Notes: generated by a model from the sequence alone, not told the origin. A stretch of DNA of 64,000 nt from a virus (IMGVR_UViG_3300031949_000030:686-64685); one strand, 5' to 3'. Shown: positions 1 through 64,000, counted from the first letter of the stretch. Program-made: numbers and translations.

Positions 1-1
1 G

Positions 2-3000
2 GATAATGCATCAGGGTATCTCTATGTAGATACTGCTAAGTTCCTCCCACAGTATGGAGACAGGGGATTCGAACTCGCAAGGGATATTATCTTCGGGTAC
101 ATGGAAGCAGAACTAGAGAGGATCAAGATTGTAAAGACAGGTACTTATAACAACATCCCAGGTTTCTCCCAGAGAGGTAAAGAGTTTACTGTCTTTGATA
201 ATGTCTTCTCTGCCGACACTAAGAATAAGCTCTATGGAATAGAAGTTCCCTTCTCAACATTCCTTCAGCAGACAGATGAAGCCTCCATGAATCTTAAGAG
301 AGCTCTCAACAAGGAACTGAAGTCCTACTTTGACGCTTTGATAGAGGATACTGCCACACTTTTAGGTAAGGCTGAATATGTAGATCCTACTATCTATAAC
401 ACTATCCGGGAGCAGATAGGCAAATCTGACATCAAAGGGCTCCTCAGAGAAGATATGAAGAAGGCATCCATAGCCTCCTTTACCTACAATAGCTGGGTAC
501 ACAATTTCGAGACCCTCTCACTTCTATACGGAGACCTGGCTCTCTATAACACATACCTTAAGGAGGAGTTCCATAAGCGTAATGCTTCTATAGCCTCTAC
601 AGGAGATATACCTGTCACAGATGATGAGGATATCAAGTTTATCAACTCTGTAATAGGCAGAGGCTACTCAGCACAACTGGATATACCACAGAAGGACTTT
701 AACGGAACCTTTGACTCGGCTGTTATCCATGATACCAAAGTGCAGTCAGCATACCTTCCTATATATACAGAAGCCTTCAGATCCTACTATAGCCGTAGAG
801 GACTTACAGGAGAAGCTCTGGATAATGCTGTAGAGATTGCTTCCGGGCCTTACAAGAGTATGAATGAAGGAGATGCCCAGGGATGGATGAGTATAGATAG
901 TTACAGGATACTTAAAGTGCTATTAGGTAAGTGGACTCCTAAACACGAAGTGCTCTACCAGAGAGTTATTAAAGGAGAAACTGTGTATCCCCAGGAAGTA
1001 AGTACTTACCTGGCCCCTATGAAGATTCAGTACTTTGGACCGTTAGTTAATGCAGACTTCAATCTTACAGCACTACATAAGTTCTCCATTATACCTTTAA
1101 TCCCTTCTGTAATCAAGGGAACATCTCTGGACGAGTTGCACAAGGATATGGTGAAACAGGGGATAGATTATGCCCTTATGGAATCAGGGTCTAAGATTAC
1201 CACCATGACTACTTCAGGTATACCAGATAAGATATACCTCGACAATAACACCAGGATTCTGGGAGATGTGAAGTTTACCAAGAATACTGTGCATCTTGAG
1301 TATCTCAAAGACCAGCAGGATATAAACAATGAGTTTAAGGGTAATGCCACCTTCTCTACTCAGCTCAGGAAGCTCATAGAGGAGGGTCTCTTTGAGAATG
1401 GAGTTCCGGTTGACTTTATGGCGAAGTCTTCCCCAGATGTCCGTATGGACTCCTGGAGCAAGTTGTCAGAGGAGAAGAGAGTCCAGGCTTCAAGGATGTA
1501 TGACCTGGCCCGTAAATATGAGCTTAATGTAGATAAACTCAATAACCTTAAGAAGTATGAGCTCATAAAAGAAGCAGGCTGGAAGCAGGATGCCTCAGGG
1601 AATGTTATTGTGGGTAGCATGAAGAATATTATGGAGATTATCCGCAGGGAGCTTACCCGGCAGGATCTGGCAGATCACGAGATAGACTTTGTAGAACTTA
1701 CCCAACAAGGTAATATCAAGTATGATTTCTCTATCATGCCTAACGCAGAGAAGATAGAACGTCTGCTGACAGCTATAGTTAACCGCAGACTTATCAACCA
1801 GAAGATCAACGGAGAAGCACTCGTACAAGTCTCAGGATCTTTCTTTGAGAACAGGTCCGCCTTTAGTCCCGAGAGATTTACTAAACCTACTCAGGAGCAG
1901 CTGGATCAATATGGTACTAATGATCTTCCTACATATAGTTTAGGCACAAGTATCTCCAGGAAAGTCAATATAATGATGCAACCTGACAATGTATCTAAGA
2001 TACTGGCAGGTACTAAGACTACCACTACAAGATCTTCCTCCCAGGCATCTCAGATAGATCTTAAGAAAGGAGAGTCGGGAGTTGCTGAATTCGGAGGTAA
2101 GAAGTTTATCGTTACCTCTAGAGGAGAACTTACCATAGATGAAGCAGGGGGTAAGGAAGTTATGATTACATCAGAGGGTGTCAAGTCTGAAGAAAACTTC
2201 AAGTTTCAACAAACTAAAGACTGGGTAAACGGTAAAGGTAAGTTATACGTGTATGACATAAGACCTTATATCCCTGGTAAGACCAAGGCCATGAAGGTAA
2301 AAATAGCTATGCAGGGAGGGTTCGAGAATCTCCTCAGGCTACCTGATGTATACACTAAAGCAGATCAGGAGAATATTACTCTTATAGAGGCTCTTAATCT
2401 CCTGCTCAAGGATGAGAACTGGCTCAACACAGGAGACAACCGCAAGTTCATAACTATGGTTGCCGTGCGCATACCTGTGCAAGGCCTGAACTCCATGGAA
2501 TTTATGGAAGTACATGAGTTCCTCCCCAAAGAAGCAGGTAACATTATTATTCCTCCCTCTGAGATAGTAGCTAAGTCCGGGTCTGACTTTGACATAGACA
2601 AACTTACAGTTATGATGCCTCACATCAAGACTAAGAAGGGGCAGGTTATGCTATACAGCAAATATAGTCGTGAAGAGGCAACACTGATCTATGATACCAT
2701 GAAGAAGAGGAAACTCTTTAATCTCACTTTCCAGGGTATCACTCAGGAAGAACTCCGGAGATACTTCAATCCTAAGATATTCGAAAGCATAGAGAAAACT
2801 ATGTCAGATCTCATAGGAGATCACTACTGGCAGTCTATAGAGGAAGTTCTCACTGAGGAAGGTGTACTTACCTTTGATCAGTTCTTCTATAATCTTAACG
2901 GAGTACGTATCACCGAGAACGAGCTTATAGATAATATCAGGTCTATACTAGAACTTCCGGAGAACTTTGTGAGCCTTATACGCCCCAATGCCGTTGATCT

Positions 3001-5938
3001 TGTGGAACCCCTGGCTAGAGAGATGGAGGAGATTAACAAGACCAAGAATCTGGGGGGATATAACCCAAGAATGAGCGTAAGGAAGACTAAGGAGGGAATC
3101 CGTGTAGAGACGACCCGGGTTATTGATGGGAAGAGTAAGGTTATAGTAAGTCCTACAAGAATACTGGAAGTACCCTATAATATACATAAGCATGCTTCTA
3201 ACAACATAGGTAAGCAAACTCTGGGAATAACTGCAGTAGATAACTCTTACAACACTGTCTTTAACAGGATAGGTGCTCACATGAATCCCTTCTATGGAAT
3301 AGGTATAGACCACTACGAGAAACTATCTAAGAAGAATCCTAAGTCTCTTACTAATGAGGAGAGAAGAGACCTTAAGAAGTACCGCAGAATTACCATGATG
3401 CTCAACCACAATAAGGTTAGTTATAAAGGTTATGATATCATATCCCTCTCTCATATATACGATATCACAGGAACTACCAAGATATCAGATGTTATCTCTC
3501 AGCTTATGAATGGGCTCGTAGATATAGAGAAGGATCCCTTTATTCTCTGGCTCCAGATGAACCAGCAGGCGGCACCTACTATTCTATTTATGGTGCAGTC
3601 AGGAGTACCCCTTAAGGATATTATCTACTTTGTCTCCCAACCCCTGGTACGTGAGTACATAGAGCAACAGAAGCTGGCAAGAAGTAGATTTGCGGGACCT
3701 CTGGGAACAGCTCCTGAGGGTAATGTGAACTTCTTCAGGAATAAGGCCAAGCAGGTAGTAATAATGAACCCTAAGTTCAAATTTGGAGTAGAGTCTCTCA
3801 GAGAAACCTTCGGGGACGAACTTTATAAGCTCCAGACAGAGGCTACCGGCAAAGTAGGGGCTTCTGCTTTTACCTTGACAGAACTTGAGAAGAATCTTGA
3901 CAAGCAGGATAGTGACCAGGCACGCGCATACTTCCTCCACTACCTCGAGATTGAGGATATAGCCAAAGGTATAAGAGACCTGAAGATGAACTTCAACTTT
4001 GACACCCGTAAATCAAGTACCAACTTTGACGCCTTTAACAGAGTCAACAAGATAGCAGAAGTTAGAGGTAACAGCCGGATACCTGAGTACCTGGTAGATA
4101 AGATAATGAGTGAATCTATCCCGGGAAGCTTCTTTATACAGAACTTCCAGCTCTCACTATGGAAAGAGTTCTTTAAGCTCAGGAATAACCCGATGCTCAA
4201 TGAATACTTGACTATGAGAATAAAGATGGCTAGCAGAGTCATAAAGATAGAGGGAGAGATTATTCCTAATGATATTGACAAGACCTTCGGGGATGCAGAG
4301 AAGTTTGCTGAAGAGTTCCGCAACGATCTGGTAAGCTATATCTTCCAGAACTCACTAAGACATTTCAGGCTAAGGGATACCAGATCCTACAAAGGATACA
4401 ACACTACCACAGAGTTACCGGTAGAGCAGGTTAGTCTTGCATTCGGGGCTTTTGTGAAGGGTGATACACTTTATGTAGATCCTAAGCAGCTAAAGAAGGA
4501 CTGGGACTCTAAGGCTTTCAATAGTGCAAAGTATGAAGCCCTCGGGTTAGCTAAGGTGCCCGAGAAAGTATTCTCCAACAAGGTTACTAACTCTCAGGAG
4601 GAATTTAACCACTATGTTCTTGAGAGGGAATATCTCCGTAGTATCACCCCCTTCAGAAGTTATACTGCCACACCAGACTATGCAGAGAGGTATACAGAAC
4701 TTCTCTCCTCTGTTGCCAGGAAAGAGACAGAAGAACAGGAAGTATATGAGAAGAGGATATCCAGAAGAGCTTATGAAGAGATGCTCCGTGATACTGCCCT
4801 GGACAATATCATGAATCCTACCAAGCTCTTCTATGGTAATAAGCGGAGTGTAGCCTACACCTTTCTGGATATACTCAAGAAGAACCCTGACTTAAGAAAG
4901 GACTACAGTTTCGTGAGAGCTCTTGCCGTCTCTGATAATGAGAAGATAGGTATGAACAATCTGAAGATCAACGACAGGATACTCGACTCAGATACTCTTG
5001 AACTCTACTATGAGAACATGACCAAGCTTATGGATCCTGCAGTCATCAAGAGTCTGGATACAGAAGAGAACAATCGCATAAGCCAGTTCTTCCAGAGATT
5101 ACCCTTGGTAGCTTTCGTGCAGTCAGGCCTCTCTAAAGGAGAAATGTCTCTTACCCGCATGATGCCGCAGGACATCTTCTTCAGACTTATGGAAGAGCCT
5201 CTAAAGCAGTATGTAGAAAAGATGAATCCTAATATGCTGGATGACTTCTATGGTAAGTTTGTGTATGAGAACTCACTCAAGAGAACCCGCCGCAGGTTCA
5301 AGAACTACCAGGCACCACTTACTCTTAATGATTATTATAGTCTTTATAAGTCAGGAGAGACCAAGGTAGTTACCACAGCACCGGAGCCAGAGCTGACGCC
5401 TTCCAAGAAGGATAATATTTCAACATACAGTAGCTTTGAACCTACAGGTAATAAGAGAGGTATTACTTCCTATAAGAAGCTGGCGGATAATAACCCCGAG
5501 ACACTCTTTATATACAACGAGAACACTAAGTTCACACAGGGACAGACCACTGATGCTTCTCTAAGAGGGTTTAATAACGCACTGGGAATAATCACCAAGC
5601 TGACCGGGGCGGAGAGTCGTGGTGCTATTATGGAGACGGCTAAGTTTACTGATACGACCTATGAGAAGAATATAGCACAGATAGAGGAAGATATCCGGAA
5701 GATTAACGATCTTTACAACAGCGGAAAGTCTATAACCTTCATCAAAGAGGGATACGGGACATACATGATGGAGTCTGCACCACAGACCTTCAACTATCTC
5801 TCCAGAAGACTTTTCGAAGAGTTTGGATATATTAATCCCGGCTCAGATAAAGCAGGTAGTGTGAGGGAACTTATACAGCAGTCTCAGCCTGTAACAGATG
5901 AAGAAGTAGCTAATATTATAGAGAAGTGTTTTGCATAG
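2..5938 (+). CDS. Giant virion-type RNA polymerase-like protein, N-terminally truncated by the window edge; crAss-like vRNAP candidate
   Basis: Listed ORF is 1945 aa from nt 101. The same frame has no stop back to nt 2, so the gene starts upstream of the window. The internal motif 'SGSDFDIDKLTVMMPH' aligns with the cellular RNAP beta-prime catalytic DPBB motif 'NADFDGDQMAVHVP' and keeps all three Asp. The size and position next to a second giant ORF match crAss-like virion RNAP genes. Confidence 0.55.
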   Translation, partial: DNASGYLYVDTAKFLPQYGDRGFELARDIIFGYMEAELERIKIVKTGTYNNIPGFSQRGKEFTVFDNVFSADTKNKLYGIEVPFSTFLQQTDEASMNLKRALNKELKSYFDALIEDTATLLGKAEYVDPTIYNTIREQIGKSDIKGLLREDMKKASIASFTYNSWVHNFETLSLLYGDLALYNTYLKEEFHKRNASIASTGDIPVTDDEDIKFINSVIGRGYSAQLDIPQKDFNGTFDSAVIHDTKVQSAYLPIYTEAFRSYYSRRGLTGEALDNAVEIASGPYKSMNEGDAQGWMSIDSYRILKVLLGKWTPKHEVLYQRVIKGETVYPQEVSTYLAPMKIQYFGPLVNADFNLTALHKFSIIPLIPSVIKGTSLDELHKDMVKQGIDYALMESGSKITTMTTSGIPDKIYLDNNTRILGDVKFTKNTVHLEYLKDQQDINNEFKGNATFSTQLRKLIEEGLFENGVPVDFMAKSSPDVRMDSWSKLSEEKRVQASRMYDLARKYELNVDKLNNLKKYELIKEAGWKQDASGNVIVGSMKNIMEIIRRELTRQDLADHEIDFVELTQQGNIKYDFSIMPNAEKIERLLTAIVNRRLINQKINGEALVQVSGSFFENRSAFSPERFTKPTQEQLDQYGTNDLPTYSLGTSISRKVNIMMQPDNVSKILAGTKTTTTRSSSQASQIDLKKGESGVAEFGGKKFIVTSRGELTIDEAGGKEVMITSEGVKSEENFKFQQTKDWVNGKGKLYVYDIRPYIPGKTKAMKVKIAMQGGFENLLRLPDVYTKADQENITLIEALNLLLKDENWLNTGDNRKFITMVAVRIPVQGLNSMEFMEVHEFLPKEAGNIIIPPSEIVAKSGSDFDIDKLTVMMPHIKTKKGQVMLYSKYSREEATLIYDTMKKRKLFNLTFQGITQEELRRYFNPKIFESIEKTMSDLIGDHYWQSIEEVLTEEGVLTFDQFFYNLNGVRITENELIDNIRSILELPENFVSLIRPNAVDLVEPLAREMEEINKTKNLGGYNPRMSVRKTKEGIRVETTRVIDGKSKVIVSPTRILEVPYNIHKHASNNIGKQTLGITAVDNSYNTVFNRIGAHMNPFYGIGIDHYEKLSKKNPKSLTNEERRDLKKYRRITMMLNHNKVSYKGYDIISLSHIYDITGTTKISDVISQLMNGLVDIEKDPFILWLQMNQQAAPTILFMVQSGVPLKDIIYFVSQPLVREYIEQQKLARSRFAGPLGTAPEGNVNFFRNKAKQVVIMNPKFKFGVESLRETFGDELYKLQTEATGKVGASAFTLTELEKNLDKQDSDQARAYFLHYLEIEDIAKGIRDLKMNFNFDTRKSSTNFDAFNRVNKIAEVRGNSRIPEYLVDKIMSESIPGSFFIQNFQLSLWKEFFKLRNNPMLNEYLTMRIKMASRVIKIEGEIIPNDIDKTFGDAEKFAEEFRNDLVSYIFQNSLRHFRLRDTRSYKGYNTTTELPVEQVSLAFGAFVKGDTLYVDPKQLKKDWDSKAFNSAKYEALGLAKVPEKVFSNKVTNSQEEFNHYVLEREYLRSITPFRSYTATPDYAERYTELLSSVARKETEEQEVYEKRISRRAYEEMLRDTALDNIMNPTKLFYGNKRSVAYTFLDILKKNPDLRKDYSFVRALAVSDNEKIGMNNLKINDRILDSDTLELYYENMTKLMDPAVIKSLDTEENNRISQFFQRLPLVAFVQSGLSKGEMSLTRMMPQDIFFRLMEEPLKQYVEKMNPNMLDDFYGKFVYENSLKRTRRRFKNYQAPLTLNDYYSLYKSGETKVVTTAPEPELTPSKKDNISTYSSFEPTGNKRGITSYKKLADNNPETLFIYNENTKFTQGQTTDASLRGFNNALGIITKLTGAESRGAIMETAKFTDTTYEKNIAQIEEDIRKINDLYNSGKSITFIKEGYGTYMMESAPQTFNYLSRRLFEEFGYINPGSDKAGSVRELIQQSQPVTDEEVANIIEKCFA

Positions 5939-5941
5939 AAT

Positions 5942-8900
5942 ATGGCAGCAGTGTGTCCAAACAAGAGTCTTAACGAGTGGATCAGTCTGGAGAATATCTT
6001 CGGGGAATTTGATGCCCACCGTATATGGATGATGAGTGGTAGGGATTACCCTTCAGTACTCCATGGATCACTCTATCTATATCTACATAACCAACCTGCA
6101 GAGGCTACCTCTGTACTGGAACAATACTATCCCTCAGAGGATATCTCAAGACTTGAATCAAGACCGTCCCTCACATCTGTAATCAGTGGGATGAACTCAG
6201 AGGTCTTTGCTGATAGTAACTACCTTAAGTGGATGCAGGACTCAGGACTATCTCAGAAGGTAGGACTGGACAAAGTCTATAAGAATGATAAGATAACCAA
6301 AGATGGTATCCGGTTTACACAGATCACAGTCCACAATGTGGACACTCCGGAACAAGAACCTACCACTAACTTAGATATAGCAAAGCAGAACAATGCCAGG
6401 GCTAAGGAGATTATAACCCGTCTCTCAGACAGACTCTCACAGAAGTTAGGTATTGAATATGAGATGATATCTCCTGAGGAAGCAGAGAAACTTCTATCTC
6501 CTACTAAGACTCCCTGGAAAGGGGAAAATGCTTTCTTTTTCGGAGGAAGAGTGTATTTTGTAGGTGACAATATTACTACTGAGCAGGTTATTCATGAGTT
6601 CTCACATCCTCTGGTGAGGGCTATTCGTGTAGGTAATAAGGAAGCCTTCAACAATCTCTATAAGGAGCTTGTAAACACTCCTGAAGGACTCCTGCTCATA
6701 GAGGAGACAGTTACTTTATATCCGGAACTCAACAGAGAAGAGGACCTCTTTAAGGAAGAAGTCATAGTAAAAGCTCTCTCCAGAAGTGTAGAGCTAAAGA
6801 ACCTGGGGCAGAAGACTAGCAAGGGTTTCGCAGGATTCATAAAGAACCTCCTGTATAACATCAGACAGATACTGCGCAAGGTATTCGGGAGTAAGGTGAA
6901 AGTAGAAAAACTCTCACCGGAAACTACCATTGAGGAGCTGGCTGCACTACTTCAGGAAGAAGACTTCATTATAGATAATGAACTTGTCACAGATGAGAAT
7001 ATAGCAGCTTTTGTGAGGGACACGCGCAAATATGAGCAAGGACTTAAAGATGTGGAGAAAAGTGTCCTGATAGATAATGTTAACCGGTTCTATGATGTGA
7101 TAAGCAATCACGTGAGAAAGGTACGAGAGAATAAGAACTACGCAGAGATGCGTAAGATCTTGGCAGATGAGATAGGTCAGGGAGACCTTGCCGAGATAAA
7201 GAGTACACTCAGATCCTACCAGACTCTTGAGAATAAGATGGCAGAAGTGGCAGAGAATGCAGAGTTTGAGAGACAGAGAATGCAGGCTCTTATACTGAGT
7301 GTTCTGCGTATGGAGGAAATGATACAGAGGGTGAAGACCCACCTCCTGGAGTTAAAGTCTAAGTCAGATAAGGATAGCTTATATAAAGCATCCTACTACG
7401 GTCACCTGACCAAGAGCTGGAAGAACTTTGTAGAGGAATCTAAGAAAGGCCTCACAGATAGTGGAGTACCGGAGTCAGCCGACTTCTACCAGAAGTTAAG
7501 TAATATATCCTCAGCTATAGACAGCTCGGATCGCATTATCGAGTCTATCTTCAAGCCTGTACTTGCTGAAGTATTTGAAGAGCAGTCTAAGAATCTACAG
7601 GCTCATATAGAAAAAGCTCATAAGGACATTATGGAGCAGCTTCGTAAGAAGGATGCTTCCCAGGCGGAACTTGATAAGGAAGTGAGCAACTACAACCAGG
7701 TAAAGCTAGATAGGTCTAAATTCGAACTTCTCCTGGAAGGAAAGCTCGGAGATGCTAACTTCATGAACTCCTACCTGGAAGGTTACCTCTCTAACAATGA
7801 TCCTGTCATAAACAGCTTTGCACTCTTTATAAAGAACACCAAGGCTGCCGCAGAGTTTTCTGCACAGAAGAAGGTAAACGAGTTTCTCAAGACACTGGAG
7901 CCTCTATATAAAGACGTAGGCTTTAGTGCCACTCGCTTCACAAAGACCAACAAGAAAATGATCTTTGCTGACAAGGACGGGTACGTAGATGATGATGGGA
8001 CATTTAAGGAGAGAATAGTCTTCACCTTCCTTAACAGGTTTAAGAACTATAAGTATGATCTGGAGGCTCTCAGGCACAAGATACAGTCAGCTAAGGAGAA
8101 GCAGGATAAGGATGCCTTGAGAAAGTCCGTGACGGAGATGAAAGAGCTCAGACGTAAGTGGTTTCACCAGGAATATGCTCCGGAGTTTTACGAGAGAGAG
8201 AAGATATTTGAACAGTCTGATCTGGCTATGGAAGCAAGAGATGACAGGCAGAGAATACTGGACGAGATAAATGCTGTCAGGCTGAGTATCTCTGATGAAT
8301 TCTCTATGGCAGAGGCTCAGGAAGAGATAAAAGTTCTGCTGGATGAACTCAGGCAGCTGCATTCTCTCAGAGACCTCGGTGGTAATCTCAAGACCGGTAC
8401 AGAACTCGAGAAAGCACAGATACTAAGACAGTATAGAGAAGAGTCCCGGAAGTTTTATGAGTGGAAGGAGATACCCCAGTCATTTGAGACCTCTCTTAAT
8501 AATTATGAGCAGCAGCTCTTCAACCAGGGGATCATAGGGGAGGATGCCAAAGTTCAGAGAGCTATATGGATACGTAATCATACCAGAACCGTAATTAATG
8601 AGAGGTTCTATGAAGTCAGGTCTTCTATTCTTAACAGGATAAAGGAGATAACTTCTCAGTTACCAGAGGATCAGCAATCCAAGCTGGATATATCAGCCGC
8701 ATGGTCTGACATTATAGATACCGTCTCAGGATTCAGGGATAACGACGGACAACCCGTGGGTAGTGATATGAGTGAAGGAAGAGTAGCTCTCATTAAGCAG
8801 AGGCAGGAAGAGATAATCCAGGCACAGTCTCAGCTTGCAGGTCTCTCGGGACTTACTCTTGAGGAAGTAGACGAGCTTAATGATATATACTCGAAACTAA

Positions 8901-11482
8901 AGAATAAGGAACCGGTCTCCCAGGATGAGAGAGACAGACTTACTGAGCTCTCAGACAAGAGAAGTGAACTTAGTCTTACAAAGTTAGAGAGATCCGAGCT
9001 AAGGTCTCTCTATGCTTCTTTGAGAGAGCTGCAGAGTAAGCAGGCTACAGACTACTACCTTGACATACTGAATAACTGGATGACCAAGCTCAATTCTCCA
9101 AAGCAGGATATCACCAGGGATATCGCTGACGAGTTTCTTAAGGATCCTGTCCTGGAGCAACTGTTAGCATCAGACACTAACTTTCGCAGCTGGTTCCTGA
9201 AGAACCATGTAAAGAGAGAGCGCTATAATCCCGACACACAACAGAAGGAGCCTGTCTGGGAGAGACTTTATGTATGGAATGTTATAGTCCCTAACAATCC
9301 CACCTACTATAAAACTACAAAGCTTTCTACAGGGGAGGTTATAAAAGGTGTACCTACACTTGAGCATTACAGTCGTAATATCAGATCCGAGTTCAGAACC
9401 AAGAAGGTAGTAGGAGAGACCATAGATAATACAGGAGAATGGCTCCCTAAAGATATTAAAGGCAGCCCTTATCTTAATGAGGATTATGACAGGCTAAAAA
9501 GGGAAGATCCTAAACTCTTCAAGTTACTTGAGACTCTTAAGAGTTATCACCTGAAGTTCCAGGAAGGTTTACCTAAGACTTCTAAACTTTATCTGGAGAT
9601 TCCTCGTTTCCGTAAGGACAACCTGGAGTATCTCCAGACTACTAATGTGGCCAAGCAGAAGATGTCTGCTGCAGGATCATACCTCAAATCTATCAAGGAC
9701 TACTTCACACATGCCAAGGATGATGCTGAGGTGGGACTCAATTACGAGCAGAACTTCTCACTGGTAAGTACAGACATGTTCGATAATGAAATCACCCGGA
9801 TACCTATCCGTGGTAAGTATGACCTGGATCTTGATCAGGTTTCGCTCGATATCACTCACTCTATGGCCCGCTATATGTTCTCAGCAGAGAAGCAGAAAGC
9901 ACTCATAGAGATTAACCCCTTAGCTCAGGCTCTTAGCCAGGTAGTCTCTAACCAGGAAGACAATGGTATCAAAGATCTCAAGAAGGTAAATAAGTACAAC
10001 TTCGTAAACAGAGGTATTATTACCTATATGAACAAGAAGGGTAAGGGAGTAAGGCAAGCTGCTGTGAACAATCTTATAGAGAGGGAGCTCTATGGTAAGA
10101 CTGTTACAGGAGTAGGCTCCGGAAGTCCTGTCCTTAACAAAGTGGTAAACTTTATGTTTAGCCGTGCATCCTTTCAGTTCTTTGCCCTGAATATTCCACC
10201 GGCTCTTGTTAATAGATGGTCTGCTATGTACCAGACTATGTTGTCAGCTGCGGCCGGTCAGTATCTTAATCTCAGGGACTATACTAAGGGACGCAAGTGG
10301 TCTACTACAGCTGCAGCAGAGATGAGCCAGCAGATATATAACCCCGGCCCTAAGAGTCTCAAGCTACAAATGCTGGAGATATTCGATCCGGCACAGGGAA
10401 GACTCGAAGAGAAATTCGGAGAAGGACCAAGCAGAAGTATAGCCAGAGATGCAGCAGGATTATCCTGGCTGTATAGTCACAGGAAATGGCTGGAGATAGA
10501 GGCTACCTTCCAGCTCTTCGCGGGAATGATGCATCATGTAAAAGTAGAACAGAAGATAGGAAAGACTACCAAGCAGATCGATTATATAGATGCCTGGGAG
10601 ATCAAAGACGGACAGATACAGCTGAAGGAAGGTATAGACCCTGAGTGGGCAGTAGGAGGAGCTAAATTCTTAGCTCAGAGAAACCGGATGCACGAAGCCT
10701 CCAATCAACTCAACGGATCCTTCGGTAAATTTGATCAACCAGAGGGGCAACGTTACATACTTTACAGGTTTGTGATGTTCCTCAAGAGGTACTTCACCTC
10801 TATGTTTATGCACAGGTTCGCCTTTAATACCAGCACAGGAGGCTCCCGGTATAATATTGCACTAGGCGAAATGACGGAGGGAAGATATATAACTTCCATG
10901 AAGTCGGGAGCAAGGTTAATAAAGACACTAGGGGGTCATAGCTACTACATGACACCCGGTGAGAAAAGAGCTCTCCTGTCTAACGGTATAGAGATAATCA
11001 CCCTTACTCTTATGAATTACATGCTCACCTGGATGTTTGACTGGGATCCAGAAGACGAGGAGAGATTCGAGAAGCTCCGGGCTAAGAGTGGTCCTTTAGG
11101 TGCAGAGGATTTCAAATTCGGAGGATGGATGTCTAATCACTTCCTCTATATGGGTATTAAACTCCGGTCAGAGAACCAGCAGTTTGTGCCTCTGCCAGGA
11201 CTAGGTATGCAAGACCTTATAGCTATGGCAGACCCTACAAGTATTGCCAAAGGACCTACTATAGAGTTAGCCGGACAGGTTCTCACAGATCTCTACAATC
11301 TTACCCTGGGGGTAGAGCGAAAAGCTTACTATCAAAGAGACATAGGTCCTTACTCATGGCAGAAGGAAGGAGCACTTAAGACATGGAACCGTCTGGGAAA
11401 GGCTCTGGGGTTAAGCGGAACATCTGTAGATCCTGTTATGCAGATCAAGAACTTTACTTCTATGCAGGCACTCAAGAGATAA
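5942..11482 (+). CDS. Giant protein (1846 aa) with zincin-like HExxH motif; probable virion or ejected protein
   Basis: Uninterrupted 5.5-kb ORF starting 4 nt after the stop of ORF1. 'VIHEFSHPLVRAI' contains HExxH. The central region is Lys/Glu-rich and looks coiled-coil (aa ~380-1000). The C-terminal half is more hydrophobic and globular. Confidence 0.5.
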   Translation: MAAVCPNKSLNEWISLENIFGEFDAHRIWMMSGRDYPSVLHGSLYLYLHNQPAEATSVLEQYYPSEDISRLESRPSLTSVISGMNSEVFADSNYLKWMQDSGLSQKVGLDKVYKNDKITKDGIRFTQITVHNVDTPEQEPTTNLDIAKQNNARAKEIITRLSDRLSQKLGIEYEMISPEEAEKLLSPTKTPWKGENAFFFGGRVYFVGDNITTEQVIHEFSHPLVRAIRVGNKEAFNNLYKELVNTPEGLLLIEETVTLYPELNREEDLFKEEVIVKALSRSVELKNLGQKTSKGFAGFIKNLLYNIRQILRKVFGSKVKVEKLSPETTIEELAALLQEEDFIIDNELVTDENIAAFVRDTRKYEQGLKDVEKSVLIDNVNRFYDVISNHVRKVRENKNYAEMRKILADEIGQGDLAEIKSTLRSYQTLENKMAEVAENAEFERQRMQALILSVLRMEEMIQRVKTHLLELKSKSDKDSLYKASYYGHLTKSWKNFVEESKKGLTDSGVPESADFYQKLSNISSAIDSSDRIIESIFKPVLAEVFEEQSKNLQAHIEKAHKDIMEQLRKKDASQAELDKEVSNYNQVKLDRSKFELLLEGKLGDANFMNSYLEGYLSNNDPVINSFALFIKNTKAAAEFSAQKKVNEFLKTLEPLYKDVGFSATRFTKTNKKMIFADKDGYVDDDGTFKERIVFTFLNRFKNYKYDLEALRHKIQSAKEKQDKDALRKSVTEMKELRRKWFHQEYAPEFYEREKIFEQSDLAMEARDDRQRILDEINAVRLSISDEFSMAEAQEEIKVLLDELRQLHSLRDLGGNLKTGTELEKAQILRQYREESRKFYEWKEIPQSFETSLNNYEQQLFNQGIIGEDAKVQRAIWIRNHTRTVINERFYEVRSSILNRIKEITSQLPEDQQSKLDISAAWSDIIDTVSGFRDNDGQPVGSDMSEGRVALIKQRQEEIIQAQSQLAGLSGLTLEEVDELNDIYSKLKNKEPVSQDERDRLTELSDKRSELSLTKLERSELRSLYASLRELQSKQATDYYLDILNNWMTKLNSPKQDITRDIADEFLKDPVLEQLLASDTNFRSWFLKNHVKRERYNPDTQQKEPVWERLYVWNVIVPNNPTYYKTTKLSTGEVIKGVPTLEHYSRNIRSEFRTKKVVGETIDNTGEWLPKDIKGSPYLNEDYDRLKREDPKLFKLLETLKSYHLKFQEGLPKTSKLYLEIPRFRKDNLEYLQTTNVAKQKMSAAGSYLKSIKDYFTHAKDDAEVGLNYEQNFSLVSTDMFDNEITRIPIRGKYDLDLDQVSLDITHSMARYMFSAEKQKALIEINPLAQALSQVVSNQEDNGIKDLKKVNKYNFVNRGIITYMNKKGKGVRQAAVNNLIERELYGKTVTGVGSGSPVLNKVVNFMFSRASFQFFALNIPPALVNRWSAMYQTMLSAAAGQYLNLRDYTKGRKWSTTAAAEMSQQIYNPGPKSLKLQMLEIFDPAQGRLEEKFGEGPSRSIARDAAGLSWLYSHRKWLEIEATFQLFAGMMHHVKVEQKIGKTTKQIDYIDAWEIKDGQIQLKEGIDPEWAVGGAKFLAQRNRMHEASNQLNGSFGKFDQPEGQRYILYRFVMFLKRYFTSMFMHRFAFNTSTGGSRYNIALGEMTEGRYITSMKSGARLIKTLGGHSYYMTPGEKRALLSNGIEIITLTLMNYMLTWMFDWDPEDEERFEKLRAKSGPLGAEDFKFGGWMSNHFLYMGIKLRSENQQFVPLPGLGMQDLIAMADPTSIAKGPTIELAGQVLTDLYNLTLGVERKAYYQRDIGPYSWQKEGALKTWNRLGKALGLSGTSVDPVMQIKNFTSMQALKR

Positions 11483-11714
11483 GTTACTTATATCTATCCT
11501 GTATACTTCTGGGAGGAAGTCCGGAGATCTCAGATAAGTCTTTCACTGAGACCTTAAATCTACCGGATCCAAATTCGCTATGACTCACCAGGGCATAGGT
11601 ATACCATGTATCCACATAGAGTATGTAGATCTTCTTCTCCTTATAAACTGCGGCGAAGCTTCCTCCTGATCTCTCACTAATAACACTCATATCAATCATG
11701 CTGACGATGATAGC

Positions 11715-11746
11715 AAAAAAGGGGAATAGGTATTACCCTACTCCCC
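11715..11746 (-). terminator. Rho-independent terminator for the minus-strand block at the convergent junction
   Basis: On the minus-strand RNA: GGGGAGUAGG-GUAAUA-CCUAUUCCCC, a 10-bp stem with one G.U pair (plus 11721-11746), followed by UUUUUU (plus A-run 11715-11720). It overlaps the stop of the last minus-strand gene. Confidence 0.5.
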
Positions 11747-12091
11747 CGAAGGTTTAACAGTAGTATCTGCAGAGCAGAGTTTTATATTCAAAAAATCAGG
11801 ATCTACCTGAAAGGTGTACTCTCCAGGGCGTACTATCCATTCTGGCTCATCACCAACGGTGATAGGTAGAGGACCTATAGTAGTCCAGGGATAGACACGA
11901 GGCTGAATATATGGGTATAACCCCTCTGACCCCTCTGTTTTGGGCATAAGAGTATATTCCTCCCAGGCAAAGTCAGGGAGTAACTTCTGGAGTGTATTGA
12001 TCAGCTCCTTCATATTTATACTGTGATCTACAGTTAGTGTTTTAAGGTTAGTGTCTATGGTTATTCTCATAGTCTGTTTGGTTTCTGTCAT
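11738..12091 (-). CDS. Hypothetical protein (117 aa); last gene of the minus-strand block
   Basis: ORF with no antisense competitor. It ends inside the terminator hairpin. Confidence 0.4.
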   Translation of the reverse strand: MTETKQTMRITIDTNLKTLTVDHSINMKELINTLQKLLPDFAWEEYTLMPKTEGSEGLYPYIQPRVYPWTTIGPLPITVGDEPEWIVRPGEYTFQVDPDFLNIKLCSADTTVKPSGE

Positions 12092-12183
12092 TATACATAA
12101 TTGACAGAAGGCACAGATACAGGTGGAAGATCCATCCCCTAAGGGTGTTCCTCCTCCTGTAGTCCTTGTACCTCTCCTGTAGC

Positions 12184-12996
12184 TTATTTTGTGACATGAC
12201 TTACTTCTTCAAGTGCATCATCAATAGTGAGCTGATATCCCGGGGTAGTTTTGTCTACCAGGTTAGACAGGTGAGCATTATCTATTCCAAACTCTGTAGT
12301 CAGGAAGTAGTGAATGGCCATATGACGGCTCATCCAGTCCTTAGGGTGACATCTCTGCATAGCATAGAGTATATCATTAAAGAACACCCAGAGACTCTCT
12401 GGATCCGCCTTATAATCGAACTTAGGATTATGTATCTGATCCCTGATCACAGACATCTGCTCAGTATTTAACACACCATGCTCTATAAAAAGCTTACCTA
12501 CAATCTCAGCTCTCCTGGTAAGGCTAACTGTAGTCTCCTTCATAGCATCCTTATCAGCAACTACCCGACAGAAGTGCCTTTCCGCTCTTCGAACCTGTTC
12601 CTGTATAGTAGATATCATCTCTACATCTGCCACACCGGTATGTTTGCGTCCCCAGGAACTCATATCCCCGGAGATAACACCGTTACCACTAGCATGCACA
12701 AATCCTCCCATGGCACACCGGAAGCGCAGACTCTTATCATAGCTGTTAGACCAGGTGAACATCATACCCATATCCGGGTCATTTCCATACTTAAGGTAGT
12801 ATATTCCCTGTGCTACCTGTGCATTCATACTGCACTTGTATAACTCCTTGTGGACCATGAAGCCGTTTATAGCCAGCTGATCTAAAGTGGTGGATATAAC
12901 AAGCGCATGCTCAAGGGTAGTGTATGTATCTGTTTTCTCAGGAACAGGAGCATTAGTTATGTATTCCTTCCCTGCTGTTGAGTTTCTCTTTGACAT
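12184..12996 (-). CDS. Hypothetical protein (270 aa), possibly DUF932-like phage/plasmid protein
   Basis: Long ORF with no recognisable catalytic motif. The family guess is weak. Confidence 0.45.
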   Translation of the reverse strand: MSKRNSTAGKEYITNAPVPEKTDTYTTLEHALVISTTLDQLAINGFMVHKELYKCSMNAQVAQGIYYLKYGNDPDMGMMFTWSNSYDKSLRFRCAMGGFVHASGNGVISGDMSSWGRKHTGVADVEMISTIQEQVRRAERHFCRVVADKDAMKETTVSLTRRAEIVGKLFIEHGVLNTEQMSVIRDQIHNPKFDYKADPESLWVFFNDILYAMQRCHPKDWMSRHMAIHYFLTTEFGIDNAHLSNLVDKTTPGYQLTIDDALEEVSHVTK

Positions 12997-13013
12997 ATAG
13001 TTTCCTTTTTATA

Positions 13014-14960
13014 TCATACTGGAAAAAGCTCCAGCTCTAGTTGGTTTGATTTCACAGGTACTATCCTAGAGAGCTCACTGTAGATCTGCTCAAGATAGTA
13101 ACTTTCGTTGACATCATAGTCTCTCCACTTTCTCTCTATATAGGAATTCATCTCTGTCTGCATCCATCTTCCACTCTCCAGTCTTAACTCCCGGCCATCA
13201 GTAAGATTAACCTTGATGATCTTGCATCCTGAGTTAGAGATATAATACCGGATAGTATCCTGCATTTTATCGTAGGTAACTTTTCCGTCAACTACACATG
13301 TCTGCATAAATGCCCAGTCTCCGCGTATACGGTGACCGGCACAGTAGTCGAATATATTACGGTTATCCTCCAGATACTTCTCGGGCATGATGTCGTGCAC
13401 GAGGTAGTGAAAGATAGCCTTTGGTATAATAAGGTGGCTCTTATTTTTATGTAAGTGTGTAGGCTTATGATTCTGCAGGTCTTCCCACTCGAACCGGCCC
13501 TTACACTTTGTTTTACCACTGTAGTATACACCGATGTATGAGTTGACATCCCAGATGAACATCTTGCTATACTCAGCAAATTCCAGCTGCAGACCAGACA
13601 ACTTCTCCCAGTTCTTACATATTTCTTCATATCTGGTAAGGTCTGATCTTCTTATCCGCAGTGTTGCTCCGTCAGTATTAGTTTGTAATAGTTGGCAGTC
13701 TTCCAGACTCAGTACAAGGTCTTCTACCAACATAGTGAGTAACATCTGTCCATTGATAGTAGTCTGCATAGTGTACTGGCTGTCGAAGAGCCATGAGTAT
13801 TTGTTGTTAGAGTTGCCGTAGGAGGCATTTGCCGCCTCTTTAAAGCCCTCTACTATTGCCTTGTCTCCTTTATCTCCCTTAATCTTCTCCGCAGTCCTGA
13901 CATCAACTATGTCGTTCTTATAGACCTGGAAGAACTCGTCACCCAGATGTGCAGGATACATCCCGTTGGCAATAGCCAGGTTAGGATATAGTCCCGTCAC
14001 ATCAAGATCTTTAATAATGTAGGTTTCATCACTTAGATAGATCCCTGGCTTTATGCATTGGTGCATCCCTCCGGATCCGTAGTCAAACTGATATCCCCTG
14101 AACTTCTCACTGAAGGTAAGGTCTCCCTTTGTGTTTACTATAACTTTACCCCGAAGAGTCTCCAACATACGCTGAAGTTCTATACTCCGGAAGGATATAT
14201 AAGGAAAGAGTATATCACTCACTTTTATGGGACCTCTCTTAGTTCTTCCTCTGCGAACCGATTGAGGTTTCCTTCCTGTCTTATCACAATAGAGCTTAAG
14301 CAGGAGCTCACTCCCTATCTTAGTATTTGAGTAGCTGTAACAGGGAATCCCGTACCGCTCGTGCATGAGCTTACGTAGTCCTATCTGAGACTTACACAGG
14401 TGTAGTATGTTCTTTGTTGAGAGAACATCATTTTTACAGTAGCTCACTACTGTCTCTATCTCTTCTTCTGTATGTACTTCCTGACTATGATGTATAGGCA
14501 TCTCCTGGAGATTGTTCCAGTCCATAGAGAATTGTACCCACTTAAGGGAGGCTCTCTTCTGGGGATTATCCCAGTGATTCATCCTATAGACATCCAGCTG
14601 GGGTATAAACAGACTCTTCTCCGGATATTCTGAGAACATGTCCTGATCCTGCCGGGATATTACCTCCTGAGCCTTTCTGTATATAGCTCTTGCTGTCTTG
14701 TCACCAGAAAGAGATAGTAGAATTCTCCGGTTAAGAAGAATCCACTGTATAACCTGACTGTCAAAGTTCAGACCGTTGTAGGATATATGCTTCTCCCTGT
14801 TTCTGCGGTTCCTGTCGAGAAATTCCAGAAGAGCCGGGAGATCGTTCCTCTTATCATGTACGACGAAGGTGTAACTCTCCTCGGAGGTATAGTGTATAAA
14901 GCAAGCCACAAAAAGCGAGCTTAAAGTCTCGATATCATGTACCCAGTGGGATTTACTCAT
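13014..14960 (-). CDS. Family B DNA polymerase with 3'-5' exonuclease domain
   Basis: Exo I 'HDIETLS' (DxE). Exo II 'YNGLNFDSQVI' (YNxxxFD). Motif A 'DVTGLYPNLAI' (DxxSLYPS). Motif B 'KEAANASYGNS' (KxxxNSxYG). Candidate motif C 'QTNTDGA'. Confidence 0.75.
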   Translation of the reverse strand: MSKSHWVHDIETLSSLFVACFIHYTSEESYTFVVHDKRNDLPALLEFLDRNRRNREKHISYNGLNFDSQVIQWILLNRRILLSLSGDKTARAIYRKAQEVISRQDQDMFSEYPEKSLFIPQLDVYRMNHWDNPQKRASLKWVQFSMDWNNLQEMPIHHSQEVHTEEEIETVVSYCKNDVLSTKNILHLCKSQIGLRKLMHERYGIPCYSYSNTKIGSELLLKLYCDKTGRKPQSVRRGRTKRGPIKVSDILFPYISFRSIELQRMLETLRGKVIVNTKGDLTFSEKFRGYQFDYGSGGMHQCIKPGIYLSDETYIIKDLDVTGLYPNLAIANGMYPAHLGDEFFQVYKNDIVDVRTAEKIKGDKGDKAIVEGFKEAANASYGNSNNKYSWLFDSQYTMQTTINGQMLLTMLVEDLVLSLEDCQLLQTNTDGATLRIRRSDLTRYEEICKNWEKLSGLQLEFAEYSKMFIWDVNSYIGVYYSGKTKCKGRFEWEDLQNHKPTHLHKNKSHLIIPKAIFHYLVHDIMPEKYLEDNRNIFDYCAGHRIRGDWAFMQTCVVDGKVTYDKMQDTIRYYISNSGCKIIKVNLTDGRELRLESGRWMQTEMNSYIERKWRDYDVNESYYLEQIYSELSRIVPVKSNQLELELFPV

Positions 14961-15027
14961 CTGAGAGGGTCATGGACAGAAAAGGGAGCATTACATGTGC
15001 TCCCTTTCTCCCCGGTTAGTAATATAT

Positions 15028-15483
15028 TTATGGTGTTACGATCAGCTGGGCTTTCTCAGGCTCAGGCAGCTCAAGTGCTGTCATGTAAGCCCCGTAGTCG
15101 AAAGTTCCCGAGTTGATCGCGAACATATTAATCATCGTCTTGATATCTTCAGTATCATGTACGTAGTACTCCTGGAACGTGTCCAGTATCTTACGTTCTT
15201 CCTTGTACATCTTTCCACCTTTCCTGGCAGCTTTAAGTACGTCTACATCTCCTAGAGCATCGACCTTAGGGACCATGTGCATATTCTCTTTAGTGATCTT
15301 AGATATAATCACCAGAACCCTCGTAGTGGGGTCATATAACATTTCTACGAAAGGGCAGTCAGACCTCAGAGGTATCAGCCTGAAGCTCTTCTTCTCTGTC
15401 CAGTTCGAGTGAATAAGGAGCATATTAGCTCCTGTTGTTAAGTTGGTCATGTAAGTTGGTTTGAGCTGCAAATTAAGAGACAA
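15028..15483 (-). CDS. Hypothetical protein (151 aa)
   Basis: ORF in a co-directional operon-like string. Confidence 0.4.
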   Translation of the reverse strand: MSLNLQLKPTYMTNLTTGANMLLIHSNWTEKKSFRLIPLRSDCPFVEMLYDPTTRVLVIISKITKENMHMVPKVDALGDVDVLKAARKGGKMYKEERKILDTFQEYYVHDTEDIKTMINMFAINSGTFDYGAYMTALELPEPEKAQLIVTP

Positions 15484-16045
15484 TATTCTTAACCTCCAAA
15501 CCTTTCAGCTCTACCTGTAGTGTTTCTTTATCAACATCTGGTCTGTCACATAGCTCTCCGGCTATCTTCAGGTCGCGCATGCTACATTTTAGCAGGTCTG
15601 AGTATATAGCAAAGTACTTCTCAGGATGTACATAACTACACACATAAGCGTAGTTTCTGTCCTGACCCCTGAAGTACTCCTTTATCTTTGACTTGACCGG
15701 CTCAGAGAGCTTTGAATATCTTCCGTTGAGGAAGTGTTCCCAGTCTCCGGCATATTTACTAAGGTCAAAGGTATATACAGCTCTTCTCTCAGTTACCTCG
15801 TGATAACTTTCAAAGAGTGTATTCTCCAGTAACATCTTCCGTTCGAAGGTCCTGAAATCAGGATCCTCCCTCCGATAGTAGAGACATACCAGTCTCCTAT
15901 CTGCAGGCTTTATCGTTCCCTCCCAGCCTATGTAAGACTGAATAGGAATGATACTACCTCGTTTGATACCCAGTACAGGGAACAGAAATACCCTGCTCTT
16001 CTGGAAGTATTCAGCATAAATCTTCTTGATCACACCATTAGACAT
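15473..16045 (-). CDS. Hypothetical protein (190 aa)
   Basis: ORF. It overlaps its neighbour by 11 nt, which suggests translational coupling. Confidence 0.4.
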   Translation of the reverse strand: MSNGVIKKIYAEYFQKSRVFLFPVLGIKRGSIIPIQSYIGWEGTIKPADRRLVCLYYRREDPDFRTFERKMLLENTLFESYHEVTERRAVYTFDLSKYAGDWEHFLNGRYSKLSEPVKSKIKEYFRGQDRNYAYVCSYVHPEKYFAIYSDLLKCSMRDLKIAGELCDRPDVDKETLQVELKGLEVKNIVS

Positions 16046-16057
16046 AAGGTTTTTAGT

Positions 16058-17083
16058 TTACAGTACAACAATACCCTCTGCGAACTTACGTGGCAGAGTA
16101 AAGTCACGCTTGACATAGTGATAAGAGGCATCATCCAGGACATCAGAAGTTTTCAGATTCCACTCTCTCATACTCTCGTTAGTTACACCGAAGCAGTAGA
16201 CTTGGTTGCTGATATCTATAACTATAAAGTGGAACACCATTGTCCAGTCCTTCTCACCTCCGGTAAACTTTTCTACATTGAAGGCTACCAGCTTACTATA
16301 GATCACAGCCTGCATCCAGTATCTGTAGTACTCTAGACTTTCTGGAAATTCGGCTATAGTCTTGCTTGTTCTCTTAACATCATTTATGTATAAGGTCTTA
16401 GTGGAAGCCCCTGCACGCAGATTATCCAATATACCCTTAATTCCAAAACTTCTCCCCGGAAGATCTGCCTCCAGATATAGTTCATTCCAGACTCCGGAAG
16501 GGGGTTCCCCGCAACCGAGTCCCAGTAGTTCACAGGCTTTCGGGTTCATTCTTATAGCCTCCTTAGCATCCATAGCTCTCTGCATCATCTCCATATCCAC
16601 GATATTCTTCGTGTCACGTATTTTAAGGTAGTCAAAGTAAGCGGAGTTCTCATCAGTCACTATCTTCTCTATCCTTTGTGCATCTGTACCTAAAGACTGG
16701 TAAAGGTTTATCTCCTCCAGCACCTCAAGTATCTTTTCTCCGAAGCCCGAGAGGACCTCTTCTGCCGTACCTATCTCTTGCTCCAGGAGTTTCCGGTACT
16801 CAATATATATCCTATCCACCACCTTCTTTGGATTCTCCGAAGGTAGTTTAGTCTGTGAAAGCACAAACTGCTCTGAGAACTTCTCCTCATCCAACAGCAG
16901 ACAGTGGGTAAGCTTTCCTTCTATAAGGTGCTTATCCAGTTTCTCTACTCTTCGCCTAAGTACATAGTGCTTATAAAACATAGAGGGAGAATATAAAAGT
17001 TTGTTAAGACCTGAGTAGGAGAACAGGAATCTCTCACTATAGAACTGGTCTTCAGCCTTTCTTTTATCCAAGGTCTCTATCAT
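16058..17083 (-). CDS. PD-(D/E)xK nuclease, RecB/Cas4-like exonuclease
   Basis: 'GIKGILDNL' (D motif), then 'LYINDVKRTSK' ((D/E)xK), then 'YWMQAVIY' (the QxxxY motif typical of RecB-family nucleases). Confidence 0.5.
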   Translation of the reverse strand: MIETLDKRKAEDQFYSERFLFSYSGLNKLLYSPSMFYKHYVLRRRVEKLDKHLIEGKLTHCLLLDEEKFSEQFVLSQTKLPSENPKKVVDRIYIEYRKLLEQEIGTAEEVLSGFGEKILEVLEEINLYQSLGTDAQRIEKIVTDENSAYFDYLKIRDTKNIVDMEMMQRAMDAKEAIRMNPKACELLGLGCGEPPSGVWNELYLEADLPGRSFGIKGILDNLRAGASTKTLYINDVKRTSKTIAEFPESLEYYRYWMQAVIYSKLVAFNVEKFTGGEKDWTMVFHFIVIDISNQVYCFGVTNESMREWNLKTSDVLDDASYHYVKRDFTLPRKFAEGIVVL

Positions 17084-18141
17084 AACTTCTCCTCCCCGAA
17101 TATCTCTACACAGTTAGAGCAGCTTTCCTTCACAAGCTTCCTGCCGGATTCACTAAGGGTGATCTTCCCTATAATAAAGTGCTCCTGATGAAGGATTCTG
17201 TTAACGTCACGCTTAACATGATCCATAAAGACCCTGTAGCTGTCCTTGGTCATCAGCTTTTTACTTACCATTGTTTCAAGGGCACTATCTACTGTCATCC
17301 TGTAGTTTATTCCCAAGTAAGTCTTCATAGCTGTAAAGTTAACATGACTATGGTTCCTATGCTGGAATATCTTGTCCTTGAACTCCAGACACAGACTCAT
17401 GAGATAGACTGCAGACTTTACGTAGTCACTATTAGCCATAATTTCCATAGCTACGGCCCAGTTCCCCGAATCCTCACTCTTAAACATGGCAGATAACCTG
17501 CCACAAATCTCCTCATCTATTACAGTAGCCCCCTCGTTGATCAGAGAGAGTATGCTGTCTTCATGATAGGACACACCTGCAAAATTAGGTAGTGTATCTT
17601 CTGATGGCAGCTTCACCCAACGACCATAATTATAGTCACCATGAGCAGAAAAGTTAGTAAGTACCCAACTAGAATTACCCGTGAAGACTACGTAAGGGAC
17701 CTCTGTATTATTCATTTCACTCAACAGCAAATCACGCTGCCTGATATCTATCGTAGAACTACAGGACAGAGAGTTAACCCACTTACCATATACCTCTTTA
17801 GTTATATAAAAAGCCCGGAAGCTGGGGAAGCTCTTATCTATATAATCTCCTCCGATTATTATTACATCAGCGTCCTCCCGTGACTTTACAAGTCTGACAT
17901 CTGATCGCTTACACCACTCCCTTAGCTTTACCTGGGGTATATGGTGGTCCTTCAAGAGCAGGATTTTATCTCCGGCTTTTGGTATATAACATGAGCTCTG
18001 CCCGGATATATAAGCATTAATATCAGGGTCAGGCGTCTTGTAGACAGTGACTATCTCAGTCTCTACCTCTACCGGAGTAGTGGTGACATCGATGTTAGTC
18101 ACATAGAGCATAGACACAAAGTCCTCTCTCTTCATTTGCAT
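17080..18141 (-). CDS. Hypothetical protein (353 aa) with weak metallophosphoesterase-like motifs
   Basis: 'LLLKDHH', 'VIIIGGDYID' (GDxxD-like), 'VVFTGNSSW' (GNH-like) and 'SAHGDYNYG' sit in the order expected for calcineurin-like phosphoesterases. The spacing was not verified. Confidence 0.3.
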   Translation of the reverse strand: MQMKREDFVSMLYVTNIDVTTTPVEVETEIVTVYKTPDPDINAYISGQSSCYIPKAGDKILLLKDHHIPQVKLREWCKRSDVRLVKSREDADVIIIGGDYIDKSFPSFRAFYITKEVYGKWVNSLSCSSTIDIRQRDLLLSEMNNTEVPYVVFTGNSSWVLTNFSAHGDYNYGRWVKLPSEDTLPNFAGVSYHEDSILSLINEGATVIDEEICGRLSAMFKSEDSGNWAVAMEIMANSDYVKSAVYLMSLCLEFKDKIFQHRNHSHVNFTAMKTYLGINYRMTVDSALETMVSKKLMTKDSYRVFMDHVKRDVNRILHQEHFIIGKITLSESGRKLVKESCSNCVEIFGEEKL

Positions 18142-18197
18142 GTTGATTTTAGTTGGTGTGAGAGGGGATATGGTTCTCCCCTCTACTCCTGTTATTC

Positions 18198-19400
18198 TTA
18201 CTTAATAGTTAACTTGATCACGTCCTTATTATCGAGCAGTTTCTGAAACTTCTGCTTATTACCTGTGAAGAGACGCTTGACAAAGATGTACTTCAGATCG
18301 TGCTCTATCATATCTTCTTCAGTGATAAAGCGGATGAGTCTGCTTATGATATCACTGGTTATAGAGTTGTCCTCTGCATGCAACAGCGCAAAGTTAGCAG
18401 TCCTGGTTATAATAGTACTTGCAATATCAGCTCTGTATTTTCCTCCCTTCTTACCTACACATGACCTTATAGAGGCCATGATGTTGTCTTCGTTCTTACC
18501 AAGCAGGATTTCTGCAGGGGTAATAATTCTGTCCAGGCGGTTATTGATAAAGGCAGTAAACATAGAGCTTATATCCGGACCTACACTTCCCTCTCCCAAC
18601 ATCTGGATAAGAGGAAGCTCCGCATCAAAGTCCTTGATAGAACTGATGTTATTAAAGAAGGTCGTAATACTTCTCGGGTTCACTGCATGATTACCATCTT
18701 TACTCACGATTTCAGGATTCAGAAGTACGAAGTTTATACACCGTGTATCAATCTTCTCTCTGTCAGCCCACTCGGACCATACTTTCGCGTCGAACTTCAT
18801 ATTCACACTTGTAAACCTGCTCTTCTGGGCAGGATCGAGTTCATTCACCAGGTAGTTACCATCAGAGGGGTTACTGGTGAGGATAACAGTCCATCCCCTG
18901 GGAAGTTTCCAAGAGAGATACTCCTGTCTCTGTACAAGTTCCATGGTTGCCTGAATAAATCTTTCTGATGCACGGCTGTAATCATCTAACATAAGTATAC
19001 CCCCTCCTTCACGACCTTGTATCCACTCCGGGATAGCATATCCCATCCTTTTCTCACCTGTAGGCTTAAACTTCTGGTCGATATACTTTGGCACAGCTGA
19101 CTCAGGTATCCACCGTGTTTCTCCCACATCATTCTTCACTTCAAGCTCTTTATGGGGATATCCTACAAGATTCTCTACTTCCTCAAGCTGGCTCAGGTTT
19201 AGCTTCACACAGTGGAGGTTAAACTCCTCTGCCATCTGTATAATCACACTGGTCTTCCCAAGACCGGCAGGACCTACCACCTCCAGTGCACCCGCAGGTT
19301 TATTGTTCTCCTGAAGGAACTTATTGTTGTTTATCATATGCCTGATCACGTCCTTCAGCTCGGTAACGTTCAGGGCTACTACTGTTTTGGCTTTACTCAT
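18198..19400 (-). CDS. MoxR-like AAA+ ATPase (pair 1)
   Basis: Walker A 'VVGPAGLGKTSV'. Walker B 'GGILMLDDYSRA'. Sits immediately downstream of a VWA protein. Confidence 0.65.
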   Translation of the reverse strand: MSKAKTVVALNVTELKDVIRHMINNNKFLQENNKPAGALEVVGPAGLGKTSVIIQMAEEFNLHCVKLNLSQLEEVENLVGYPHKELEVKNDVGETRWIPESAVPKYIDQKFKPTGEKRMGYAIPEWIQGREGGGILMLDDYSRASERFIQATMELVQRQEYLSWKLPRGWTVILTSNPSDGNYLVNELDPAQKSRFTSVNMKFDAKVWSEWADREKIDTRCINFVLLNPEIVSKDGNHAVNPRSITTFFNNISSIKDFDAELPLIQMLGEGSVGPDISSMFTAFINNRLDRIITPAEILLGKNEDNIMASIRSCVGKKGGKYRADIASTIITRTANFALLHAEDNSITSDIISRLIRFITEEDMIEHDLKYIFVKRLFTGNKQKFQKLLDNKDVIKLTIK

Positions 19401-19411
19401 CGTACTACTTA

Positions 19412-20647
19412 TTAGTTAAGTTTGATCTTATGACCTATAAGGTCTTCATTAATTGTGCTCTTGGTACTATGTACCCAAAGAGTTCTCAGTCTACAGGGTT
19501 CTGGAGCAGGGGCACATCCATCAGTCAGGTAGATAAGGCAGGTGTATTTCTTGGAGTGCTCGTTAGCGTAATCAATCACAGGATCAAATGCAGTTCCTCC
19601 ACGACCTTTCACCTTGATCTCCTGGTTCCTCTTGTATCTCTCCACACTACTTATAGCAGCATCGCACTGTATCACCGTTACATCTGACCCTGTTCTGTGG
19701 ATATGGTCTATTTCCTGGAAGAACTCCACGAGCTCCTCCTGGGATACTGACCCGCTGGTATCAACTGCTACCAGTACATGATTCTTGGATTTCACTCTCA
19801 GCCCGGGGGCATCATCGAACTTTTTGTTGAGCTTAGTCCGGACTTTCTTAGTATAGGTCCTGATAGACCCTCCGGCAAATCTCCTAAGGTAACCCTTCCA
19901 GTCAAACTTAGGTGGCTCATACTTGTTGAGGTTCTTAAGGTATTCAGCTAATTCCGATGGAATAGTTCCCCTGCTCTTCTCTACCTGTTCAGCTACCTCT
20001 GACATGAGGTGATCTATGTGACTCTTCAGGAGCTTCTTCTCAGCTTCTCCCAGCTTGTTGATAGCCTCCCACATGGAATGATCCGGCACACCTACCCCCT
20101 CCCCATTCTCGCCTTTGACTATGATGACCACAGGATTCCCGTCTTTGTCTTTCCCTTCACCATTCTTTATGGCATCAAGAATAGCACTCAGGGTCTTGGA
20201 AGCATTCTTCTGTGCAGCATCGTTAAGCTTATCATAGTAGTACTGTGTACCTTTATGAGGCTCTAGTTTAAGTGTAGGAAAACTAGAGGGCAGTATCGGG
20301 TTAGGAGGGAGATCGTTAATATCAATCAGCTGGTTAATCTCACAGTCCATAGCCAGATTAGCTACCTGGTGATTCTCCAGATGTCTCCAGTCAGTTACGT
20401 GAAAGAAGCACATGTGCATTAATTCGTGAGTGATTAAACCTTTGTGTTGGCGGTCACTAAGTTTTGCCCAGTACTCTTCATTAAGACCCAGTTCATACTG
20501 TATACCTCTTTGATACACTCCTGCGGTGGGGAGGTCTTTCCGCCACCGTTTATTAAGCATACAGGAGAAGAGACCATAGAAAGGCTGCTCCAGTAACAGA
20601 TCTTTGCAGGCTCTCGCCAGGCTCTCGTCTTTATCCATTGTTAGCAT
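19412..20647 (-). CDS. VWA-domain protein with N-terminal HExxH metallopeptidase-like motif (DUF2201-like; pair 1)
   Basis: 'THELMHMCFFH' (HExxH). MIDAS motif 'VAVDTSGSVSQEEL' (DxSxS). Confidence 0.6.
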   Translation of the reverse strand: MLTMDKDESLARACKDLLLEQPFYGLFSCMLNKRWRKDLPTAGVYQRGIQYELGLNEEYWAKLSDRQHKGLITHELMHMCFFHVTDWRHLENHQVANLAMDCEINQLIDINDLPPNPILPSSFPTLKLEPHKGTQYYYDKLNDAAQKNASKTLSAILDAIKNGEGKDKDGNPVVIIVKGENGEGVGVPDHSMWEAINKLGEAEKKLLKSHIDHLMSEVAEQVEKSRGTIPSELAEYLKNLNKYEPPKFDWKGYLRRFAGGSIRTYTKKVRTKLNKKFDDAPGLRVKSKNHVLVAVDTSGSVSQEELVEFFQEIDHIHRTGSDVTVIQCDAAISSVERYKRNQEIKVKGRGGTAFDPVIDYANEHSKKYTCLIYLTDGCAPAPEPCRLRTLWVHSTKSTINEDLIGHKIKLN

Positions 20648-21107
20648 CTTTAAAGGTTACTTTCATCTGTAGTCTCTTTACAAACTCATAACCACCCATA
20701 TCTGCGATATGTGTGAGCAGGAAGTTTCCAAAGTGATCCAGGATAGGCTGTGTATCCTCCTCAGAAATACCTGCCTTAGGTAAAACTGACTGGAAGAGGG
20801 TATTAAGAGTCAGGGGAGCATTCATAGCCACTCCCAGGCTCTTGAGCTTCTTGGAAACCTTCGGGGCTTCCTTCTCCCATACTTCTCCTGCCAGTACTGA
20901 ATTCATCCTCAGCAGGAGGATATGAACGATAGATTGATCATGACTACTGTTTTCGATGCAGGTAAGACCTATAGAGCAGTCTCCCTGATCACTTGAATCC
21001 AGCATCTTCAGGATACGCTCGTAGTCTTCACGGCCTATCACTGCTTTTTCTGAGGTTACTGTGTCCTTCTTCATTGTTCTTGGATTTTTAAGGTTCGGCG
21101 TGCCCAT
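20631..21107 (-). CDS. Hypothetical protein (158 aa)
   Basis: ORF. Confidence 0.35.
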   Translation of the reverse strand: MGTPNLKNPRTMKKDTVTSEKAVIGREDYERILKMLDSSDQGDCSIGLTCIENSSHDQSIVHILLLRMNSVLAGEVWEKEAPKVSKKLKSLGVAMNAPLTLNTLFQSVLPKAGISEEDTQPILDHFGNFLLTHIADMGGYEFVKRLQMKVTFKDANNG

Positions 21108-21421
21108 ACAGGCACTTTTTTACCGGTTATAGCTTTGACCCACTCTTTTGCGGTAGGGATCTTACCGTTACAGTCTTCGCGAATATGCTGTTCACATATA
21201 TAGCGGGTATATACCCTTCTTCCATCTGAGTTGATGATGAATGGTCCGAATACTTTCTCACACTCGAAGATACCTTCTGAGTGATGCCGGAATATCCGGT
21301 GAATGCTGTGAGGTATCCAGGCCTTTGTCTCATCGAGCCAGTTGTTCAGGGGTAAGTAATCTTCTTCTTTTCCTCCCCACCGTTTCACACAGGTGCGGGA
21401 GTGTTCATAGGGATGAGCCAT
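21071..21421 (-). CDS. Hypothetical protein (116 aa), Cys/His-containing
   Basis: ORF. Its 5' end overlaps the 3' end of the upstream gene, so the true start may be internal. Confidence 0.35.
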   Translation of the reverse strand: MAHPYEHSRTCVKRWGGKEEDYLPLNNWLDETKAWIPHSIHRIFRHHSEGIFECEKVFGPFIINSDGRRVYTRYICEQHIREDCNGKIPTAKEWVKAITGKKVPVWARRTLKIQEQ

Positions 21422-21864
21422 TATGTCCCCTCTTCTTCTATCTCAGTATGGAGAAACTGACCTTCATGATTTGAGGAGTCAAAGGAGACTACCCTTATAT
21501 GATTACTGATAGTATAGTTTCCACTTGGGACCTCTATGTTCATCTCACCCTGTCCTCCTTCATCATTCCACCAGTCTTCTATAGAGCCTCCTGAGATTAT
21601 GGTATCTATCTGATTTCTCACAAAGTCATTAATCTTACCATCCACCTCTACAGAGGTTCTATCAACCTCTTTCCTACCGAGTTTACGTACCATATAGTAA
21701 TCTATATCATCTATATCCCCCGAGTCTCCGCTTCCAGAATAAGTACAGGCAATCTCAGAGACCTTAAGTTCTTTAAGATAAAGCATGACGGGTAACCATT
21801 GGTTGTAGTTGACTACTTCTTGCTTAGGTTTCTTCTTCTCGGTCCTGGTCTTCTTTTTACTCAT
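21421..21864 (-). CDS. Hypothetical protein (147 aa)
   Basis: ORF with a Lys-rich N-terminus. Confidence 0.4.
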   Translation of the reverse strand: MSKKKTRTEKKKPKQEVVNYNQWLPVMLYLKELKVSEIACTYSGSGDSGDIDDIDYYMVRKLGRKEVDRTSVEVDGKINDFVRNQIDTIISGGSIEDWWNDEGGQGEMNIEVPSGNYTISNHIRVVSFDSSNHEGQFLHTEIEEEGT

Positions 21865-22346
21865 AACTTTCTCCTTCCGTACTCGGCCATAAGTAGCGCG
21901 TCTACTATTCCATCATGAGGTTTAGTACTCTTGCCTATCTTTAGATTGACTCCCGGGAAGAGATTAGAGGCAGCTATAGCAGCTCGGGCTTTAGTATCAC
22001 TCTTAGGATTAGTCCCCAGGAGCATTTCCTTCTGCCATGTCTTGGGAGGTACTTTCACAAAGGGGAGTCCCATAGCTATACACATCATCTCCACAGCACC
22101 TGCCTGATGACCCATAGAAAATGCTGTAGCCTTGGAAGTTCCAAATATAGACTGTAGCTTCTCAAATATCACCAGAAACTCACCACCTATTCTGGTAGTG
22201 TTATAGACCATAAGACTTTGTAGTGTCCTGTAGTCAAGGTCTGTACCTATAAGAGGCATAGGCCATATGAGAGGAGAAGGCTTGAGAATAACTATTCCCC
22301 CCTTCTTCCCTATGTCGATTCCTATATAAGTCTTGTCTTTACTCAT
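21861..22346 (-). CDS. RuvC/YqgF-like Holliday junction resolvase (RNase H fold)
   Basis: N-terminal 'KTYIGIDIGKKGGIVIL' resembles the RuvC-like 'GIDPG' first catalytic-Asp strand. The size of 161 aa fits. Confidence 0.45.
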   Translation of the reverse strand: MSKDKTYIGIDIGKKGGIVILKPSPLIWPMPLIGTDLDYRTLQSLMVYNTTRIGGEFLVIFEKLQSIFGTSKATAFSMGHQAGAVEMMCIAMGLPFVKVPPKTWQKEMLLGTNPKSDTKARAAIAASNLFPGVNLKIGKSTKPHDGIVDALLMAEYGRRKL

Positions 22347-23386
22347 GGTTTTAGTATAGGTAACATTAATTTATACAGCTCTCTCTTGACCGGGAGTATC
22401 TGGTGATCTTTCACCGAGTCTGCTATGTCCTTAGACATCTGCAGGTGTACATAGGGCAGCCCGTAGGCTTTCTCGTAAGAAATCATGGCATCCACACCCT
22501 GCTTGTCATTATCAAATATAGTAAAGACCTTCCGGTACTTCTTACTATACAAAGCTATAACGGGAGCAGATATCATTACATTCTCACTGTCGGGAGCCAC
22601 AAACTCTATACTCTTAAACTTCATAGAGCTAAAGGACATAATATCCTTCAGAGAAGAGCAGATAGCTAGATAAGGTTTCTTACCTGTAAGCTGATCTGTA
22701 CCCTGAATATAATCCCGGACTTTCAGAAACTTCTTCGTGGCAGACTTAGGCTGGTATATCTTATACAGACTCCCATCTTTACGGAAGTAGCCATAGATGT
22801 AAGGTCTGTTACATCGCATCTCTTTACCGGAAGAACCCTGCTTCATAACAAACTCCCGAAGTGGAGCTACTCTGTAAAAGTTAAGCATAGAAGATCCTAT
22901 ACCATAAGAAGTCCAGTAATCCACATCCAACTTGATCCACTCTCTCTTGATAAAGGAGGTAACCTTGTAAGACTCATCAACAGACATGTCAGATACAGTG
23001 TACTTACCTCCCTTACTAAGAAAGTTTCTATAGTCCGCATTCACTCTTCTGATAAGGTAGTCTTCTGATGCTCCTCCCTCTTTATACATTAGATAAGCCA
23101 TGAGATCTATATGGTCACCACCTATGCCCGAGGAGAAGTCGTTAAAAAGATATCTACTATTCTCACGTGAGTAATATACAGAGCAGGAAGCTCTCTTTTC
23201 GTCAGGCTTCCGGGGACTCTTTATCATCACCCTTTGTCCGGTGAGCTTCTTCTTCAATTTCAGGTAGAACTCAAATATCCATTCTACCGGAGCTTCAAGG
23301 ATATATACTGACTTAGTGCTGATCCTAACAGGAGGAGACAACAAAGGGGAGATATTACTCTCCCCTCCCGTCTCTACTTCTGTCAT
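22343..23386 (-). CDS. DnaG-like DNA primase with Toprim domain and degenerate zinc-binding region
   Basis: 'KVFTIFDNDKQGVDAM' is a Toprim DxD-type motif. 'DEKRASCSVYY...FNDFSSGIGGDHIDLM' mirrors the DnaG zinc-ribbon block 'EKTPSFSV...CFGCGAGGNAIDF' but lacks the Cys pairs. The listed ORF start (23578) overlaps the upstream gene. The internal start 'MTEVETGG' at 23386 abuts the SSB stop at 23391. Confidence 0.5.
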   Translation of the reverse strand: MTEVETGGESNISPLLSPPVRISTKSVYILEAPVEWIFEFYLKLKKKLTGQRVMIKSPRKPDEKRASCSVYYSRENSRYLFNDFSSGIGGDHIDLMAYLMYKEGGASEDYLIRRVNADYRNFLSKGGKYTVSDMSVDESYKVTSFIKREWIKLDVDYWTSYGIGSSMLNFYRVAPLREFVMKQGSSGKEMRCNRPYIYGYFRKDGSLYKIYQPKSATKKFLKVRDYIQGTDQLTGKKPYLAICSSLKDIMSFSSMKFKSIEFVAPDSENVMISAPVIALYSKKYRKVFTIFDNDKQGVDAMISYEKAYGLPYVHLQMSKDIADSVKDHQILPVKRELYKLMLPILKP

Positions 23387-23390
23387 ATAA

Positions 23391-24071
23391 TCAGAGTTTA
23401 AAATCATCATCTGAATCAACAGGAGGTGTAGTATCTCCTGGTTCGAATGAAGGGACTGCTTTAGACTCTTTACGCTCCAGATGCTGCGACTCCACATATT
23501 TGATAAGCTGACTAGGTTTAGCCTCAGGAGTTTCCAGAGGAACCTTAGTCCCTGAGAATCGTGGGAGATAAAGGTCATGCTTTGTATAACCTCCCTTACC
23601 TTGATACTCTACAGCAGCAAGGCACCAATTAAGGAACTTGTCCTTAAAAGGTTTCTCATCATTAAGAGCCTTGACAAAAGCCTCGATAGTCTCGTGCTTA
23701 TTATCTTGAGCATCACACCACTCCATCCATCCTCCCTGAGCACACAGGTTCTTTATGAACCGAACTATGCTTACGTCTCTGTGAATGACAGTTCCCCCTT
23801 TTGTCTTGCCATCAGAGAAGGGCCACTTATCTGCCTTTACTCTTCCTATCTGTCCCTGGTAGCTTCCCAGAGCTTCATTATCCTTCTCGATCATGAAGCC
23901 TTTGAAATCGCCTCCCATATCGGGACCTTCCAGATGCATTACCAGATGGTAGGCACCCTCTTTATAGGGAACTGTTGTCAGTTCCACACTGTAGATCTTA
24001 GCTTTCGCATTACCGGGCTGGAGTGTCTTTGGAACATCTCCGCCTATCTTTACATCCTTAGTACTTAACAT
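23391..24071 (-). CDS. ssb: Single-stranded DNA-binding protein-like (acidic C-terminal tail)
   Basis: The C-terminus 'PPVDSDDDFKL' resembles the SSB acidic tip (DDDIPF). The gene sits between primase and the recombinase ATPase. Confidence 0.4.
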   Translation of the reverse strand: MLSTKDVKIGGDVPKTLQPGNAKAKIYSVELTTVPYKEGAYHLVMHLEGPDMGGDFKGFMIEKDNEALGSYQGQIGRVKADKWPFSDGKTKGGTVIHRDVSIVRFIKNLCAQGGWMEWCDAQDNKHETIEAFVKALNDEKPFKDKFLNWCLAAVEYQGKGGYTKHDLYLPRFSGTKVPLETPEAKPSQLIKYVESQHLERKESKAVPSFEPGDTTPPVDSDDDFKL

Positions 24072-24100
24072 GTGTCTTCAAGTGTTAAAAGTTAAACTTA

Positions 24101-24874
24101 CTAGTCAATATATATCCGCTCCCAGAAGGTGGTGAGTTTTCCATCCTCTCCTGCCTCAGAGACTACTATTTCTTTATTCTTGAGATGCTCAGGCCTTGCA
24201 CCACACGTCACTTCGTCGTTGGTTTTAAAGCTGAGCACATTTTGATTACCCTTACGGTAGAGGTAGCCTATTGCATCCACCTGTGAAGTTATGATACTTT
24301 TGAGTTTACCGGTGAGATCAAGATCAAACGTGTTGAACTCTGACCCACCTTTCTGCAGTAGTATCTCTTTGATATGGCCTAAGAGTATAATTCTCGGAGC
24401 TAAAGTCTTGACAAAGTCTATTACCTTAGTTACAGCTTCTCTGTGCCACTTATATCCTGCTCCATCGGGCATATTCAGTATGTTTCCATACTTAGCCTTT
24501 CCACTCTCGGGATGCAGTTTGTCTCCTTCCTTGCGGAACCAGTGCTTTCCCATTATACTTCTCGCGTATAGCGTCTCAGCATAGGGAATACATATCTTCT
24601 CGAGCGCAGACATAGTATCCAGCGCGATATACTTATAAGGATTTCCGGCAGCTTTAATAGCCTCTCCTACCTTCTTTAATTCATCTACTGAACCAGCACT
24701 TATCTTTAGTGCTTCCAGGAACCCGGCACCATCCTCAAGATCTATGAGGAGGCATGAATCCAGACCTGCTGCAAGTGAGCTTTTACCCACCTTAGGTTTG
24801 GAGAATATGATTAGTGTTCTGGGGCTGAGTGATACCGGCCCTACTTTTTCTGTTGGTAGTGTGATCTCTGGCAT
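24101..24874 (-). CDS. RecA-like/Sak4-like ATPase (PF13479-type AAA)
   Basis: Walker A 'IIFSKPKVGKSSLA'. Walker B-like 'CLLIDLEDG'. Size (257 aa) and context fit phage Sak4-like annealing ATPases. Confidence 0.5.
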   Translation of the reverse strand: MPEITLPTEKVGPVSLSPRTLIIFSKPKVGKSSLAAGLDSCLLIDLEDGAGFLEALKISAGSVDELKKVGEAIKAAGNPYKYIALDTMSALEKICIPYAETLYARSIMGKHWFRKEGDKLHPESGKAKYGNILNMPDGAGYKWHREAVTKVIDFVKTLAPRIILLGHIKEILLQKGGSEFNTFDLDLTGKLKSIITSQVDAIGYLYRKGNQNVLSFKTNDEVTCGARPEHLKNKEIVVSEAGEDGKLTTFWERIYID

Positions 24875-25551
24875 CAGAGTTCTTCCTCTATGAGTTTATT
24901 TACCCACTCCTTAGTGGAGACAGGTCTGCGATGTAAAAGTGCAGCAAAATCCCTTACGGTAAGCTCAGAGATATTAACATCCAGACGCTCACTACTCTTT
25001 ACCTCAACTTCAGAAGAAGGCTTGTCGGTTGCATCATACTTCTGAAGATCCGTAACAGGTACAAGAAATCTGCTTCTTACATCTGGCTTACCTTCATCAG
25101 CAGAATGCCTCTCATACCTGAGTGCATAGTCAGAGTGATAAGGAACTTTATAGAGAACTCTGTTGATAGATTCAGTAACAAGAGGTTTGTGCAGGTCGTC
25201 TGTGAGTTCTACATAAAAGTTCTTGCGTTCTAACTCATTGCCGTAGGGGCTTATATACTTAGGTCCTTCAGGATACCCCTTTTTGGCATGCCTAAACTTC
25301 GGAACTACATAAGCTCCGGTTATACCATCAGCTGAGAGCTTCTTATTATTAAAAGCTTTAACCTCGCTGGTGTTTATTTCTTTCTGTCTTTTCACGTCTG
25401 TAACTTCTGTCATATGTATGTGTAGTTTTGGTGTTACTTGATACTCTTTATAGCCATACTGTAGAGCTGACTCAGCCCGATAACTATAATCTCTATGATG
25501 AGATACTCCCCTAGTCCTATTTCGATAACTAACGAGTTCACAGTTAACCAT
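24874..25551 (-). CDS. Hypothetical protein (225 aa)
   Basis: ORF. Start and stop overlap its neighbours. Confidence 0.4.
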   Translation of the reverse strand: MVNCELVSYRNRTRGVSHHRDYSYRAESALQYGYKEYQVTPKLHIHMTEVTDVKRQKEINTSEVKAFNNKKLSADGITGAYVVPKFRHAKKGYPEGPKYISPYGNELERKNFYVELTDDLHKPLVTESINRVLYKVPYHSDYALRYERHSADEGKPDVRSRFLVPVTDLQKYDATDKPSSEVEVKSSERLDVNISELTVRDFAALLHRRPVSTKEWVNKLIEEEL

Positions 25552-25600
25552 GAGGCTACAGTTCCTCCTGCTGCTAAGAGCAGGGATATAGATATCTTCT

Positions 25601-26200
25601 TCATGAGTTCTTCCTTGTTCTTTTTGTCCTTGTCATCTTTCTGCTTTCTATAGATATCAGAGCCTCTCTACGAAGTGTAGGTAGAGAAGTGTATATAGCT
25701 TCATCCTCCTCATACTTACTATATGCAGCGGGGGTGCGGCTGTAGCCCAGTTGTTTAAGACCTATTCTTACCCTTCGGTAGAGATCTGTAATCCTGAGGT
25801 CTCTGACGTCTAAAAGAGATTTGATAGCCTTAGCACTATGTACAGCAGTGGAGTGATCAAAGTCTATAAAATCACCTATGTCACACCACTTATACCGGGC
25901 ATCTCTGGCTACTATAAAATACATCTGTCTGCAGGTCTTAATGTGAGACTCTCTGCTCTTGTCACGAATGCTGGCATCTGAATCCACTTCCCTAAGTATG
26001 TTATTACACACAAACTCGATATCCCCTAGGGTGAAGTACTCTCTGACACTCGCAATATCTGCATCCAGAGTGTAGGTTACCTTGACAGTTCCCTTAAGCT
26101 TGTGTTTAAACTCCCTGGAGAATCTATATATGAGACCACGGGCTATTCCGTGTGCCTCTCCTTCAACTTTTTTACCTTCTTGTTCATTGTCTTCTGGCAT
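25601..26200 (-). CDS. DnaA domain-IV-like (HTH) DNA-binding protein, candidate replication initiator
   Basis: 'YKWCDIGDFIDFDHSTAVHSAKAIKSL' resembles the DnaA C-terminal 'LPxIGxxFGGRDHTTVxHAxxKI'. Confidence 0.4.
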   Translation of the reverse strand: MPEDNEQEGKKVEGEAHGIARGLIYRFSREFKHKLKGTVKVTYTLDADIASVREYFTLGDIEFVCNNILREVDSDASIRDKSRESHIKTCRQMYFIVARDARYKWCDIGDFIDFDHSTAVHSAKAIKSLLDVRDLRITDLYRRVRIGLKQLGYSRTPAAYSKYEEDEAIYTSLPTLRREALISIESRKMTRTKRTRKNS

Positions 26201-26268
26201 AATTCATGTACTTTAGCTCCGGATATCCCGGGCTTAAACTAACAACTAACCTCATAATAAGTTCTCAT

Positions 26269-26556
26269 ATGAAGAAGCGCATTAATGACTTTCTTGCAGC
26301 CTTAGATAATAAGACAGGCGGAATGAGTCTCAGAAAGCTGCTTGCGGTAGGTCTTTTCTGGGTAGTTGCCGTTGAGACTGCACAAAATACTACTACTGAG
26401 AATCTCCCCGAGGTACTTATGATAGAGGTCCCTGGTATCCTTACCCTTGCAGGTATATACAGTTACTTTAACTATAAGGAGAAGAAGCTGAATGTAGAGA
26501 ATAACAACACTAACCAACCAACCCCACCTATAGATGAAGCTTCCCAGTCTACTTAA
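26269..26556 (+). CDS. Small membrane protein, holin-like (2 predicted TM)
   Basis: 'LRKLLAVGLFWVVAVETA' and 'VPGILTLAGIYSYF' are hydrophobic segments. It is a + strand island inside the minus-strand block. Start chosen at MKKRINDF within the listed ORF. Confidence 0.35.
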   Translation: MKKRINDFLAALDNKTGGMSLRKLLAVGLFWVVAVETAQNTTTENLPEVLMIEVPGILTLAGIYSYFNYKEKKLNVENNNTNQPTPPIDEASQST

Positions 26557-27313
26557 GCAACCCCTCTCCAGAGAGTTTATACTTCTTGCAGCACTCACGG
26601 GAGCCTGCATACTCTGGTTCAGATCCTGTAATGGCAACCAGGAACTCCTTCATGCCGCTAAGAGACAGCAACTCATCTATGAGCAAAACCGAAGGGCTCT
26701 GACCGACTCTCTCAGAAATGAGAAGAACAAAGCCGGAGACATTGAGTCTGTAAAGTCGGCTTTTGTAAGTAAAGTACAGGACCTCGAGAAGCTCAACAAA
26801 GACCTCTATGACGAGGTAAAACGTGAGATGGGAAATGTCAAGTCTCTCATCAAGGCTCAGGCTACTATAGATCGTGGAGGACTCACACTCTCTAATGAGC
26901 TTGTGAGATACCCCGATAATGTTACCTATGGTCTCAAGTTTAAAGATACCTACGTGGACAGCTCTATGTTCTGGTCTGTCTCAGGAGAGAGTAAGTTTAA
27001 GCTTGAGAATAATATTATCTATCCAGGGAAGACTGATATCACAGAGAACCGTATCAGAGTCGGGCTCGTTATGGGATTCACCGAGACTGATAACACCTAT
27101 ACCGTCTTTGCCAGATCCTCTTCTCCCTTGGTGAAGTTTAACGAGCTGGACGGTGTTTTGCTCATACCCAAAAGGCAGGATATCACAATGCCCCCGTGTC
27201 CCCGCAAGAAGCGCTTTGGTCTGGGTCCCAGTCTCGGCTATGGCTTCACACAGGATCTTAGACTCTCCCCTTATGTAGGATTCTCACTTAGCTATAACCT
27301 GATACAGTTCTAG
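26534..27313 (+). CDS. Membrane-anchored protein with coiled-coil region (possible spanin-like or lysis accessory)
   Basis: N-terminal 'FILLAALTGACILWF' is an anchor. A Lys/Glu-rich helical region follows. It overlaps the upstream gene by 23 nt. Confidence 0.35.
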   Translation: MKLPSLLKQPLSREFILLAALTGACILWFRSCNGNQELLHAAKRQQLIYEQNRRALTDSLRNEKNKAGDIESVKSAFVSKVQDLEKLNKDLYDEVKREMGNVKSLIKAQATIDRGGLTLSNELVRYPDNVTYGLKFKDTYVDSSMFWSVSGESKFKLENNIIYPGKTDITENRIRVGLVMGFTETDNTYTVFARSSSPLVKFNELDGVLLIPKRQDITMPPCPRKKRFGLGPSLGYGFTQDLRLSPYVGFSLSYNLIQF

Positions 27314-27571
27314 CTAGCCGGTATACTTCTGCTTTACTTCCTGAAATACTACAGGCTGCTCTATTGACCCGAAACGCTCTATGAGACTCACAGCCTCCTT
27401 CACAGGGAACTTAGCTCCCCAGTCCAGGATAATCCGCAGAGTATCTATCATCTCACTGTTACCCTCTCCGTGTCCTATATAAGCCTTAGGTCGTCCCTCA
27501 GTGGTAACCATAAGCACTATTCCTACAGTCTTTGTGGAAGTGAACCACACTACTCCTAATACTTTACTCAT
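27314..27571 (-). CDS. Hypothetical protein (85 aa)
   Basis: ORF. Confidence 0.35.
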   Translation of the reverse strand: MSKVLGVVWFTSTKTVGIVLMVTTEGRPKAYIGHGEGNSEMIDTLRIILDWGAKFPVKEAVSLIERFGSIEQPVVFQEVKQKYTG

Positions 27572-28125
27572 TTGTTACATGCTATTAATAACATTGTGAA
27601 TTCCCTGCGAGGTCTGATAGTATAGATAGATACTCTGTTTCTAAGTAACCACTTTATCTCTCTGTGTCGTCCCTTACCTCTATAGATAATTTTTATGTCT
27701 CTGTCTGTAAAGTTCACAAGTGATCTGGGAGACTCCTGATATCGGAGCCTGCAGTAATCTATAGTATCCTTAAACTCTCTGACTCTAAAAAGTTTGGAGG
27801 CAGTACACCTATCAACATTTAGCCGCCAGGCAGAATATAGATCCCTGATCAATATTAAATGCAAGATTATGAGTAAAGGTTCTCTGCTTTCCAGATGTGT
27901 GAGACTTTTTATCAGATGTAACATATCATGCCTACTCACAGTACCTATAAGAGTATGTGCAGTAGTGTTCTTACCTCTACCAAGTAATATGGTGAGAAAA
28001 GGTACTCTCAGACCCGCGTCTGCAAGTGCTTCTACCAGATCCTTTTTGTAAGTCACAGTCTTCCACCCGGAGCTCTTAGTCTTCGGGCTGAGATTCTTCT
28101 TGTGGCTGTACTTATGAATAATCAT
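27568..28125 (-). CDS. Hypothetical protein (185 aa), basic
   Basis: ORF. Confidence 0.35.
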   Translation of the reverse strand: MIIHKYSHKKNLSPKTKSSGWKTVTYKKDLVEALADAGLRVPFLTILLGRGKNTTAHTLIGTVSRHDMLHLIKSLTHLESREPLLIILHLILIRDLYSAWRLNVDRCTASKLFRVREFKDTIDYCRLRYQESPRSLVNFTDRDIKIIYRGKGRHREIKWLLRNRVSIYTIRPRREFTMLLIACNK

Positions 28126-28536
28126 GGTCGTAGTATAAATAGTTTATCAGAGGCTCTTGTGTAGGCCGTATACTTGATTCGGTTACGCTCCACTATCCTC
28201 TTATTGTAGTCAAGGTCTTCCTCAAGGAGAAAGACGTTCTTGTAAGTCGAACCTTGCGGTTCTTCCTCTACCTTTTAGTAGAGGCCGGACTATATCTTAT
28301 GTCGTATCTACTCATAGTCAGCAGAGTGATACACAACATCTAACTGTTTCGAGCAATGATTATGCTCTACTCCCTTACGGGATAGTCTCTGAACCTTCAT
28401 CCTGTATTCAGGATGCTTGGCTGCGGATTGTCCAATCTCTATCTCTTTTACTAGGCTACAGTCATTACTGCTGTAGAGAGTGTGTAGAGCTCTAAGGATG
28501 TCCCCGTCAATTAAGTTAGTTTTACAAGACCCAAAG

Positions 28537-29892
28537 TTAAGCCTTGTGCACAGTAATAGCATAGTTATATTTCACCTGTGCAAACTCCCTCATGAAGTTG
28601 AAGTAGTTAATCCAGGATCCATTAGCTCCCGCACTCGCAATGGCTTTAGCCTTCAGTATTGAGAGTTCTGCTACATAGAGCCCGTGACTATCTTTATGCA
28701 GCACCCTAATAGTATCCTCCACATTAGTACCCTCACAGGTATTACACCTGATTCGGCACTCGTACGTCTTAAAGATCTTAGTTATCCCGAGTCTGTAGGG
28801 AGTGTGACTTCCTACTCTTACATCCAGGACTTCAAATTCATCAGAGGTATTAAACTTCACTCTCTGCTTAGCTCCATCATCAAGGATAGGTTTATCAGTT
28901 ATGAGCCAGTCTCCCTTAACTAACTCAGGCGTGTCTTTACCAAAGCGTATCTCCCGGATGATAGAATTCATAGAGCCTACCGTCTTATTACGCCAGGCAA
29001 GTACCTTTGCATAATTAGGATCTCTCTCAAACTGCCAGCAGTCAAAGTAGTCCTTGAGTAGTCCTCTGAGCCGGTCTCTCTCTGACTGATGTTTACTGTC
29101 AAGCCAGAATACACCGTTACCCTTAGAGTCAACCTCTATAGGTAAAAGCTTGGTTACAGGTTGTTCTGCACCCAGGTAAGTACGAATGGTAGTAGACAAT
29201 CTCACTATGGGATTATCCTGCTCCTGTCTCATTATCTGTGTGAGCTTCTCACGTACAAAGTAATATCCATCCTGGGATACCCCCGTGTCCTTCTTAAGAG
29301 GTATACAGTCCATCCTGTTCACAGGAGGTATCTGGCACCGGTCTCCCAGGAAGATGATATGTATACTGTCAGCATACTTGATCAGTTCTTTAAATAAGGA
29401 GTCATCCAGCATACTAACCTCATCCACGATAAGGACCCTGAAGTTATTGATCACACATCTATCAGCTTTCTTCTGCACGAAGAGTTGTTCACCCTTATCT
29501 GTGATTTCCTCGGTGAGTCCCAGGAGCTTATGTATAGTCATGAAAGCTACGCTATTCATGGACTCATCGAGCCTGCTGGCCCTATACAGAACATTCACTG
29601 CCTTATTGGTAGGAGCGGTCATAGCTATCTGCCAGCGTTTGTGAGTCCGGGTAATAAAGTTTACCAGCTTACTTATGAGAAAGGTTTTTCCCGTGCCTGC
29701 GTATCCCTCTATGACAATACTGGTATTTTTTACGGCATATCTCTGCTCTTGGGGAGAGATATACTTCTTTAGACGACTATAGATGGCAGCTTGCTCCTGA
29801 TTCATCCCATTAGATATGAGTAGCTCACTCTCCCTGATCATCTTCAGCATAGGATCTATAGATCTCTTCTTCATTACCACTGTATTTTGCAT
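28537..29892 (-). CDS. SF1B helicase, Dda/RecD/Pif1-like; C-terminus possibly truncated
   Basis: Walker A 'GYAGTGKTFLI'. Motif Ia 'MTAPTNKAV'. Walker B 'LIVDEVSMLD'. The ORF stops right after 'ITVHKA', where motif VI 'TVHKxQG' is expected. Confidence 0.6.
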   Translation of the reverse strand: MQNTVVMKKRSIDPMLKMIRESELLISNGMNQEQAAIYSRLKKYISPQEQRYAVKNTSIVIEGYAGTGKTFLISKLVNFITRTHKRWQIAMTAPTNKAVNVLYRASRLDESMNSVAFMTIHKLLGLTEEITDKGEQLFVQKKADRCVINNFRVLIVDEVSMLDDSLFKELIKYADSIHIIFLGDRCQIPPVNRMDCIPLKKDTGVSQDGYYFVREKLTQIMRQEQDNPIVRLSTTIRTYLGAEQPVTKLLPIEVDSKGNGVFWLDSKHQSERDRLRGLLKDYFDCWQFERDPNYAKVLAWRNKTVGSMNSIIREIRFGKDTPELVKGDWLITDKPILDDGAKQRVKFNTSDEFEVLDVRVGSHTPYRLGITKIFKTYECRIRCNTCEGTNVEDTIRVLHKDSHGLYVAELSILKAKAIASAGANGSWINYFNFMREFAQVKYNYAITVHKA

Positions 29893-30581
29893 CCGTTATA
29901 CTTGTATAGTACGTTATTCACCTTATTCCAGATATCTTCACACTCCCAACGTTCTGCATTTATATAGGCAGCACTGGCGGGGTGACTCACCATGAACTTA
30001 TGGTTGTTCTCAGCTACTGCCTTAGACCACTCCTGAGCTTTCTTACCGAAGTAGACATAGATCATCCCGGAGTTGTTCCAGTTAAGTACATCAAAGAGGT
30101 AAGAGAGAAATGGTCTCCAGAGCATGTAATGCTGTCCCACCTTACCCACTGTGGTAGTGAGAGCCGTATTGATTAGAAGAACCCCCTGCTCAGCCCATCG
30201 GGCGAGATCCGGGAACCATACATATCCATCTGGATATACAGTCTCCTCCAGAGACTTGAATATATACCTGAGAGAAGCTTCCACCTTCATGGTATTACCA
30301 CAAGAGAAGGCTAGTCCGTCCGCTACTTCAGGTTGCCAGTAAGCATCTTGCCCAAGCATAACTACCTTCAGTTCTTTGTAAGGACACACCTCAAATGCCC
30401 GGAGCATAGTCCTCACAGGAGGGGTGAATCTCTTACCTTCCATCTTCTCTTTATGCAGTTGAACAAGGATCTTCTCCATGTCGCTGCTCAGTAGAAAGCC
30501 CTTAAGCTTATCCGCCCATCCCGAGGGTTTAAGTCTCTCATATAACTTTTGCTGTATATCTTCGAAGTTTACACTCTTCAT
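29874..30581 (-). CDS. ung: Uracil-DNA glycosylase (family 1)
   Basis: 'VVMLGQDAYWQP' (GQDPYH motif). 'VLLINTALTT' (LLLNtvLTV). 'VSHPASAAY' (HPSPLS). Confidence 0.8.
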   Translation of the reverse strand: MKSVNFEDIQQKLYERLKPSGWADKLKGFLLSSDMEKILVQLHKEKMEGKRFTPPVRTMLRAFEVCPYKELKVVMLGQDAYWQPEVADGLAFSCGNTMKVEASLRYIFKSLEETVYPDGYVWFPDLARWAEQGVLLINTALTTTVGKVGQHYMLWRPFLSYLFDVLNWNNSGMIYVYFGKKAQEWSKAVAENNHKFMVSHPASAAYINAERWECEDIWNKVNNVLYKYNGCKIQW

Positions 30582-30609
30582 GTTTAAACTAGTTTAGTAT
30601 CTTTGTATC

Positions 30610-30897
30610 ATGCAAGCTGAAGCTATCCCTTTAGACTCCACAGTCTCTATAGAGATTAGTGGTGCCTTCTACGCCCGTCTCCACCAGTTCTTCTACTCCG
30701 TGGCCTCCAGTAAGTCCCCTGAGGAATTCGCCAAGGCTCTCGAGAAGATCAAATCAGGTAAGACAAGCGATGATGCCTGGGCATATCACCTGGAAACACT
30801 TATCAACCTTCTTAAGGAGGTGGAGGATCAGGCTAAGATACAGGGAAAGATCAAGATGATTGATGTTCCTGATCAACCTTCCTCGATGCTCTCTTAG
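30610..30897 (+). CDS. Hypothetical protein (95 aa) on + strand
   Basis: ORF between minus-strand genes. The protein is plausibly helical, but a real gene is not certain. Confidence 0.25.
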   Translation: MQAEAIPLDSTVSIEISGAFYARLHQFFYSVASSKSPEEFAKALEKIKSGKTSDDAWAYHLETLINLLKEVEDQAKIQGKIKMIDVPDQPSSMLS

Positions 30898-31075
30898 TAT
30901 CTAGCCACAAGCTCACTAATAGGATAAGTAGAATTACCAATGCAACTATCATGAGTCTATGATCCCACCTTAAATAAGGAAGCTTCCTGACCCACAGGAT
31001 GTCCCAAGTAACAAAGCTCACCAACAGATAAGAAGTTGCTAGAACCATAAAGTAGATATATAAATATTGTCTCAT
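30851..31075 (-). CDS. Small membrane protein (2 TM)
   Basis: 'YIYFMVLATSYLLVSFV' and 'LMIVALVILLILLVSLWL' are hydrophobic segments. Confidence 0.4.
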   Translation of the reverse strand: MRQYLYIYFMVLATSYLLVSFVTWDILWVRKLPYLRWDHRLMIVALVILLILLVSLWLDTKRASRKVDQEHQSS

Positions 31076-31153
31076 GAGCTGTAGTTTTTAGTTTACTTTG
31101 TTAAGGGTCTCCTTCAGTCTCCCTACCAGAGCCCCGTGTAACTGTTTTATCTT

Positions 31154-31279
31154 TTACCAAGAGGTAAGGTCTGCACCAGTGTATTGGGAAGTATAGGTCA
31201 CCAGGCTGTTGAAGTTGTGGTTGTCGTTGTTCGAGTTCTGAAAGACTAACCTCCGACCAACAGCTAGCGTTAGATGCAT
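31154..31279 (-). pseudogene. Decayed duplicate of the C-terminal 'WYPYF...AVGRxLVF' domain (41-aa remnant ORF)
   Basis: Translates as 'MHLTLAVGRRLVFQNSNNDNHNFNSLVTYTSQYTGADLTSW', compared with the intact paralogs '..LAVGRRLVFRSSDYGDHYFYGLVAY..'. It shares a 26-nt identical run, 'aaagactaacctccgaccaacagcta', with the distal copy at 60144-60169. Confidence 0.5.
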
Positions 31280-31285
31280 AACCTG

Positions 31286-31771
31286 TTACATTAACTTTTC
31301 ATATATACTCGTGAAGGTCTTACCTACAAAGTCTGAAGTAGGCCTATCTTTAAAGGCCACCAGGCCGTTGAAGTAGTGGCCGTCGCCGTGCGAGATCCGA
31401 AAGACCAACCCCCGACCAACAGCGAACTCAAAGTAGGGATACCACTTGTACTGATCTTTATTTTTCCAGTCAACTTTATACTCTCTGTTAACTAGTTTAG
31501 CTATCTGCTCTAACTGTGTCCGGGCTAGTAATCTAACTTTGAGATATACTGGTATAGATCGGAAGTGCTTGAGAGTCAGCTCCTTTTCCCCTAACTCCTC
31601 ACATATATCTTTATAGTCTCTAATTCTGTGCTCCAGTGGCACTTCTAATAATAGCTTACTGGCTTTACCGGGGGGAATATTCAGAGTCTTAGATCTGATT
31701 ATACTAACAGCTAGGTAAACGTTCTCCTTATCAGGAGACTTAATCATCTTTTCAAGTTGGAGATAGTTCAT
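31286..31771 (-). CDS. WYPYF-domain family protein (161 aa), paralog A
   Basis: C-terminal 'KWYPYFEFAVGRGLVFRISHGDGHYFNGLVAFKDRPTSDFVGKTFTSIYEKL' is a paralog of the 60033..60455 product. The N-terminal 'KMIKSPDKENVYLAVSII' matches the small 'SPD-motif' family. Confidence 0.55.
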   Translation of the reverse strand: MNYLQLEKMIKSPDKENVYLAVSIIRSKTLNIPPGKASKLLLEVPLEHRIRDYKDICEELGEKELTLKHFRSIPVYLKVRLLARTQLEQIAKLVNREYKVDWKNKDQYKWYPYFEFAVGRGLVFRISHGDGHYFNGLVAFKDRPTSDFVGKTFTSIYEKLM

Positions 31772-31859
31772 GGGAGATACTTCTTTTTAAGGTTGATACT
31801 GTTGCAGTGCTTGAGCCACTCATTATAGGAAGCTAGGGACTTACGGTTTCTGCTTCTCT

Positions 31860-32222
31860 TCACCACTCAGTCTCCACTTTGCACTCCCATCCATAAGAGT
31901 AGAGATAAGTCTCTATATATTCACAAAGACTTTCACAGTCTCTGGGAGCAGCTTCTTCCACAGTTAAGATAAAAGTACCGTCACCATCGGGAGATTGTCT
32001 AACTTCAGAACATCCCAAATCTCCCCAGTTAACAGGCTCGGTATCGTCCACTCCGAAGTGAGTAAGTCTGCTTTTATCAACTCTTCGTACTGATTCTCCC
32101 TCAACAGGGATATATAGTGCTTTTATAAGACCTTCTGCAAGGCTTTTGATCACTGCTTCTGCAGTGAGTGAACTTTGTGGTACGGCCTTCTTCATAAACT
32201 CGAAATGTTCTCTGCTATTCAT
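31860..32222 (-). CDS. Hypothetical protein (120 aa)
   Basis: ORF. Confidence 0.4.
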   Translation of the reverse strand: MNSREHFEFMKKAVPQSSLTAEAVIKSLAEGLIKALYIPVEGESVRRVDKSRLTHFGVDDTEPVNWGDLGCSEVRQSPDGDGTFILTVEEAAPRDCESLCEYIETYLYSYGWECKVETEW

Positions 32223-32228
32223 AGTAGA

Positions 32229-32642
32229 TTATCTTAGGTTACCCCCGGCTTTATCCCCGAGTTCCATACAGGTTTCTATAGCCAGGGACAGGTCTTCGCT
32301 GGAGCACTTCCCGAAGGAGTACTCTACTAACACGGGCTCCCGGTCTTTCTGATGCTTGACAAATAATAGTCCGGATCTCTTCTTTACTACAAGTTTCATT
32401 TCTTCAAAGGTTGTTCCTGTCATCTTTGCCAGCTCCCGGATGCACTTGTGGAGCTTTGCCAGCTGAGCTAAGTTACCACTGTCATCATGGACATCAATAA
32501 AGAGGTCTATGAGCTGACCTTCCGGAATCAGTTTTATGAGTTCTTTATACTGGAGCTCATCTGCCCGACGTATATGCATGAGTTTATCCCCCTCCTTTTT
32601 CAGGGAGCAGGAGAAGGCGGTATTTATACCCTTCTTCTTCAT
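32229..32642 (-). CDS. Hypothetical protein (137 aa)
   Basis: ORF. Confidence 0.4.
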   Translation of the reverse strand: MKKKGINTAFSCSLKKEGDKLMHIRRADELQYKELIKLIPEGQLIDLFIDVHDDSGNLAQLAKLHKCIRELAKMTGTTFEEMKLVVKKRSGLLFVKHQKDREPVLVEYSFGKCSSEDLSLAIETCMELGDKAGGNLR

Positions 32643-32941
32643 CAGATGTGCTTAGTGAGATCTACTCTCCGGATAATCCAGGTAGTAGGTATCTTCAGAA
32701 TAATACCGTGCATCTCTGCACTATCATCATCCTCGGGTGTATACTTCATAGAGAGGAGGATATACTTCTTGGTCTGCTTAATCAACCAGCCTGTCTGTTT
32801 AATTACCCAACTACTCTTCTCTCCCCATACCAGGGCCTCTTTCTGTGTAGACCAGCTTTCCATTCGGGTTATGGCATCACACCACTCCAGGTATATAAGT
32901 TTGTACTTCTCTTTTTTCTTCTTGACCTTACTTTTGCTCAT
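32642..32941 (-). CDS. Hypothetical protein (99 aa), Lys-rich N-terminus
   Basis: ORF. Confidence 0.4.
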   Translation of the reverse strand: MSKSKVKKKKEKYKLIYLEWCDAITRMESWSTQKEALVWGEKSSWVIKQTGWLIKQTKKYILLSMKYTPEDDDSAEMHGIILKIPTTWIIRRVDLTKHI

Positions 32942-32953
32942 ATTCTTGTTTTA

Positions 32954-33030
32954 GCTCCCCCTGAAGGACTCGAACCTCCGTCTCCTGGCCATTGGCTGCC
33001 AAGCACTCTCACCACTGAGCTAAGAGGAAG
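32954..33030 (-). tRNA. tRNA with atypical (8-10 nt) anticodon loop; identity unresolved
   Basis: Minus-strand sequence CTTCCTC-TT-AGCTCAGTGGTGAGAGT-G-CTTGG-CAGCCAATGG-CCAGG-AGAC-GGAGG-TTCGAGT-CCTTC-AGGGGGAG. The acceptor stem pairs. The D-arm reads AGCTCAGTGGTGAGAGT and the T-arm GGAGG/TTCGAGT/CCTTC. The anticodon stem CTTGG/CCAGG encloses an oversized loop, or a 6-bp stem encloses the 8-nt loop AGCCAATG. No CCA is encoded. Confidence 0.6.
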
Positions 33031-33060
33031 ACCTTAACCGCCATGGTTAAGGCTTTAAAG

Positions 33061-33702
33061 TTATTTGTAATATCCTTCTACCGCATTATAGATACGTCTT
33101 ATACAGAAGGGAGTTACCTTACTGAAGAAACCGGAGAGATTAGGAAGAGCATATAATTTCTGATCCTTTATTACTCTCCACGGGGTTCTCTCTGTAGCTT
33201 TATGCACACTTGCAGAGATCAGATATAAGATATCCTCATCAGAGAGTTTCTTAGGTCTGAACTTGTCTGCTATAGCTGTTGCCAACATTCTGTCATCTCC
33301 CTCACGTGTTTTTGCTAAGAAGTAATCAGCATTCATCCACCCCCATAACTTAGGGTTAGGGGGAGGATAGAGTAATACAGGAGGTATGATATATACACCA
33401 GGCTCCTCTTGGGTTATTCCCTCTACCTGTTGCTGATGACTGTTACCACAAAGTGCCCTAAAACCTACATCTGCTGCTATGTCCCATATAGCAGGCCACC
33501 CATTTACACGAGGCATCTTGTTGTTTCTATCTATGTAGTCCCGATGACCTTGTACCCGGCCATAAATATCACCATTTCCTGAGATAGACCCTCCTGTCAC
33601 TTCCTCCCACCGACCTATAGTTATAAGGTTATATCCATGAAGTTCTGCCAGTGTAAGTAGCTGTATTACTCTCTTAGTCATAGGTTCTTTATTAAGGTTC
33701 AC
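33061..33702 (-). CDS. Hypothetical protein (213 aa)
   Basis: ORF. Confidence 0.4.
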   Translation of the reverse strand: MNLNKEPMTKRVIQLLTLAELHGYNLITIGRWEEVTGGSISGNGDIYGRVQGHRDYIDRNNKMPRVNGWPAIWDIAADVGFRALCGNSHQQQVEGITQEEPGVYIIPPVLLYPPPNPKLWGWMNADYFLAKTREGDDRMLATAIADKFRPKKLSDEDILYLISASVHKATERTPWRVIKDQKLYALPNLSGFFSKVTPFCIRRIYNAVEGYYK

Positions 33703-34294
33703 CGCTCCATATCTTGTAGCGGTTCTTTATGTGCCTGTTATATTCAGTGACTCTCCCGACATTATCTGAGAGCCCGTCATACTGGAGAGCTACCATGGGA
33801 TAGCATACATAACCATGCTGGTTACGCAGCTTCTTCCCACTGATCCACTTGTCCAGGTTAATAGTCGGGGGAGCACTAAGAATATCTCTATAGAAGAGGT
33901 CTCTTACTATGTAACAGTGGAGCCCGCTAAACTCGAGAATCCTCCCGAGATTGTTACTAACACCTGTTAGCTCCATATCATAGACCCCGGCGAGATAGAT
34001 CATCCAGTCTTTCGGGAGATACTTTCTGTGTTCCAGGAATCTCTGCATGGACAGGGGATGTGTAAACATGACGTCGTCCTCCATGATGAGAACTTCCTCA
34101 TACCCATGGTACATGGCCCAATTAACAGCACTCTTATGTGCGCTACAGATATTCTCTACGGGTTTCTTACTCAACTTCACAGCTGGGATAACTGCCACAT
34201 CCATGTGATTAATACCCTGCCCTGCCATCTCCTGGACAAAGAGAGTCTGCCGGTCCTCTCTCTTCTGATCATGTATGACTGCCATATGAATCAT
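33692..34294 (-). CDS. Glycosyltransferase family 25-like protein (weak)
   Basis: The N-terminal 'MAVIHDQKREDRQ...' and 'ICSAHKSAV' pattern resembles GT25 (LPS glycosyltransferase) 'IINL.R..R...' and 'GCxLSH' blocks. The similarity is low. Confidence 0.3.
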   Translation of the reverse strand: MIHMAVIHDQKREDRQTLFVQEMAGQGINHMDVAVIPAVKLSKKPVENICSAHKSAVNWAMYHGYEEVLIMEDDVMFTHPLSMQRFLEHRKYLPKDWMIYLAGVYDMELTGVSNNLGRILEFSGLHCYIVRDLFYRDILSAPPTINLDKWISGKKLRNQHGYVCYPMVALQYDGLSDNVGRVTEYNRHIKNRYKIWSGEP

Positions 34295-34551
34295 ATTCTA
34301 CCTATTTTAGTTAAGAGGTGTAGTAGAAGGTCAGTATCCCTGGTTGCAAGGAACTTGTCGCATCCCATAGTTCTATAAGGAGCATTGTTACTTATCATAG
34401 TACCTACTATGAAGTGAGGAGCATGTATCCTGCTGCACAATATATCCTGATTTCCTATGTTTAGTCCTCGGAAACCTATACAGGCCAGACACTCTTTGTA
34501 AGAGTTGTAATGAACTAGTAGAAGGAGTTCTTTGTGCTTATCTTGGGTCAT
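34291..34551 (-). CDS. Cys4 small-protein family, member 1 (86 aa)
   Basis: 'YKECLACIGFRG', then further Cys/His, then a C-terminal amphipathic helix 'DTDLLLHLLTKI'. Confidence 0.5.
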   Translation of the reverse strand: MTQDKHKELLLLVHYNSYKECLACIGFRGLNIGNQDILCSRIHAPHFIVGTMISNNAPYRTMGCDKFLATRDTDLLLHLLTKIGRI

Positions 34552-34795
34552 AACTCATGTGTTCTAGTAGTTCGAGTATCAGCTCTGTGTCCCGGTGCAT
34601 TTTGAAACTAGGGCATCCTCCTGACCAACTTGTCCTTCTGCCAGATGCAGGGAAACCTGACAGAGCGGCGTTATTACAGAGAACCATCCCTTCTTTGATG
34701 CCCTTACAACATGTGCAAGACTCACACTCACGTAAGCTGTTATGATTTATGAGTTCCAGGAAGTCCTCATGACATAGCACTACTTTATTCTTCAT
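34538..34795 (-). CDS. Cys4 small-protein family, member 2 (85 aa)
   Basis: 'LRECESCTCCKG', then distal Cys, then 'DTELILELLEHM'. Confidence 0.5.
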   Translation of the reverse strand: MKNKVVLCHEDFLELINHNSLRECESCTCCKGIKEGMVLCNNAALSGFPASGRRTSWSGGCPSFKMHRDTELILELLEHMSYDPR

Positions 34796-35072
34796 TCATT
34801 CTCTTGATTAAGTCTTGTACCAGAGATATATCTGCTGTTATCTCAAAGCCGACACCACATCCTACTGAATTCTTATCATGACTCTTCTCAGGATAGAAAC
34901 CGCAGACGCCTATCACTACACAGTGTATCTCTCTCTCTTTCACACCTGTGAAATTCCTGCAACATTTACACTCGAGGAAACCACTGTACTTAACCATTCT
35001 TAGTACATCAAAATGTCTTCTATCAAGTCTACCCCGGAGATGGGATCCTGCATTACTCTTCTTACTTTCCAT
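34785..35072 (-). CDS. Cys4 small-protein family, member 3 (95 aa)
   Basis: 'FLECKCCRNFTG', 'HC', 'GC', then 'DISLVQDLIKRM'. Confidence 0.5.
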   Translation of the reverse strand: MESKKSNAGSHLRGRLDRRHFDVLRMVKYSGFLECKCCRNFTGVKEREIHCVVIGVCGFYPEKSHDKNSVGCGVGFEITADISLVQDLIKRMNEE

Positions 35073-35361
35073 ATCTACCTCCTTCCTTCATCTCTAAGAG
35101 TATAGATAATATACCCCACATCTCTTGGGTCATCCGGAATTGTAAGCATCCTTTGGGAGTAGATGAACCAGAATGGTCCTCCTTAGATCGTGTGCCTACA
35201 TATCCTGCTATCTGGCACCACATTGCATCCTTCTCTACTATACCTGAGAAGTTACGGCAGGATCGGCACTCCTTGAAGCTGTTGTACTTAATTCTCTTAA
35301 GTAACTCATTATGACTCTTCTCGAGTTTAGCCCGTAATGAGATCTTCTCACCAAAATTCAT
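35062..35361 (-). CDS. Cys4 small-protein family, member 4 (99 aa)
   Basis: 'FKECRSCRNFSG', 'WC', 'GC', then 'EMWGILSILLEM'. Confidence 0.5.
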   Translation of the reverse strand: MNFGEKISLRAKLEKSHNELLKRIKYNSFKECRSCRNFSGIVEKDAMWCQIAGYVGTRSKEDHSGSSTPKGCLQFRMTQEMWGILSILLEMKEGGRYGK

Positions 35362-35627
35362 GATATGTGTTTTTTAGATAGAGGAAATTGTTGAAGCAGC
35401 ATGTAGTAGAGCAGAGAGTCGATCATAAGGAAATCGGGGTTACCTACTGATAGACTACAGCTACCAGAGCCTAGTATAAGCTCTACGCTAAGGTTGTAGC
35501 CAGGAGCACAGGATATTGTTCCCAAAACTGCTCCGTGGTAATGTATACACGCCTCACACTCCTTTATGCCATCCAGAGTGCCCTGAGTCTTAGTCTGTAT
35601 CATAGCTCTACCATGTTTGTTCTTCAA
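35358..35627 (-). CDS. Cys4 small-protein family, member 5 (89 aa)
   Basis: 'IKECEACIHYHG', 'SC', 'SC', then 'DFLMIDSLLYYM'. Confidence 0.5.
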   Translation of the reverse strand: MKNKHGRAMIQTKTQGTLDGIKECEACIHYHGAVLGTISCAPGYNLSVELILGSGSCSLSVGNPDFLMIDSLLYYMLLQQFPLSKKHIS

Positions 35628-35832
35628 CTTCAGATAAGAGTATCAGCTCTCCCTGCTCTTGCTTTAGATCAGCTTCATAGTATACCCTCTTGCGGGTCCG
35701 GAGTTTCTCTCTTACGAGATTTACTGCTTCCTCTCCTTTAATCTCGAAGTGGAGACTATGGTCTCTGTTACATATGAGTACCTTCGTGACCCCGTCGGGG
35801 GTATAAGGTGACTGCTGTACTTTAACTATCAT
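35608..35832 (-). CDS. Hypothetical protein (74 aa) embedded in the array; not a family member
   Basis: ORF without the CxxC signature. Confidence 0.35.
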   Translation of the reverse strand: MIVKVQQSPYTPDGVTKVLICNRDHSLHFEIKGEEAVNLVREKLRTRKRVYYEADLKQEQGELILLSEVEEQTW

Positions 35833-36137
35833 AAGTTCCTCCTTTTAGTGAACCATGCTGTACGATTTATGTACTCGGGCCTCATTTCGTAATCTTCCTC
35901 ACTACCACCGAGCATCTCGAGGTATATGGATGCTAACATCTGCTGATCATCATCAGCAGTCATACTTCTGCAATATCCTCTATGGATCGTAGCCATAAAA
36001 GTATCATTATGATATGCACAAGCAAAGAAGCTCCGGTGAAAATGTAATTTCTCCCTGTGTATACACCTCCTGCAACTAGTCTGATAGACTTTATATATAT
36101 CATTATCAAGGGTACGGTCATGCTGGTGATTCTTCAT
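35829..36137 (-). CDS. Cys4 small-protein family, member 6 (102 aa)
   Basis: 'YQTSCRRCIHREK', 'FACAYH', 'YCRS', then 'QQMLASIYLEML'. Confidence 0.5.
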   Translation of the reverse strand: MKNHQHDRTLDNDIYKVYQTSCRRCIHREKLHFHRSFFACAYHNDTFMATIHRGYCRSMTADDDQQMLASIYLEMLGGSEEDYEMRPEYINRTAWFTKRRNL

Positions 36138-36352
36138 AAGGGTTCCCTCATCTTGTTAATTATCCAGTTTACCATCATGAAGTCATCATTATTATAGTGG
36201 TTTGGACAAAAGTCCTCCAGTACGATGGAGGGTCTCGGGTAACCTCCTAGTTTATAACAGTGTATAAACCCTGAGTTTCCGATACCAGTCCCGAACCTAC
36301 AGGTTTTACACCAGTTGTTGTAAAACTCTATGTATTTGTACCTGTTTCTCAT
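36134..36352 (-). CDS. Cys4 small-protein family, member 7 (72 aa)
   Basis: 'YNNWCKTCRFGTG', 'HC', 'FC', then 'DFMMVNWIINKM'. Confidence 0.5.
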   Translation of the reverse strand: MRNRYKYIEFYNNWCKTCRFGTGIGNSGFIHCYKLGGYPRPSIVLEDFCPNHYNNDDFMMVNWIINKMREPL

Positions 36353-36582
36353 CTCACTGGCTTCCTTCCTCCCATAACCTGTGTCATTAACATGTGTAAC
36401 TTCTGTATAAGGATCATATCCTCAGTGTAAGAATGACCCATACAATATCCTCTGGGTGGAGTTACAGCGTAAGATCTGTAGAAAGTACACGTGGTACGTA
36501 CCCGGGATCTCTTAGTGCGAGCTCCCTGAGAGTTTACACAATGCTGACATTTAGCTCTATAGTTTTCCAGGGACTTGCTCAT
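36349..36582 (-). CDS. Cys4 small-protein family, member 8 (77 aa)
   Basis: 'YRAKCQHCVNSQG', 'TC', 'YC', then 'EDMILIQKLHMLM'. Confidence 0.5.
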   Translation of the reverse strand: MSKSLENYRAKCQHCVNSQGARTKRSRVRTTCTFYRSYAVTPPRGYCMGHSYTEDMILIQKLHMLMTQVMGGRKPVR

Positions 36583-36820
36583 AAGACGTAGGGTGAAGTA
36601 GTTCTCGGTTACTGATCTTCATAGCATATATCAGCAGATCTATAACCTCGTATCGATAGTCAGCTTGATAGCAACTCATGTCAAAACGACGAAAGTAGTC
36701 TTCCCTTTTCAACCATCTCCTGGGAAGGCGAAGGTGGGTTGTGTGATCACACCATATTATATGGGAAGTTACTTCCCTGAAGCTAATACACTTATCACAG
36801 GTTCTTGTGGGCTTCTTCAT
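36557..36820 (-). CDS. Cys4 small-protein family, member 9 (87 aa)
   Basis: 'TRTCDKCISFRE', 'WC', 'SC', then 'EVIDLLIYAMK'. Confidence 0.5.
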   Translation of the reverse strand: MKKPTRTCDKCISFREVTSHIIWCDHTTHLRLPRRWLKREDYFRRFDMSCYQADYRYEVIDLLIYAMKISNRELLHPTSYEQVPGKL

Positions 36821-36977
36821 ATTAGCTGGCTTTTACTTCCCGGTGACAGTATACACACTCCCATATCGGGGTGCCTGTTTTACGACCGCTTCCCTTAATT
36901 ATCCGGTAACGGTGAGGCCCTTGATTATTATGAGGACACTTCCTCTTCTTACTTTTTAAAATAGTAATCATATTCAT
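36821..36977 (-). CDS. Unlisted small zinc-ribbon ORF (51 aa) in the array gap
   Basis: Manual translation of the minus strand gives 'MNMITILKSKKRKCPHNNQGPHRYRIIKGSGRKTGTPIWECVYCHREVKAS'. It fills the 36821-37022 gap, and its stop abuts the start of member 9. Confidence 0.3.
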
Positions 36978-37022
36978 AGCGATAGTGTACCATTATAGAG
37001 ATTGTATGCTTTACACTTGTTC

Positions 37023-37247
37023 CTAACCTCTGGCGAAAGTGCTATGTCTCATATACCAGTAGAGGCGGGTGATAACGTAAAGGTCGGAGATGTAATCATG
37101 CTGGTTACAGTGAGTGCTTAACGGATAACTATCTATCAAAGGATAGCCACACAAGACTTTGTTACCGCTGCTAAGTCCTCCTGAGAACTTGCAGGTAGCG
37201 CAAGCACTAATCTTATATACCTTGATGGGTCTTACTTCTTGCATCAT
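37023..37247 (-). CDS. Cys4 small-protein family, member 10 (74 aa)
   Basis: 'SACATCKFSGG', 'LC', 'HC', then 'DYISDLYVITRLYWYM'. Confidence 0.5.
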   Translation of the reverse strand: MMQEVRPIKVYKISACATCKFSGGLSSGNKVLCGYPLIDSYPLSTHCNQHDYISDLYVITRLYWYMRHSTFARG

Positions 37248-37506
37248 GAATTCTTCTTATGTAGACTGCTGAGTTGTATGACATAAAAGCTATAAGTCTC
37301 CTTATCATATAAATATCATCCCGGAAACCGTGCTTGTCACAACTATACATGAGTATAGATGGAGAGATCTTCGGTGAGAGTATCCTCTCTCTTGCATACC
37401 AGTGGTGATTACAGTGCACTTTATGTTTTACAGGACCACCCGTGTGGATAAGCTCCAGACCTCCACTATGTCGGCAGGTCTTGCACGCTTTCTCGTATAA
37501 ACTCAT
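37213..37506 (-). CDS. Cys4 small-protein family, member 11 (97 aa)
   Basis: 'YEKACKTCRHSGG', 'HC', 'SC', then 'DDIYMIRRLIAFM'. Confidence 0.5.
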   Translation of the reverse strand: MSLYEKACKTCRHSGGLELIHTGGPVKHKVHCNHHWYARERILSPKISPSILMYSCDKHGFRDDIYMIRRLIAFMSYNSAVYIRRIHDARSKTHQGI

Positions 37507-37744
37507 AGGTAGTCCGGGTTTTAGGATGATGCATTCTTTGGATTATGGAGGTACAGAGATGATGTGCATGTCTTTCATGTAGAGGTACGTGACAGTTTGA
37601 GATAAATCTCAAGTTTAGGTAACTCCTTCCGTGCCATTTACAGATGACATGGGGACCAGGGAAAGTGTGTTCCACACCACCTGCATACCGGCAGGTAGCA
37701 CAGTTATCCTTATAGAACCGTAACCCCGTCTCTGAATTTCCCAT
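37466..37744 (-). CDS. Cys4 small-protein family, member 12 (92 aa)
   Basis: 'YKDNCATCRYAGG', 'IC', 'NC', then a His-rich helical tail. Confidence 0.5.
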   Translation of the reverse strand: MGNSETGLRFYKDNCATCRYAGGVEHTFPGPHVICKWHGRSYLNLRFISNCHVPLHERHAHHLCTSIIQRMHHPKTRTTYEFIRESVQDLPT

Positions 37745-37985
37745 GGTTCACCCGCATTTGGTAAAGTATATTGTGAATTATAGCCTCCCGTCTTTCTATA
37801 AGAGATATCCCACACGAAGCGATGTAACCTAAACTTGATAGTGTAGGTCCCCTAAATTTACAGATAAACAGACGTTTCATAGGAGCAGGTTTATCTGTCC
37901 AGATCATCCCTCCTCTGTATTTACACTTGGCACAGTTGTTCTTATAGAGTTCTAAGCCCTTCGACTGTTCTTCTGAGGTTTTCAT
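37710..37985 (-). CDS. Cys4 small-protein family, member 13 (91 aa)
   Basis: 'YKNNCAKCKYRGG', 'IC', 'SC', then 'EAIIHNILYQM'. Confidence 0.5.
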   Translation of the reverse strand: MKTSEEQSKGLELYKNNCAKCKYRGGMIWTDKPAPMKRLFICKFRGPTLSSLGYIASCGISLIERREAIIHNILYQMRVNHGKFRDGVTVL

Positions 37986-38301
37986 GTCTTAGGAAGTCAT
38001 AGTGTTGTTGTCTTGTATAATTAGGGACTCTACCCAACATGGTCAGGTTTATAGTAAAGATGAGAGTCATATCAGAGGTGAGCTGTTTGTCATGGATGAC
38101 ACATGGCATATTGATATCAGCCAAAGGGTAATTAAGGGGTGACCTTAACGAACGGTCAGGATGTCTGCACCATATAACTGTTTTGGGAACCCATACAGAG
38201 CCTATAAGAGAGGGTATATACCCGCTGTTGAAGATGCACCCCTTACATCCATCTTTAAAACGCTCACTCAGGTTATAGAAGTATTTACTCATGGATCCCA
38301 C
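37942..38301 (-). CDS. Cys4 small-protein family, member 14 (119 aa)
   Basis: 'FKDGCKGCIFNSG', 'WC', 'PC', then 'SDMTLIFTINLTML'. Confidence 0.5.
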   Translation of the reverse strand: MGSMSKYFYNLSERFKDGCKGCIFNSGYIPSLIGSVWVPKTVIWCRHPDRSLRSPLNYPLADINMPCVIHDKQLTSDMTLIFTINLTMLGRVPNYTRQQHYDFLRHENLRRTVEGLRTL

Positions 38302-38663
38302 TGTCTTAGATTTAGTCCCAGCTCTACCACTTTCTGGAATAACTGGTCTTTCTCATTCTTAAGCTTCCTCTTTTCACTCCGGAGCTTCACTATCCGCTCC
38401 TGAAGCAGCTTATTCTTCTCCACAAGGGAGTGTATATGCTGACCCTTGACAGACTCCAGTACTTCTTTCTGTACTTCATCCTTCTGAGTTCTTAGCTTAT
38501 GCTCGAGTTCCTGCATAAGGGACTGGCATTCTCCCAGCTCCTGTCGGGAGGTAGAGAGTTGCTTCTTCAGATCCTTTATCTCGGTCTCGGCAAATAATAG
38601 TCTCTGCAGATCGTTTAACGGCCGCAGGGACATTAACGGCTCTTCAGCCGGGTCTTTGGGCAT
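38289..38663 (-). CDS. Coiled-coil protein (124 aa)
   Basis: Heptad-like Leu/Glu/Lys/Gln-rich sequence 'LKKQLSTSRQELGECQSLMQELEHKLRTQKDEVQKEV'. Confidence 0.4.
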   Translation of the reverse strand: MPKDPAEEPLMSLRPLNDLQRLLFAETEIKDLKKQLSTSRQELGECQSLMQELEHKLRTQKDEVQKEVLESVKGQHIHSLVEKNKLLQERIVKLRSEKRKLKNEKDQLFQKVVELGLNLRQWDP

Positions 38664-39000
38664 CTGTGACAGATGTAATCTTATAACGTTCCTTAAGCCA
38701 CTCTACAGTGAGCTCTGGCTTAAACTTCATAGCATCATCGAGGCGGGTCCTTATCGGATCTATATTCTCGTGATATCTCCTCATGTCCTTTGCGAACATG
38801 GTTATAATCTCAGCATAGGGATCAGGTCTCCCGTTGTTAGCTACGATCTGTCCTACAGCCTCCCAGTAGACAGGAGTCTCTACCCCACAGTCTATGAAAG
38901 CCTGCTTGATATCATTGACAGCCTCTATGGCATGCCTGAGGTCAGGGTACTTACCCAGTATCCTCTTTGCGGATGACTCCGGTGAAGTTCTTGTGTTCAT
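38644..39000 (-). CDS. Hypothetical protein (118 aa)
   Basis: ORF. Confidence 0.4.
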   Translation of the reverse strand: MNTRTSPESSAKRILGKYPDLRHAIEAVNDIKQAFIDCGVETPVYWEAVGQIVANNGRPDPYAEIITMFAKDMRRYHENIDPIRTRLDDAMKFKPELTVEWLKERYKITSVTDAQRPG

Positions 39001-39413
39001 TCGATAGTTACTTTAAGTCCGTTTTCCTGTAAGGCCTCCTTAATAGGTCTGAGGACTTTCATAGTCCCCCGTTTCACGTCACACTTCCCGTTGTTATGTA
39101 CTATGAGAGCGCACTGTAAGGCTTGTTCCTCCTGATGCTTACAGTACTTTACCAGGCAGGAGATGACATGATTAAAATTATTCACGTCATCATTATGGAG
39201 TATAATCATGTTCTCCTTCTTAACTTCAGTCTTGTCCATGACCAGTACATCTTCTTCGTGATCTGTACCTAGATTCCTTAGCATAAGCATTCTCTTAAAG
39301 CAAGCAGGTAGGTGCCGCAGGTTAGTAACATTACAGATACAGCTCCCAGGAGTACAGATAATATCATATCTCCCTTCCTGGCTTGTATGATGGCACCAGC
39401 TGTAGTTACACAT
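38997..39413 (-). CDS. clpS: ClpS-like ATP-dependent Clp protease adaptor homologue (N-terminal Cys-rich extension, or a later start at 39290)
   Basis: 'MIILHNDDVNNFNHVISCLVKYCKHQEEQALQCALIVHNNGKCDVKRGTMKVL' aligns with the ClpS core 'VILLNDDYTPMEFVIDVL...A..LML.VH..G.A.CGV...VAE.KV'. Confidence 0.65.
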   Translation of the reverse strand: MCNYSWCHHTSQEGRYDIICTPGSCICNVTNLRHLPACFKRMLMLRNLGTDHEEDVLVMDKTEVKKENMIILHNDDVNNFNHVISCLVKYCKHQEEQALQCALIVHNNGKCDVKRGTMKVLRPIKEALQENGLKVTIE

Positions 39414-39454
39414 CCCAGTGCTATTAATAGTCCTTCAAGCATAGTTAGTCAGTT

Positions 39455-39784
39455 TTAAGTTTGTTTCCTGAACAGAGTAGTCCGGGCAGGATCTTTGTCA
39501 TCAAGCCATACTCCGAGATCTATCTCTACTGTAAAGTTAGTGTCCCGTGGCATTTGTGCTATGATTTCTTCTCTGAAGATCTTGTAGAATCTCTCAGCTG
39601 TATCCTGACCATAACACTTAAGTAATATAGCAAGTGCGAGTTGGGAAGGGCCACTACCGTTATAACCTACAGAGAATCCGTCAGGAGAGTGATTCCGGAG
39701 CCTTTGTGAGGGCCCCGGATCCAGTCTTATCCCGTCAATAAACACCTCTGAGGTATTCTTGTTATAGATCATCTTAACTATCAT
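39455..39784 (-). CDS. Hypothetical protein (109 aa)
   Basis: ORF. Confidence 0.4.
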   Translation of the reverse strand: MIVKMIYNKNTSEVFIDGIRLDPGPSQRLRNHSPDGFSVGYNGSGPSQLALAILLKCYGQDTAERFYKIFREEIIAQMPRDTNFTVEIDLGVWLDDKDPARTTLFRKQT

Positions 39785-40110
39785 CGGTCCTTCCTACTAC
39801 TTAAGATAGCCGCTAAGAGACCCCCTCCTTTATCTTGGGAGGATACCTGTCTCCTGGTTATCAGATAACTTATATAAAAGAGTTCGTTGACATGTTTACA
39901 TTCCTTGGAAGCATCATGAGCCGTGGCTACTATGTTGGTGTTGGTGGTGTAGTAATAGTCAGTCTTGGCCCTTAGTTCCCGGGCTCTCTCAGTTGAGATA
40001 GCCAAGGCATCTTCTATGTTATCAGACTCCTTTTCGATCTCCTCTATTACTAAGTGAGGGTTCAAAGGGACATCAGGTTTGGTAAAAGGTGTGTTACTCA
40101 TAGTTTTCAA
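39781..40110 (-). CDS. Hypothetical protein (109 aa)
   Basis: ORF. Confidence 0.4.
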   Translation of the reverse strand: MKTMSNTPFTKPDVPLNPHLVIEEIEKESDNIEDALAISTERARELRAKTDYYYTTNTNIVATAHDASKECKHVNELFYISYLITRRQVSSQDKGGGLLAAILSSRKDR

Positions 40111-40125
40111 AGTTAAAGTTAGTGA

Positions 40126-41220
40126 TTAGTTTACTTCTGTCCAGGTGATCTTAGACTGGTCGAATCCTGAGAGAGCACTACGGGTCCACTCTATATCTAC
40201 GGTATTCCTGTAGGTGAGAATATGGATAGTAGCCTTCTCGCCGGGAGGCAGTCTTAGTGCCCTCCCGAGTCTCTGGGGTGTCTTGATGTTGTTGCCATAG
40301 GAGTGAAGGATGATGACTACCTTCAGTCCCTTAATGTTGGCCCCCTGACTCAGCTGATGAACACAGGAGAGTTTCTTAATAGTTCCCTCTTCAAAGAGCT
40401 TCATATTCTCTTCAGAACGGGAGTTACCACTGTGATAGCTGGAAGGGTACAGGCGGTCTGCCTGCTTCTGTGTGTTGGCAAAGATGACACACTTATCATC
40501 TGTGTCATAGAGCAACTGCTTGGCATAGACTTCCTTAGACGGAAACCCCTGGAGAGCTTTCATTCTCATCAGACGCATCATCTTCTCCTCTGCAGGGGCT
40601 GTTGTCATATCAAGTCTCTTGCACCAGTAGTGGTAACTCTCCAGTTCAGACGTCATCCAGCTTTTACCAGCTTTACTGGTCATCTGTAGTGTCTTGCTAC
40701 TATCCAGGGGCATAGCATGTACTATGATACGGTAGTCATTAAGGATATCGTCCTCCACAGCATCATCAGTATCATACCTGTAAACTACAGGACAGTACTT
40801 ATTTATGAACTTTCCTCTGTCCGTCCATGACTTAGGTTCTGTACCTGTTACACCGATAATTCTTCCGGTGAACTGGCTTAACCAGGAATCGTGCTCCTCT
40901 GGTATCAGGGAGTGCATCTCGTCCAGATATACCGTGTCGTAGTTAAGTCTCTGCTTGGTAAGTGAGAGGTATGTACTGAAGGTAATATGATCCAGCAGAT
41001 ACTCCATATCGAAGTTCCGGAGATCATCCTTCCAGCTTTTGAATACTGTGAGCTGAGGAGCTACTACCAGCACGTCGGAAGTTTCCGAGTAGTGATAGTC
41101 CATATCCTTCAGACACAGTAAAGTCTTCCCGATACCCATACTTAGTATCACACCCGCCCTCTTCTCATCACGGATGAGAGGGAGTACAAGGTTCTGGATA
41201 TCGTCTTTAGTCTTTGCCAT
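40126..41220 (-). CDS. SF2 helicase (DExH-box type), compact
   Basis: Walker A 'SMGIGKTLL'. DExH 'VYLDEMHSL'. 'GVTGTEP'. Motif VI 'TPQRLGRALRLP' (QxxGRxxR). Confidence 0.6.
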   Translation of the reverse strand: MAKTKDDIQNLVLPLIRDEKRAGVILSMGIGKTLLCLKDMDYHYSETSDVLVVAPQLTVFKSWKDDLRNFDMEYLLDHITFSTYLSLTKQRLNYDTVYLDEMHSLIPEEHDSWLSQFTGRIIGVTGTEPKSWTDRGKFINKYCPVVYRYDTDDAVEDDILNDYRIIVHAMPLDSSKTLQMTSKAGKSWMTSELESYHYWCKRLDMTTAPAEEKMMRLMRMKALQGFPSKEVYAKQLLYDTDDKCVIFANTQKQADRLYPSSYHSGNSRSEENMKLFEEGTIKKLSCVHQLSQGANIKGLKVVIILHSYGNNIKTPQRLGRALRLPPGEKATIHILTYRNTVDIEWTRSALSGFDQSKITWTEVN

Positions 41221-41229
41221 AGTTAGTAA

Positions 41230-41706
41230 TTATATCAGTATAAGCTTTAGCAACAGGGGAAGCGGGATACCTATCTGGTGATATCTGCAGTATTCGCTCA
41301 GGTCTGATGCACGGGCTTTGAGAGCATTTATAGCATTAATCTTCATGGTACTTCTGTTAGAGGGGTGGACATAGACCTTTCTTATAAGGTCTACATCTTC
41401 CTCCCATCTCTTAAGATTTACATCATGTGCAAGAGCTGTGGGATTAAATTCAGGTATCGATATCTCCCAGCGATTTCTTACTGCTTGTCTACTCATATGC
41501 ATATGTCTTGTTGTTGTTCTTGAATAAGTTCTCTCAGTAAAAAGCACATGGCTTCTCCCGAGTAAGGTAGCTATGGGGAAATGCTCCCCATAGCTAAATA
41601 TAACACTTCCTTCGAAGTAGTAGTTCCCTGTAGGAGTGCGGGCGCTATCCTGAGTCTGTTCGACCCAGAGCCTGGCAACTTCCCGTGGAGAAACTACTTT
41701 TCTCAC
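41230..41706 (-). CDS. Hypothetical protein (158 aa)
   Basis: ORF. Confidence 0.4.
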   Translation of the reverse strand: MRKVVSPREVARLWVEQTQDSARTPTGNYYFEGSVIFSYGEHFPIATLLGRSHVLFTERTYSRTTTRHMHMSRQAVRNRWEISIPEFNPTALAHDVNLKRWEEDVDLIRKVYVHPSNRSTMKINAINALKARASDLSEYCRYHQIGIPLPLLLKLILI

Positions 41707-43127
41707 TGGAACTCCGTCTTGACTATGTGATTGAGCAGATGACTTACCTGCTTAGGCATATCATCAAGATTCATCACTACGGTATTATACGGATATATAT
41801 GTTTCACATGTCCACTTAGTATACCTACTCCGGCTGTTACGAACTCATCTCTCTTACACTTCTCCACTATCTGCTTAAGCTGTTTTACAGCAACCGTTCC
41901 TCCATAATCTCGTCCTGCAGGTTGACCATCTGAGAGACTAATGAATATTATACGGTCACTTGTCATGGACCGGACTCTCTCGTACACCTTCTCAGTTATA
42001 GGACCATCATAATTCTCTGAGCGACTGCGAGACATCATTTTGTCTATGGTCATATCAAAGTTAAGGTTGTGAGGATCATGATATACAAACAGGTGTGGTG
42101 TATCAGATCCGGAGTGTCCATACATATATATCTTATCAGCAGGCAGTATCTGGGAGAAAGCACAGAAGAGTGCCTTCACAACATGGTACTGTGTCTCTAT
42201 AGGTGAACCGTTCATACTACCTGATTCATCCGCCAGTATAACTATACTAAAAGGCCTGGTAGATTGCTTCTCGATAACCTGGCTGTACACACACAGGTTA
42301 CCTGCAGGAATCTCTGCAATCTTGCTGGTATCGAGTCTTCCTAATCTCAGGCTCTTCACCACGTCCTCCTTAGGATCAAAGGTGATGTCCAGTAGCTTGA
42401 TGAGAGATTCGGCGGCAGTTGATTCTTCACTTGAGTAAATAGTTTCCTCAATATCCTCCTGGATTTTTACCTCTACCTCCTTGGTGAAGGTATTAATCCT
42501 GTCACTGCTCCACCAGGGTTCTTCCTCCCTGGTATCTTCTAAAGCTTCTCTAAAGACCTTAGATATCTGGTCAGGTGAGGTAGGTTTCTTACTATCATTA
42601 CACTCAGAGTCATTTTCTTCCTCATTCTCTCCGGGAGAAGGTTTGGGCTTTCTTCCAGATCCTCCTTTATTATCCTTCTCCAGGTCATAGTACATACCTG
42701 AACTCAGGATAAAGGATATATAGTGTGTAAACAGGGGAGCCGTCTCCTGATCATAGACACATACCTTGTTGTAACAGTAAGTCAGGCTATCTGAGCTTAC
42801 GGTGACCCTTGTCACCTCTTTCTCCTTATTAAAGAAGGATGCCCTTGATCTTTCCTGAGTTGTTACAGCTCCTTTCATCAGCGCATCCACAAGTTTGTAC
42901 TTTACTATCCTGTGGAGTAATATCTTCAGGAGCTTCTCTTTCTCAAACCACGGGAGCCAGAAACCCTTGTCTTCTCCGTGAATAAAGGTGAGATTACTGT
43001 CCACCTTAATATAAGGATGATCTGATATCACCCTGGTAAAGCCACCGTAGTAGGAGGTCTCCCATTGAGAGACGCTCCCGCCATAGTCAGCATATGACCT
43101 TTTTTTACTTCTTTTAAACCAGCTCAT
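41703..43127 (-). CDS. VWA-domain protein (pair 2)
   Basis: MIDAS 'VILADESGSMNGSPIE'. A C-terminal VWA-like alpha/beta region. Sits immediately downstream of an AAA+ ATPase. Confidence 0.55.
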   Translation of the reverse strand: MSWFKRSKKRSYADYGGSVSQWETSYYGGFTRVISDHPYIKVDSNLTFIHGEDKGFWLPWFEKEKLLKILLHRIVKYKLVDALMKGAVTTQERSRASFFNKEKEVTRVTVSSDSLTYCYNKVCVYDQETAPLFTHYISFILSSGMYYDLEKDNKGGSGRKPKPSPGENEEENDSECNDSKKPTSPDQISKVFREALEDTREEEPWWSSDRINTFTKEVEVKIQEDIEETIYSSEESTAAESLIKLLDITFDPKEDVVKSLRLGRLDTSKIAEIPAGNLCVYSQVIEKQSTRPFSIVILADESGSMNGSPIETQYHVVKALFCAFSQILPADKIYMYGHSGSDTPHLFVYHDPHNLNFDMTIDKMMSRSRSENYDGPITEKVYERVRSMTSDRIIFISLSDGQPAGRDYGGTVAVKQLKQIVEKCKRDEFVTAGVGILSGHVKHIYPYNTVVMNLDDMPKQVSHLLNHIVKTEFQ

Positions 43128-43130
43128 AGA

Positions 43131-44057
43131 TTAAGTCTTCTCAGTATCAAGTATAGTCTGCACAGCTTTGAGTCCTTCTACACCCCCGATACCCTTACAG
43201 ATAGCATGATAGGAGTCGTAGATAGTAAAACCATTACACACCAGAGTACATATAGTCTTCAGGTGCCTCATAGATAAGTTGAAACTGATCTTGAACTCAT
43301 TATGCTCCTTGTTGATCTTGTAATAGACCTTGACTATCTTTGTAGCTTTCTCAGATTTCAGAGCCGGGTGTGTGACACTCAGGCTCTGCGCAAGGTTAAT
43401 CTCATCCAAAGGATCTACAGTTATCATCATGAACCGGTCCACTAAGGCTCTATCGAGCTTATGTGTGCCAGTATACTGAGAGCCTATGTTAGCTGTGGCA
43501 AAGAACACGCACTTAGAGTGAACCTTTACAGGCTCAGTATCATCAAAAGCATACTCCATAGAGAGCTCCCTGCGGAAGTCAAGACATGGAAAGAGCAGAT
43601 TATTACTCATCGCTGCACTCCTGCTTATTTCATCACAGAGAATGATCCCGGGATTCTGTATAAGTTCCGAGAACCTGCTTCTTCTGAATTCTGAGTAGGA
43701 CTTTCCGTCTTTGACTGTGATAACGTGGGTTCCTACTAATCCCATAACCGGATCGGTCATAGTACCCATGTCAAGTATTGTCAGAGGTACATTCATGACC
43801 TTGGCCATATTTGATACCATCTCTGTCTTTCCCTGCCCTGTAGGGCCTACAAGCAGGGTATTAATACCCTTCCGTATATTATGCTCAAGGATCTTAAATG
43901 TCCCTGTAGCTAGTTTGAAGTATCCGTTAAGTGTAGTCATAGTCTCTGTTATAACTATATCCTCTGATATCTTACCGGATCTTTTCCTGGTCTTACTCAC
44001 TGGTGACTCCGCTGTCATAACGGCACCGTCCAGTGGAAATTCTGCTGTCTCTGTCAT
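43131..44057 (-). CDS. MoxR/CobS-like AAA+ ATPase (pair 2)
   Basis: Walker A 'LLVGPTGQGKTEMV'. Walker B 'GIILCDEISRS'. 'FFATANIGSQYTG' is sensor-like. Confidence 0.6.
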   Translation of the reverse strand: MTETAEFPLDGAVMTAESPVSKTRKRSGKISEDIVITETMTTLNGYFKLATGTFKILEHNIRKGINTLLVGPTGQGKTEMVSNMAKVMNVPLTILDMGTMTDPVMGLVGTHVITVKDGKSYSEFRRSRFSELIQNPGIILCDEISRSAAMSNNLLFPCLDFRRELSMEYAFDDTEPVKVHSKCVFFATANIGSQYTGTHKLDRALVDRFMMITVDPLDEINLAQSLSVTHPALKSEKATKIVKVYYKINKEHNEFKISFNLSMRHLKTICTLVCNGFTIYDSYHAICKGIGGVEGLKAVQTILDTEKT

Positions 44058-44080
44058 CTTCTGTATATGTATGTGTGTAG

Positions 44081-44677
44081 TTAATTACCTGATTTTGCTG
44101 CCTCACCTGCCAGGGAGGCCGTCTCACTGTAGTTCTTACTCAGGAGGTTAGTGAAGAGTCCCGATACCTTCTCATCTTTCTTAAGCAGCCAGTTACTTTC
44201 ATAGTGCTTCTTCAGAGAGATACGATCCCCTTCTCTTTCAATCTGGAAGGAGCTTATACACTCCTTATCAAAAGTCTCCATAACGATAACAAGAGCCTCC
44301 ACTCTGTTAGGGTGGTTATGGGGTCTCACTGATTCACTCTGATAGCTCCCGTCTTCACTAAGAACTTTGTCTTTGTCAGAGGCCTCTATAGAGAGTGTCC
44401 ATGCTTCTGTTATAAAGGCCAGAGCTAAGGGCTTAACCTGGTCACTCATCTTCTCTATAATCATAGCTGCAGTAGCTTTTCCCTCGTCTGTTCCAAAGAG
44501 ATCCCCGAGTCCTGCAAGCACAACTATGTCGAACTTTCCCGAAGAGGGATTACTTATCATAGCTGTTACCAGGGGAGCATGCTCTCCTTCCCTCAGAAAG
44601 CTTTTCTTAGCTGCCTTTATAACAAGCTCGCCGAAAGATGTGAGGGCTCTGTGAAACTTCTCCTTGAATGTTTCCAT
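44081..44677 (-). CDS. Hypothetical protein (198 aa)
   Basis: ORF. Confidence 0.4.
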   Translation of the reverse strand: METFKEKFHRALTSFGELVIKAAKKSFLREGEHAPLVTAMISNPSSGKFDIVVLAGLGDLFGTDEGKATAAMIIEKMSDQVKPLALAFITEAWTLSIEASDKDKVLSEDGSYQSESVRPHNHPNRVEALVIVMETFDKECISSFQIEREGDRISLKKHYESNWLLKKDEKVSGLFTNLLSKNYSETASLAGEAAKSGN

Positions 44678-44690
44678 AAGTCATGGTTCT

Positions 44691-45053
44691 TTAGTAAAGT
44701 GATATGAGAATGTCTCCGCACTTATAGATAGATATCTCAGGGGTTTCCAGAAGCAGTTCTGCCTCGAACCTCTGTTTATCTACGTGATACCAGACTCTGG
44801 AGAAGGTCTTCACAGAGGTGGTTGTAGTTTGTGCCTTTATCTTTGGGGACTTCCTGGATTTACGGGGAGAGTCATACTGGATTCTGTAGAATCTATTCCG
44901 GCAGGATCCCTTACTTCTGCCCAGCTGTTTGGCAGCGTTTGCATACCCTCGTCCGGGACCCGAGGCTTCGAATACAGCAACCTTGAGAACTTCGTCTTCA
45001 TCAGATGTCCAGAGAGGACTCAGTGCCGACCTCGATTTCTTACTATTCTTCAT
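44691..45053 (-). CDS. Hypothetical protein with Myb/SANT-like signature (weak)
   Basis: 'WTSDEDEVLKVAV...AKQLGRSKGSCRNRF' resembles the Myb repeat 'W..EED..L......W..IA..L.GRT..QC..R'. Confidence 0.3.
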   Translation of the reverse strand: MKNSKKSRSALSPLWTSDEDEVLKVAVFEASGPGRGYANAAKQLGRSKGSCRNRFYRIQYDSPRKSRKSPKIKAQTTTTSVKTFSRVWYHVDKQRFEAELLLETPEISIYKCGDILISLY

Positions 45054-45070
45054 AAGTTTAAATGTGTTAG

Positions 45071-45487
45071 TTAGTATCTTGTCTCAGATAATCCCAGCTC
45101 TATAGCTTCAGGATTGTGGGTAGTAACCCAGTCGTGGCATGATCTGCAGGTAGGGAGCCACTTCATAATATCCAGGTAATTCTCCTCCATGCGACCTGCA
45201 CGATGGTGGACTTCAGTGCTCTTGAGAGTACATCCTGCAAGCTTTGCCTGGCACATAGGATTCTCAAGAAGGAATATCACTCTCTTAGCCGAGTATAGCT
45301 TCTCCTCTTTAGTACGCTTCTGAGAGCGTGGGCGTATATTCTTCTGCCGGGTAGTTGGTTTGCCGGGACGGAGGAGGTTCCAGCAGACCCGACATAGCCT
45401 TTTACGCCCACCATTCTCAGTTAATATCTTCCATATAGGACGTTCCTTGCTGCAGTTGTCACATGTCTTAAGTCTCTGCTGCATCAC
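45071..45487 (-). CDS. HNH endonuclease with N-terminal zinc ribbon
   Basis: 'CDNC...CRVC' (zinc ribbon). 'CQAKLAGC...EVHHRAGR...CRSCH' (HNH: C..C...HH...C..CH). Confidence 0.55.
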   Translation of the reverse strand: MMQQRLKTCDNCSKERPIWKILTENGGRKRLCRVCWNLLRPGKPTTRQKNIRPRSQKRTKEEKLYSAKRVIFLLENPMCQAKLAGCTLKSTEVHHRAGRMEENYLDIMKWLPTCRSCHDWVTTHNPEAIELGLSETRY

Positions 45488-45704
45488 TTGCAGGATTATC
45501 CGAAATAGTATCAGTCTTGGCCGGGGCTACTCTCTTTGTTATAATTACTCCCTTAACTGTCTTGTTAAGGATGTGAGCGGCACTCCGGAGTTCTATAATC
45601 TCGTTATCCTGCTTAGCCAGTGACTTAAGTAGCTCCTCCTCCATCATGTTCTCAGGGGTTAACACTAAGGTTACATTCCCGTTTACTAGAAAGTCATACT
45701 TCAT
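45468..45704 (-). CDS. Hypothetical protein (78 aa)
   Basis: ORF. Confidence 0.35.
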   Translation of the reverse strand: MKYDFLVNGNVTLVLTPENMMEEELLKSLAKQDNEIIELRSAAHILNKTVKGVIITKRVAPAKTDTISDNPASDAAET

Positions 45705-46219
45705 ATGTGTGATTTTTGTGGGGTAGGTTCCTGTAACTCATAAAAGTTCTCAGGTAGTATATTTGATTTTATGAATACCTCAACAATCTGCCTGTGCCGT
45801 ATGTTCAGGTCTGGTAGCTTTAACTTGTTGATGTATCTCCTGTCTGTGTGGGTGAGATCCTTCACCAGTGCCTGTGTTACGGGACTGGCAGGGAAGAATG
45901 TCATGAAGAGATTGTTAGTCCAGGTATTGCATATATGCTGCTTCCAGAGGTTGATTACTTCCTGGGCTTTACGATTCACTATCTCTATTCTCTTCTTCTT
46001 GTTTCTGTTCATGTGTTTGAGCTCCTCCGGTGAATAAGCACTCAGCCCGAACAAGGCTCTCCTATATAGAAGATCCTGGTAAGGAGTGAGCCTATGTAAT
46101 CCGGAGTATCTCTGCTTCCTGAAGGATGATCCCTGTGTCTGGTAATTACCCATCCTCCCGGTATATTCGTGATCGGACTTAGTCCTGATCTTTCCCTTTG
46201 CTATATCCGGAATTCCCAT
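45701..46219 (-). CDS. Hypothetical protein (172 aa), basic
   Basis: ORF. Confidence 0.4.
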   Translation of the reverse strand: MGIPDIAKGKIRTKSDHEYTGRMGNYQTQGSSFRKQRYSGLHRLTPYQDLLYRRALFGLSAYSPEELKHMNRNKKKRIEIVNRKAQEVINLWKQHICNTWTNNLFMTFFPASPVTQALVKDLTHTDRRYINKLKLPDLNIRHRQIVEVFIKSNILPENFYELQEPTPQKSHI

Positions 46220-46328
46220 ATGTACTGCTCTCTTAGTTTCTTTAGTAGTGGTAGTAGATAAAAAGGGATGGAGAGACTTTTATGCCTCCCCATTGCCCTT
46301 GGGTTTATGTGTGTGAGAACTTTACGGT

Positions 46329-46841
46329 TTACTGTGCATCAATAGCTGATGTAGCCTTAATCTTCTCGTTCGCAGCTTTGATCTCTACAGTGTTGTCGTG
46401 CTCGACGATAACATCCGGAGCACTTGGGTCTGAGTTATGGAAACACTTCCTGTAAATCGGTTGTCCGGCTACAGAGCAGACGATCCCGGTCTCTCCGGCA
46501 ATCTTCAGATCCTTGTCAGGATTCTCCTTGTTGAAGGGAGTTAGCTGTTCCTTAACGTGGATACAGCCAGGGATCTCCTGACCTATTACCCATCCGCTTT
46601 TCTTAAGGGCATCCAGATCACCATGGACCAGTGCACTTAAGGTTATGGTCCTCATCCATCCATCTTCGGATAACACACGTGTTTGCTGCACGCGGATGTG
46701 ACCTTTTCCATTCTTGCTGGGGGTGATGACGTGGCCATCTTTACCCGCCGTTACTGTTACTTTGTTCATAACTTGGTTTTTAAGTTGGTTACGGGACTGG
46801 TTAGTGAATACGGAGCTATGCACCTTGTCCCTTATCGGCAA
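46329..46841 (-). CDS. Hypothetical protein (170 aa)
   Basis: ORF. Confidence 0.4.
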   Translation of the reverse strand: MPIRDKVHSSVFTNQSRNQLKNQVMNKVTVTAGKDGHVITPSKNGKGHIRVQQTRVLSEDGWMRTITLSALVHGDLDALKKSGWVIGQEIPGCIHVKEQLTPFNKENPDKDLKIAGETGIVCSVAGQPIYRKCFHNSDPSAPDVIVEHDNTVEIKAANEKIKATSAIDAQ

Positions 46842-46886
46842 GGCTCTGTCTTTGTCCCTCTTCTAGGAAGGGATATCTTAAAGTTC

Positions 46887-47378
46887 TTAAAATGGTAGTG
46901 TATCATCCGTTTGTGGTGGTGACGCTTCTTGCGGCTTATCGGGTAGCAGCTTGAGGGAATCTGCTGGATAGATATCTTTGTGACTTGCATAAGTTTCGTA
47001 ATCTATAATCCTACCCTGAGTATCCATAGCTTGTATAGCTATATGGAGAGTGTGTGTACTGTGAGTTCGTACGAATTTAACAGTTCCTCTGAGAAATCCC
47101 TGGAAGAGCATCCCTCCCTTTATAGTTTTCTCATCACTGATGTTAGATATGTATACATTACCTCTCTTTATCCAGACAGCATCTCCGGGTTTAAAGTCTA
47201 TGACTTCTTCTACTCCGTGAAGAGCCTTCCATAATTCTGTCAGTGCAGCGTCATCTTTAAACCATCCCAGGATGACATCTGATATAAGTCCCGAGTGGGG
47301 AGAGCTGATGACCCGTTGGATCTCAGCTCTCATCTCCCGGGCTGTTATCTTAATGTAAAGGTCTCTGTCTTCCTGCAT
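46887..47378 (-). CDS. Hypothetical protein (163 aa)
   Basis: ORF. Confidence 0.4.
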   Translation of the reverse strand: MQEDRDLYIKITAREMRAEIQRVISSPHSGLISDVILGWFKDDAALTELWKALHGVEEVIDFKPGDAVWIKRGNVYISNISDEKTIKGGMLFQGFLRGTVKFVRTHSTHTLHIAIQAMDTQGRIIDYETYASHKDIYPADSLKLLPDKPQEASPPQTDDTLPF

Positions 47379-47772
47379 ACAGCTTCTCCTTATCGTTTAT
47401 AAGATTTACGTGGTAATCAGACTTATCCCTGTCATAGGAGAGTTCTGCTGACCGGTCATTAGAGAAATCTACGTCTACCTGGAAGTATCCTCCCTTGGTC
47501 ACCGTGACCAGGAGATGTTTCCGGGTGCCGTCCTCTGCTATAAACTTCAGCAGATAGGTGGAACCTTCCTCCAGTTCGAGATAGAAGAACTTTGTGAACT
47601 TCTCACTCTCTATCTGTATACTTACAGAGTCAGTGACGATGAAGATGTCACAGGTGACTTTCTTCTCCGAGATGAACTTACCCTCAAGGGTCAGTATCTT
47701 TGTCGGGTTTGAGTTGGCTTGCAGGGCACACGTAAACAGTACGAGTATCCCTAACAGAATTGACTTTTTCAT
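47350..47772 (-). CDS. Secreted protein (N-terminal signal peptide)
   Basis: 'MKKSILLGILVLFTCALQANSNP' is a signal peptide. Confidence 0.45.
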   Translation of the reverse strand: MKKSILLGILVLFTCALQANSNPTKILTLEGKFISEKKVTCDIFIVTDSVSIQIESEKFTKFFYLELEEGSTYLLKFIAEDGTRKHLLVTVTKGGYFQVDVDFSNDRSAELSYDRDKSDYHVNLINDKEKLYAGRQRPLH

Positions 47773-47855
47773 GTTGGTTGTATAGATTGGTTAGACTTGT
47801 GGCTACCGCTTACTTCGGGTGGGTTGCCTTTTACCCGTGTGCTCATTGAGCGTTT

Positions 47856-48308
47856 TCATACGAGTTCTCTTTGTGTGACGTAGCTGGAGAGGTTTATACC
47901 GGCAGTATTAGTGTGGAGGGTTGCCCAGGAGTCTTTCTCATTCTCCCGGCCGAAGGTGATACCCTCAAGCTCATCCACGAATACCTTATCGGATATCTCG
48001 TCATAGTCTGTAATGAGCAGGACTTTCTTCTTTCCTGATACTCTCAGGCTCATCCCTTCCATGGGTTCTGTCTGCATATTAAATAAACAGAAGTCTCGTA
48101 TCTCTTCTGCCTGTTTCTTCCCTACAGAACACGAGTGTAATGATGGTGGAAGGACAAGGAGTATATCTGACAGTACCGTTCCCTTATAGCTCTTGTCAGC
48201 TTCAGGGGATTCTATGACCGGTATCCTCTTATCTCTGAGCAGTCCTCTTACGAGATATGCTATATCGGGATTACAGGTCTCACTTATGGAAAGATTAATG
48301 ATCTTCAT
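47856..48308 (-). CDS. Hypothetical protein (150 aa)
   Basis: ORF. Confidence 0.4.
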   Translation of the reverse strand: MKIINLSISETCNPDIAYLVRGLLRDKRIPVIESPEADKSYKGTVLSDILLVLPPSLHSCSVGKKQAEEIRDFCLFNMQTEPMEGMSLRVSGKKKVLLITDYDEISDKVFVDELEGITFGRENEKDSWATLHTNTAGINLSSYVTQRELV

Positions 48309-48337
48309 GATGTGTGATATTCTTATGTGTTAATACA

Positions 48338-48470
48338 AGGGAGTATCTCCCGGAAGCATTAGTTCCTTTACAGCGGAGCAGGGCTGCGTATCGGATGCTT
48401 ACCGGGAGATAATCTCCCCTAATGGGGTGGGGCTCCGAACCAGGCTCCCCTGCCACTCGCGAGCGGCATG
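48338..48470. promoter_or_regulatory. GC-rich, palindrome-dense non-coding island between the ParB-like gene and the next gene (candidate parS-like/origin/structured RNA)
   Basis: Two hairpins of form GGGAG-N3-5-CTCCC (48338-48350 'gggagtatctccc' and 48403-48418 'gggagataatctccc'). Palindromes 'ctcgcgag' and 'ggcatgcc'. GC is far above the local background. The only ORF here (48295..48489) is compositionally implausible. Confidence 0.3.
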
Positions 48471-48503
48471 CCTGATTGAGTACTCCCAATCTCTTGTCTT
48501 TGT

Positions 48504-49361
48504 CTATTCCGCTTTCGGGAAATCTTCATCACTGGACCAGCTTATACGCTTGGCTTCTTTACCTGCCCGGTAAAGATTCCAGGCCCTTATGATGATAGCA
48601 TACTTATTAGTAGGTTCTATCTTGTGTTCTGTTCCCATGAAGTTTATGAGCTTCTGTCTCAGTACATAGATAGGACTGTCCACCTTGGAGGATATACCTT
48701 CTCCGGTGGTAAGCTTGTCAAAGAAACTTGCAGCCTGGATCCGGTTCTTCCTTGAGAATATGTAACACAGAGCTGAGTAGCTTCCTGCAGAGAGGAACCT
48801 TGCTGTCTTGCTGTATCTGCTGCCATTCTCGACACAAATAATCATGAGCTCATCATTCTTCTTCTCCATCCACTCTATAAGATCATGGTTAGTGGGTCTC
48901 TTGTGAGTCTCCACGTTCTTGTTGTACTTAAGGTTCCTGTTATCATAAGCTATGACTATCTTTATAGCCGCTGACAGGATAGTGGAGTTCTTATAGCCTG
49001 CTATAGCCATGACGTCTCCCGAGCTCCTGTTTTTACCTATGTCTATCTTATCGAAGGTCTCGTCAGGTAATCCCGTCTGGATATTCCACTCCTGTGTAGT
49101 CCCTGAGGCTACCACACTAAGTAACCGGTGCTGGCCATCAAGAATAACTCCGGTGATAGATATCCGGATAAGATCTCCGTTGAATATCCACTCACCTTTC
49201 TTCATCTGCTCTGTGTAGAGCTTTGCTGTACGGGCTTTCACCGGTCTATTGTTAGTGTTAAGCTCCAGTAGCTCCTTAGCTATGGAGGGAGAGACTTTTA
49301 CCGAGGGATACACATGTACCTTCTTCAGGTTCTCCCTTATGTCTGTTATTATTTTGCTCAT
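48504..49361 (-). CDS. ParB-like nuclease-domain protein
   Basis: 'GVILDGQHRLLSV' matches the ParB/Srx 'DGxHR' motif. Confidence 0.55.
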   Translation of the reverse strand: MSKIITDIRENLKKVHVYPSVKVSPSIAKELLELNTNNRPVKARTAKLYTEQMKKGEWIFNGDLIRISITGVILDGQHRLLSVVASGTTQEWNIQTGLPDETFDKIDIGKNRSSGDVMAIAGYKNSTILSAAIKIVIAYDNRNLKYNKNVETHKRPTNHDLIEWMEKKNDELMIICVENGSRYSKTARFLSAGSYSALCYIFSRKNRIQAASFFDKLTTGEGISSKVDSPIYVLRQKLINFMGTEHKIEPTNKYAIIIRAWNLYRAGKEAKRISWSSDEDFPKAE

Positions 49362-49397
49362 AAGATTGTTATAGGTTGGTCTTCTCTTGAAGAAGGA

Positions 49398-49589
49398 TCA
49401 GATCTTTCTGACGTTTATGGCAGAGAGTCCTTTAGGGGTCTCCTCTGTTTCGAAGACTACCTGGTCTCCCGTTTCTACTTTCTCCTTAAGTCCTGAGGAG
49501 TGCACGAAGTACTCCTTCTTGTCAAGGTTGTCTATGATAAAACCGAAATTACGGTCGTTCCTGAAGAACTTTACTGTTCCCTCTTTCAT
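49398..49589 (-). CDS. Cold-shock domain protein (CspA family)
   Basis: 'GTVKFFRNDRNFGFIIDN...EYFVHSSGL' matches the CSD consensus 'GxVKWFNxxKGFGFI...DVFVHxSAI'. Confidence 0.8.
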   Translation of the reverse strand: MKEGTVKFFRNDRNFGFIIDNLDKKEYFVHSSGLKEKVETGDQVVFETEETPKGLSAINVRKI

Positions 49590-49812
49590 GGTTGTTAGTT
49601 ATTAAGTTAAGTATTATCTGTATAGCCAGTTCCTGAGACTCCTGGTCTGGGGAACTTAGCATTTTGTATAATCTCTGGGCTTCTTCCTTCTTCACTGTTA
49701 ATGCCTTAGTCAGATTGTGCAGAAGGGCTACAGTTGCCAGTACTCTCTGAAGTCTTGTGTACCTCTTATACATTTCCACATCTTGGAAACCAGGAGGTGG
49801 TTTACTAATCAT
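49549..49812 (-). CDS. Small 'SPD-motif' protein, paralog 1 (87 aa)
   Basis: 'LYKMLSSPDQESQELAIQIILNLI' is shared with the next gene. Confidence 0.4.
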   Translation of the reverse strand: MISKPPPGFQDVEMYKRYTRLQRVLATVALLHNLTKALTVKKEEAQRLYKMLSSPDQESQELAIQIILNLITNNHERGNSKVLQERP

Positions 49813-50095
49813 GATTCCTCCCTTTATTTAGGTTAGTTATGAGTTTTACCGCCATCTCCTTCTCTACCGGATCCGGTGAGTTCAGCATCTTCATGATGTT
49901 GGCACCTTCCTTGGGAGATATGGTCTCTTGGGTCATCAGAGCGATGAGTAAGTCCAGAATGCGGATATATGCCAGAGCATTCTGCTCGCGCCTTAAACTA
50001 TCATTAAGTCTCTCTGAGTAAATCTCAGTTGTTTGCTGGAGCCTTCTACTAATGTAGTCATCTCTAATAAGTCTACTTTTTGAAGATAGAGCCAT
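49805..50095 (-). CDS. Small 'SPD-motif' protein, paralog 2 (96 aa)
   Basis: 'IMKMLNSPDPVEKEMAVKLITNL'. Confidence 0.4.
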   Translation of the reverse strand: MALSSKSRLIRDDYISRRLQQTTEIYSERLNDSLRREQNALAYIRILDLLIALMTQETISPKEGANIMKMLNSPDPVEKEMAVKLITNLNKGRNHD

Positions 50096-50105
50096 AGTTA
50101 CTTTG

Positions 50106-51092
50106 TTACTTAACAGTGACCAGGGTACTGGAGTTGTTACCCAGAACTGTAGTAGGGTTTACTCCATTCCACCTGGTGACCTTGAGGTAATCCACATAGA
50201 GAGGTGTTATCTCCCTCTGTTTTACCTTCACAGCTTCTGCCTCCGCCCTGGCTGTGATCAGGGTAGCATTAGCTTCTCCGGAAGCTGTAATAACGGCCTT
50301 GGCAGAGTCACCTCTGGCTACTGCTATCTGCTTCTTGGCATTCGCGTCAGCTACGAGAGCTTCCTGAATCTTTGCCTGTGCATCCTGAATAGCCTTAGTC
50401 TTAGCTTCAATGGAGGCCTGAAGAGACGGGGGTGGTGTAATGTTAGTCCTGAGCTGGCTCACAGTGAACCATTTTGAGACACGCTTATTACACTCTACGA
50501 TGATGGCAGACTCGAATTCTTCCCGCTTGTTAAATATATCATCTACAGCCCACCGGTTAGCCACATCATTGACAGAGCTGATGATGGCATTCTTAAGCCA
50601 TCCCTGTTCTACTTCACTAATCTCCCGCCTGAGGTTCTGGAACATATCTCCAACGGCTGTCGGGATCAGGGAGTAGTTGAATGACGGCCGGATTGTAGCA
50701 CTGAAACCACCTTTGGTGATCACATGCTGGTCTTTGTACTCGATGTGTTGCTGATAGGTCGGGAACTCATAGAGCTGTTCAGTCCAGGTGTTATAGATTA
50801 CCCAGCCGGTCTTATAGGAGTAGTTAGATACCCCACGGCTATCGCCGGTGAGCCTGACTTTTATACCTACATGTCCGGCATCTACTCTATCGAGGGCATA
50901 AGGCTGGAAGAGGGCAACAAGTAGACCTATAACAAAGATAACCACAGGTAGTACAAGCCACTTGGGATTTGATGTAGTATGTCTATCTCCGTGCCTGTCC
51001 TCTGTAACGACTTCGTTGTACTTCTTACGGGTGGCAACAAGTGCCCCCACTGCGGTCAGCGTAGACAGCAGCAATATTATCCATGATATCAT
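50106..51092 (-). CDS. SPFH/band-7 (prohibitin/HflKC-like) membrane protein
   Basis: N-terminal TM 'IILLLSTLTAVGALVA'. A second hydrophobic segment. A C-terminal Ala/Gln/Lys-rich coiled coil, 'ASIEAKTKAIQDAQAKIQEALVADANAKKQIAVARGDSAKAVITASGEANA...ARAEAEA', typical of SPFH proteins. Confidence 0.6.
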   Translation of the reverse strand: MISWIILLLSTLTAVGALVATRKKYNEVVTEDRHGDRHTTSNPKWLVLPVVIFVIGLLVALFQPYALDRVDAGHVGIKVRLTGDSRGVSNYSYKTGWVIYNTWTEQLYEFPTYQQHIEYKDQHVITKGGFSATIRPSFNYSLIPTAVGDMFQNLRREISEVEQGWLKNAIISSVNDVANRWAVDDIFNKREEFESAIIVECNKRVSKWFTVSQLRTNITPPPSLQASIEAKTKAIQDAQAKIQEALVADANAKKQIAVARGDSAKAVITASGEANATLITARAEAEAVKVKQREITPLYVDYLKVTRWNGVNPTTVLGNNSSTLVTVK

Positions 51093-51094
51093 AA

Positions 51095-51289
51095 TTACTT
51101 AAGTTTTAGTAGTTTAATAATGAGCCTGACCAGGTATCTGAGATATAGTATCCAGGCTATAGTTATGAATATTGAGACTACACACATGACGGTGTAGTTC
51201 ACTTCCCTGCTCACGCAGTATTCGAAGAAGTAGTCACTCCCTATGATCACAGCTGTGGTCACCAGGAGGAATATGAGGAGGACCTTCAT
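51095..51289 (-). CDS. Small membrane protein (64 aa, 2 TM) directly upstream of SPFH
   Basis: 'VLLIFLLVTTAVIIG' and 'VMCVVSIFITIAWILYL' are hydrophobic segments. This resembles NfeD/YqiJ-like partner arrangements. Confidence 0.4.
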   Translation of the reverse strand: MKVLLIFLLVTTAVIIGSDYFFEYCVSREVNYTVMCVVSIFITIAWILYLRYLVRLIIKLLKLK

Positions 51290-51951
51290 CAGGAAGCCTC
51301 CTTAGCAATCATGTCCCGGAGATCTGCAGCCAGCTCATAGTTCTCATCTGCTACAGCATGAAGTAACTTCTCCTGGAGGTTAGTTTGTTCGGTTACCTCT
51401 GAGCCAAGTATAGATACCCAAGCTTTAAGGTAGGTAACGAGGTTCTCCTGACTAGTATGGGGGTCGCATTGCACCTTCCGGACGACTTCCTTCTCCTGAG
51501 TCAGTCCTATTAATCTCAGAAAGAAGTTAGAGTGCTTTACTCTCTTTTTTACCTTCCGGGTTCTTTCACAGCTCTTTAGCTCTACCTTAGCCAGTATTCC
51601 AGGGTGACTCATGTATTCCAGGTGCACTATATCCTCAGGGGACATTCCCGCTTCCTTAAGTCTCTTTAAAATGTCTAGTAGAGGCTCTCCTGTTATGGAA
51701 CATCCGAACTTCACCAAGTTCTTCCAGGTGTGATCTATAGGTATATCTGTCTTTTTCATGTGAGGGAGTATCACACCGTAGCCTTCGTCAAATTCCCTTC
51801 TCAGGGAATATAAGTTTGTTCCCAGAATAGCCTGGGCCACTACTCCACAATTACAGGACTCTTGCCTCTCCCACTGATAGTGTACTGCTCCGGTCTCAAG
51901 TGCATTAATAGCTACCTTGAGGGCTGATATGAGTTTCTCTTTCTTCTTCAT
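51289..51951 (-). CDS. Hypothetical protein (220 aa)
   Basis: ORF. Confidence 0.4.
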   Translation of the reverse strand: MKKKEKLISALKVAINALETGAVHYQWERQESCNCGVVAQAILGTNLYSLRREFDEGYGVILPHMKKTDIPIDHTWKNLVKFGCSITGEPLLDILKRLKEAGMSPEDIVHLEYMSHPGILAKVELKSCERTRKVKKRVKHSNFFLRLIGLTQEKEVVRKVQCDPHTSQENLVTYLKAWVSILGSEVTEQTNLQEKLLHAVADENYELAADLRDMIAKEAS

Positions 51952-51962
51952 AATGTTAGTTA

Positions 51963-52952
51963 TTAGTCCCAGTCTATACCGGGACAGTTGTTAGATTTAA
52001 TAGCTACAAGTATATCCCAGAGGTAGGTAAGTCCCCGGCCTATCCAGCACAGGATCATCCATAACCATAGGAAAGGGTACCCGAGGTACTTCAGATGTCT
52101 CAGAGGACGGAAGAAGGCCTTTATCCGGCGTTTTCTCTGCTCACATGAGTAGCAGTAAGTGCTAAATACACATACCCCTGTGGATATTATTTTTACAAGC
52201 AGGTAGATTACCACAAGACCAGCGCCTCCGATACATCCCCATACTAGTCCGTCTAGGCAGTACTCCCCTATAATGTACCAGTCGAAGGTAATCATCCACT
52301 TTACGAGACTGTAAGCTGCATATGTCAGGAAGAATATGACGACATAGAAAAATATAGTAGCCACCTTCTTGATCTTCACGGTTAGTTCACCGATCCGTTG
52401 CTGACGGGACTTCCTGGGTTTCTTCCTGGCTTCAAGCTCTGCTAATATATCATGAGCTTTTTTCAGGCGATCCTGCTCAATCTCACGAAGCAGGATGTAT
52501 CTTTCTCTCATCTGTGCCATTCTCTCCTCCCACCCCTTTCTATAGACCTCATCTTCAAAGTACTCAGTAGTGAAGAGTCCTTTGGTACCCAAGTAGCGTG
52601 ACACTTGTTGATACTTCTTGATCCTATGCCACTCAAAAGGGTTCTCGTCACACTCGAAATACTCCCGTATAGCTTTATCATCCATCTTCTCCAGACGGTG
52701 AGCAAAGTCCCGGGACCAGTTCTCTGCTTTTCTCTCACAAGCATCATAGATGCTGTTTCCTATCCATCCTATCAAGAGTATCAGGAGCTTGATGAGAGAG
52801 AAGGGTATAAAGATCACTATGTTAAGTATAGTGATCCAGAACAGGGGACAGAAGTTCCTGAAGTCAGAGTGATCCCACCCCCAGGTCCACTTCATGAGTT
52901 TTATATACCACGCACCTTTGCGTAGCTTAAAGACGTCTTTGATCATGTGCAA
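51963..52952 (-). CDS. Polytopic membrane protein (329 aa)
   Basis: Several hydrophobic helices, including 'FWITILNIVIFIPFSLIKLLILLIGWIG', 'IFFYVVIFFLTYAAYSLV' and 'GLVWGCIGGAGLVVIYLLVKIISTGVCVF'. Confidence 0.45.
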   Translation of the reverse strand: MHMIKDVFKLRKGAWYIKLMKWTWGWDHSDFRNFCPLFWITILNIVIFIPFSLIKLLILLIGWIGNSIYDACERKAENWSRDFAHRLEKMDDKAIREYFECDENPFEWHRIKKYQQVSRYLGTKGLFTTEYFEDEVYRKGWEERMAQMRERYILLREIEQDRLKKAHDILAELEARKKPRKSRQQRIGELTVKIKKVATIFFYVVIFFLTYAAYSLVKWMITFDWYIIGEYCLDGLVWGCIGGAGLVVIYLLVKIISTGVCVFSTYCYSCEQRKRRIKAFFRPLRHLKYLGYPFLWLWMILCWIGRGLTYLWDILVAIKSNNCPGIDWD

Positions 52953-52977
52953 ATATATGTATTAAGTTTAAACTCTC

Positions 52978-53165
52978 GTGAGTTAGAAGGGTCGGATCAT
53001 GGTTTGATAGTATTCGGTATCTCTACCTATAACTAGTATCACTAATCCTCCCAGGGGTATATATCCCATACTGATGAGATTGTTGACCTCTCTCTCAATC
53101 TCATCTATATAGGCACTTTTCACTACTTTATAGTCTCTATACATAGGCTGTGTAGTTAGAAGGGT
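52978..53165. promoter_or_regulatory. 360-bp non-coding region with direct repeat AGTTAGAAGGGT x2 (candidate promoter/operator)
   Basis: 'gtgagttagaagggt' at 52978-52992 and 'gtgtagttagaagggt' at 53150-53165. Sits upstream of the membrane-protein gene. Confidence 0.2.
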
Positions 53166-53311
53166 AAGGCTACTGCCTGCAGGAAGTAACTAAGATCATC
53201 CTGGTAAACTCCTCCTATAGGTATATAACCTCTGGTAAGATACTTATTTACCATATCCTCTAGAATATTTAGAGTAGATGCTTTCAGTATACTGTACTCT
53301 CTGTACATACC

Positions 53312-53743
53312 CTACTTCTTTAGGTAGAATATACTCTTGGGAGCACCATACTCCATAATCAGCGAATCTGCTGTCTGATAGGTGATAGTGCATACCATGC
53401 TACCTAATGTAAGGCTTGTTCCCGAGACTGATAACTGCCAGGGAGAGGTAGACGGGTTACATGTAAGTCCCATGATGCCATCATACCAACATGGTGTCCC
53501 GGAAGTCACCAGATCCTCTTTAAGGTCTAGATGACACTGAGACGGGTTAGAATGATTCGTGGTACTTATCACAGAGTCCTGCATATTGCAGTAGTCTGTG
53601 CGCTTAAGTATCCAGTCTCCGGAGATAGCCTGCTCGGCTACCGTCATGGTTTTTGGTGAGCCGGTGCTACTCTGAGGAGGCTCTTCCTTCTTGCATGCTA
53701 CTGATAACAGCAGACATGTGAGTATAATAGTCATGTTCTTCAT
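53312..53743 (-). CDS. Lipoprotein (Bacteroidetes-type lipobox/LES)
   Basis: 'MKNMTIILTCLLLSVACKKEEPP' is a signal peptide with Cys followed by KKEE, the pattern of Bacteroidota surface lipoproteins. Confidence 0.45.
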   Translation of the reverse strand: MKNMTIILTCLLLSVACKKEEPPQSSTGSPKTMTVAEQAISGDWILKRTDYCNMQDSVISTTNHSNPSQCHLDLKEDLVTSGTPCWYDGIMGLTCNPSTSPWQLSVSGTSLTLGSMVCTITYQTADSLIMEYGAPKSIFYLKK

Positions 53744-53754
53744 ATGATGTGTTA

Positions 53755-54195
53755 TTAAGGTTTCTTCTTTTCGGAGGTGGTTCCCCGCGAGGTTTTAGGT
53801 TGTGGAACGTGTCTTGCGGATCTCATGTTACGTAGGAGTCCGGGACTATGTATAATATTGTGAGCGGGGCATCCGCAGGATAGTCTTGGAATGCTCTTAC
53901 GAGTGTAGGGAACAATTTCCGCCCTCTCTATATACATATCTTTCTCATGATATAGTGCGTTATCCTTATATATCTGGTGAGTCAGGGTCTTACCTACAAC
54001 CCATCTCGAAAGCCTCAGAGCATCTTTGTAGGAGTAGTAATCCAGCAATTCGCTCCCAGGGACATCTATATGTATATAAGTTTCAACTGTCCAGCTCTTA
54101 ACTAGGAGTTCCTTAGGAAATCTTCCTCTTAAGGGACTATCGTGGTCCATATAGGTATCGGTAGCTACTCTAACTATGTACTTAGCATCATTCAT
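53755..54195 (-). CDS. Hypothetical protein (146 aa)
   Basis: ORF. Confidence 0.4.
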   Translation of the reverse strand: MNDAKYIVRVATDTYMDHDSPLRGRFPKELLVKSWTVETYIHIDVPGSELLDYYSYKDALRLSRWVVGKTLTHQIYKDNALYHEKDMYIERAEIVPYTRKSIPRLSCGCPAHNIIHSPGLLRNMRSARHVPQPKTSRGTTSEKKKP

Positions 54196-54327
54196 GTTTA
54201 AATGTTCTTGGGTTAATCTAGTCTAGCTGTAAGAGATGAAGGTAGTCTTATGTCTATGAAGGCATGAAGACTATGAACTTCCTTTTCCAGAACCACTCTT
54301 ACGTTATAGAATATGTTGCGTCTCTCC

Positions 54328-54558
54328 TTACTTACCTCTCCTCTTCGTAGAGAGGTCCATTGCACTATTTATTAGAAGAGTCCTCAGGCTCTCTCTCAGA
54401 GCCTTCGGACTGGTGTTAGGAATGTTTCTCCCACCGGCTCTCAAAAGTTGGCAGATAGCATAGTCTCTCTTAAAGTTATACCTATCCAGTATATTCTCTA
54501 TCAGTGTTGCTATGTCCTCTATAGTGAGACCTCTCATTAATCTACTCTTCTTAGTCAT
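54328..54558 (-). CDS. 'YNF' family protein, copy 1 (76 aa)
   Basis: 'IENILDRYNFKRDYAICQLL' matches 'ILDNYNFVRASAILQLI' (58688) and 'LDKFNFVEAAAVMRLL' (61365). Confidence 0.45.
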   Translation of the reverse strand: MTKKSRLMRGLTIEDIATLIENILDRYNFKRDYAICQLLRAGGRNIPNTSPKALRESLRTLLINSAMDLSTKRRGK

Positions 54559-54872
54559 GGTTGTTGTATTTTAACAAGATCTTTAGGGACAAGTTCGATG
54601 TTCTCCACAAGGTACATCTCGGGGGAGTTGTGTACCTTATATCTACGTCCTACAAAAGATCTCCGGATGTCACAGATATCCTTATGACAAGGATTTACTA
54701 CCCGGAGTCCCATTTTATAGACAGTTAGATCACTGGTATTTATTACCGTCATGTATATCTCGGGGTTATTCAAGAGCTTCTCTGCTGTAATCCGATCCTG
54801 AGATAGATGCTTCCCTCGAAAGAGGTACTTATCTATCCCTACTCTCATGTAGTACATCTGTGGTTCGGTCAT
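54555..54872 (-). CDS. 'YxRVG...ESIEIV' family protein (105 aa)
   Basis: 'YYMRVGIDKYLF'...'YLVENIELV'. Confidence 0.5.
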   Translation of the reverse strand: MTEPQMYYMRVGIDKYLFRGKHLSQDRITAEKLLNNPEIYMTVINTSDLTVYKMGLRVVNPCHKDICDIRRSFVGRRYKVHNSPEMYLVENIELVPKDLVKIQQP

Positions 54873-55111
54873 CTTGCAAGGTTATTAGGCACCAGTTCTA
54901 TCGAGTTAATCATGATTCTGACCTTGGGGTTCGTGGTAGATACTATCTTACCTAACCATCTCTTTCTTGCATAGTCAGGATCCCAGACGAACATAACTAC
55001 AAAGTGCTCTATAGAGTTCTTACTATCACACTCCTCTTTGTATTTATCCCCGGTGTAACCCAAGTATAAGTCAGGACCTACACGGATATACCAGTAAAGA
55101 GGAGATTTCAT
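54869..55111 (-). CDS. 'YxRVG...ESIEIV' family protein (80 aa)
   Basis: 'YWYIRVGPDLYL'...'LGKIV...IMINSIELV'. Confidence 0.5.
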   Translation of the reverse strand: MKSPLYWYIRVGPDLYLGYTGDKYKEECDSKNSIEHFVVMFVWDPDYARKRWLGKIVSTTNPKVRIMINSIELVPNNLAR

Positions 55112-55158
55112 GATAGTGGATATGGTTCTAGTTCAAGGGAGTCTATAATCATGTATTC

Positions 55159-55353
55159 TCATAGCTCAGGGCACTTGTATCTATTACCCAGATAATCTCT
55201 CTTTACCTGACCAGGATCCCATCTGGTGACGGACAAGAAAGCAATATGTTCGCCTCCCTTCCCGTTCCAGGAACTACTAATAATGATCTCTCCCTTTCTA
55301 GAGTGGGCCAGGTACATATGGAGACCTACTCTTACATAGTACCTACTCATCAT
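55159..55353 (-). CDS. 'YxRVG' family fragment (64 aa, lacks C-terminal motif)
   Basis: 'RYYVRVGLHMYLAHS', with no ESIEIV C-terminus. Confidence 0.35.
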   Translation of the reverse strand: MMSRYYVRVGLHMYLAHSRKGEIIISSSWNGKGGEHIAFLSVTRWDPGQVKRDYLGNRYKCPEL

Positions 55354-55793
55354 GCTGCTATGAGTTTCTGATCCTTCCGGATTATAAGACCTGAGGGTAG
55401 TATAGAGCCGATGTCCCAGTGTCTCTCGAGAAATCCCTCAGCGTGCTCCTCATTAAGCAGAAAAGGCATCCTGTGATGTACTTCTCTTATAAGAGGCCAG
55501 GAGTCCATAGTAAGTACCGCGAATTCATTGTTGGAATTAAGAAGAACTCCTGCCAGGAGTTTCTTCCCATCTTTGTGAGTAAACTCGACTCCTCTTTCGA
55601 AGAAGCTGTCCAAGGTCACGATCCCGGTCTTAAAGTTACGGTAGATCTCATTAATACGCTCTACCCGGGCATTATACTGCTCTCCGTTACGGAATCCCCA
55701 GACAGAGCTGGAGGTTCCTCTTGTACCTTGGTTGACACGCATGATGTCACCGGGCTTCAGAATTTTCATCCCAGATCTTGTACGTCCACACAT
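55350..55793 (-). CDS. SRAP/YedK-like (abasic-site processing) domain protein, compact
   Basis: N-terminal 'MCGR', 'YNARVERI' (INARVE), 'LDSFFERG' (DGWFEW) and 'VLTMDSWPLIREVHHRMPFLL' (DIHDRRPLVL) are in YedK order. Confidence 0.55.
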   Translation of the reverse strand: MCGRTRSGMKILKPGDIMRVNQGTRGTSSSVWGFRNGEQYNARVERINEIYRNFKTGIVTLDSFFERGVEFTHKDGKKLLAGVLLNSNNEFAVLTMDSWPLIREVHHRMPFLLNEEHAEGFLERHWDIGSILPSGLIIRKDQKLIAA

Positions 55794-55811
55794 AACCGGA
55801 ATATTAGTTGT

Positions 55812-56000
55812 CTAGAATGGCAGGTCTTTCTCAGGCTCCTGCTCTGGTCCCTTGGAATCTTTATCTCCCGGGTCAAGTACGGTGCCTATAATAGGTCCAT
55901 ACATTATCAGCATCGACGGAGGTATACCGGATGCTTCTACCTCCTCCATGAACCTGTCATGTTCTTCGGCGAGGTGCTTGTCTCTGTGAGAATTACTCAT
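55812..56000 (-). CDS. Hypothetical small protein (62 aa)
   Basis: ORF. Confidence 0.3.
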   Translation of the reverse strand: MSNSHRDKHLAEEHDRFMEEVEASGIPPSMLIMYGPIIGTVLDPGDKDSKGPEQEPEKDLPF

Positions 56001-56203
56001 AAGATATTAGTCAGGTAGTGCTTGGTTACATCCTCTTCAGATTCTATCCTGCTGAGGACACTCTGTGCTTCCTTGTCATCCTTAACCCGGAAGCTGAGGG
56101 TATTCAGGATCCTCTCCCTGGTTATCAGAGAGCCGGTGTTCTTGTCCCTGATCATCTCTCTGGTGAAAGGTGCATTCCTGATGTGGATAGTGAGTCTTTT
56201 CAT
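55997..56203 (-). CDS. Hypothetical small protein (68 aa)
   Basis: ORF. Confidence 0.3.
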   Translation of the reverse strand: MKRLTIHIRNAPFTREMIRDKNTGSLITRERILNTLSFRVKDDKEAQSVLSRIESEEDVTKHYLTNIL

Positions 56204-56472
56204 GTTGTTATTGGATAAGCTGTAGTTTTTGTAGGTCCGGGGGAGGTCTCAGGCTTAGGTATGAACATACGTATATGTCTATCCACCTTTGAGGTTTCGT
56301 CATAGATAGTAGTGTAAGAGAGAGTTCTCCCGATGCACTGACTCTCTTCCTGACTTTTAAAAGAGAGAGCTTTGCAGGAGTTATGGGTAAAGTAATACCT
56401 TCCGGTATCGTCTTGTGCAAGGAAGCGTGACTCTCTGGGAGGTACTCTTATAGATATTCTATATATGCTCAT
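56200..56472 (-). CDS. Hypothetical small protein (90 aa)
   Basis: ORF. Confidence 0.3.
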   Translation of the reverse strand: MSIYRISIRVPPRESRFLAQDDTGRYYFTHNSCKALSFKSQEESQCIGRTLSYTTIYDETSKVDRHIRMFIPKPETSPGPTKTTAYPITT

Positions 56473-56490
56473 GGCAGTTGGTTATTAAAG

Positions 56491-56868
56491 TTAGTGAGTG
56501 CTATCAAGTATATTTGCAGATTCTACAAGTATAAGCACTGTTTTATCTCTGTTGAAGTCTGTGACAACTATTCTCTTTCCTATGAGTGCTTTACAAAACT
56601 TAATGGCATACTCTCTTTTAACACTTAGAGGTATATAGGCTAAAGCTGTTGATCCAAATAATCCTGAGAGGTTTCCCTGAGAATCTTTAACTGGGAACTC
56701 TACAGAGACACAATGAGGGCCTTCCCCAACTATCCTAACTATTTTCTCTTCTGGTATATTCTTCAAGGTTCTGATAGATGAAATAGCCATAGAGCATATA
56801 AAGATAGGAGTGTTCCATCCGGGAGGAGGATTCACAATAATACGGTAGTGCATAGATTTCTTATTCAT
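56491..56868 (-). CDS. 'LIGKRIVV' subfamily protein A (125 aa)
   Basis: 'PIFICSMAISSI...LSGLFGST...FCKALIGKRIVVTD...LILVESANIL' is paralogous to the next gene. Its C-terminus is related to the ESIEIV family. Confidence 0.5.
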   Translation of the reverse strand: MNKKSMHYRIIVNPPPGWNTPIFICSMAISSIRTLKNIPEEKIVRIVGEGPHCVSVEFPVKDSQGNLSGLFGSTALAYIPLSVKREYAIKFCKALIGKRIVVTDFNRDKTVLILVESANILDSTH

Positions 56869-56873
56869 GGTGC

Positions 56874-57272
56874 TTAAAGGGGATCTAGCTTACTTCTTAT
56901 CAAGTTTACTGACTCTATAAGGAGTACGAGTGAGGAGGACCCAGCATCTATATTCGATTTATCAATAACAACTATTCTCTTACCTATAAGCTGTCTACAA
57001 AAGTTTACACAGCAACCCGAGGGTAGATCTATAGGGCTATATCCCCTCCTCCTAGTGGATCCGAATAGACCTGGTAGTGTGTCATTTATATCAGGTATAT
57101 GAGTATGAGGTAGTACTACCGTGGCATGAGCAGAGGGAGTCAGATTCCACTTTACTCTTATTATTTTATTAGGAGGTAGCCTCTTGTAATAATCGTGTAT
57201 AGAGGCTACGGACATTGAGCATAGAAACACAGGAGCTCTCATTGATGCAGGTGTGTTTAGTATAATATTCAT
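56874..57272 (-). CDS. 'LIGKRIVV' subfamily protein B (132 aa)
   Basis: 'PVFLCSMSVASI...LPGLFGST...FCRQLIGKRIVVID...LVLLIESVNLI'. Confidence 0.5.
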   Translation of the reverse strand: MNIILNTPASMRAPVFLCSMSVASIHDYYKRLPPNKIIRVKWNLTPSAHATVVLPHTHIPDINDTLPGLFGSTRRRGYSPIDLPSGCCVNFCRQLIGKRIVVIDKSNIDAGSSSLVLLIESVNLIRSKLDPL

Positions 57273-57616
57273 GTTGATATATATTTAGCTTGTGTCTTCC
57301 AGTACTCCAGTCTTCTCCTGAGTATGGGGGCACAGTGCGTGACTCTCCCATTCTTCACTATGAGCCCTGCACAAAGGTAGGGTGTGGTTACCTGGTATAG
57401 TCCGTCTTTCATAGGTAGTTCGTGTATTAGTTATCCCCGAAGGGACTGAGTCAGCAGGGTTAACTTCTTGTGGCTTCTGCAGCCCGGGTAACACTTGAAG
57501 AGCTCAAAGTCTCAAGAGCAGAGGTGTTATCAAACAGCGGTCGGTGAGTTCTGTACCTTACCCTGACGAATCCGGGTTATGGTACGCTCTCAGTCTCCGG
57601 TTAACCTACTTCTGTG

Positions 57617-58381
57617 CTATACTGCTAACTCAATGGGTAGAAACTTCTGTAGATTAATAAGGATGTGCGCGTCCTTATTGCTATAAGGTATAGCAGATAA
57701 TCCTTCCTTGAGATATCTTACTGCTCTTTCCCGGACAAGCTCCATGAGTGTGTCCCGGTGAGAGTCTTTAAGTTTCTTATATAACTCATACTGCTGGGCA
57801 AACATAATAAGCTGCGCATGCATACTAAGGGTAAGGTGTGTAATATGAGTCATGTCCTTAAGTTTAGGGTCGTGATGATCTCCTGCATGACCACAGTCAA
57901 ATCCGAAGACTATGTAACCTGTAGGGTCCTTAGCGAGCTCGTGATTGATATACTTTATACGGACCATGTAGCTGTCCGGGGGACTATCGTTTAATCTCTC
58001 CTTGTATTGCTTCTGGACTTCTTCCTGGGTATTGCATCCAATCTGTACGCAGTAGGTTATGCCCCCGTGAATATCGAGCTCGTGCGATCCTTCAAAGTCA
58101 CCGTTTCCCCACCACTCCTTAGGTACATCTGACTTAGGTATAACACAGTATCCACAGGCAAACTCCATTATCGGGTGATGTTGTGTTCCCGGAGGTTTAT
58201 TTACTACACAGAGGTTAGCATAATGATATATCTTAAGCCCCTTATCTGAGTACTTAGGGCTGAGGTAAAATGGATAGAACCTGTAGGGCTGCTTCATTCT
58301 CTCGAGGAGCCCCTTGATGAGATGGTTATCAATAGTCCAGGTGAACCGTATAGGTCTTCTATCTGTCTTAGGTCTTTTCAT
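57617..58381 (-). CDS. Hypothetical protein (254 aa), His/Cys-rich
   Basis: ORF. 'HELDIHGGITY', 'GFDCGHAGDHHDP' and 'THITHLTL' hint at a metal-dependent or 2H-like enzyme. This is unresolved. Confidence 0.4.
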   Translation of the reverse strand: MKRPKTDRRPIRFTWTIDNHLIKGLLERMKQPYRFYPFYLSPKYSDKGLKIYHYANLCVVNKPPGTQHHPIMEFACGYCVIPKSDVPKEWWGNGDFEGSHELDIHGGITYCVQIGCNTQEEVQKQYKERLNDSPPDSYMVRIKYINHELAKDPTGYIVFGFDCGHAGDHHDPKLKDMTHITHLTLSMHAQLIMFAQQYELYKKLKDSHRDTLMELVRERAVRYLKEGLSAIPYSNKDAHILINLQKFLPIELAV

Positions 58382-58663
58382 TCAAAGATAGTTGGTTAGC
58401 ACCAGTTCTATAGAGTCAGGTCTTATATAAGGACGGTACCTCTGCACATTATCAAATGTACTTATCTTCTTCCCCAGGAGGTAATTCCTTAGAAGAAGAG
58501 CCTGATCCCTTGGCATAAGATCGGGATTTATTAGTGAAGTAGCAAACCATACCAGGTTTTCTGGAGGGACACCTGCTATAAATCTGGCTAATCCACTATG
58601 AGTATCTGCGTGGACATATACGTATTGAGCTACCCTAAGAGCGAAAAGTGGGGTGTGGTTCAT
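58382..58663 (-). CDS. Divergent 'YxRVG...ESIEIV'-like protein (93 aa)
   Basis: 'FALRVAQYVYV'...'LLGKKIS...RPDSIELVL'. Confidence 0.4.
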   Translation of the reverse strand: MNHTPLFALRVAQYVYVHADTHSGLARFIAGVPPENLVWFATSLINPDLMPRDQALLLRNYLLGKKISTFDNVQRYRPYIRPDSIELVLTNYL

Positions 58664-58687
58664 GGTAGGTTAGTCATAGTTATTTGC

Positions 58688-59116
58688 TTAAGGGTTGTAT
58701 TCTTTCATGAGATAGTCTTCCTGCTCACCTGAGAGATACTCGCATCTCTCTAGATTGTTTCTTTCTTTAGTAGTCTCATTTCCGTCCAGGAGTTCGTCCA
58801 GGAGTACGTCTCTGGTATAATGAGAGATTTGTCCCGGGTTATTTGTCCGTATCTCGTCAATGTTAAGTGACAGATAGATATGGTCTACAACTCTATAAAC
58901 AGTAAACAGATAGGCACATTGGATGTCTTTCTCTCCTGGGTCTGAGTCAAGGTATGCTACCATGGCATCCGCAGCATGCCTCCTGAGAACTCTTGGGGTG
59001 AACCCCGTAGCTTTACCGGGATATATCAGCTGCAAGATGGCACTGGCTCGTACAAAGTTATAATTGTCCAGTATATGTCTTACTCTCTTAATCATCTTCT
59101 CTTCTTTCCTGGTCAT
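58688..59116 (-). CDS. 'YNF' family protein, copy 2 (142 aa)
   Basis: 'IKRVRHILDNYNFVRASAILQLIYP'. Confidence 0.45.
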   Translation of the reverse strand: MTRKEEKMIKRVRHILDNYNFVRASAILQLIYPGKATGFTPRVLRRHAADAMVAYLDSDPGEKDIQCAYLFTVYRVVDHIYLSLNIDEIRTNNPGQISHYTRDVLLDELLDGNETTKERNNLERCEYLSGEQEDYLMKEYNP

Positions 59117-59478
59117 GGTATACGTGTTATTCCGGGAGTTACTTCTCCCTTATCACTAATAGTGCGGGTGTCTGTCTTGTGGATAATGTAGATTCTTAAG
59201 TATACCCACCACTGGCCTTCTTCATACCTCTTAGCCACACTTATACCAAAAGGCTCTATTATTACGTCCTCCCGACCTCCCTTAGTGAGCATGCCTGTGA
59301 GTATCCCTCTCAACCATGATTCCATGTAGTATCTCGCATGTGGCCAGTAGTCCTTTGAATATAACTTACCTTGCTGATCACACAGCCGGGATAGCCGGTC
59401 AGTATCTATAGTAGCCATTATCCTCCGAACTGTTTCAAAGGGGTCGGCTTCATAATAAGGGATAGGAGCAGGGTCCAT
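59113..59478 (-). CDS. Hypothetical protein (121 aa)
   Basis: ORF. Confidence 0.4.
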   Translation of the reverse strand: MDPAPIPYYEADPFETVRRIMATIDTDRLSRLCDQQGKLYSKDYWPHARYYMESWLRGILTGMLTKGGREDVIIEPFGISVAKRYEEGQWWVYLRIYIIHKTDTRTISDKGEVTPGITRIP

Positions 59479-59549
59479 AGGTAGTTAAAGTAATCTTTAG
59501 TAGAAATAGTTCTCCGGTACTACTTCTACTGATGAGATATATGACTCAA

Positions 59550-59831
59550 TCAAGGTATGGGTGGTGTGGTGAGACTAGTTACTTTTTTACGGAGGATCCC
59601 GAGAACTTCCTCTCTTGTCAGAGAGCAACAGAAGAACCCGTGAGGGTTGTCATCAGCCTTCACTGTGAATCTGTCTTTCATAAACTCTTCCTGAACGGTG
59701 CAGGTCACCCATCTCTCCTCTTCCTCCAGGGGACGCTTGACAACTGCAAAAGAATAGTGATTCCAGTACGTCTGTGTGAGAGGGTACCTTATAGTTATTC
59801 TCTTACCTATGAGATTTTCTGGGTTATTCAT
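59550..59831 (-). CDS. Hypothetical protein (93 aa), possibly related to 'LIGKRIVV' subfamily
   Basis: N-terminal 'NLIGKRITIRYPL'. Confidence 0.35.
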   Translation of the reverse strand: MNNPENLIGKRITIRYPLTQTYWNHYSFAVVKRPLEEEERWVTCTVQEEFMKDRFTVKADDNPHGFFCCSLTREEVLGILRKKVTSLTTPPIP

Positions 59832-59869
59832 ACTAGTACTTCTTATATTCTCTGCTTTAGTTTTTAGTT

Positions 59870-59955
59870 GTGACTAGGTCGGATTCGAACCGACACTTCC
59901 CTTCTCCAGGATAATACTTACACAGATGATTTTCACCAGGCTATACAAACCCTGC
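59870..59955 (-). other. tRNA-like 3' fragment (T-arm plus acceptor-like tail) without a recognisable complete cloverleaf
   Basis: Minus-strand GTCGG-TTCGAAT-CCGAC-CTAGTCA-C is a canonical T-stem-loop. The upstream candidate 5' acceptor 'TGTATAG' pairs only 5 of 7 positions. No D-arm was found. Confidence 0.3.
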
Positions 59956-60032
59956 TACTTCTCATCTTGTATATGTGCTTTCTTTCTCGGAGAACGGCGT
60001 GCTACCGTTACACTACTTTGCCAGTTATATAC

Positions 60033-60455
60033 TTAGAACTTCTCCTGAGATAACTCTTCATAGAGATGTGTAAAGGTCTTCCCCATATAGTCTGATGCCT
60101 CTTGTGTTTTTAAGTAGGCCACCAGGCCGTAGAAGTAGTGGTCGCCGTAGTCCGAGCTCCGAAAGACTAACCTCCGACCAACAGCTAACTGAAAGTAGGG
60201 ATACCACTTTACTCCCTCTTTTCTCCAGTCTGGAAAGGTTCTGTCTTCAATAAGAATGTTTATAGCACGGGCTATCGTCTTAATCTTATTAGAGACAGTA
60301 TCATCCGGATTAGGGATTATGCTGAGCACTTTACAGGCCTTATCATAGGAATCAACCTGGTGGAACTTAGTTATCTTACCTCTTTGCTCGTCAATTTGTC
60401 TGAGCTGGTCAGGTGTGAGAGTTATGAGAACTCCGTCTACTGTTATCTTAGTCAT
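60033..60455 (-). CDS. WYPYF-domain family protein (140 aa), paralog B
   Basis: 'KWYPYFQLAVGRRLVFRSSDYGDHYFYGLVAYLKTQEASDYMGKTFTHLYEEL' is a nucleotide- and protein-level paralog of 31286..31771. Confidence 0.55.
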   Translation of the reverse strand: MTKITVDGVLITLTPDQLRQIDEQRGKITKFHQVDSYDKACKVLSIIPNPDDTVSNKIKTIARAINILIEDRTFPDWRKEGVKWYPYFQLAVGRRLVFRSSDYGDHYFYGLVAYLKTQEASDYMGKTFTHLYEELSQEKF

Positions 60456-60479
60456 GTTACTAGTTTTTAGGATTAGAAT

Positions 60480-60608
60480 TTACTTGCTTACAGACACTCT
60501 CTTCTTACCAGTTATTTTTCTGATAGCAGTAAGATGAGCTGCAAGATATATGTTGTCAGGATCTTTAGAGAAGATCATAAGTCTGATTGTCTGCAGATCA
60601 TCTCTCAT
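60480..60608 (-). CDS. Unlisted 42-aa 'SPD-motif' ORF upstream of paralog B
   Basis: Manual translation gives 'MRDDLQTIRLMIFSKDPDNIYLAAHLTAIRKITGKKRVSVSK'. It matches 'KMIKSPDKENVYLAVSIIRSK' at the N-terminus of paralog A and the 49.5-50.1 kb pair. Confidence 0.35.
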   Translation of the reverse strand: MRDDLQTIRLMIFSKDPDNIYLAAHLTAIRKITGKKRVSVSK

Positions 60609-61046
60609 GTGAGTATATATTAGTTATTAGCAGACCCCTCTGCACTCAGTTGTAATAATAGAAGAGTTAGCATAGTTGCGACCGATCATGTATTTCTACC
60701 CGATTGGTGTGGTGACTTATTTACCACTTTATTAACTACTTCTATTTACTACAACTGCTCACCCTTGGGAGCTGATTAACCTCGGCAAATCCGATACTAT
60801 ATCGGGATAATCAGGTAGTTTCACATCTTACTCCACATATTCGTCCCTAAGGATAATGTTATTTTGTGGTACACCCCCTTAAAGGGCTGACGGAGGATAT
60901 CCGTTTCTTAAGAAGTCTTTATATCTACGTAAGTTATGGTGCATTATTGCAGGCCAGGACTGGTGCTATCTGCTTGGTGGCTCATCGTGCCACAGAGGAT
61001 TCTCACCCTATAAGTACTTTCTTTATGAGGTTAGTTTTAGGTGAAG

Positions 61047-61331
61047 TTACTGTACTTCATGACTCCCTATCCGGACTATCTCTATACTGTCTATGAGAAG
61101 CTTTCTTCTTCCTCCTGTATTCTTTAGGGGAGGAAATAGAAGTTTCCCTATATAACTTCTTGCTTTCAACATAGCTCCTCTCTTTCCCCTTACCAGGAGG
61201 ACATTAGTGGTGGCTGTGTCATAGGTGTGGTGAATATAGACCTCCTCGGGAGTAGGGTTTGTAGTAGGATGGGTCCGGTATCTACTTATACATAGATTTT
61301 CTCCGACCCGGAGCTTGTATAGTCCTCGCAT
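61047..61331 (-). CDS. 'YxRVG...ESIEIV' family protein (94 aa)
   Basis: 'LYKLRVGENLCI'...'YIGKLL...KLLIDSIEIV'. Confidence 0.5.
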   Translation of the reverse strand: MRGLYKLRVGENLCISRYRTHPTTNPTPEEVYIHHTYDTATTNVLLVRGKRGAMLKARSYIGKLLFPPLKNTGGRRKLLIDSIEIVRIGSHEVQ

Positions 61332-61364
61332 AAAAGTTATGATAGTTGAGTGATGTGTTGATTC

Positions 61365-61778
61365 TTACTCAAGTCCCGGGACGGGCTTCTTTTCTATCCA
61401 GTAGGTATATTCTTCGTAGGAAAGTCCGTGAAGAATACTACCGTCCCTTTGGTAAAGAAGCATCTGGTGAGACAGGTATATGGCTACCCGATTGACTCCC
61501 TCTGCTGTAATTATTACAGGCAGGAAGGATAGCTCAACTCTCTTATCAGAGTAGCTACGCATCTGAAAGCATATCTCTGTGGGAGATATAGAGAGGTCCT
61601 CTCTACTAAATTTAAGGGCACCGGCGGCCCATATTCTTAGATTCAGAGGGGTTAATATATTACGATATTCCGGATGCAGGAGTCTCATTACAGCAGCTGC
61701 CTCGACAAAGTTGAACTTATCAAGGTGCTCACGGATTCTCCGGAGATAACTGTGTAGCTGAGCTATAGTGTGGGTCAT
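61365..61778 (-). CDS. 'YNF' family protein, copy 3 (137 aa)
   Basis: 'LRRIREHLDKFNFVEAAAVMRLLHP'. Confidence 0.45.
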   Translation of the reverse strand: MTHTIAQLHSYLRRIREHLDKFNFVEAAAVMRLLHPEYRNILTPLNLRIWAAGALKFSREDLSISPTEICFQMRSYSDKRVELSFLPVIITAEGVNRVAIYLSHQMLLYQRDGSILHGLSYEEYTYWIEKKPVPGLE

Positions 61779-62056
61779 ACTGGTATGATTTCTCCGTTTT
61801 CTATGAGTAATTTTATCTCCCGGTTATAGTATCTGGTAAGTACCTTACCTTTACAGAGGTTGAGCACTTTTATAGCCTCAGGTCTACTGAACTTTGCTGC
61901 TTGTGTTGAAGGAGAATTATTAGTTTGCCAGAGATTGTAACCCAGGGATCCTCCTCTTACGATTCTTACGGAGGAGAGAAGTGAGGAGTGTACTATATAC
62001 AGATTTTCTCCGACACGGATGTAATATTTCTTCTCATCTCTTTCGGCTATAGTCAT
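61775..62056 (-). CDS. 'YxRVG...ESIEIV' family protein (93 aa)
   Basis: 'KYYIRVGENLYIV'...'CKGKVL...KLLIENGEII'. Confidence 0.5.
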   Translation of the reverse strand: MTIAERDEKKYYIRVGENLYIVHSSLLSSVRIVRGGSLGYNLWQTNNSPSTQAAKFSRPEAIKVLNLCKGKVLTRYYNREIKLLIENGEIIPV

Positions 62057-62061
62057 GATAG

Positions 62062-62289
62062 TTAGTTAGGAGAGGCTCTGATTAGTTCTATTGACTCTAT
62101 AAGAAGTGTCCTTCTTGCTAAAGGGCACATAAAGACCTTGCCTTTATACCTCTTCACTGCCTCTATAGCTTCCTTATAGGTAACGGGAGGCCAAGCATTG
62201 GTATCAACCCGATATCCTCCTTCGGCAGGTCTAAGGTATAGATTCTCACCTATCCTAAGATAGTAACCATGGTAAATATGTGAAGTCAT
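62062..62289 (-). CDS. 'YxRVG...ESIEIV' family protein (75 aa)
   Basis: 'YYLRIGENLYLR'...'YKGKVF...LLIESIELI'. Confidence 0.5.
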   Translation of the reverse strand: MTSHIYHGYYLRIGENLYLRPAEGGYRVDTNAWPPVTYKEAIEAVKRYKGKVFMCPLARRTLLIESIELIRASPN

Positions 62290-62531
62290 AGTTTGAAAGC
62301 AAAGGATACTATCTCTATAGACTCTACGAGGAACTTCTTTGGATCGCCATTATGCATAGGCAGGAGCTTTCCTTTATATGTGAGTGCTCTCTTTTTGGTG
62401 AGCTCATAGGATCTGGAGTCCCAGTCTATAATAACTGTATCCGGGTAGTAAACCACACATGTTTCAGGAAATCTCTTCAGGTATAAACGAGGGCCTACCC
62501 GGAGGTTGTAATAGGTTATAGTAGTAGCCAT
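62286..62531 (-). CDS. 'YxRVG...ESIEIV' family protein (81 aa)
   Basis: 'YYNLRVGPRLYLK'...'YKGKLL...FLVESIEIV'. Confidence 0.5.
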   Translation of the reverse strand: MATTITYYNLRVGPRLYLKRFPETCVVYYPDTVIIDWDSRSYELTKKRALTYKGKLLPMHNGDPKKFLVESIEIVSFAFKL

Positions 62532-62541
62532 GGGATTTAGG

Positions 62542-62832
62542 TTATATACTCTTGCTATCTATAAGCTCAGCATTCTCAATGAAGTACTTCTTACTACTAT
62601 GGAAGCCCGGGACTTTCCTTGCTCTGATCTCTCTGATTATATTCAGGGCTACATCACGACTATAGGTTATTATAGTGCCGCTCGTTCTTAGCGAGGCTAT
62701 CTGCCATATCTCCAGATTTACTACGTAGAGAAGACCCTGGTGAGACATCGACGTGTAGATATACTGATCAGGACCGGTTCTTATGAGATAGTGCATGTGG
62801 TGGTATTTTAAAGTGGACCCCGGGATACTCAT
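62542..62832 (-). CDS. 'YxRVG...ESIEIV' family protein (96 aa)
   Basis: 'HYLIRTGPDQYIY'...'KYFIENAELI'. Confidence 0.5.
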   Translation of the reverse strand: MSIPGSTLKYHHMHYLIRTGPDQYIYTSMSHQGLLYVVNLEIWQIASLRTSGTIITYSRDVALNIIREIRARKVPGFHSSKKYFIENAELIDSKSI

Positions 62833-63071
62833 CAGAGCTCTATAAACTCGGCTGTCTCTATGAGATATTGTTTATTCTCCCGCAAATCCCCGACTCTCTT
62901 TCCTTTAATCTTAGCTAACATCTTCCAGGCTTCTATCCTGGTGTAGCCTATATGAGAAGAGGCCCGATAGGATAACCTGGGGGTTACACTGCTAAGGATT
63001 GTATTATGAAAGTCTCTGTATATAAAGTGTTTAGGTCCTACCCGAAGAGCATAATAGCAAGGAGAGGTCAT
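62832..63071 (-). CDS. 'YxRVG...ESIEIV' family protein (79 aa)
   Basis: 'YYALRVGPKHFIY'...'IKGKRV...YLIETAEFI'. Confidence 0.5.
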   Translation of the reverse strand: MTSPCYYALRVGPKHFIYRDFHNTILSSVTPRLSYRASSHIGYTRIEAWKMLAKIKGKRVGDLRENKQYLIETAEFIEL

Positions 63072-63099
63072 GAGAAGTTAGTGAGTTAGGTATGGGATA

Positions 63100-63333
63100 T
63101 TAAGTGTGAGCAATCCCCTCGATCAGAGATATATCCACGATCTCAGCGGAGTCTATGAAGTGCCCCTTGTTTGAGAAAAGGCTTATGAGGTTCTTTCCCT
63201 TGACCTGGTGAATTATCCGGAGAGCTTCCTGGAAGTTGTAAGTCGCGTGTCCTGGATAAGCTGTAACAATCAGGGGTAACTCTGGTGCTGAAGAAATGTA
63301 CAAGTCGGGACCTACACGTATGACATAGGGCAT
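63100..63333 (-). CDS. 'YxRVG...ESIEIV' family protein (77 aa)
   Basis: 'YVIRVGPDLYIS'...'VKGKNL...HFIDSAEIV'. Confidence 0.5.
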   Translation of the reverse strand: MPYVIRVGPDLYISSAPELPLIVTAYPGHATYNFQEALRIIHQVKGKNLISLFSNKGHFIDSAEIVDISLIEGIAHT

Positions 63334-63359
63334 AAATGGTGAGTTGGAAGGTTATGTCT

Positions 63360-63644
63360 TTATCCCCATAAGAGCCTCTTAGGATCTACGAGTTCTCCGT
63401 TAGCTGATCTGAACCGAACCCATATTTTCCCGTCTCTCATCGAGGATATATGGCCTCTTTGGGCATCAGGGTGGCTAGTATCTTCCCCGACGTGACGTGG
63501 AAGATACGTGACCGGAGACCCTATATCTTCTTGTATTACTTCTCTACCCTCGATGAATATTCCGGTAGGGAGACAGAATTCGCAGAAGGCCCCGTGAGTC
63601 GCTAGCTTGGTCTGACACTTGGTACATATAGAGACTACAGGCAT
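63360..63644 (-). CDS. Hypothetical zinc-ribbon protein (94 aa); first gene of the leftward early string
   Basis: 'CTKCQTKLATHGAFCEFC'. Confidence 0.4.
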   Translation of the reverse strand: MPVVSICTKCQTKLATHGAFCEFCLPTGIFIEGREVIQEDIGSPVTYLPRHVGEDTSHPDAQRGHISSMRDGKIWVRFRSANGELVDPKRLLWG

Positions 63645-63683
63645 ATAACAGAGATTAGATATCAGGTTAGAGGTACAGGAGAG

Positions 63684-63812
63684 TTACAAAGATCTGTGCC
63701 GGGACATAAAGATACATACCTGCCGGTAGTACTCGTCCTTTATGTTGTCATAGTTATCATATAACCAGGGACTGTTCAGAGCCTGAGTTACTGCTTGGTG
63801 GAACTTCTTCAT
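63684..63812 (-). CDS. Hypothetical small protein (about 42 aa, internal start MKKFHQ of the listed 94-aa ORF)
   Basis: The upstream part of the listed ORF is low-complexity ('LSILSHSQPVTGLFF') and probably untranslated. 'MKKFHQAVTQALNSPWLYDNYDNIKDEYYRQVCIFMSRHRSL' looks protein-like. Confidence 0.25.
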   Translation of the reverse strand: MKKFHQAVTQALNSPWLYDNYDNIKDEYYRQVCIFMSRHRSL

Positions 63813-64000
63813 GGAGAGGTGGATTATATTAGATTTGAGATAGGTGGGAGATAGGTGAGTATTGGAGAAGGGATTAGGTGAACCTAAGTGGGTGAACCTA
63901 AAAAAGAGCCCTGTAACTGGTTGAGAGTGAGAGAGTATACTCAAGCGATATCTGCGGAGTGTGCTCATAATCAGGCAGTTAGGAGAGTGGAGAGAGGGGG

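Follow-up and report, generated by a model that had tools for sequence, protein, structure and literature searches.

The final ~10 kb of a 125.7-kb contig from an uncultured phage carries a dense array of small genes, and profile comparisons of their products support two real paralog families, here called Y and YNF, together with one further pair, C1 and C2, all previously undescribed. The Y family, lineage-specific as far as our searches reach, comprises 12 copies. We suggest that the Y array encodes early accessory proteins which bind host targets in counter-defence or host takeover, a reading to which we assign a probability of roughly 0.4. The array genes are, in our view, probably fast-evolving host-interaction genes, an assignment that we regard as putative. 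The phage itself probably infects a Bacteroidota bacterium.

Organization of the array

The DNA that we analysed, hereafter the window, comprises the final 64 kb of the contig (ENA ERZ27256953, k141_1998683), and the array lies 0.7–10 kb from the contig end. The genes are small, tightly packed and all on the minus strand, where every ORF that an earlier note on this DNA had described is present at the position it gave. That note counted 11 Y genes in a region starting at 54328; our analysis corrects this to 12 copies in an array that begins at 53755. E values in the following list are from leave-one-out profile searches of the Y family unless another comparison is named.

53755..54195, minus strand, Y member 12, 146 aa, basic C-terminal tail; directly after YNF copy 1; E 2.4e-9
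54328..54558, minus strand, YNF copy 1, 76 aa, N-terminal helical domain only, pI 10.7; phmmer versus 58688, E ~1e-3
54555..54872, minus strand, Y member, 105 aa; E 1.9e-10
54869..55111, minus strand, Y member, 80 aa; E 1.8e-8
55108..55353, minus strand, Y member with in-frame TGA, 64 aa annotated, 81 aa if read through; E 4.8e-6
56491..56868, minus strand, C1, 125 aa, paralog of C2; C1 versus C2, E 1e-18; Y profile, E 0.0033
56874..57272, minus strand, C2, 132 aa, paralog of C1; C1 versus C2, E 1e-18
58382..58663, minus strand, Y member, 93 aa, most divergent; directly after YNF copy 2; E 9.6e-4, 15.4 bits
58688..59116, minus strand, YNF copy 2, 142 aa; phmmer versus 61365, E 1.6e-6
61047..61331, minus strand, Y member, 94 aa; directly after YNF copy 3, last gene before a 438-bp non-coding gap; E 9.4e-8
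61365..61778, minus strand, YNF copy 3, 137 aa; phmmer and alignment with other YNF
61775..62056, minus strand, Y member, 93 aa; E 1.1e-10
62062..62289, minus strand, Y member, 75 aa; E 5.3e-11
62286..62531, minus strand, Y member, 81 aa; E 1.2e-9
62542..62832, minus strand, Y member, 96 aa; E 3e-10
62832..63071, minus strand, Y member, 79 aa, copy used for the AF2 model; E 2.5e-11
63100..63333, minus strand, Y member, 77 aa, first copy in the direction of transcription and the only acidic one (pI 6.0); E 5.6e-11

Within runs the Y, YNF and C genes are packed as in an operon, with ATGA overlaps and gaps of 0–33 nt. Measured with the codon usage of the phage itself, 17 of 17 genes score positive in their own frame (frame 0) and negative when the frame is shifted either way. 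The first Y copy, 63100–63333, was missed by the ENA gene caller. The two families and the C pair fill ~5.1 kb of the 9.6 kb between 53755 and 63333.

The array stands at the upstream end of a long leftward transcription block that runs on, on the same strand, into genes for DNA polymerase, primase and helicase. This place, upstream of the replication genes and beside the contig end, is in keeping with an early region, in agreement with the earlier note, and it is from position only that we infer early timing. Because the array occupies the upstream end of this block and adjoins the contig end, its products may be early, non-essential accessory proteins. Scans of the region for σ70-type promoters and terminators returned background levels only, a candidate leader motif, ATAACTAATA, was not enriched (13 matches versus 8.3±3 expected), and RNA folding of the 204-nt gap (z = -0.06) and the 438-nt gap (z = -2.24) was unconvincing. 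The shift in GC skew across the array is small and derives mostly from the pyrimidine-rich last kilobase.

Gene order also bears on whether the Y proteins could be associated with the virion, as several variants of an internal, ejected or decoration protein. They are small and basic like some internal proteins, and two giant ORFs of unknown function open the window. However, ~40 kb of replication genes separate the Y genes from any structural module, the Y genes share an operon with accessory genes (such as those for an SRAP-like protein and a lipoprotein) and there are no matches to structural PHROGs. We consider a virion role very improbable.

The Y family

We turned the 11 Y genes of the earlier note into a profile and searched with it the 993 ORFs that the six frames of the window contain. 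It recovered these 11 and a 12th copy, 53755–54195, which had never been in the profile (E 2e-8), and the next, unrelated ORF followed at E > 1. The alignment on which the family was proposed is therefore reproducible by profile methods. When each of the 12 members was left out in turn, ten were found again with E values from 2.5e-11 to 9.4e-8, the 55159 copy with 4.8e-6 and the most divergent copy, 58382–58663, with 9.6e-4 (15.4 bits); the best of 1000 shuffled sequences reached 11.1 bits.

Both terminal motifs had been attributed to all 11 genes. Family membership is borne out for each of them, but the 64-aa copy at 55159–55353 lacks the C-terminal motif. The sole cause is an in-frame TGA at 55159–55161, beyond which the same frame goes on as '…EYMIIDSLELEPYPLS', includes the C-terminal motif 'EYMIIDSLELEP' and runs up to the customary ATGA overlap with the following gene. 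Extending the copy past the TGA improves its leave-one-out E value from 0.018 to 4.8e-6. The copy at 55108..55353 is either a nonsense pseudogene or a gene expressed by read-through. Stop-codon recoding was considered as a cause of the small ORFs and rejected, since many neighbours differ in frame and overlap by ATGA, and TGA is the stop codon of 12 of 27 genes.

The Y proteins are 75–146 aa in length. A central segment that is poorly conserved and varies in length by about 0–45 residues lies between two conserved ends: an N-terminal β-hairpin, 'YYxRVGxxLY', and a C-terminal helix-GK-strand-strand block, 'LIESIEIV'. Conserved ends around a variable middle fit diversification on a fixed scaffold. 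The AF2 model of the 62832..63071 copy, built on only 11 paralogs, has a βββ-α-βββ arrangement (pLDDT 77.9, pTM 0.66), on which the conserved ends and the variable middle were placed. A fold search with this model matched no known fold. The ASCH, PUA and EVE folds (PUA-like β-barrels) and the SH3-like fold, which had been put forward as candidates, were absent from the structural matches; of the small β-barrels, SH3-like, Tudor and KOW folds were not recovered, and matches to OB/IF1-like and RRM folds were at noise level only. The modelled fold is possibly new. A likeness of the 'EAxxxxKGK' helix to the N-terminus of DUF2829 was considered and dropped, as no Pfam match backs it.

The charge of the proteins invites another explanation. 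Eleven of the 12 Y proteins are basic (pI 9.1–10.2, net charge +2 to +9), as is YNF copy 1 with its pI of 10.7, and nucleic-acid binding fits the basic pI at least as well as protein binding does. The Y proteins would then be transcription or translation regulators, or DNA- or RNA-coating proteins, that act on phage or host expression, with paralogs differing in site or timing. Their small, β-rich form, in which a conserved Gly-Lys comes after the single helix, and the replication genes that neighbour them in the early region, agree with such a function. Against it, no DNA- or RNA-binding family or fold was matched beyond the noise-level OB/IF1-like and RRM hits, no repeated operator-like motifs occur in the DNA of the region, 12 regulators are many for a 126-kb phage and one copy is acidic. 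We judge this explanation unlikely.

YNF and the C1/C2 pair

The three YNF copies proposed earlier do form a family: 58688 matches 61365 with an E value of about 1e-6 and 54328 matches 58688 with about 1e-3 (phmmer), 54328 and 61365 being joined only through 58688. An AF2 model of YNF copy 2, based on the three sequences, shows four helices in residues 3–57 (pLDDT 61–75) and falls below 50 elsewhere. YNF matched no HTH family in Pfam and no PDB sequence of note.

In the acr-aca operons of bacterial phages, small inhibitor genes, related or unrelated, are accompanied by a small helical protein, and what defines an Aca protein is an HTH together with its repression of the acr promoter. The Y genes similarly form a run of small genes whose operon also encodes a small helical protein, YNF. 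The HTH that the earlier note raised as a candidate for YNF is putative; YNF matches no HTH Pfam family, and its genes lie inside the runs, not always at the end.

A Y gene follows YNF in three of three cases, as claimed, but the regularity of the proposed cassettes is weak (gene-order permutation p = 0.06). YNF plus Y could be pictured as a selfish or addictive unit, for example a toxin-antitoxin system, an immunity pair or mobile-element cargo, multiplied for its own sake. The constant order and the grouping in the tree of two of the Y genes that follow YNF favour this idea. The numbers do not: 12 Y copies stand against three of YNF, far from 1:1, and the adjacency is no better than p = 0.06. 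Furthermore, family searches found no nuclease, toxin, antitoxin or recombinase domains, flanking DNA repeats and target-site duplications are missing, and the copies are all old and sit in a single block, on the same strand. We hold the selfish-cassette explanation to be quite improbable.

The genes at 56491 and 56874 had been described as paralogs that share only the C-terminal block of Y. Their paralogy to each other is clear (E 1e-18), but their likeness to Y is weak: the Y profile HMM gives E values of 0.0033 for C1 and 0.44 for C2, and hhalign of the pair against Y gives P 0.003–0.011 over about 35 columns. The resemblance is C-terminal and in C1 lies in the block 'LIGKRIVV…LILVESANIL'.

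Relatives elsewhere

The failure of the earlier note to recognise these families is upheld by our searches. The array families gave zero matches to Pfam, PHROGs, NCBIfam and PADLOC, word-index protein searches returned self matches only, and no known anti-defence or takeover protein is similar to an array protein. A full hmmsearch of 1.84e9 representative proteins found only the phage's own copies and three artefacts. These three are long proteins of near-identical tandem repeats, with scores summed over 5–8 stretches and no correspondence to the motifs; neither this search nor the family databases revealed a known family or structural repeat protein. Significance in a library of this size needs roughly 35–39 bits, while true members score 15–40 bits when left out, so a lone, equally diverged homolog elsewhere could be missed.

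At the level of DNA, a megablast search with the region in 50,697 phage records gave zero matches and the exact array DNA is absent from IMG/VR; locus searches in IMG/VR with one Y and one YNF protein returned nothing. A 254-aa gene within the array (57617–58381) does have relatives of 27–37% identity in IMG/VR and the JGI metagenomes, one of them on a 482-kb contig, and none has Y, YNF or C neighbours beside it. An SPFH gene led to 40 related loci, of which only two, L010 and L012, are syntenic. With the nearest related contigs the phage has in common the SPFH gene, at 66% identity, and replication genes, at 23–53%. For 10 kb in L012, and for about 17 kb in L010 and L050, the genes upstream of the SPFH gene in these contigs are unrelated; L050 is L010 extended by 7.4 kb of tRNA-rich sequence and unrelated small genes, and the Y, YNF and C families are absent from all three.

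Duplication and divergence

The Y copies are 15–42% identical to one another. A neighbour-joining tree groups 62542 with 62832 and 63100, 61047 with 61775 and 62062, and 53755 with 58382, the last two both being downstream of a YNF gene. With 12 copies within 9.6 kb, the array has the form of a multigene family, namely three or more adjacent, co-oriented paralogs with neighbours closest. That neighbouring copies are the most similar, in the tree and in identity matrices alike, points to local tandem duplication; repeated events of this kind may have produced the array, and two of the YNF and Y pairs were possibly copied together. DNA repeats in the region consist only of short conserved-motif codons, and recent duplications are for this reason excluded; the flanks contain neither DNA repeats nor target-site duplications. 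Duplication would then have been followed by deep divergence, to 15–42% identity, concentrated in the central loop.

A further explanation is that the array consists largely of decaying or neutral duplicates, ORFans with no current function. One Y copy has an in-frame stop, relatives elsewhere are not detectable and the first copy was skipped by the ENA gene caller. Nevertheless, 11 of 12 copies are intact at only 15–42% identity, structural motifs were kept while the DNA diverged, all have frame-specific codon usage, and start/stop overlaps have been kept. There is in our estimate only a small chance that the array is largely decaying.

Comparison with known systems

One close likeness is to the duplicated and diverged homologs of AcrID1, which cluster beside Aca8 among early genes at the termini of rudiviruses (Sulfolobus SIRV1/2/3); 26 of 35 homologs are in four viruses and identity within the family falls to 7% (PMC11065993). 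The AcrID1 family includes a demonstrated anti-CRISPR. Y proteins, too, are small, diverged paralogs placed close together near a genome end, and the AcrID1 copies lie beside a small putative regulator, among early genes. However, Y has no sequence or fold relationship to AcrID1, has 12 copies in one genome, shows no common upstream regulatory motif and is known from genes alone; AcrID1 moreover belongs to archaeal viruses and the Y phage probably to a Bacteroidota host.

The host-takeover module of the Bacillus phage SPO1, a cluster of 26 small genes (PMC6873191), likewise packs small early-type genes, mostly of unknown function, densely on one strand at one genome end. Its genes are mostly unrelated to each other whereas the Y array is one expanded family, and homology between the two was not found.

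Amplification of anti-defence genes is documented for tifA in T4 (PMC9391042) and, driven by SegB, in T6 (PMC13096335). As there, a small accessory gene has been multiplied in tandem, a phage route against host immunity. The T-even amplifications are recent, near-identical and unstable; the Y copies are anciently diverged (15–42% identity), with no repeats at the DNA level, and for that reason look like retained, diversified paralogs and not a dosage effect.

Proposed role and implications

The label of an effector, immunity or specificity array given in the earlier note is an analogy. In the host-target binding that we propose, each Y copy would present the same small β-scaffold to a different host target, most likely a host defence component or part of the host macromolecular machinery, and the YNF proteins might be accompanying regulators or partner subunits. 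The deep divergence and the lack of recent duplicates count against binding, since arms races in the laboratory yield fresh amplifications.

A more specific version appears doubtful to us. Here Y would be a new fold serving as a phage binder repertoire, its 12 copies each neutralising a different host defence or factor by a hypervariable loop on a rigid scaffold, with YNF as dedicated cassette regulators. The scaffold would be held by an invariant Arg in strand 1 and a Glu in the last strand, and the array would correspond, in a bacterial virus, to the multigene families that occupy the ends of large DNA viruses of eukaryotes.

What stands firmly is a description: there are three orphan families, and one of them has 12 copies and possibly a new fold. 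If the proteins are ordinary regulators or inert duplicates, they would be just one more patch of phage dark matter. If they are host-interaction proteins, the array supplies as many as 12 naturally occurring versions of a single scaffold, each of which may have its own target. It would then be a compact system in which to seek novel anti-defence or takeover activities of Bacteroidota-type phages, for which few have been described, and a model for the long-term retention and diversification of paralogs as opposed to transient gene amplification.

Membership and organization of the array

The earlier note described eleven genes of a 'YxRVG…ESIEIV' family, referred to here as Y, at 54328-63333, and all eleven ORFs were located there. 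A profile of these genes, run against the 993 stop-to-stop ORFs of the window, returned the eleven and also 53755-54195 (E 2e-8), a twelfth copy just beyond that range; count and limits are revised to this extent. Next in the ranking were the 56491 ORF (E 0.0033) and the 56874 ORF (E 0.44), with the remaining ORFs at E >1. The motif is alignable by profile methods: leave-one-out profiles regained 12 of 12 members, ten at E 2.5e-11 to 9.4e-8 and the most divergent, 58382-58663, at E 9.6e-4 (15.4 bits), while the top score among 1000 shuffled sequences was 11.1 bits. A six-frame, stop-masked scan gave no more degraded copies. All plausible genes at 53.7-63.4 kb lie on the minus strand, and include the following.

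53755-54195, minus: twelfth Y gene, downstream of copy 1 of a second family (YNF)
54328, minus: YNF copy 1
55108-55353, minus: interrupted Y copy
56491 and 56874, minus: the C pair
57617-58381, minus: 254-aa gene embedded in the array
58382-58663, minus: Y gene downstream of YNF copy 2
58688 and 61365, minus: YNF copies 2 and 3
61047, 61775 and 62062, minus: Y genes
62542, 62832 and 63100, minus: Y genes

One Y copy is annotated as a 64-aa ORF, 55159-55353, which lacks the C-terminal motif solely owing to an in-frame TGA (window 55159-55161, minus strand). Beyond this codon the same frame reads on as 'EYMIIDSLELEPYPLS', the conserved C-terminal motif, and ends where it overlaps the following Y gene at an ATGA, as for other array neighbours; with read-through the leave-one-out E value improves from 0.018 to 4.8e-6. 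For these reasons 55108-55353 is a full-length member in which the TGA either arose recently as a nonsense mutation or is a site of (programmed) read-through. General recoding of TGA was considered and is unlikely, since it terminates 12 of the 27 genes checked.

The YNF set is joined through its middle copy: 58688 matches 61365 at E about 1e-6 and 54328 at E about 1e-3, and the match of 54328 to 61365 alone is not significant. Copy 1 consists of the N-terminal domain alone (76 aa). A model from the three sequences has four helices in residues 3-57 (pLDDT 61-75), the rest being unreliable. The C pair are clear paralogs (E 1e-18, 39% identity). Their C-terminal block had been likened to that of Y; the resemblance, limited to about 35 columns (helix, GK, two strands), is suggestive (hhalign P 0.003-0.011).

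With the twelfth gene counted, a Y gene follows each YNF gene (3/3), as had been proposed, and the third cassette becomes [Y]3-YNF-Y, matching the first. A cassette 'grammar' is not taken as established because a gene-order permutation gave only p = 0.06. Selfish or addiction cassettes are among the less likely explanations of the array.

Coding potential and history

Measured against the codon usage of long genes of the same phage, 17 of 17 ORFs scored positively in their annotated frame and negatively in the two alternatives; neutral decay is also a less likely explanation. Genes within runs are spaced by -4 to +33 nt, with gaps between runs of 132, 204, 201 and 438 nt. No array gene is preceded by a Shine-Dalgarno sequence, which would fit a Bacteroidota host. 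Throughout 53312-64000, the 30 nt before every minus-strand start likewise lack this sequence and are G-poor, and CTAAC/AACTA and '…ACTACCT-ATG' strings recur there.

A direct DNA repeat search of the array region gave no sign of recent duplications, since the repeats found (24-49 nt, 71-88% identity) are solely stretches encoding conserved motifs. Pairwise protein identity amongst Y members is 13-42%. Grouping follows physical adjacency, 62542/62832/63100 and then 61047/61775/62062, and the Y genes that follow YNF copies 1 and 2 (53755 and 58382) pair together on long branches. This pattern is as expected of old local tandem duplications, with the YNF+Y unit possibly among the duplicated pieces.

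Other paralogs occur in the window. The products of 60033-60455 (140 aa, in the array region) and 31286-31771 (161 aa, 29 kb away) share 41% identity (E 2.5e-19). Three small genes side by side at 34.3-35.4 kb, 34294-34554, 34541-34795 and 35065-35373, are also paralogous (E 1e-5 to 1e-6). Next to the array on its downstream side, the adjacent minus-strand ORFs 52983-53144 and 53156-53308 (50-53 aa), alike by eye only ('MYR[DE]Y…GYIP[IL]GG'), look like another tandem pair.

Protein features and database searches

An AlphaFold2 model of Y from the paralog alignment is moderately confident (pLDDT 77.9, pTM 0.66) and has the order β-β-β-α-β-β-β. Conservation is concentrated in strands 1-2 ('YYxRVGxxLY'), the helix end with Gly-Lys and the final two strands ('LIESIEIV'), and neither Arg10 nor Glu75 varies. 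From strand 2 to the helix, conservation is poor and the length differs by up to about 45 residues. The ASCH, PUA, EVE and SH3-like folds suggested earlier are unsupported, since Foldseek searches of the PDB and of viral models with the Y model gave nothing better than E 0.1. Eleven of the 12 proteins are basic (pI 9.1-10.2); the acidic copy (pI 6.0) is the first in the direction of transcription. The main competing explanation, that Y proteins are basic nucleic-acid-binding regulators, we consider rather unlikely.

The families had not been recognized before, and no member of Y, YNF or the C pair matched Pfam, PHROGs, NCBIfam or PADLOC. When all Y members were scanned at E ≤ 10 no family was matched by more than one, and a PDB sequence search with Y gave nothing below E 0.39. 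A word-indexed search of 5.8 billion clusters with all three sets returned proteins of one 125,705-bp contig only. When the Y profile was run by hmmsearch over all 1.84 billion representatives, the hits were the 11 query proteins plus three long proteins of near-identical tandem repeats; we regard these three as artefacts because each score is a sum over 5-8 stretches. An array of this kind in another genome would probably have been detected. Significance in this library requires about 35-39 bits and left-out true members score 15-40 bits, so a single homolog that had diverged as far might escape detection.

Genomic setting

The window is the final 64 kb of ENA contig ERZ27256953:k141_1998683, which extends 36 nt further; about 0.7 kb separates the start of the first Y gene from the contig end. 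The final ~70 nt of the contig form a pyrimidine-rich tract (CCCTCCCCCTCCCCTTCCCCCTCTCTCC). Transcription from the array runs inward to a block of about 40 kb encoding helicases, primase, ATPase, HNH endonuclease and a DNA polymerase whose identity to any cultured-phage counterpart is just 34%. The array lies in an accessory block, upstream of the replication genes in the direction of their transcription. Virion proteins are a further, less likely assignment for Y. Two adjacent giant plus-strand ORFs, 101-5938 and 5942-11482 (1945 and 1846 aa), with no PHROG match at E ≤ 0.001, converge on the minus-strand replication block.

The SPFH gene adjoining the array has 47.6% identity with a Flavobacterium phage FL-1 gene, and its relatives (55-67% identity) occur at 40 IMG/VR loci. 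The downstream replication genes (23-53% identity) are shared by just two of these, L010 (128.6-kb contig) and L012, both of which have unrelated genes upstream of SPFH. For about 17 kb there, L010 and its 7.4-kb extension L050 carry HNH endonucleases, a 466-aa protein, a duplicated 118-aa protein and a tRNA-like sequence. No Y, YNF or C homolog was found upstream of SPFH in L010/L050 or L012 at E ≤ 1 (small databases). Since related loci hold unrelated genes at this position, we take the array to be an accessory, lineage-specific region. Six-frame translations of L050 ~8300-11100 (IMGVR_UViG_3300010348_000547), 13-16 kb upstream of SPFH, resemble a tRNA gene cluster; the L050 duplicated gene encodes 118-123 aa at 73% identity.

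The 308-aa product of 43131-44057 (minus) is 63% identical to that of 19467-20438 in L002, on the 482-kb contig IMGVR_UViG_3300028558_000016, which also has a 37%-identical homolog of the array-embedded gene 57617-58381. These matches suggest gene exchange with a very large phage.

A tRNA-like element at 59871-60022 (minus), within the 201 nt that separate ORFs 60033-60455 and 59550-59831, has a canonical D-arm and T-arm (GGTTCGAATCC) and ~95 nt inserted in the anticodon region. It scores 26.5 bits against Rfam tRNA (gathering score 29; E 0.047), is not called by ARAGORN and may be an intron-containing or disrupted tRNA. The anticodon loop of a tRNA gene at 32954-33029 (minus; Rfam 45.2 bits) is 8 nt long (AGCCAAUG); ARAGORN reports a four-base anticodon, 'ccaa', without an amino-acid assignment. 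The Dda-like helicase ORF 28537-29892 overlaps at its 3' end with a group I intron (RF00028, 67.8 bits) at 28266-28611 (minus); the downstream ORF 27568-28125 may be its second exon.

Biological implications

Y is a genuine orphan family, old and expanded in tandem, with a small conserved scaffold and a variable middle. The array described in the earlier note is confirmed and extended. The note's comparison to effector, immunity or specificity-factor arrays is an analogy, and the functional reading is plausible rather than proven. We favour, at a probability of roughly 40%, early host-interaction proteins, which would act in counter-defence or takeover, the variable segment letting the various copies bind different targets.

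The closest precedents are the AcrID1 homologs at rudivirus termini, duplicated and diverged among early genes (PMC11065993), and the SPO1 host-takeover cluster (PMC6873191). T-even phages, in which anti-defence genes are amplified (PMC9391042, PMC13096335), show this process at its short-term end. Viral multigene families located in terminal accessory regions are already known as a phenomenon; what is new here is the protein families.
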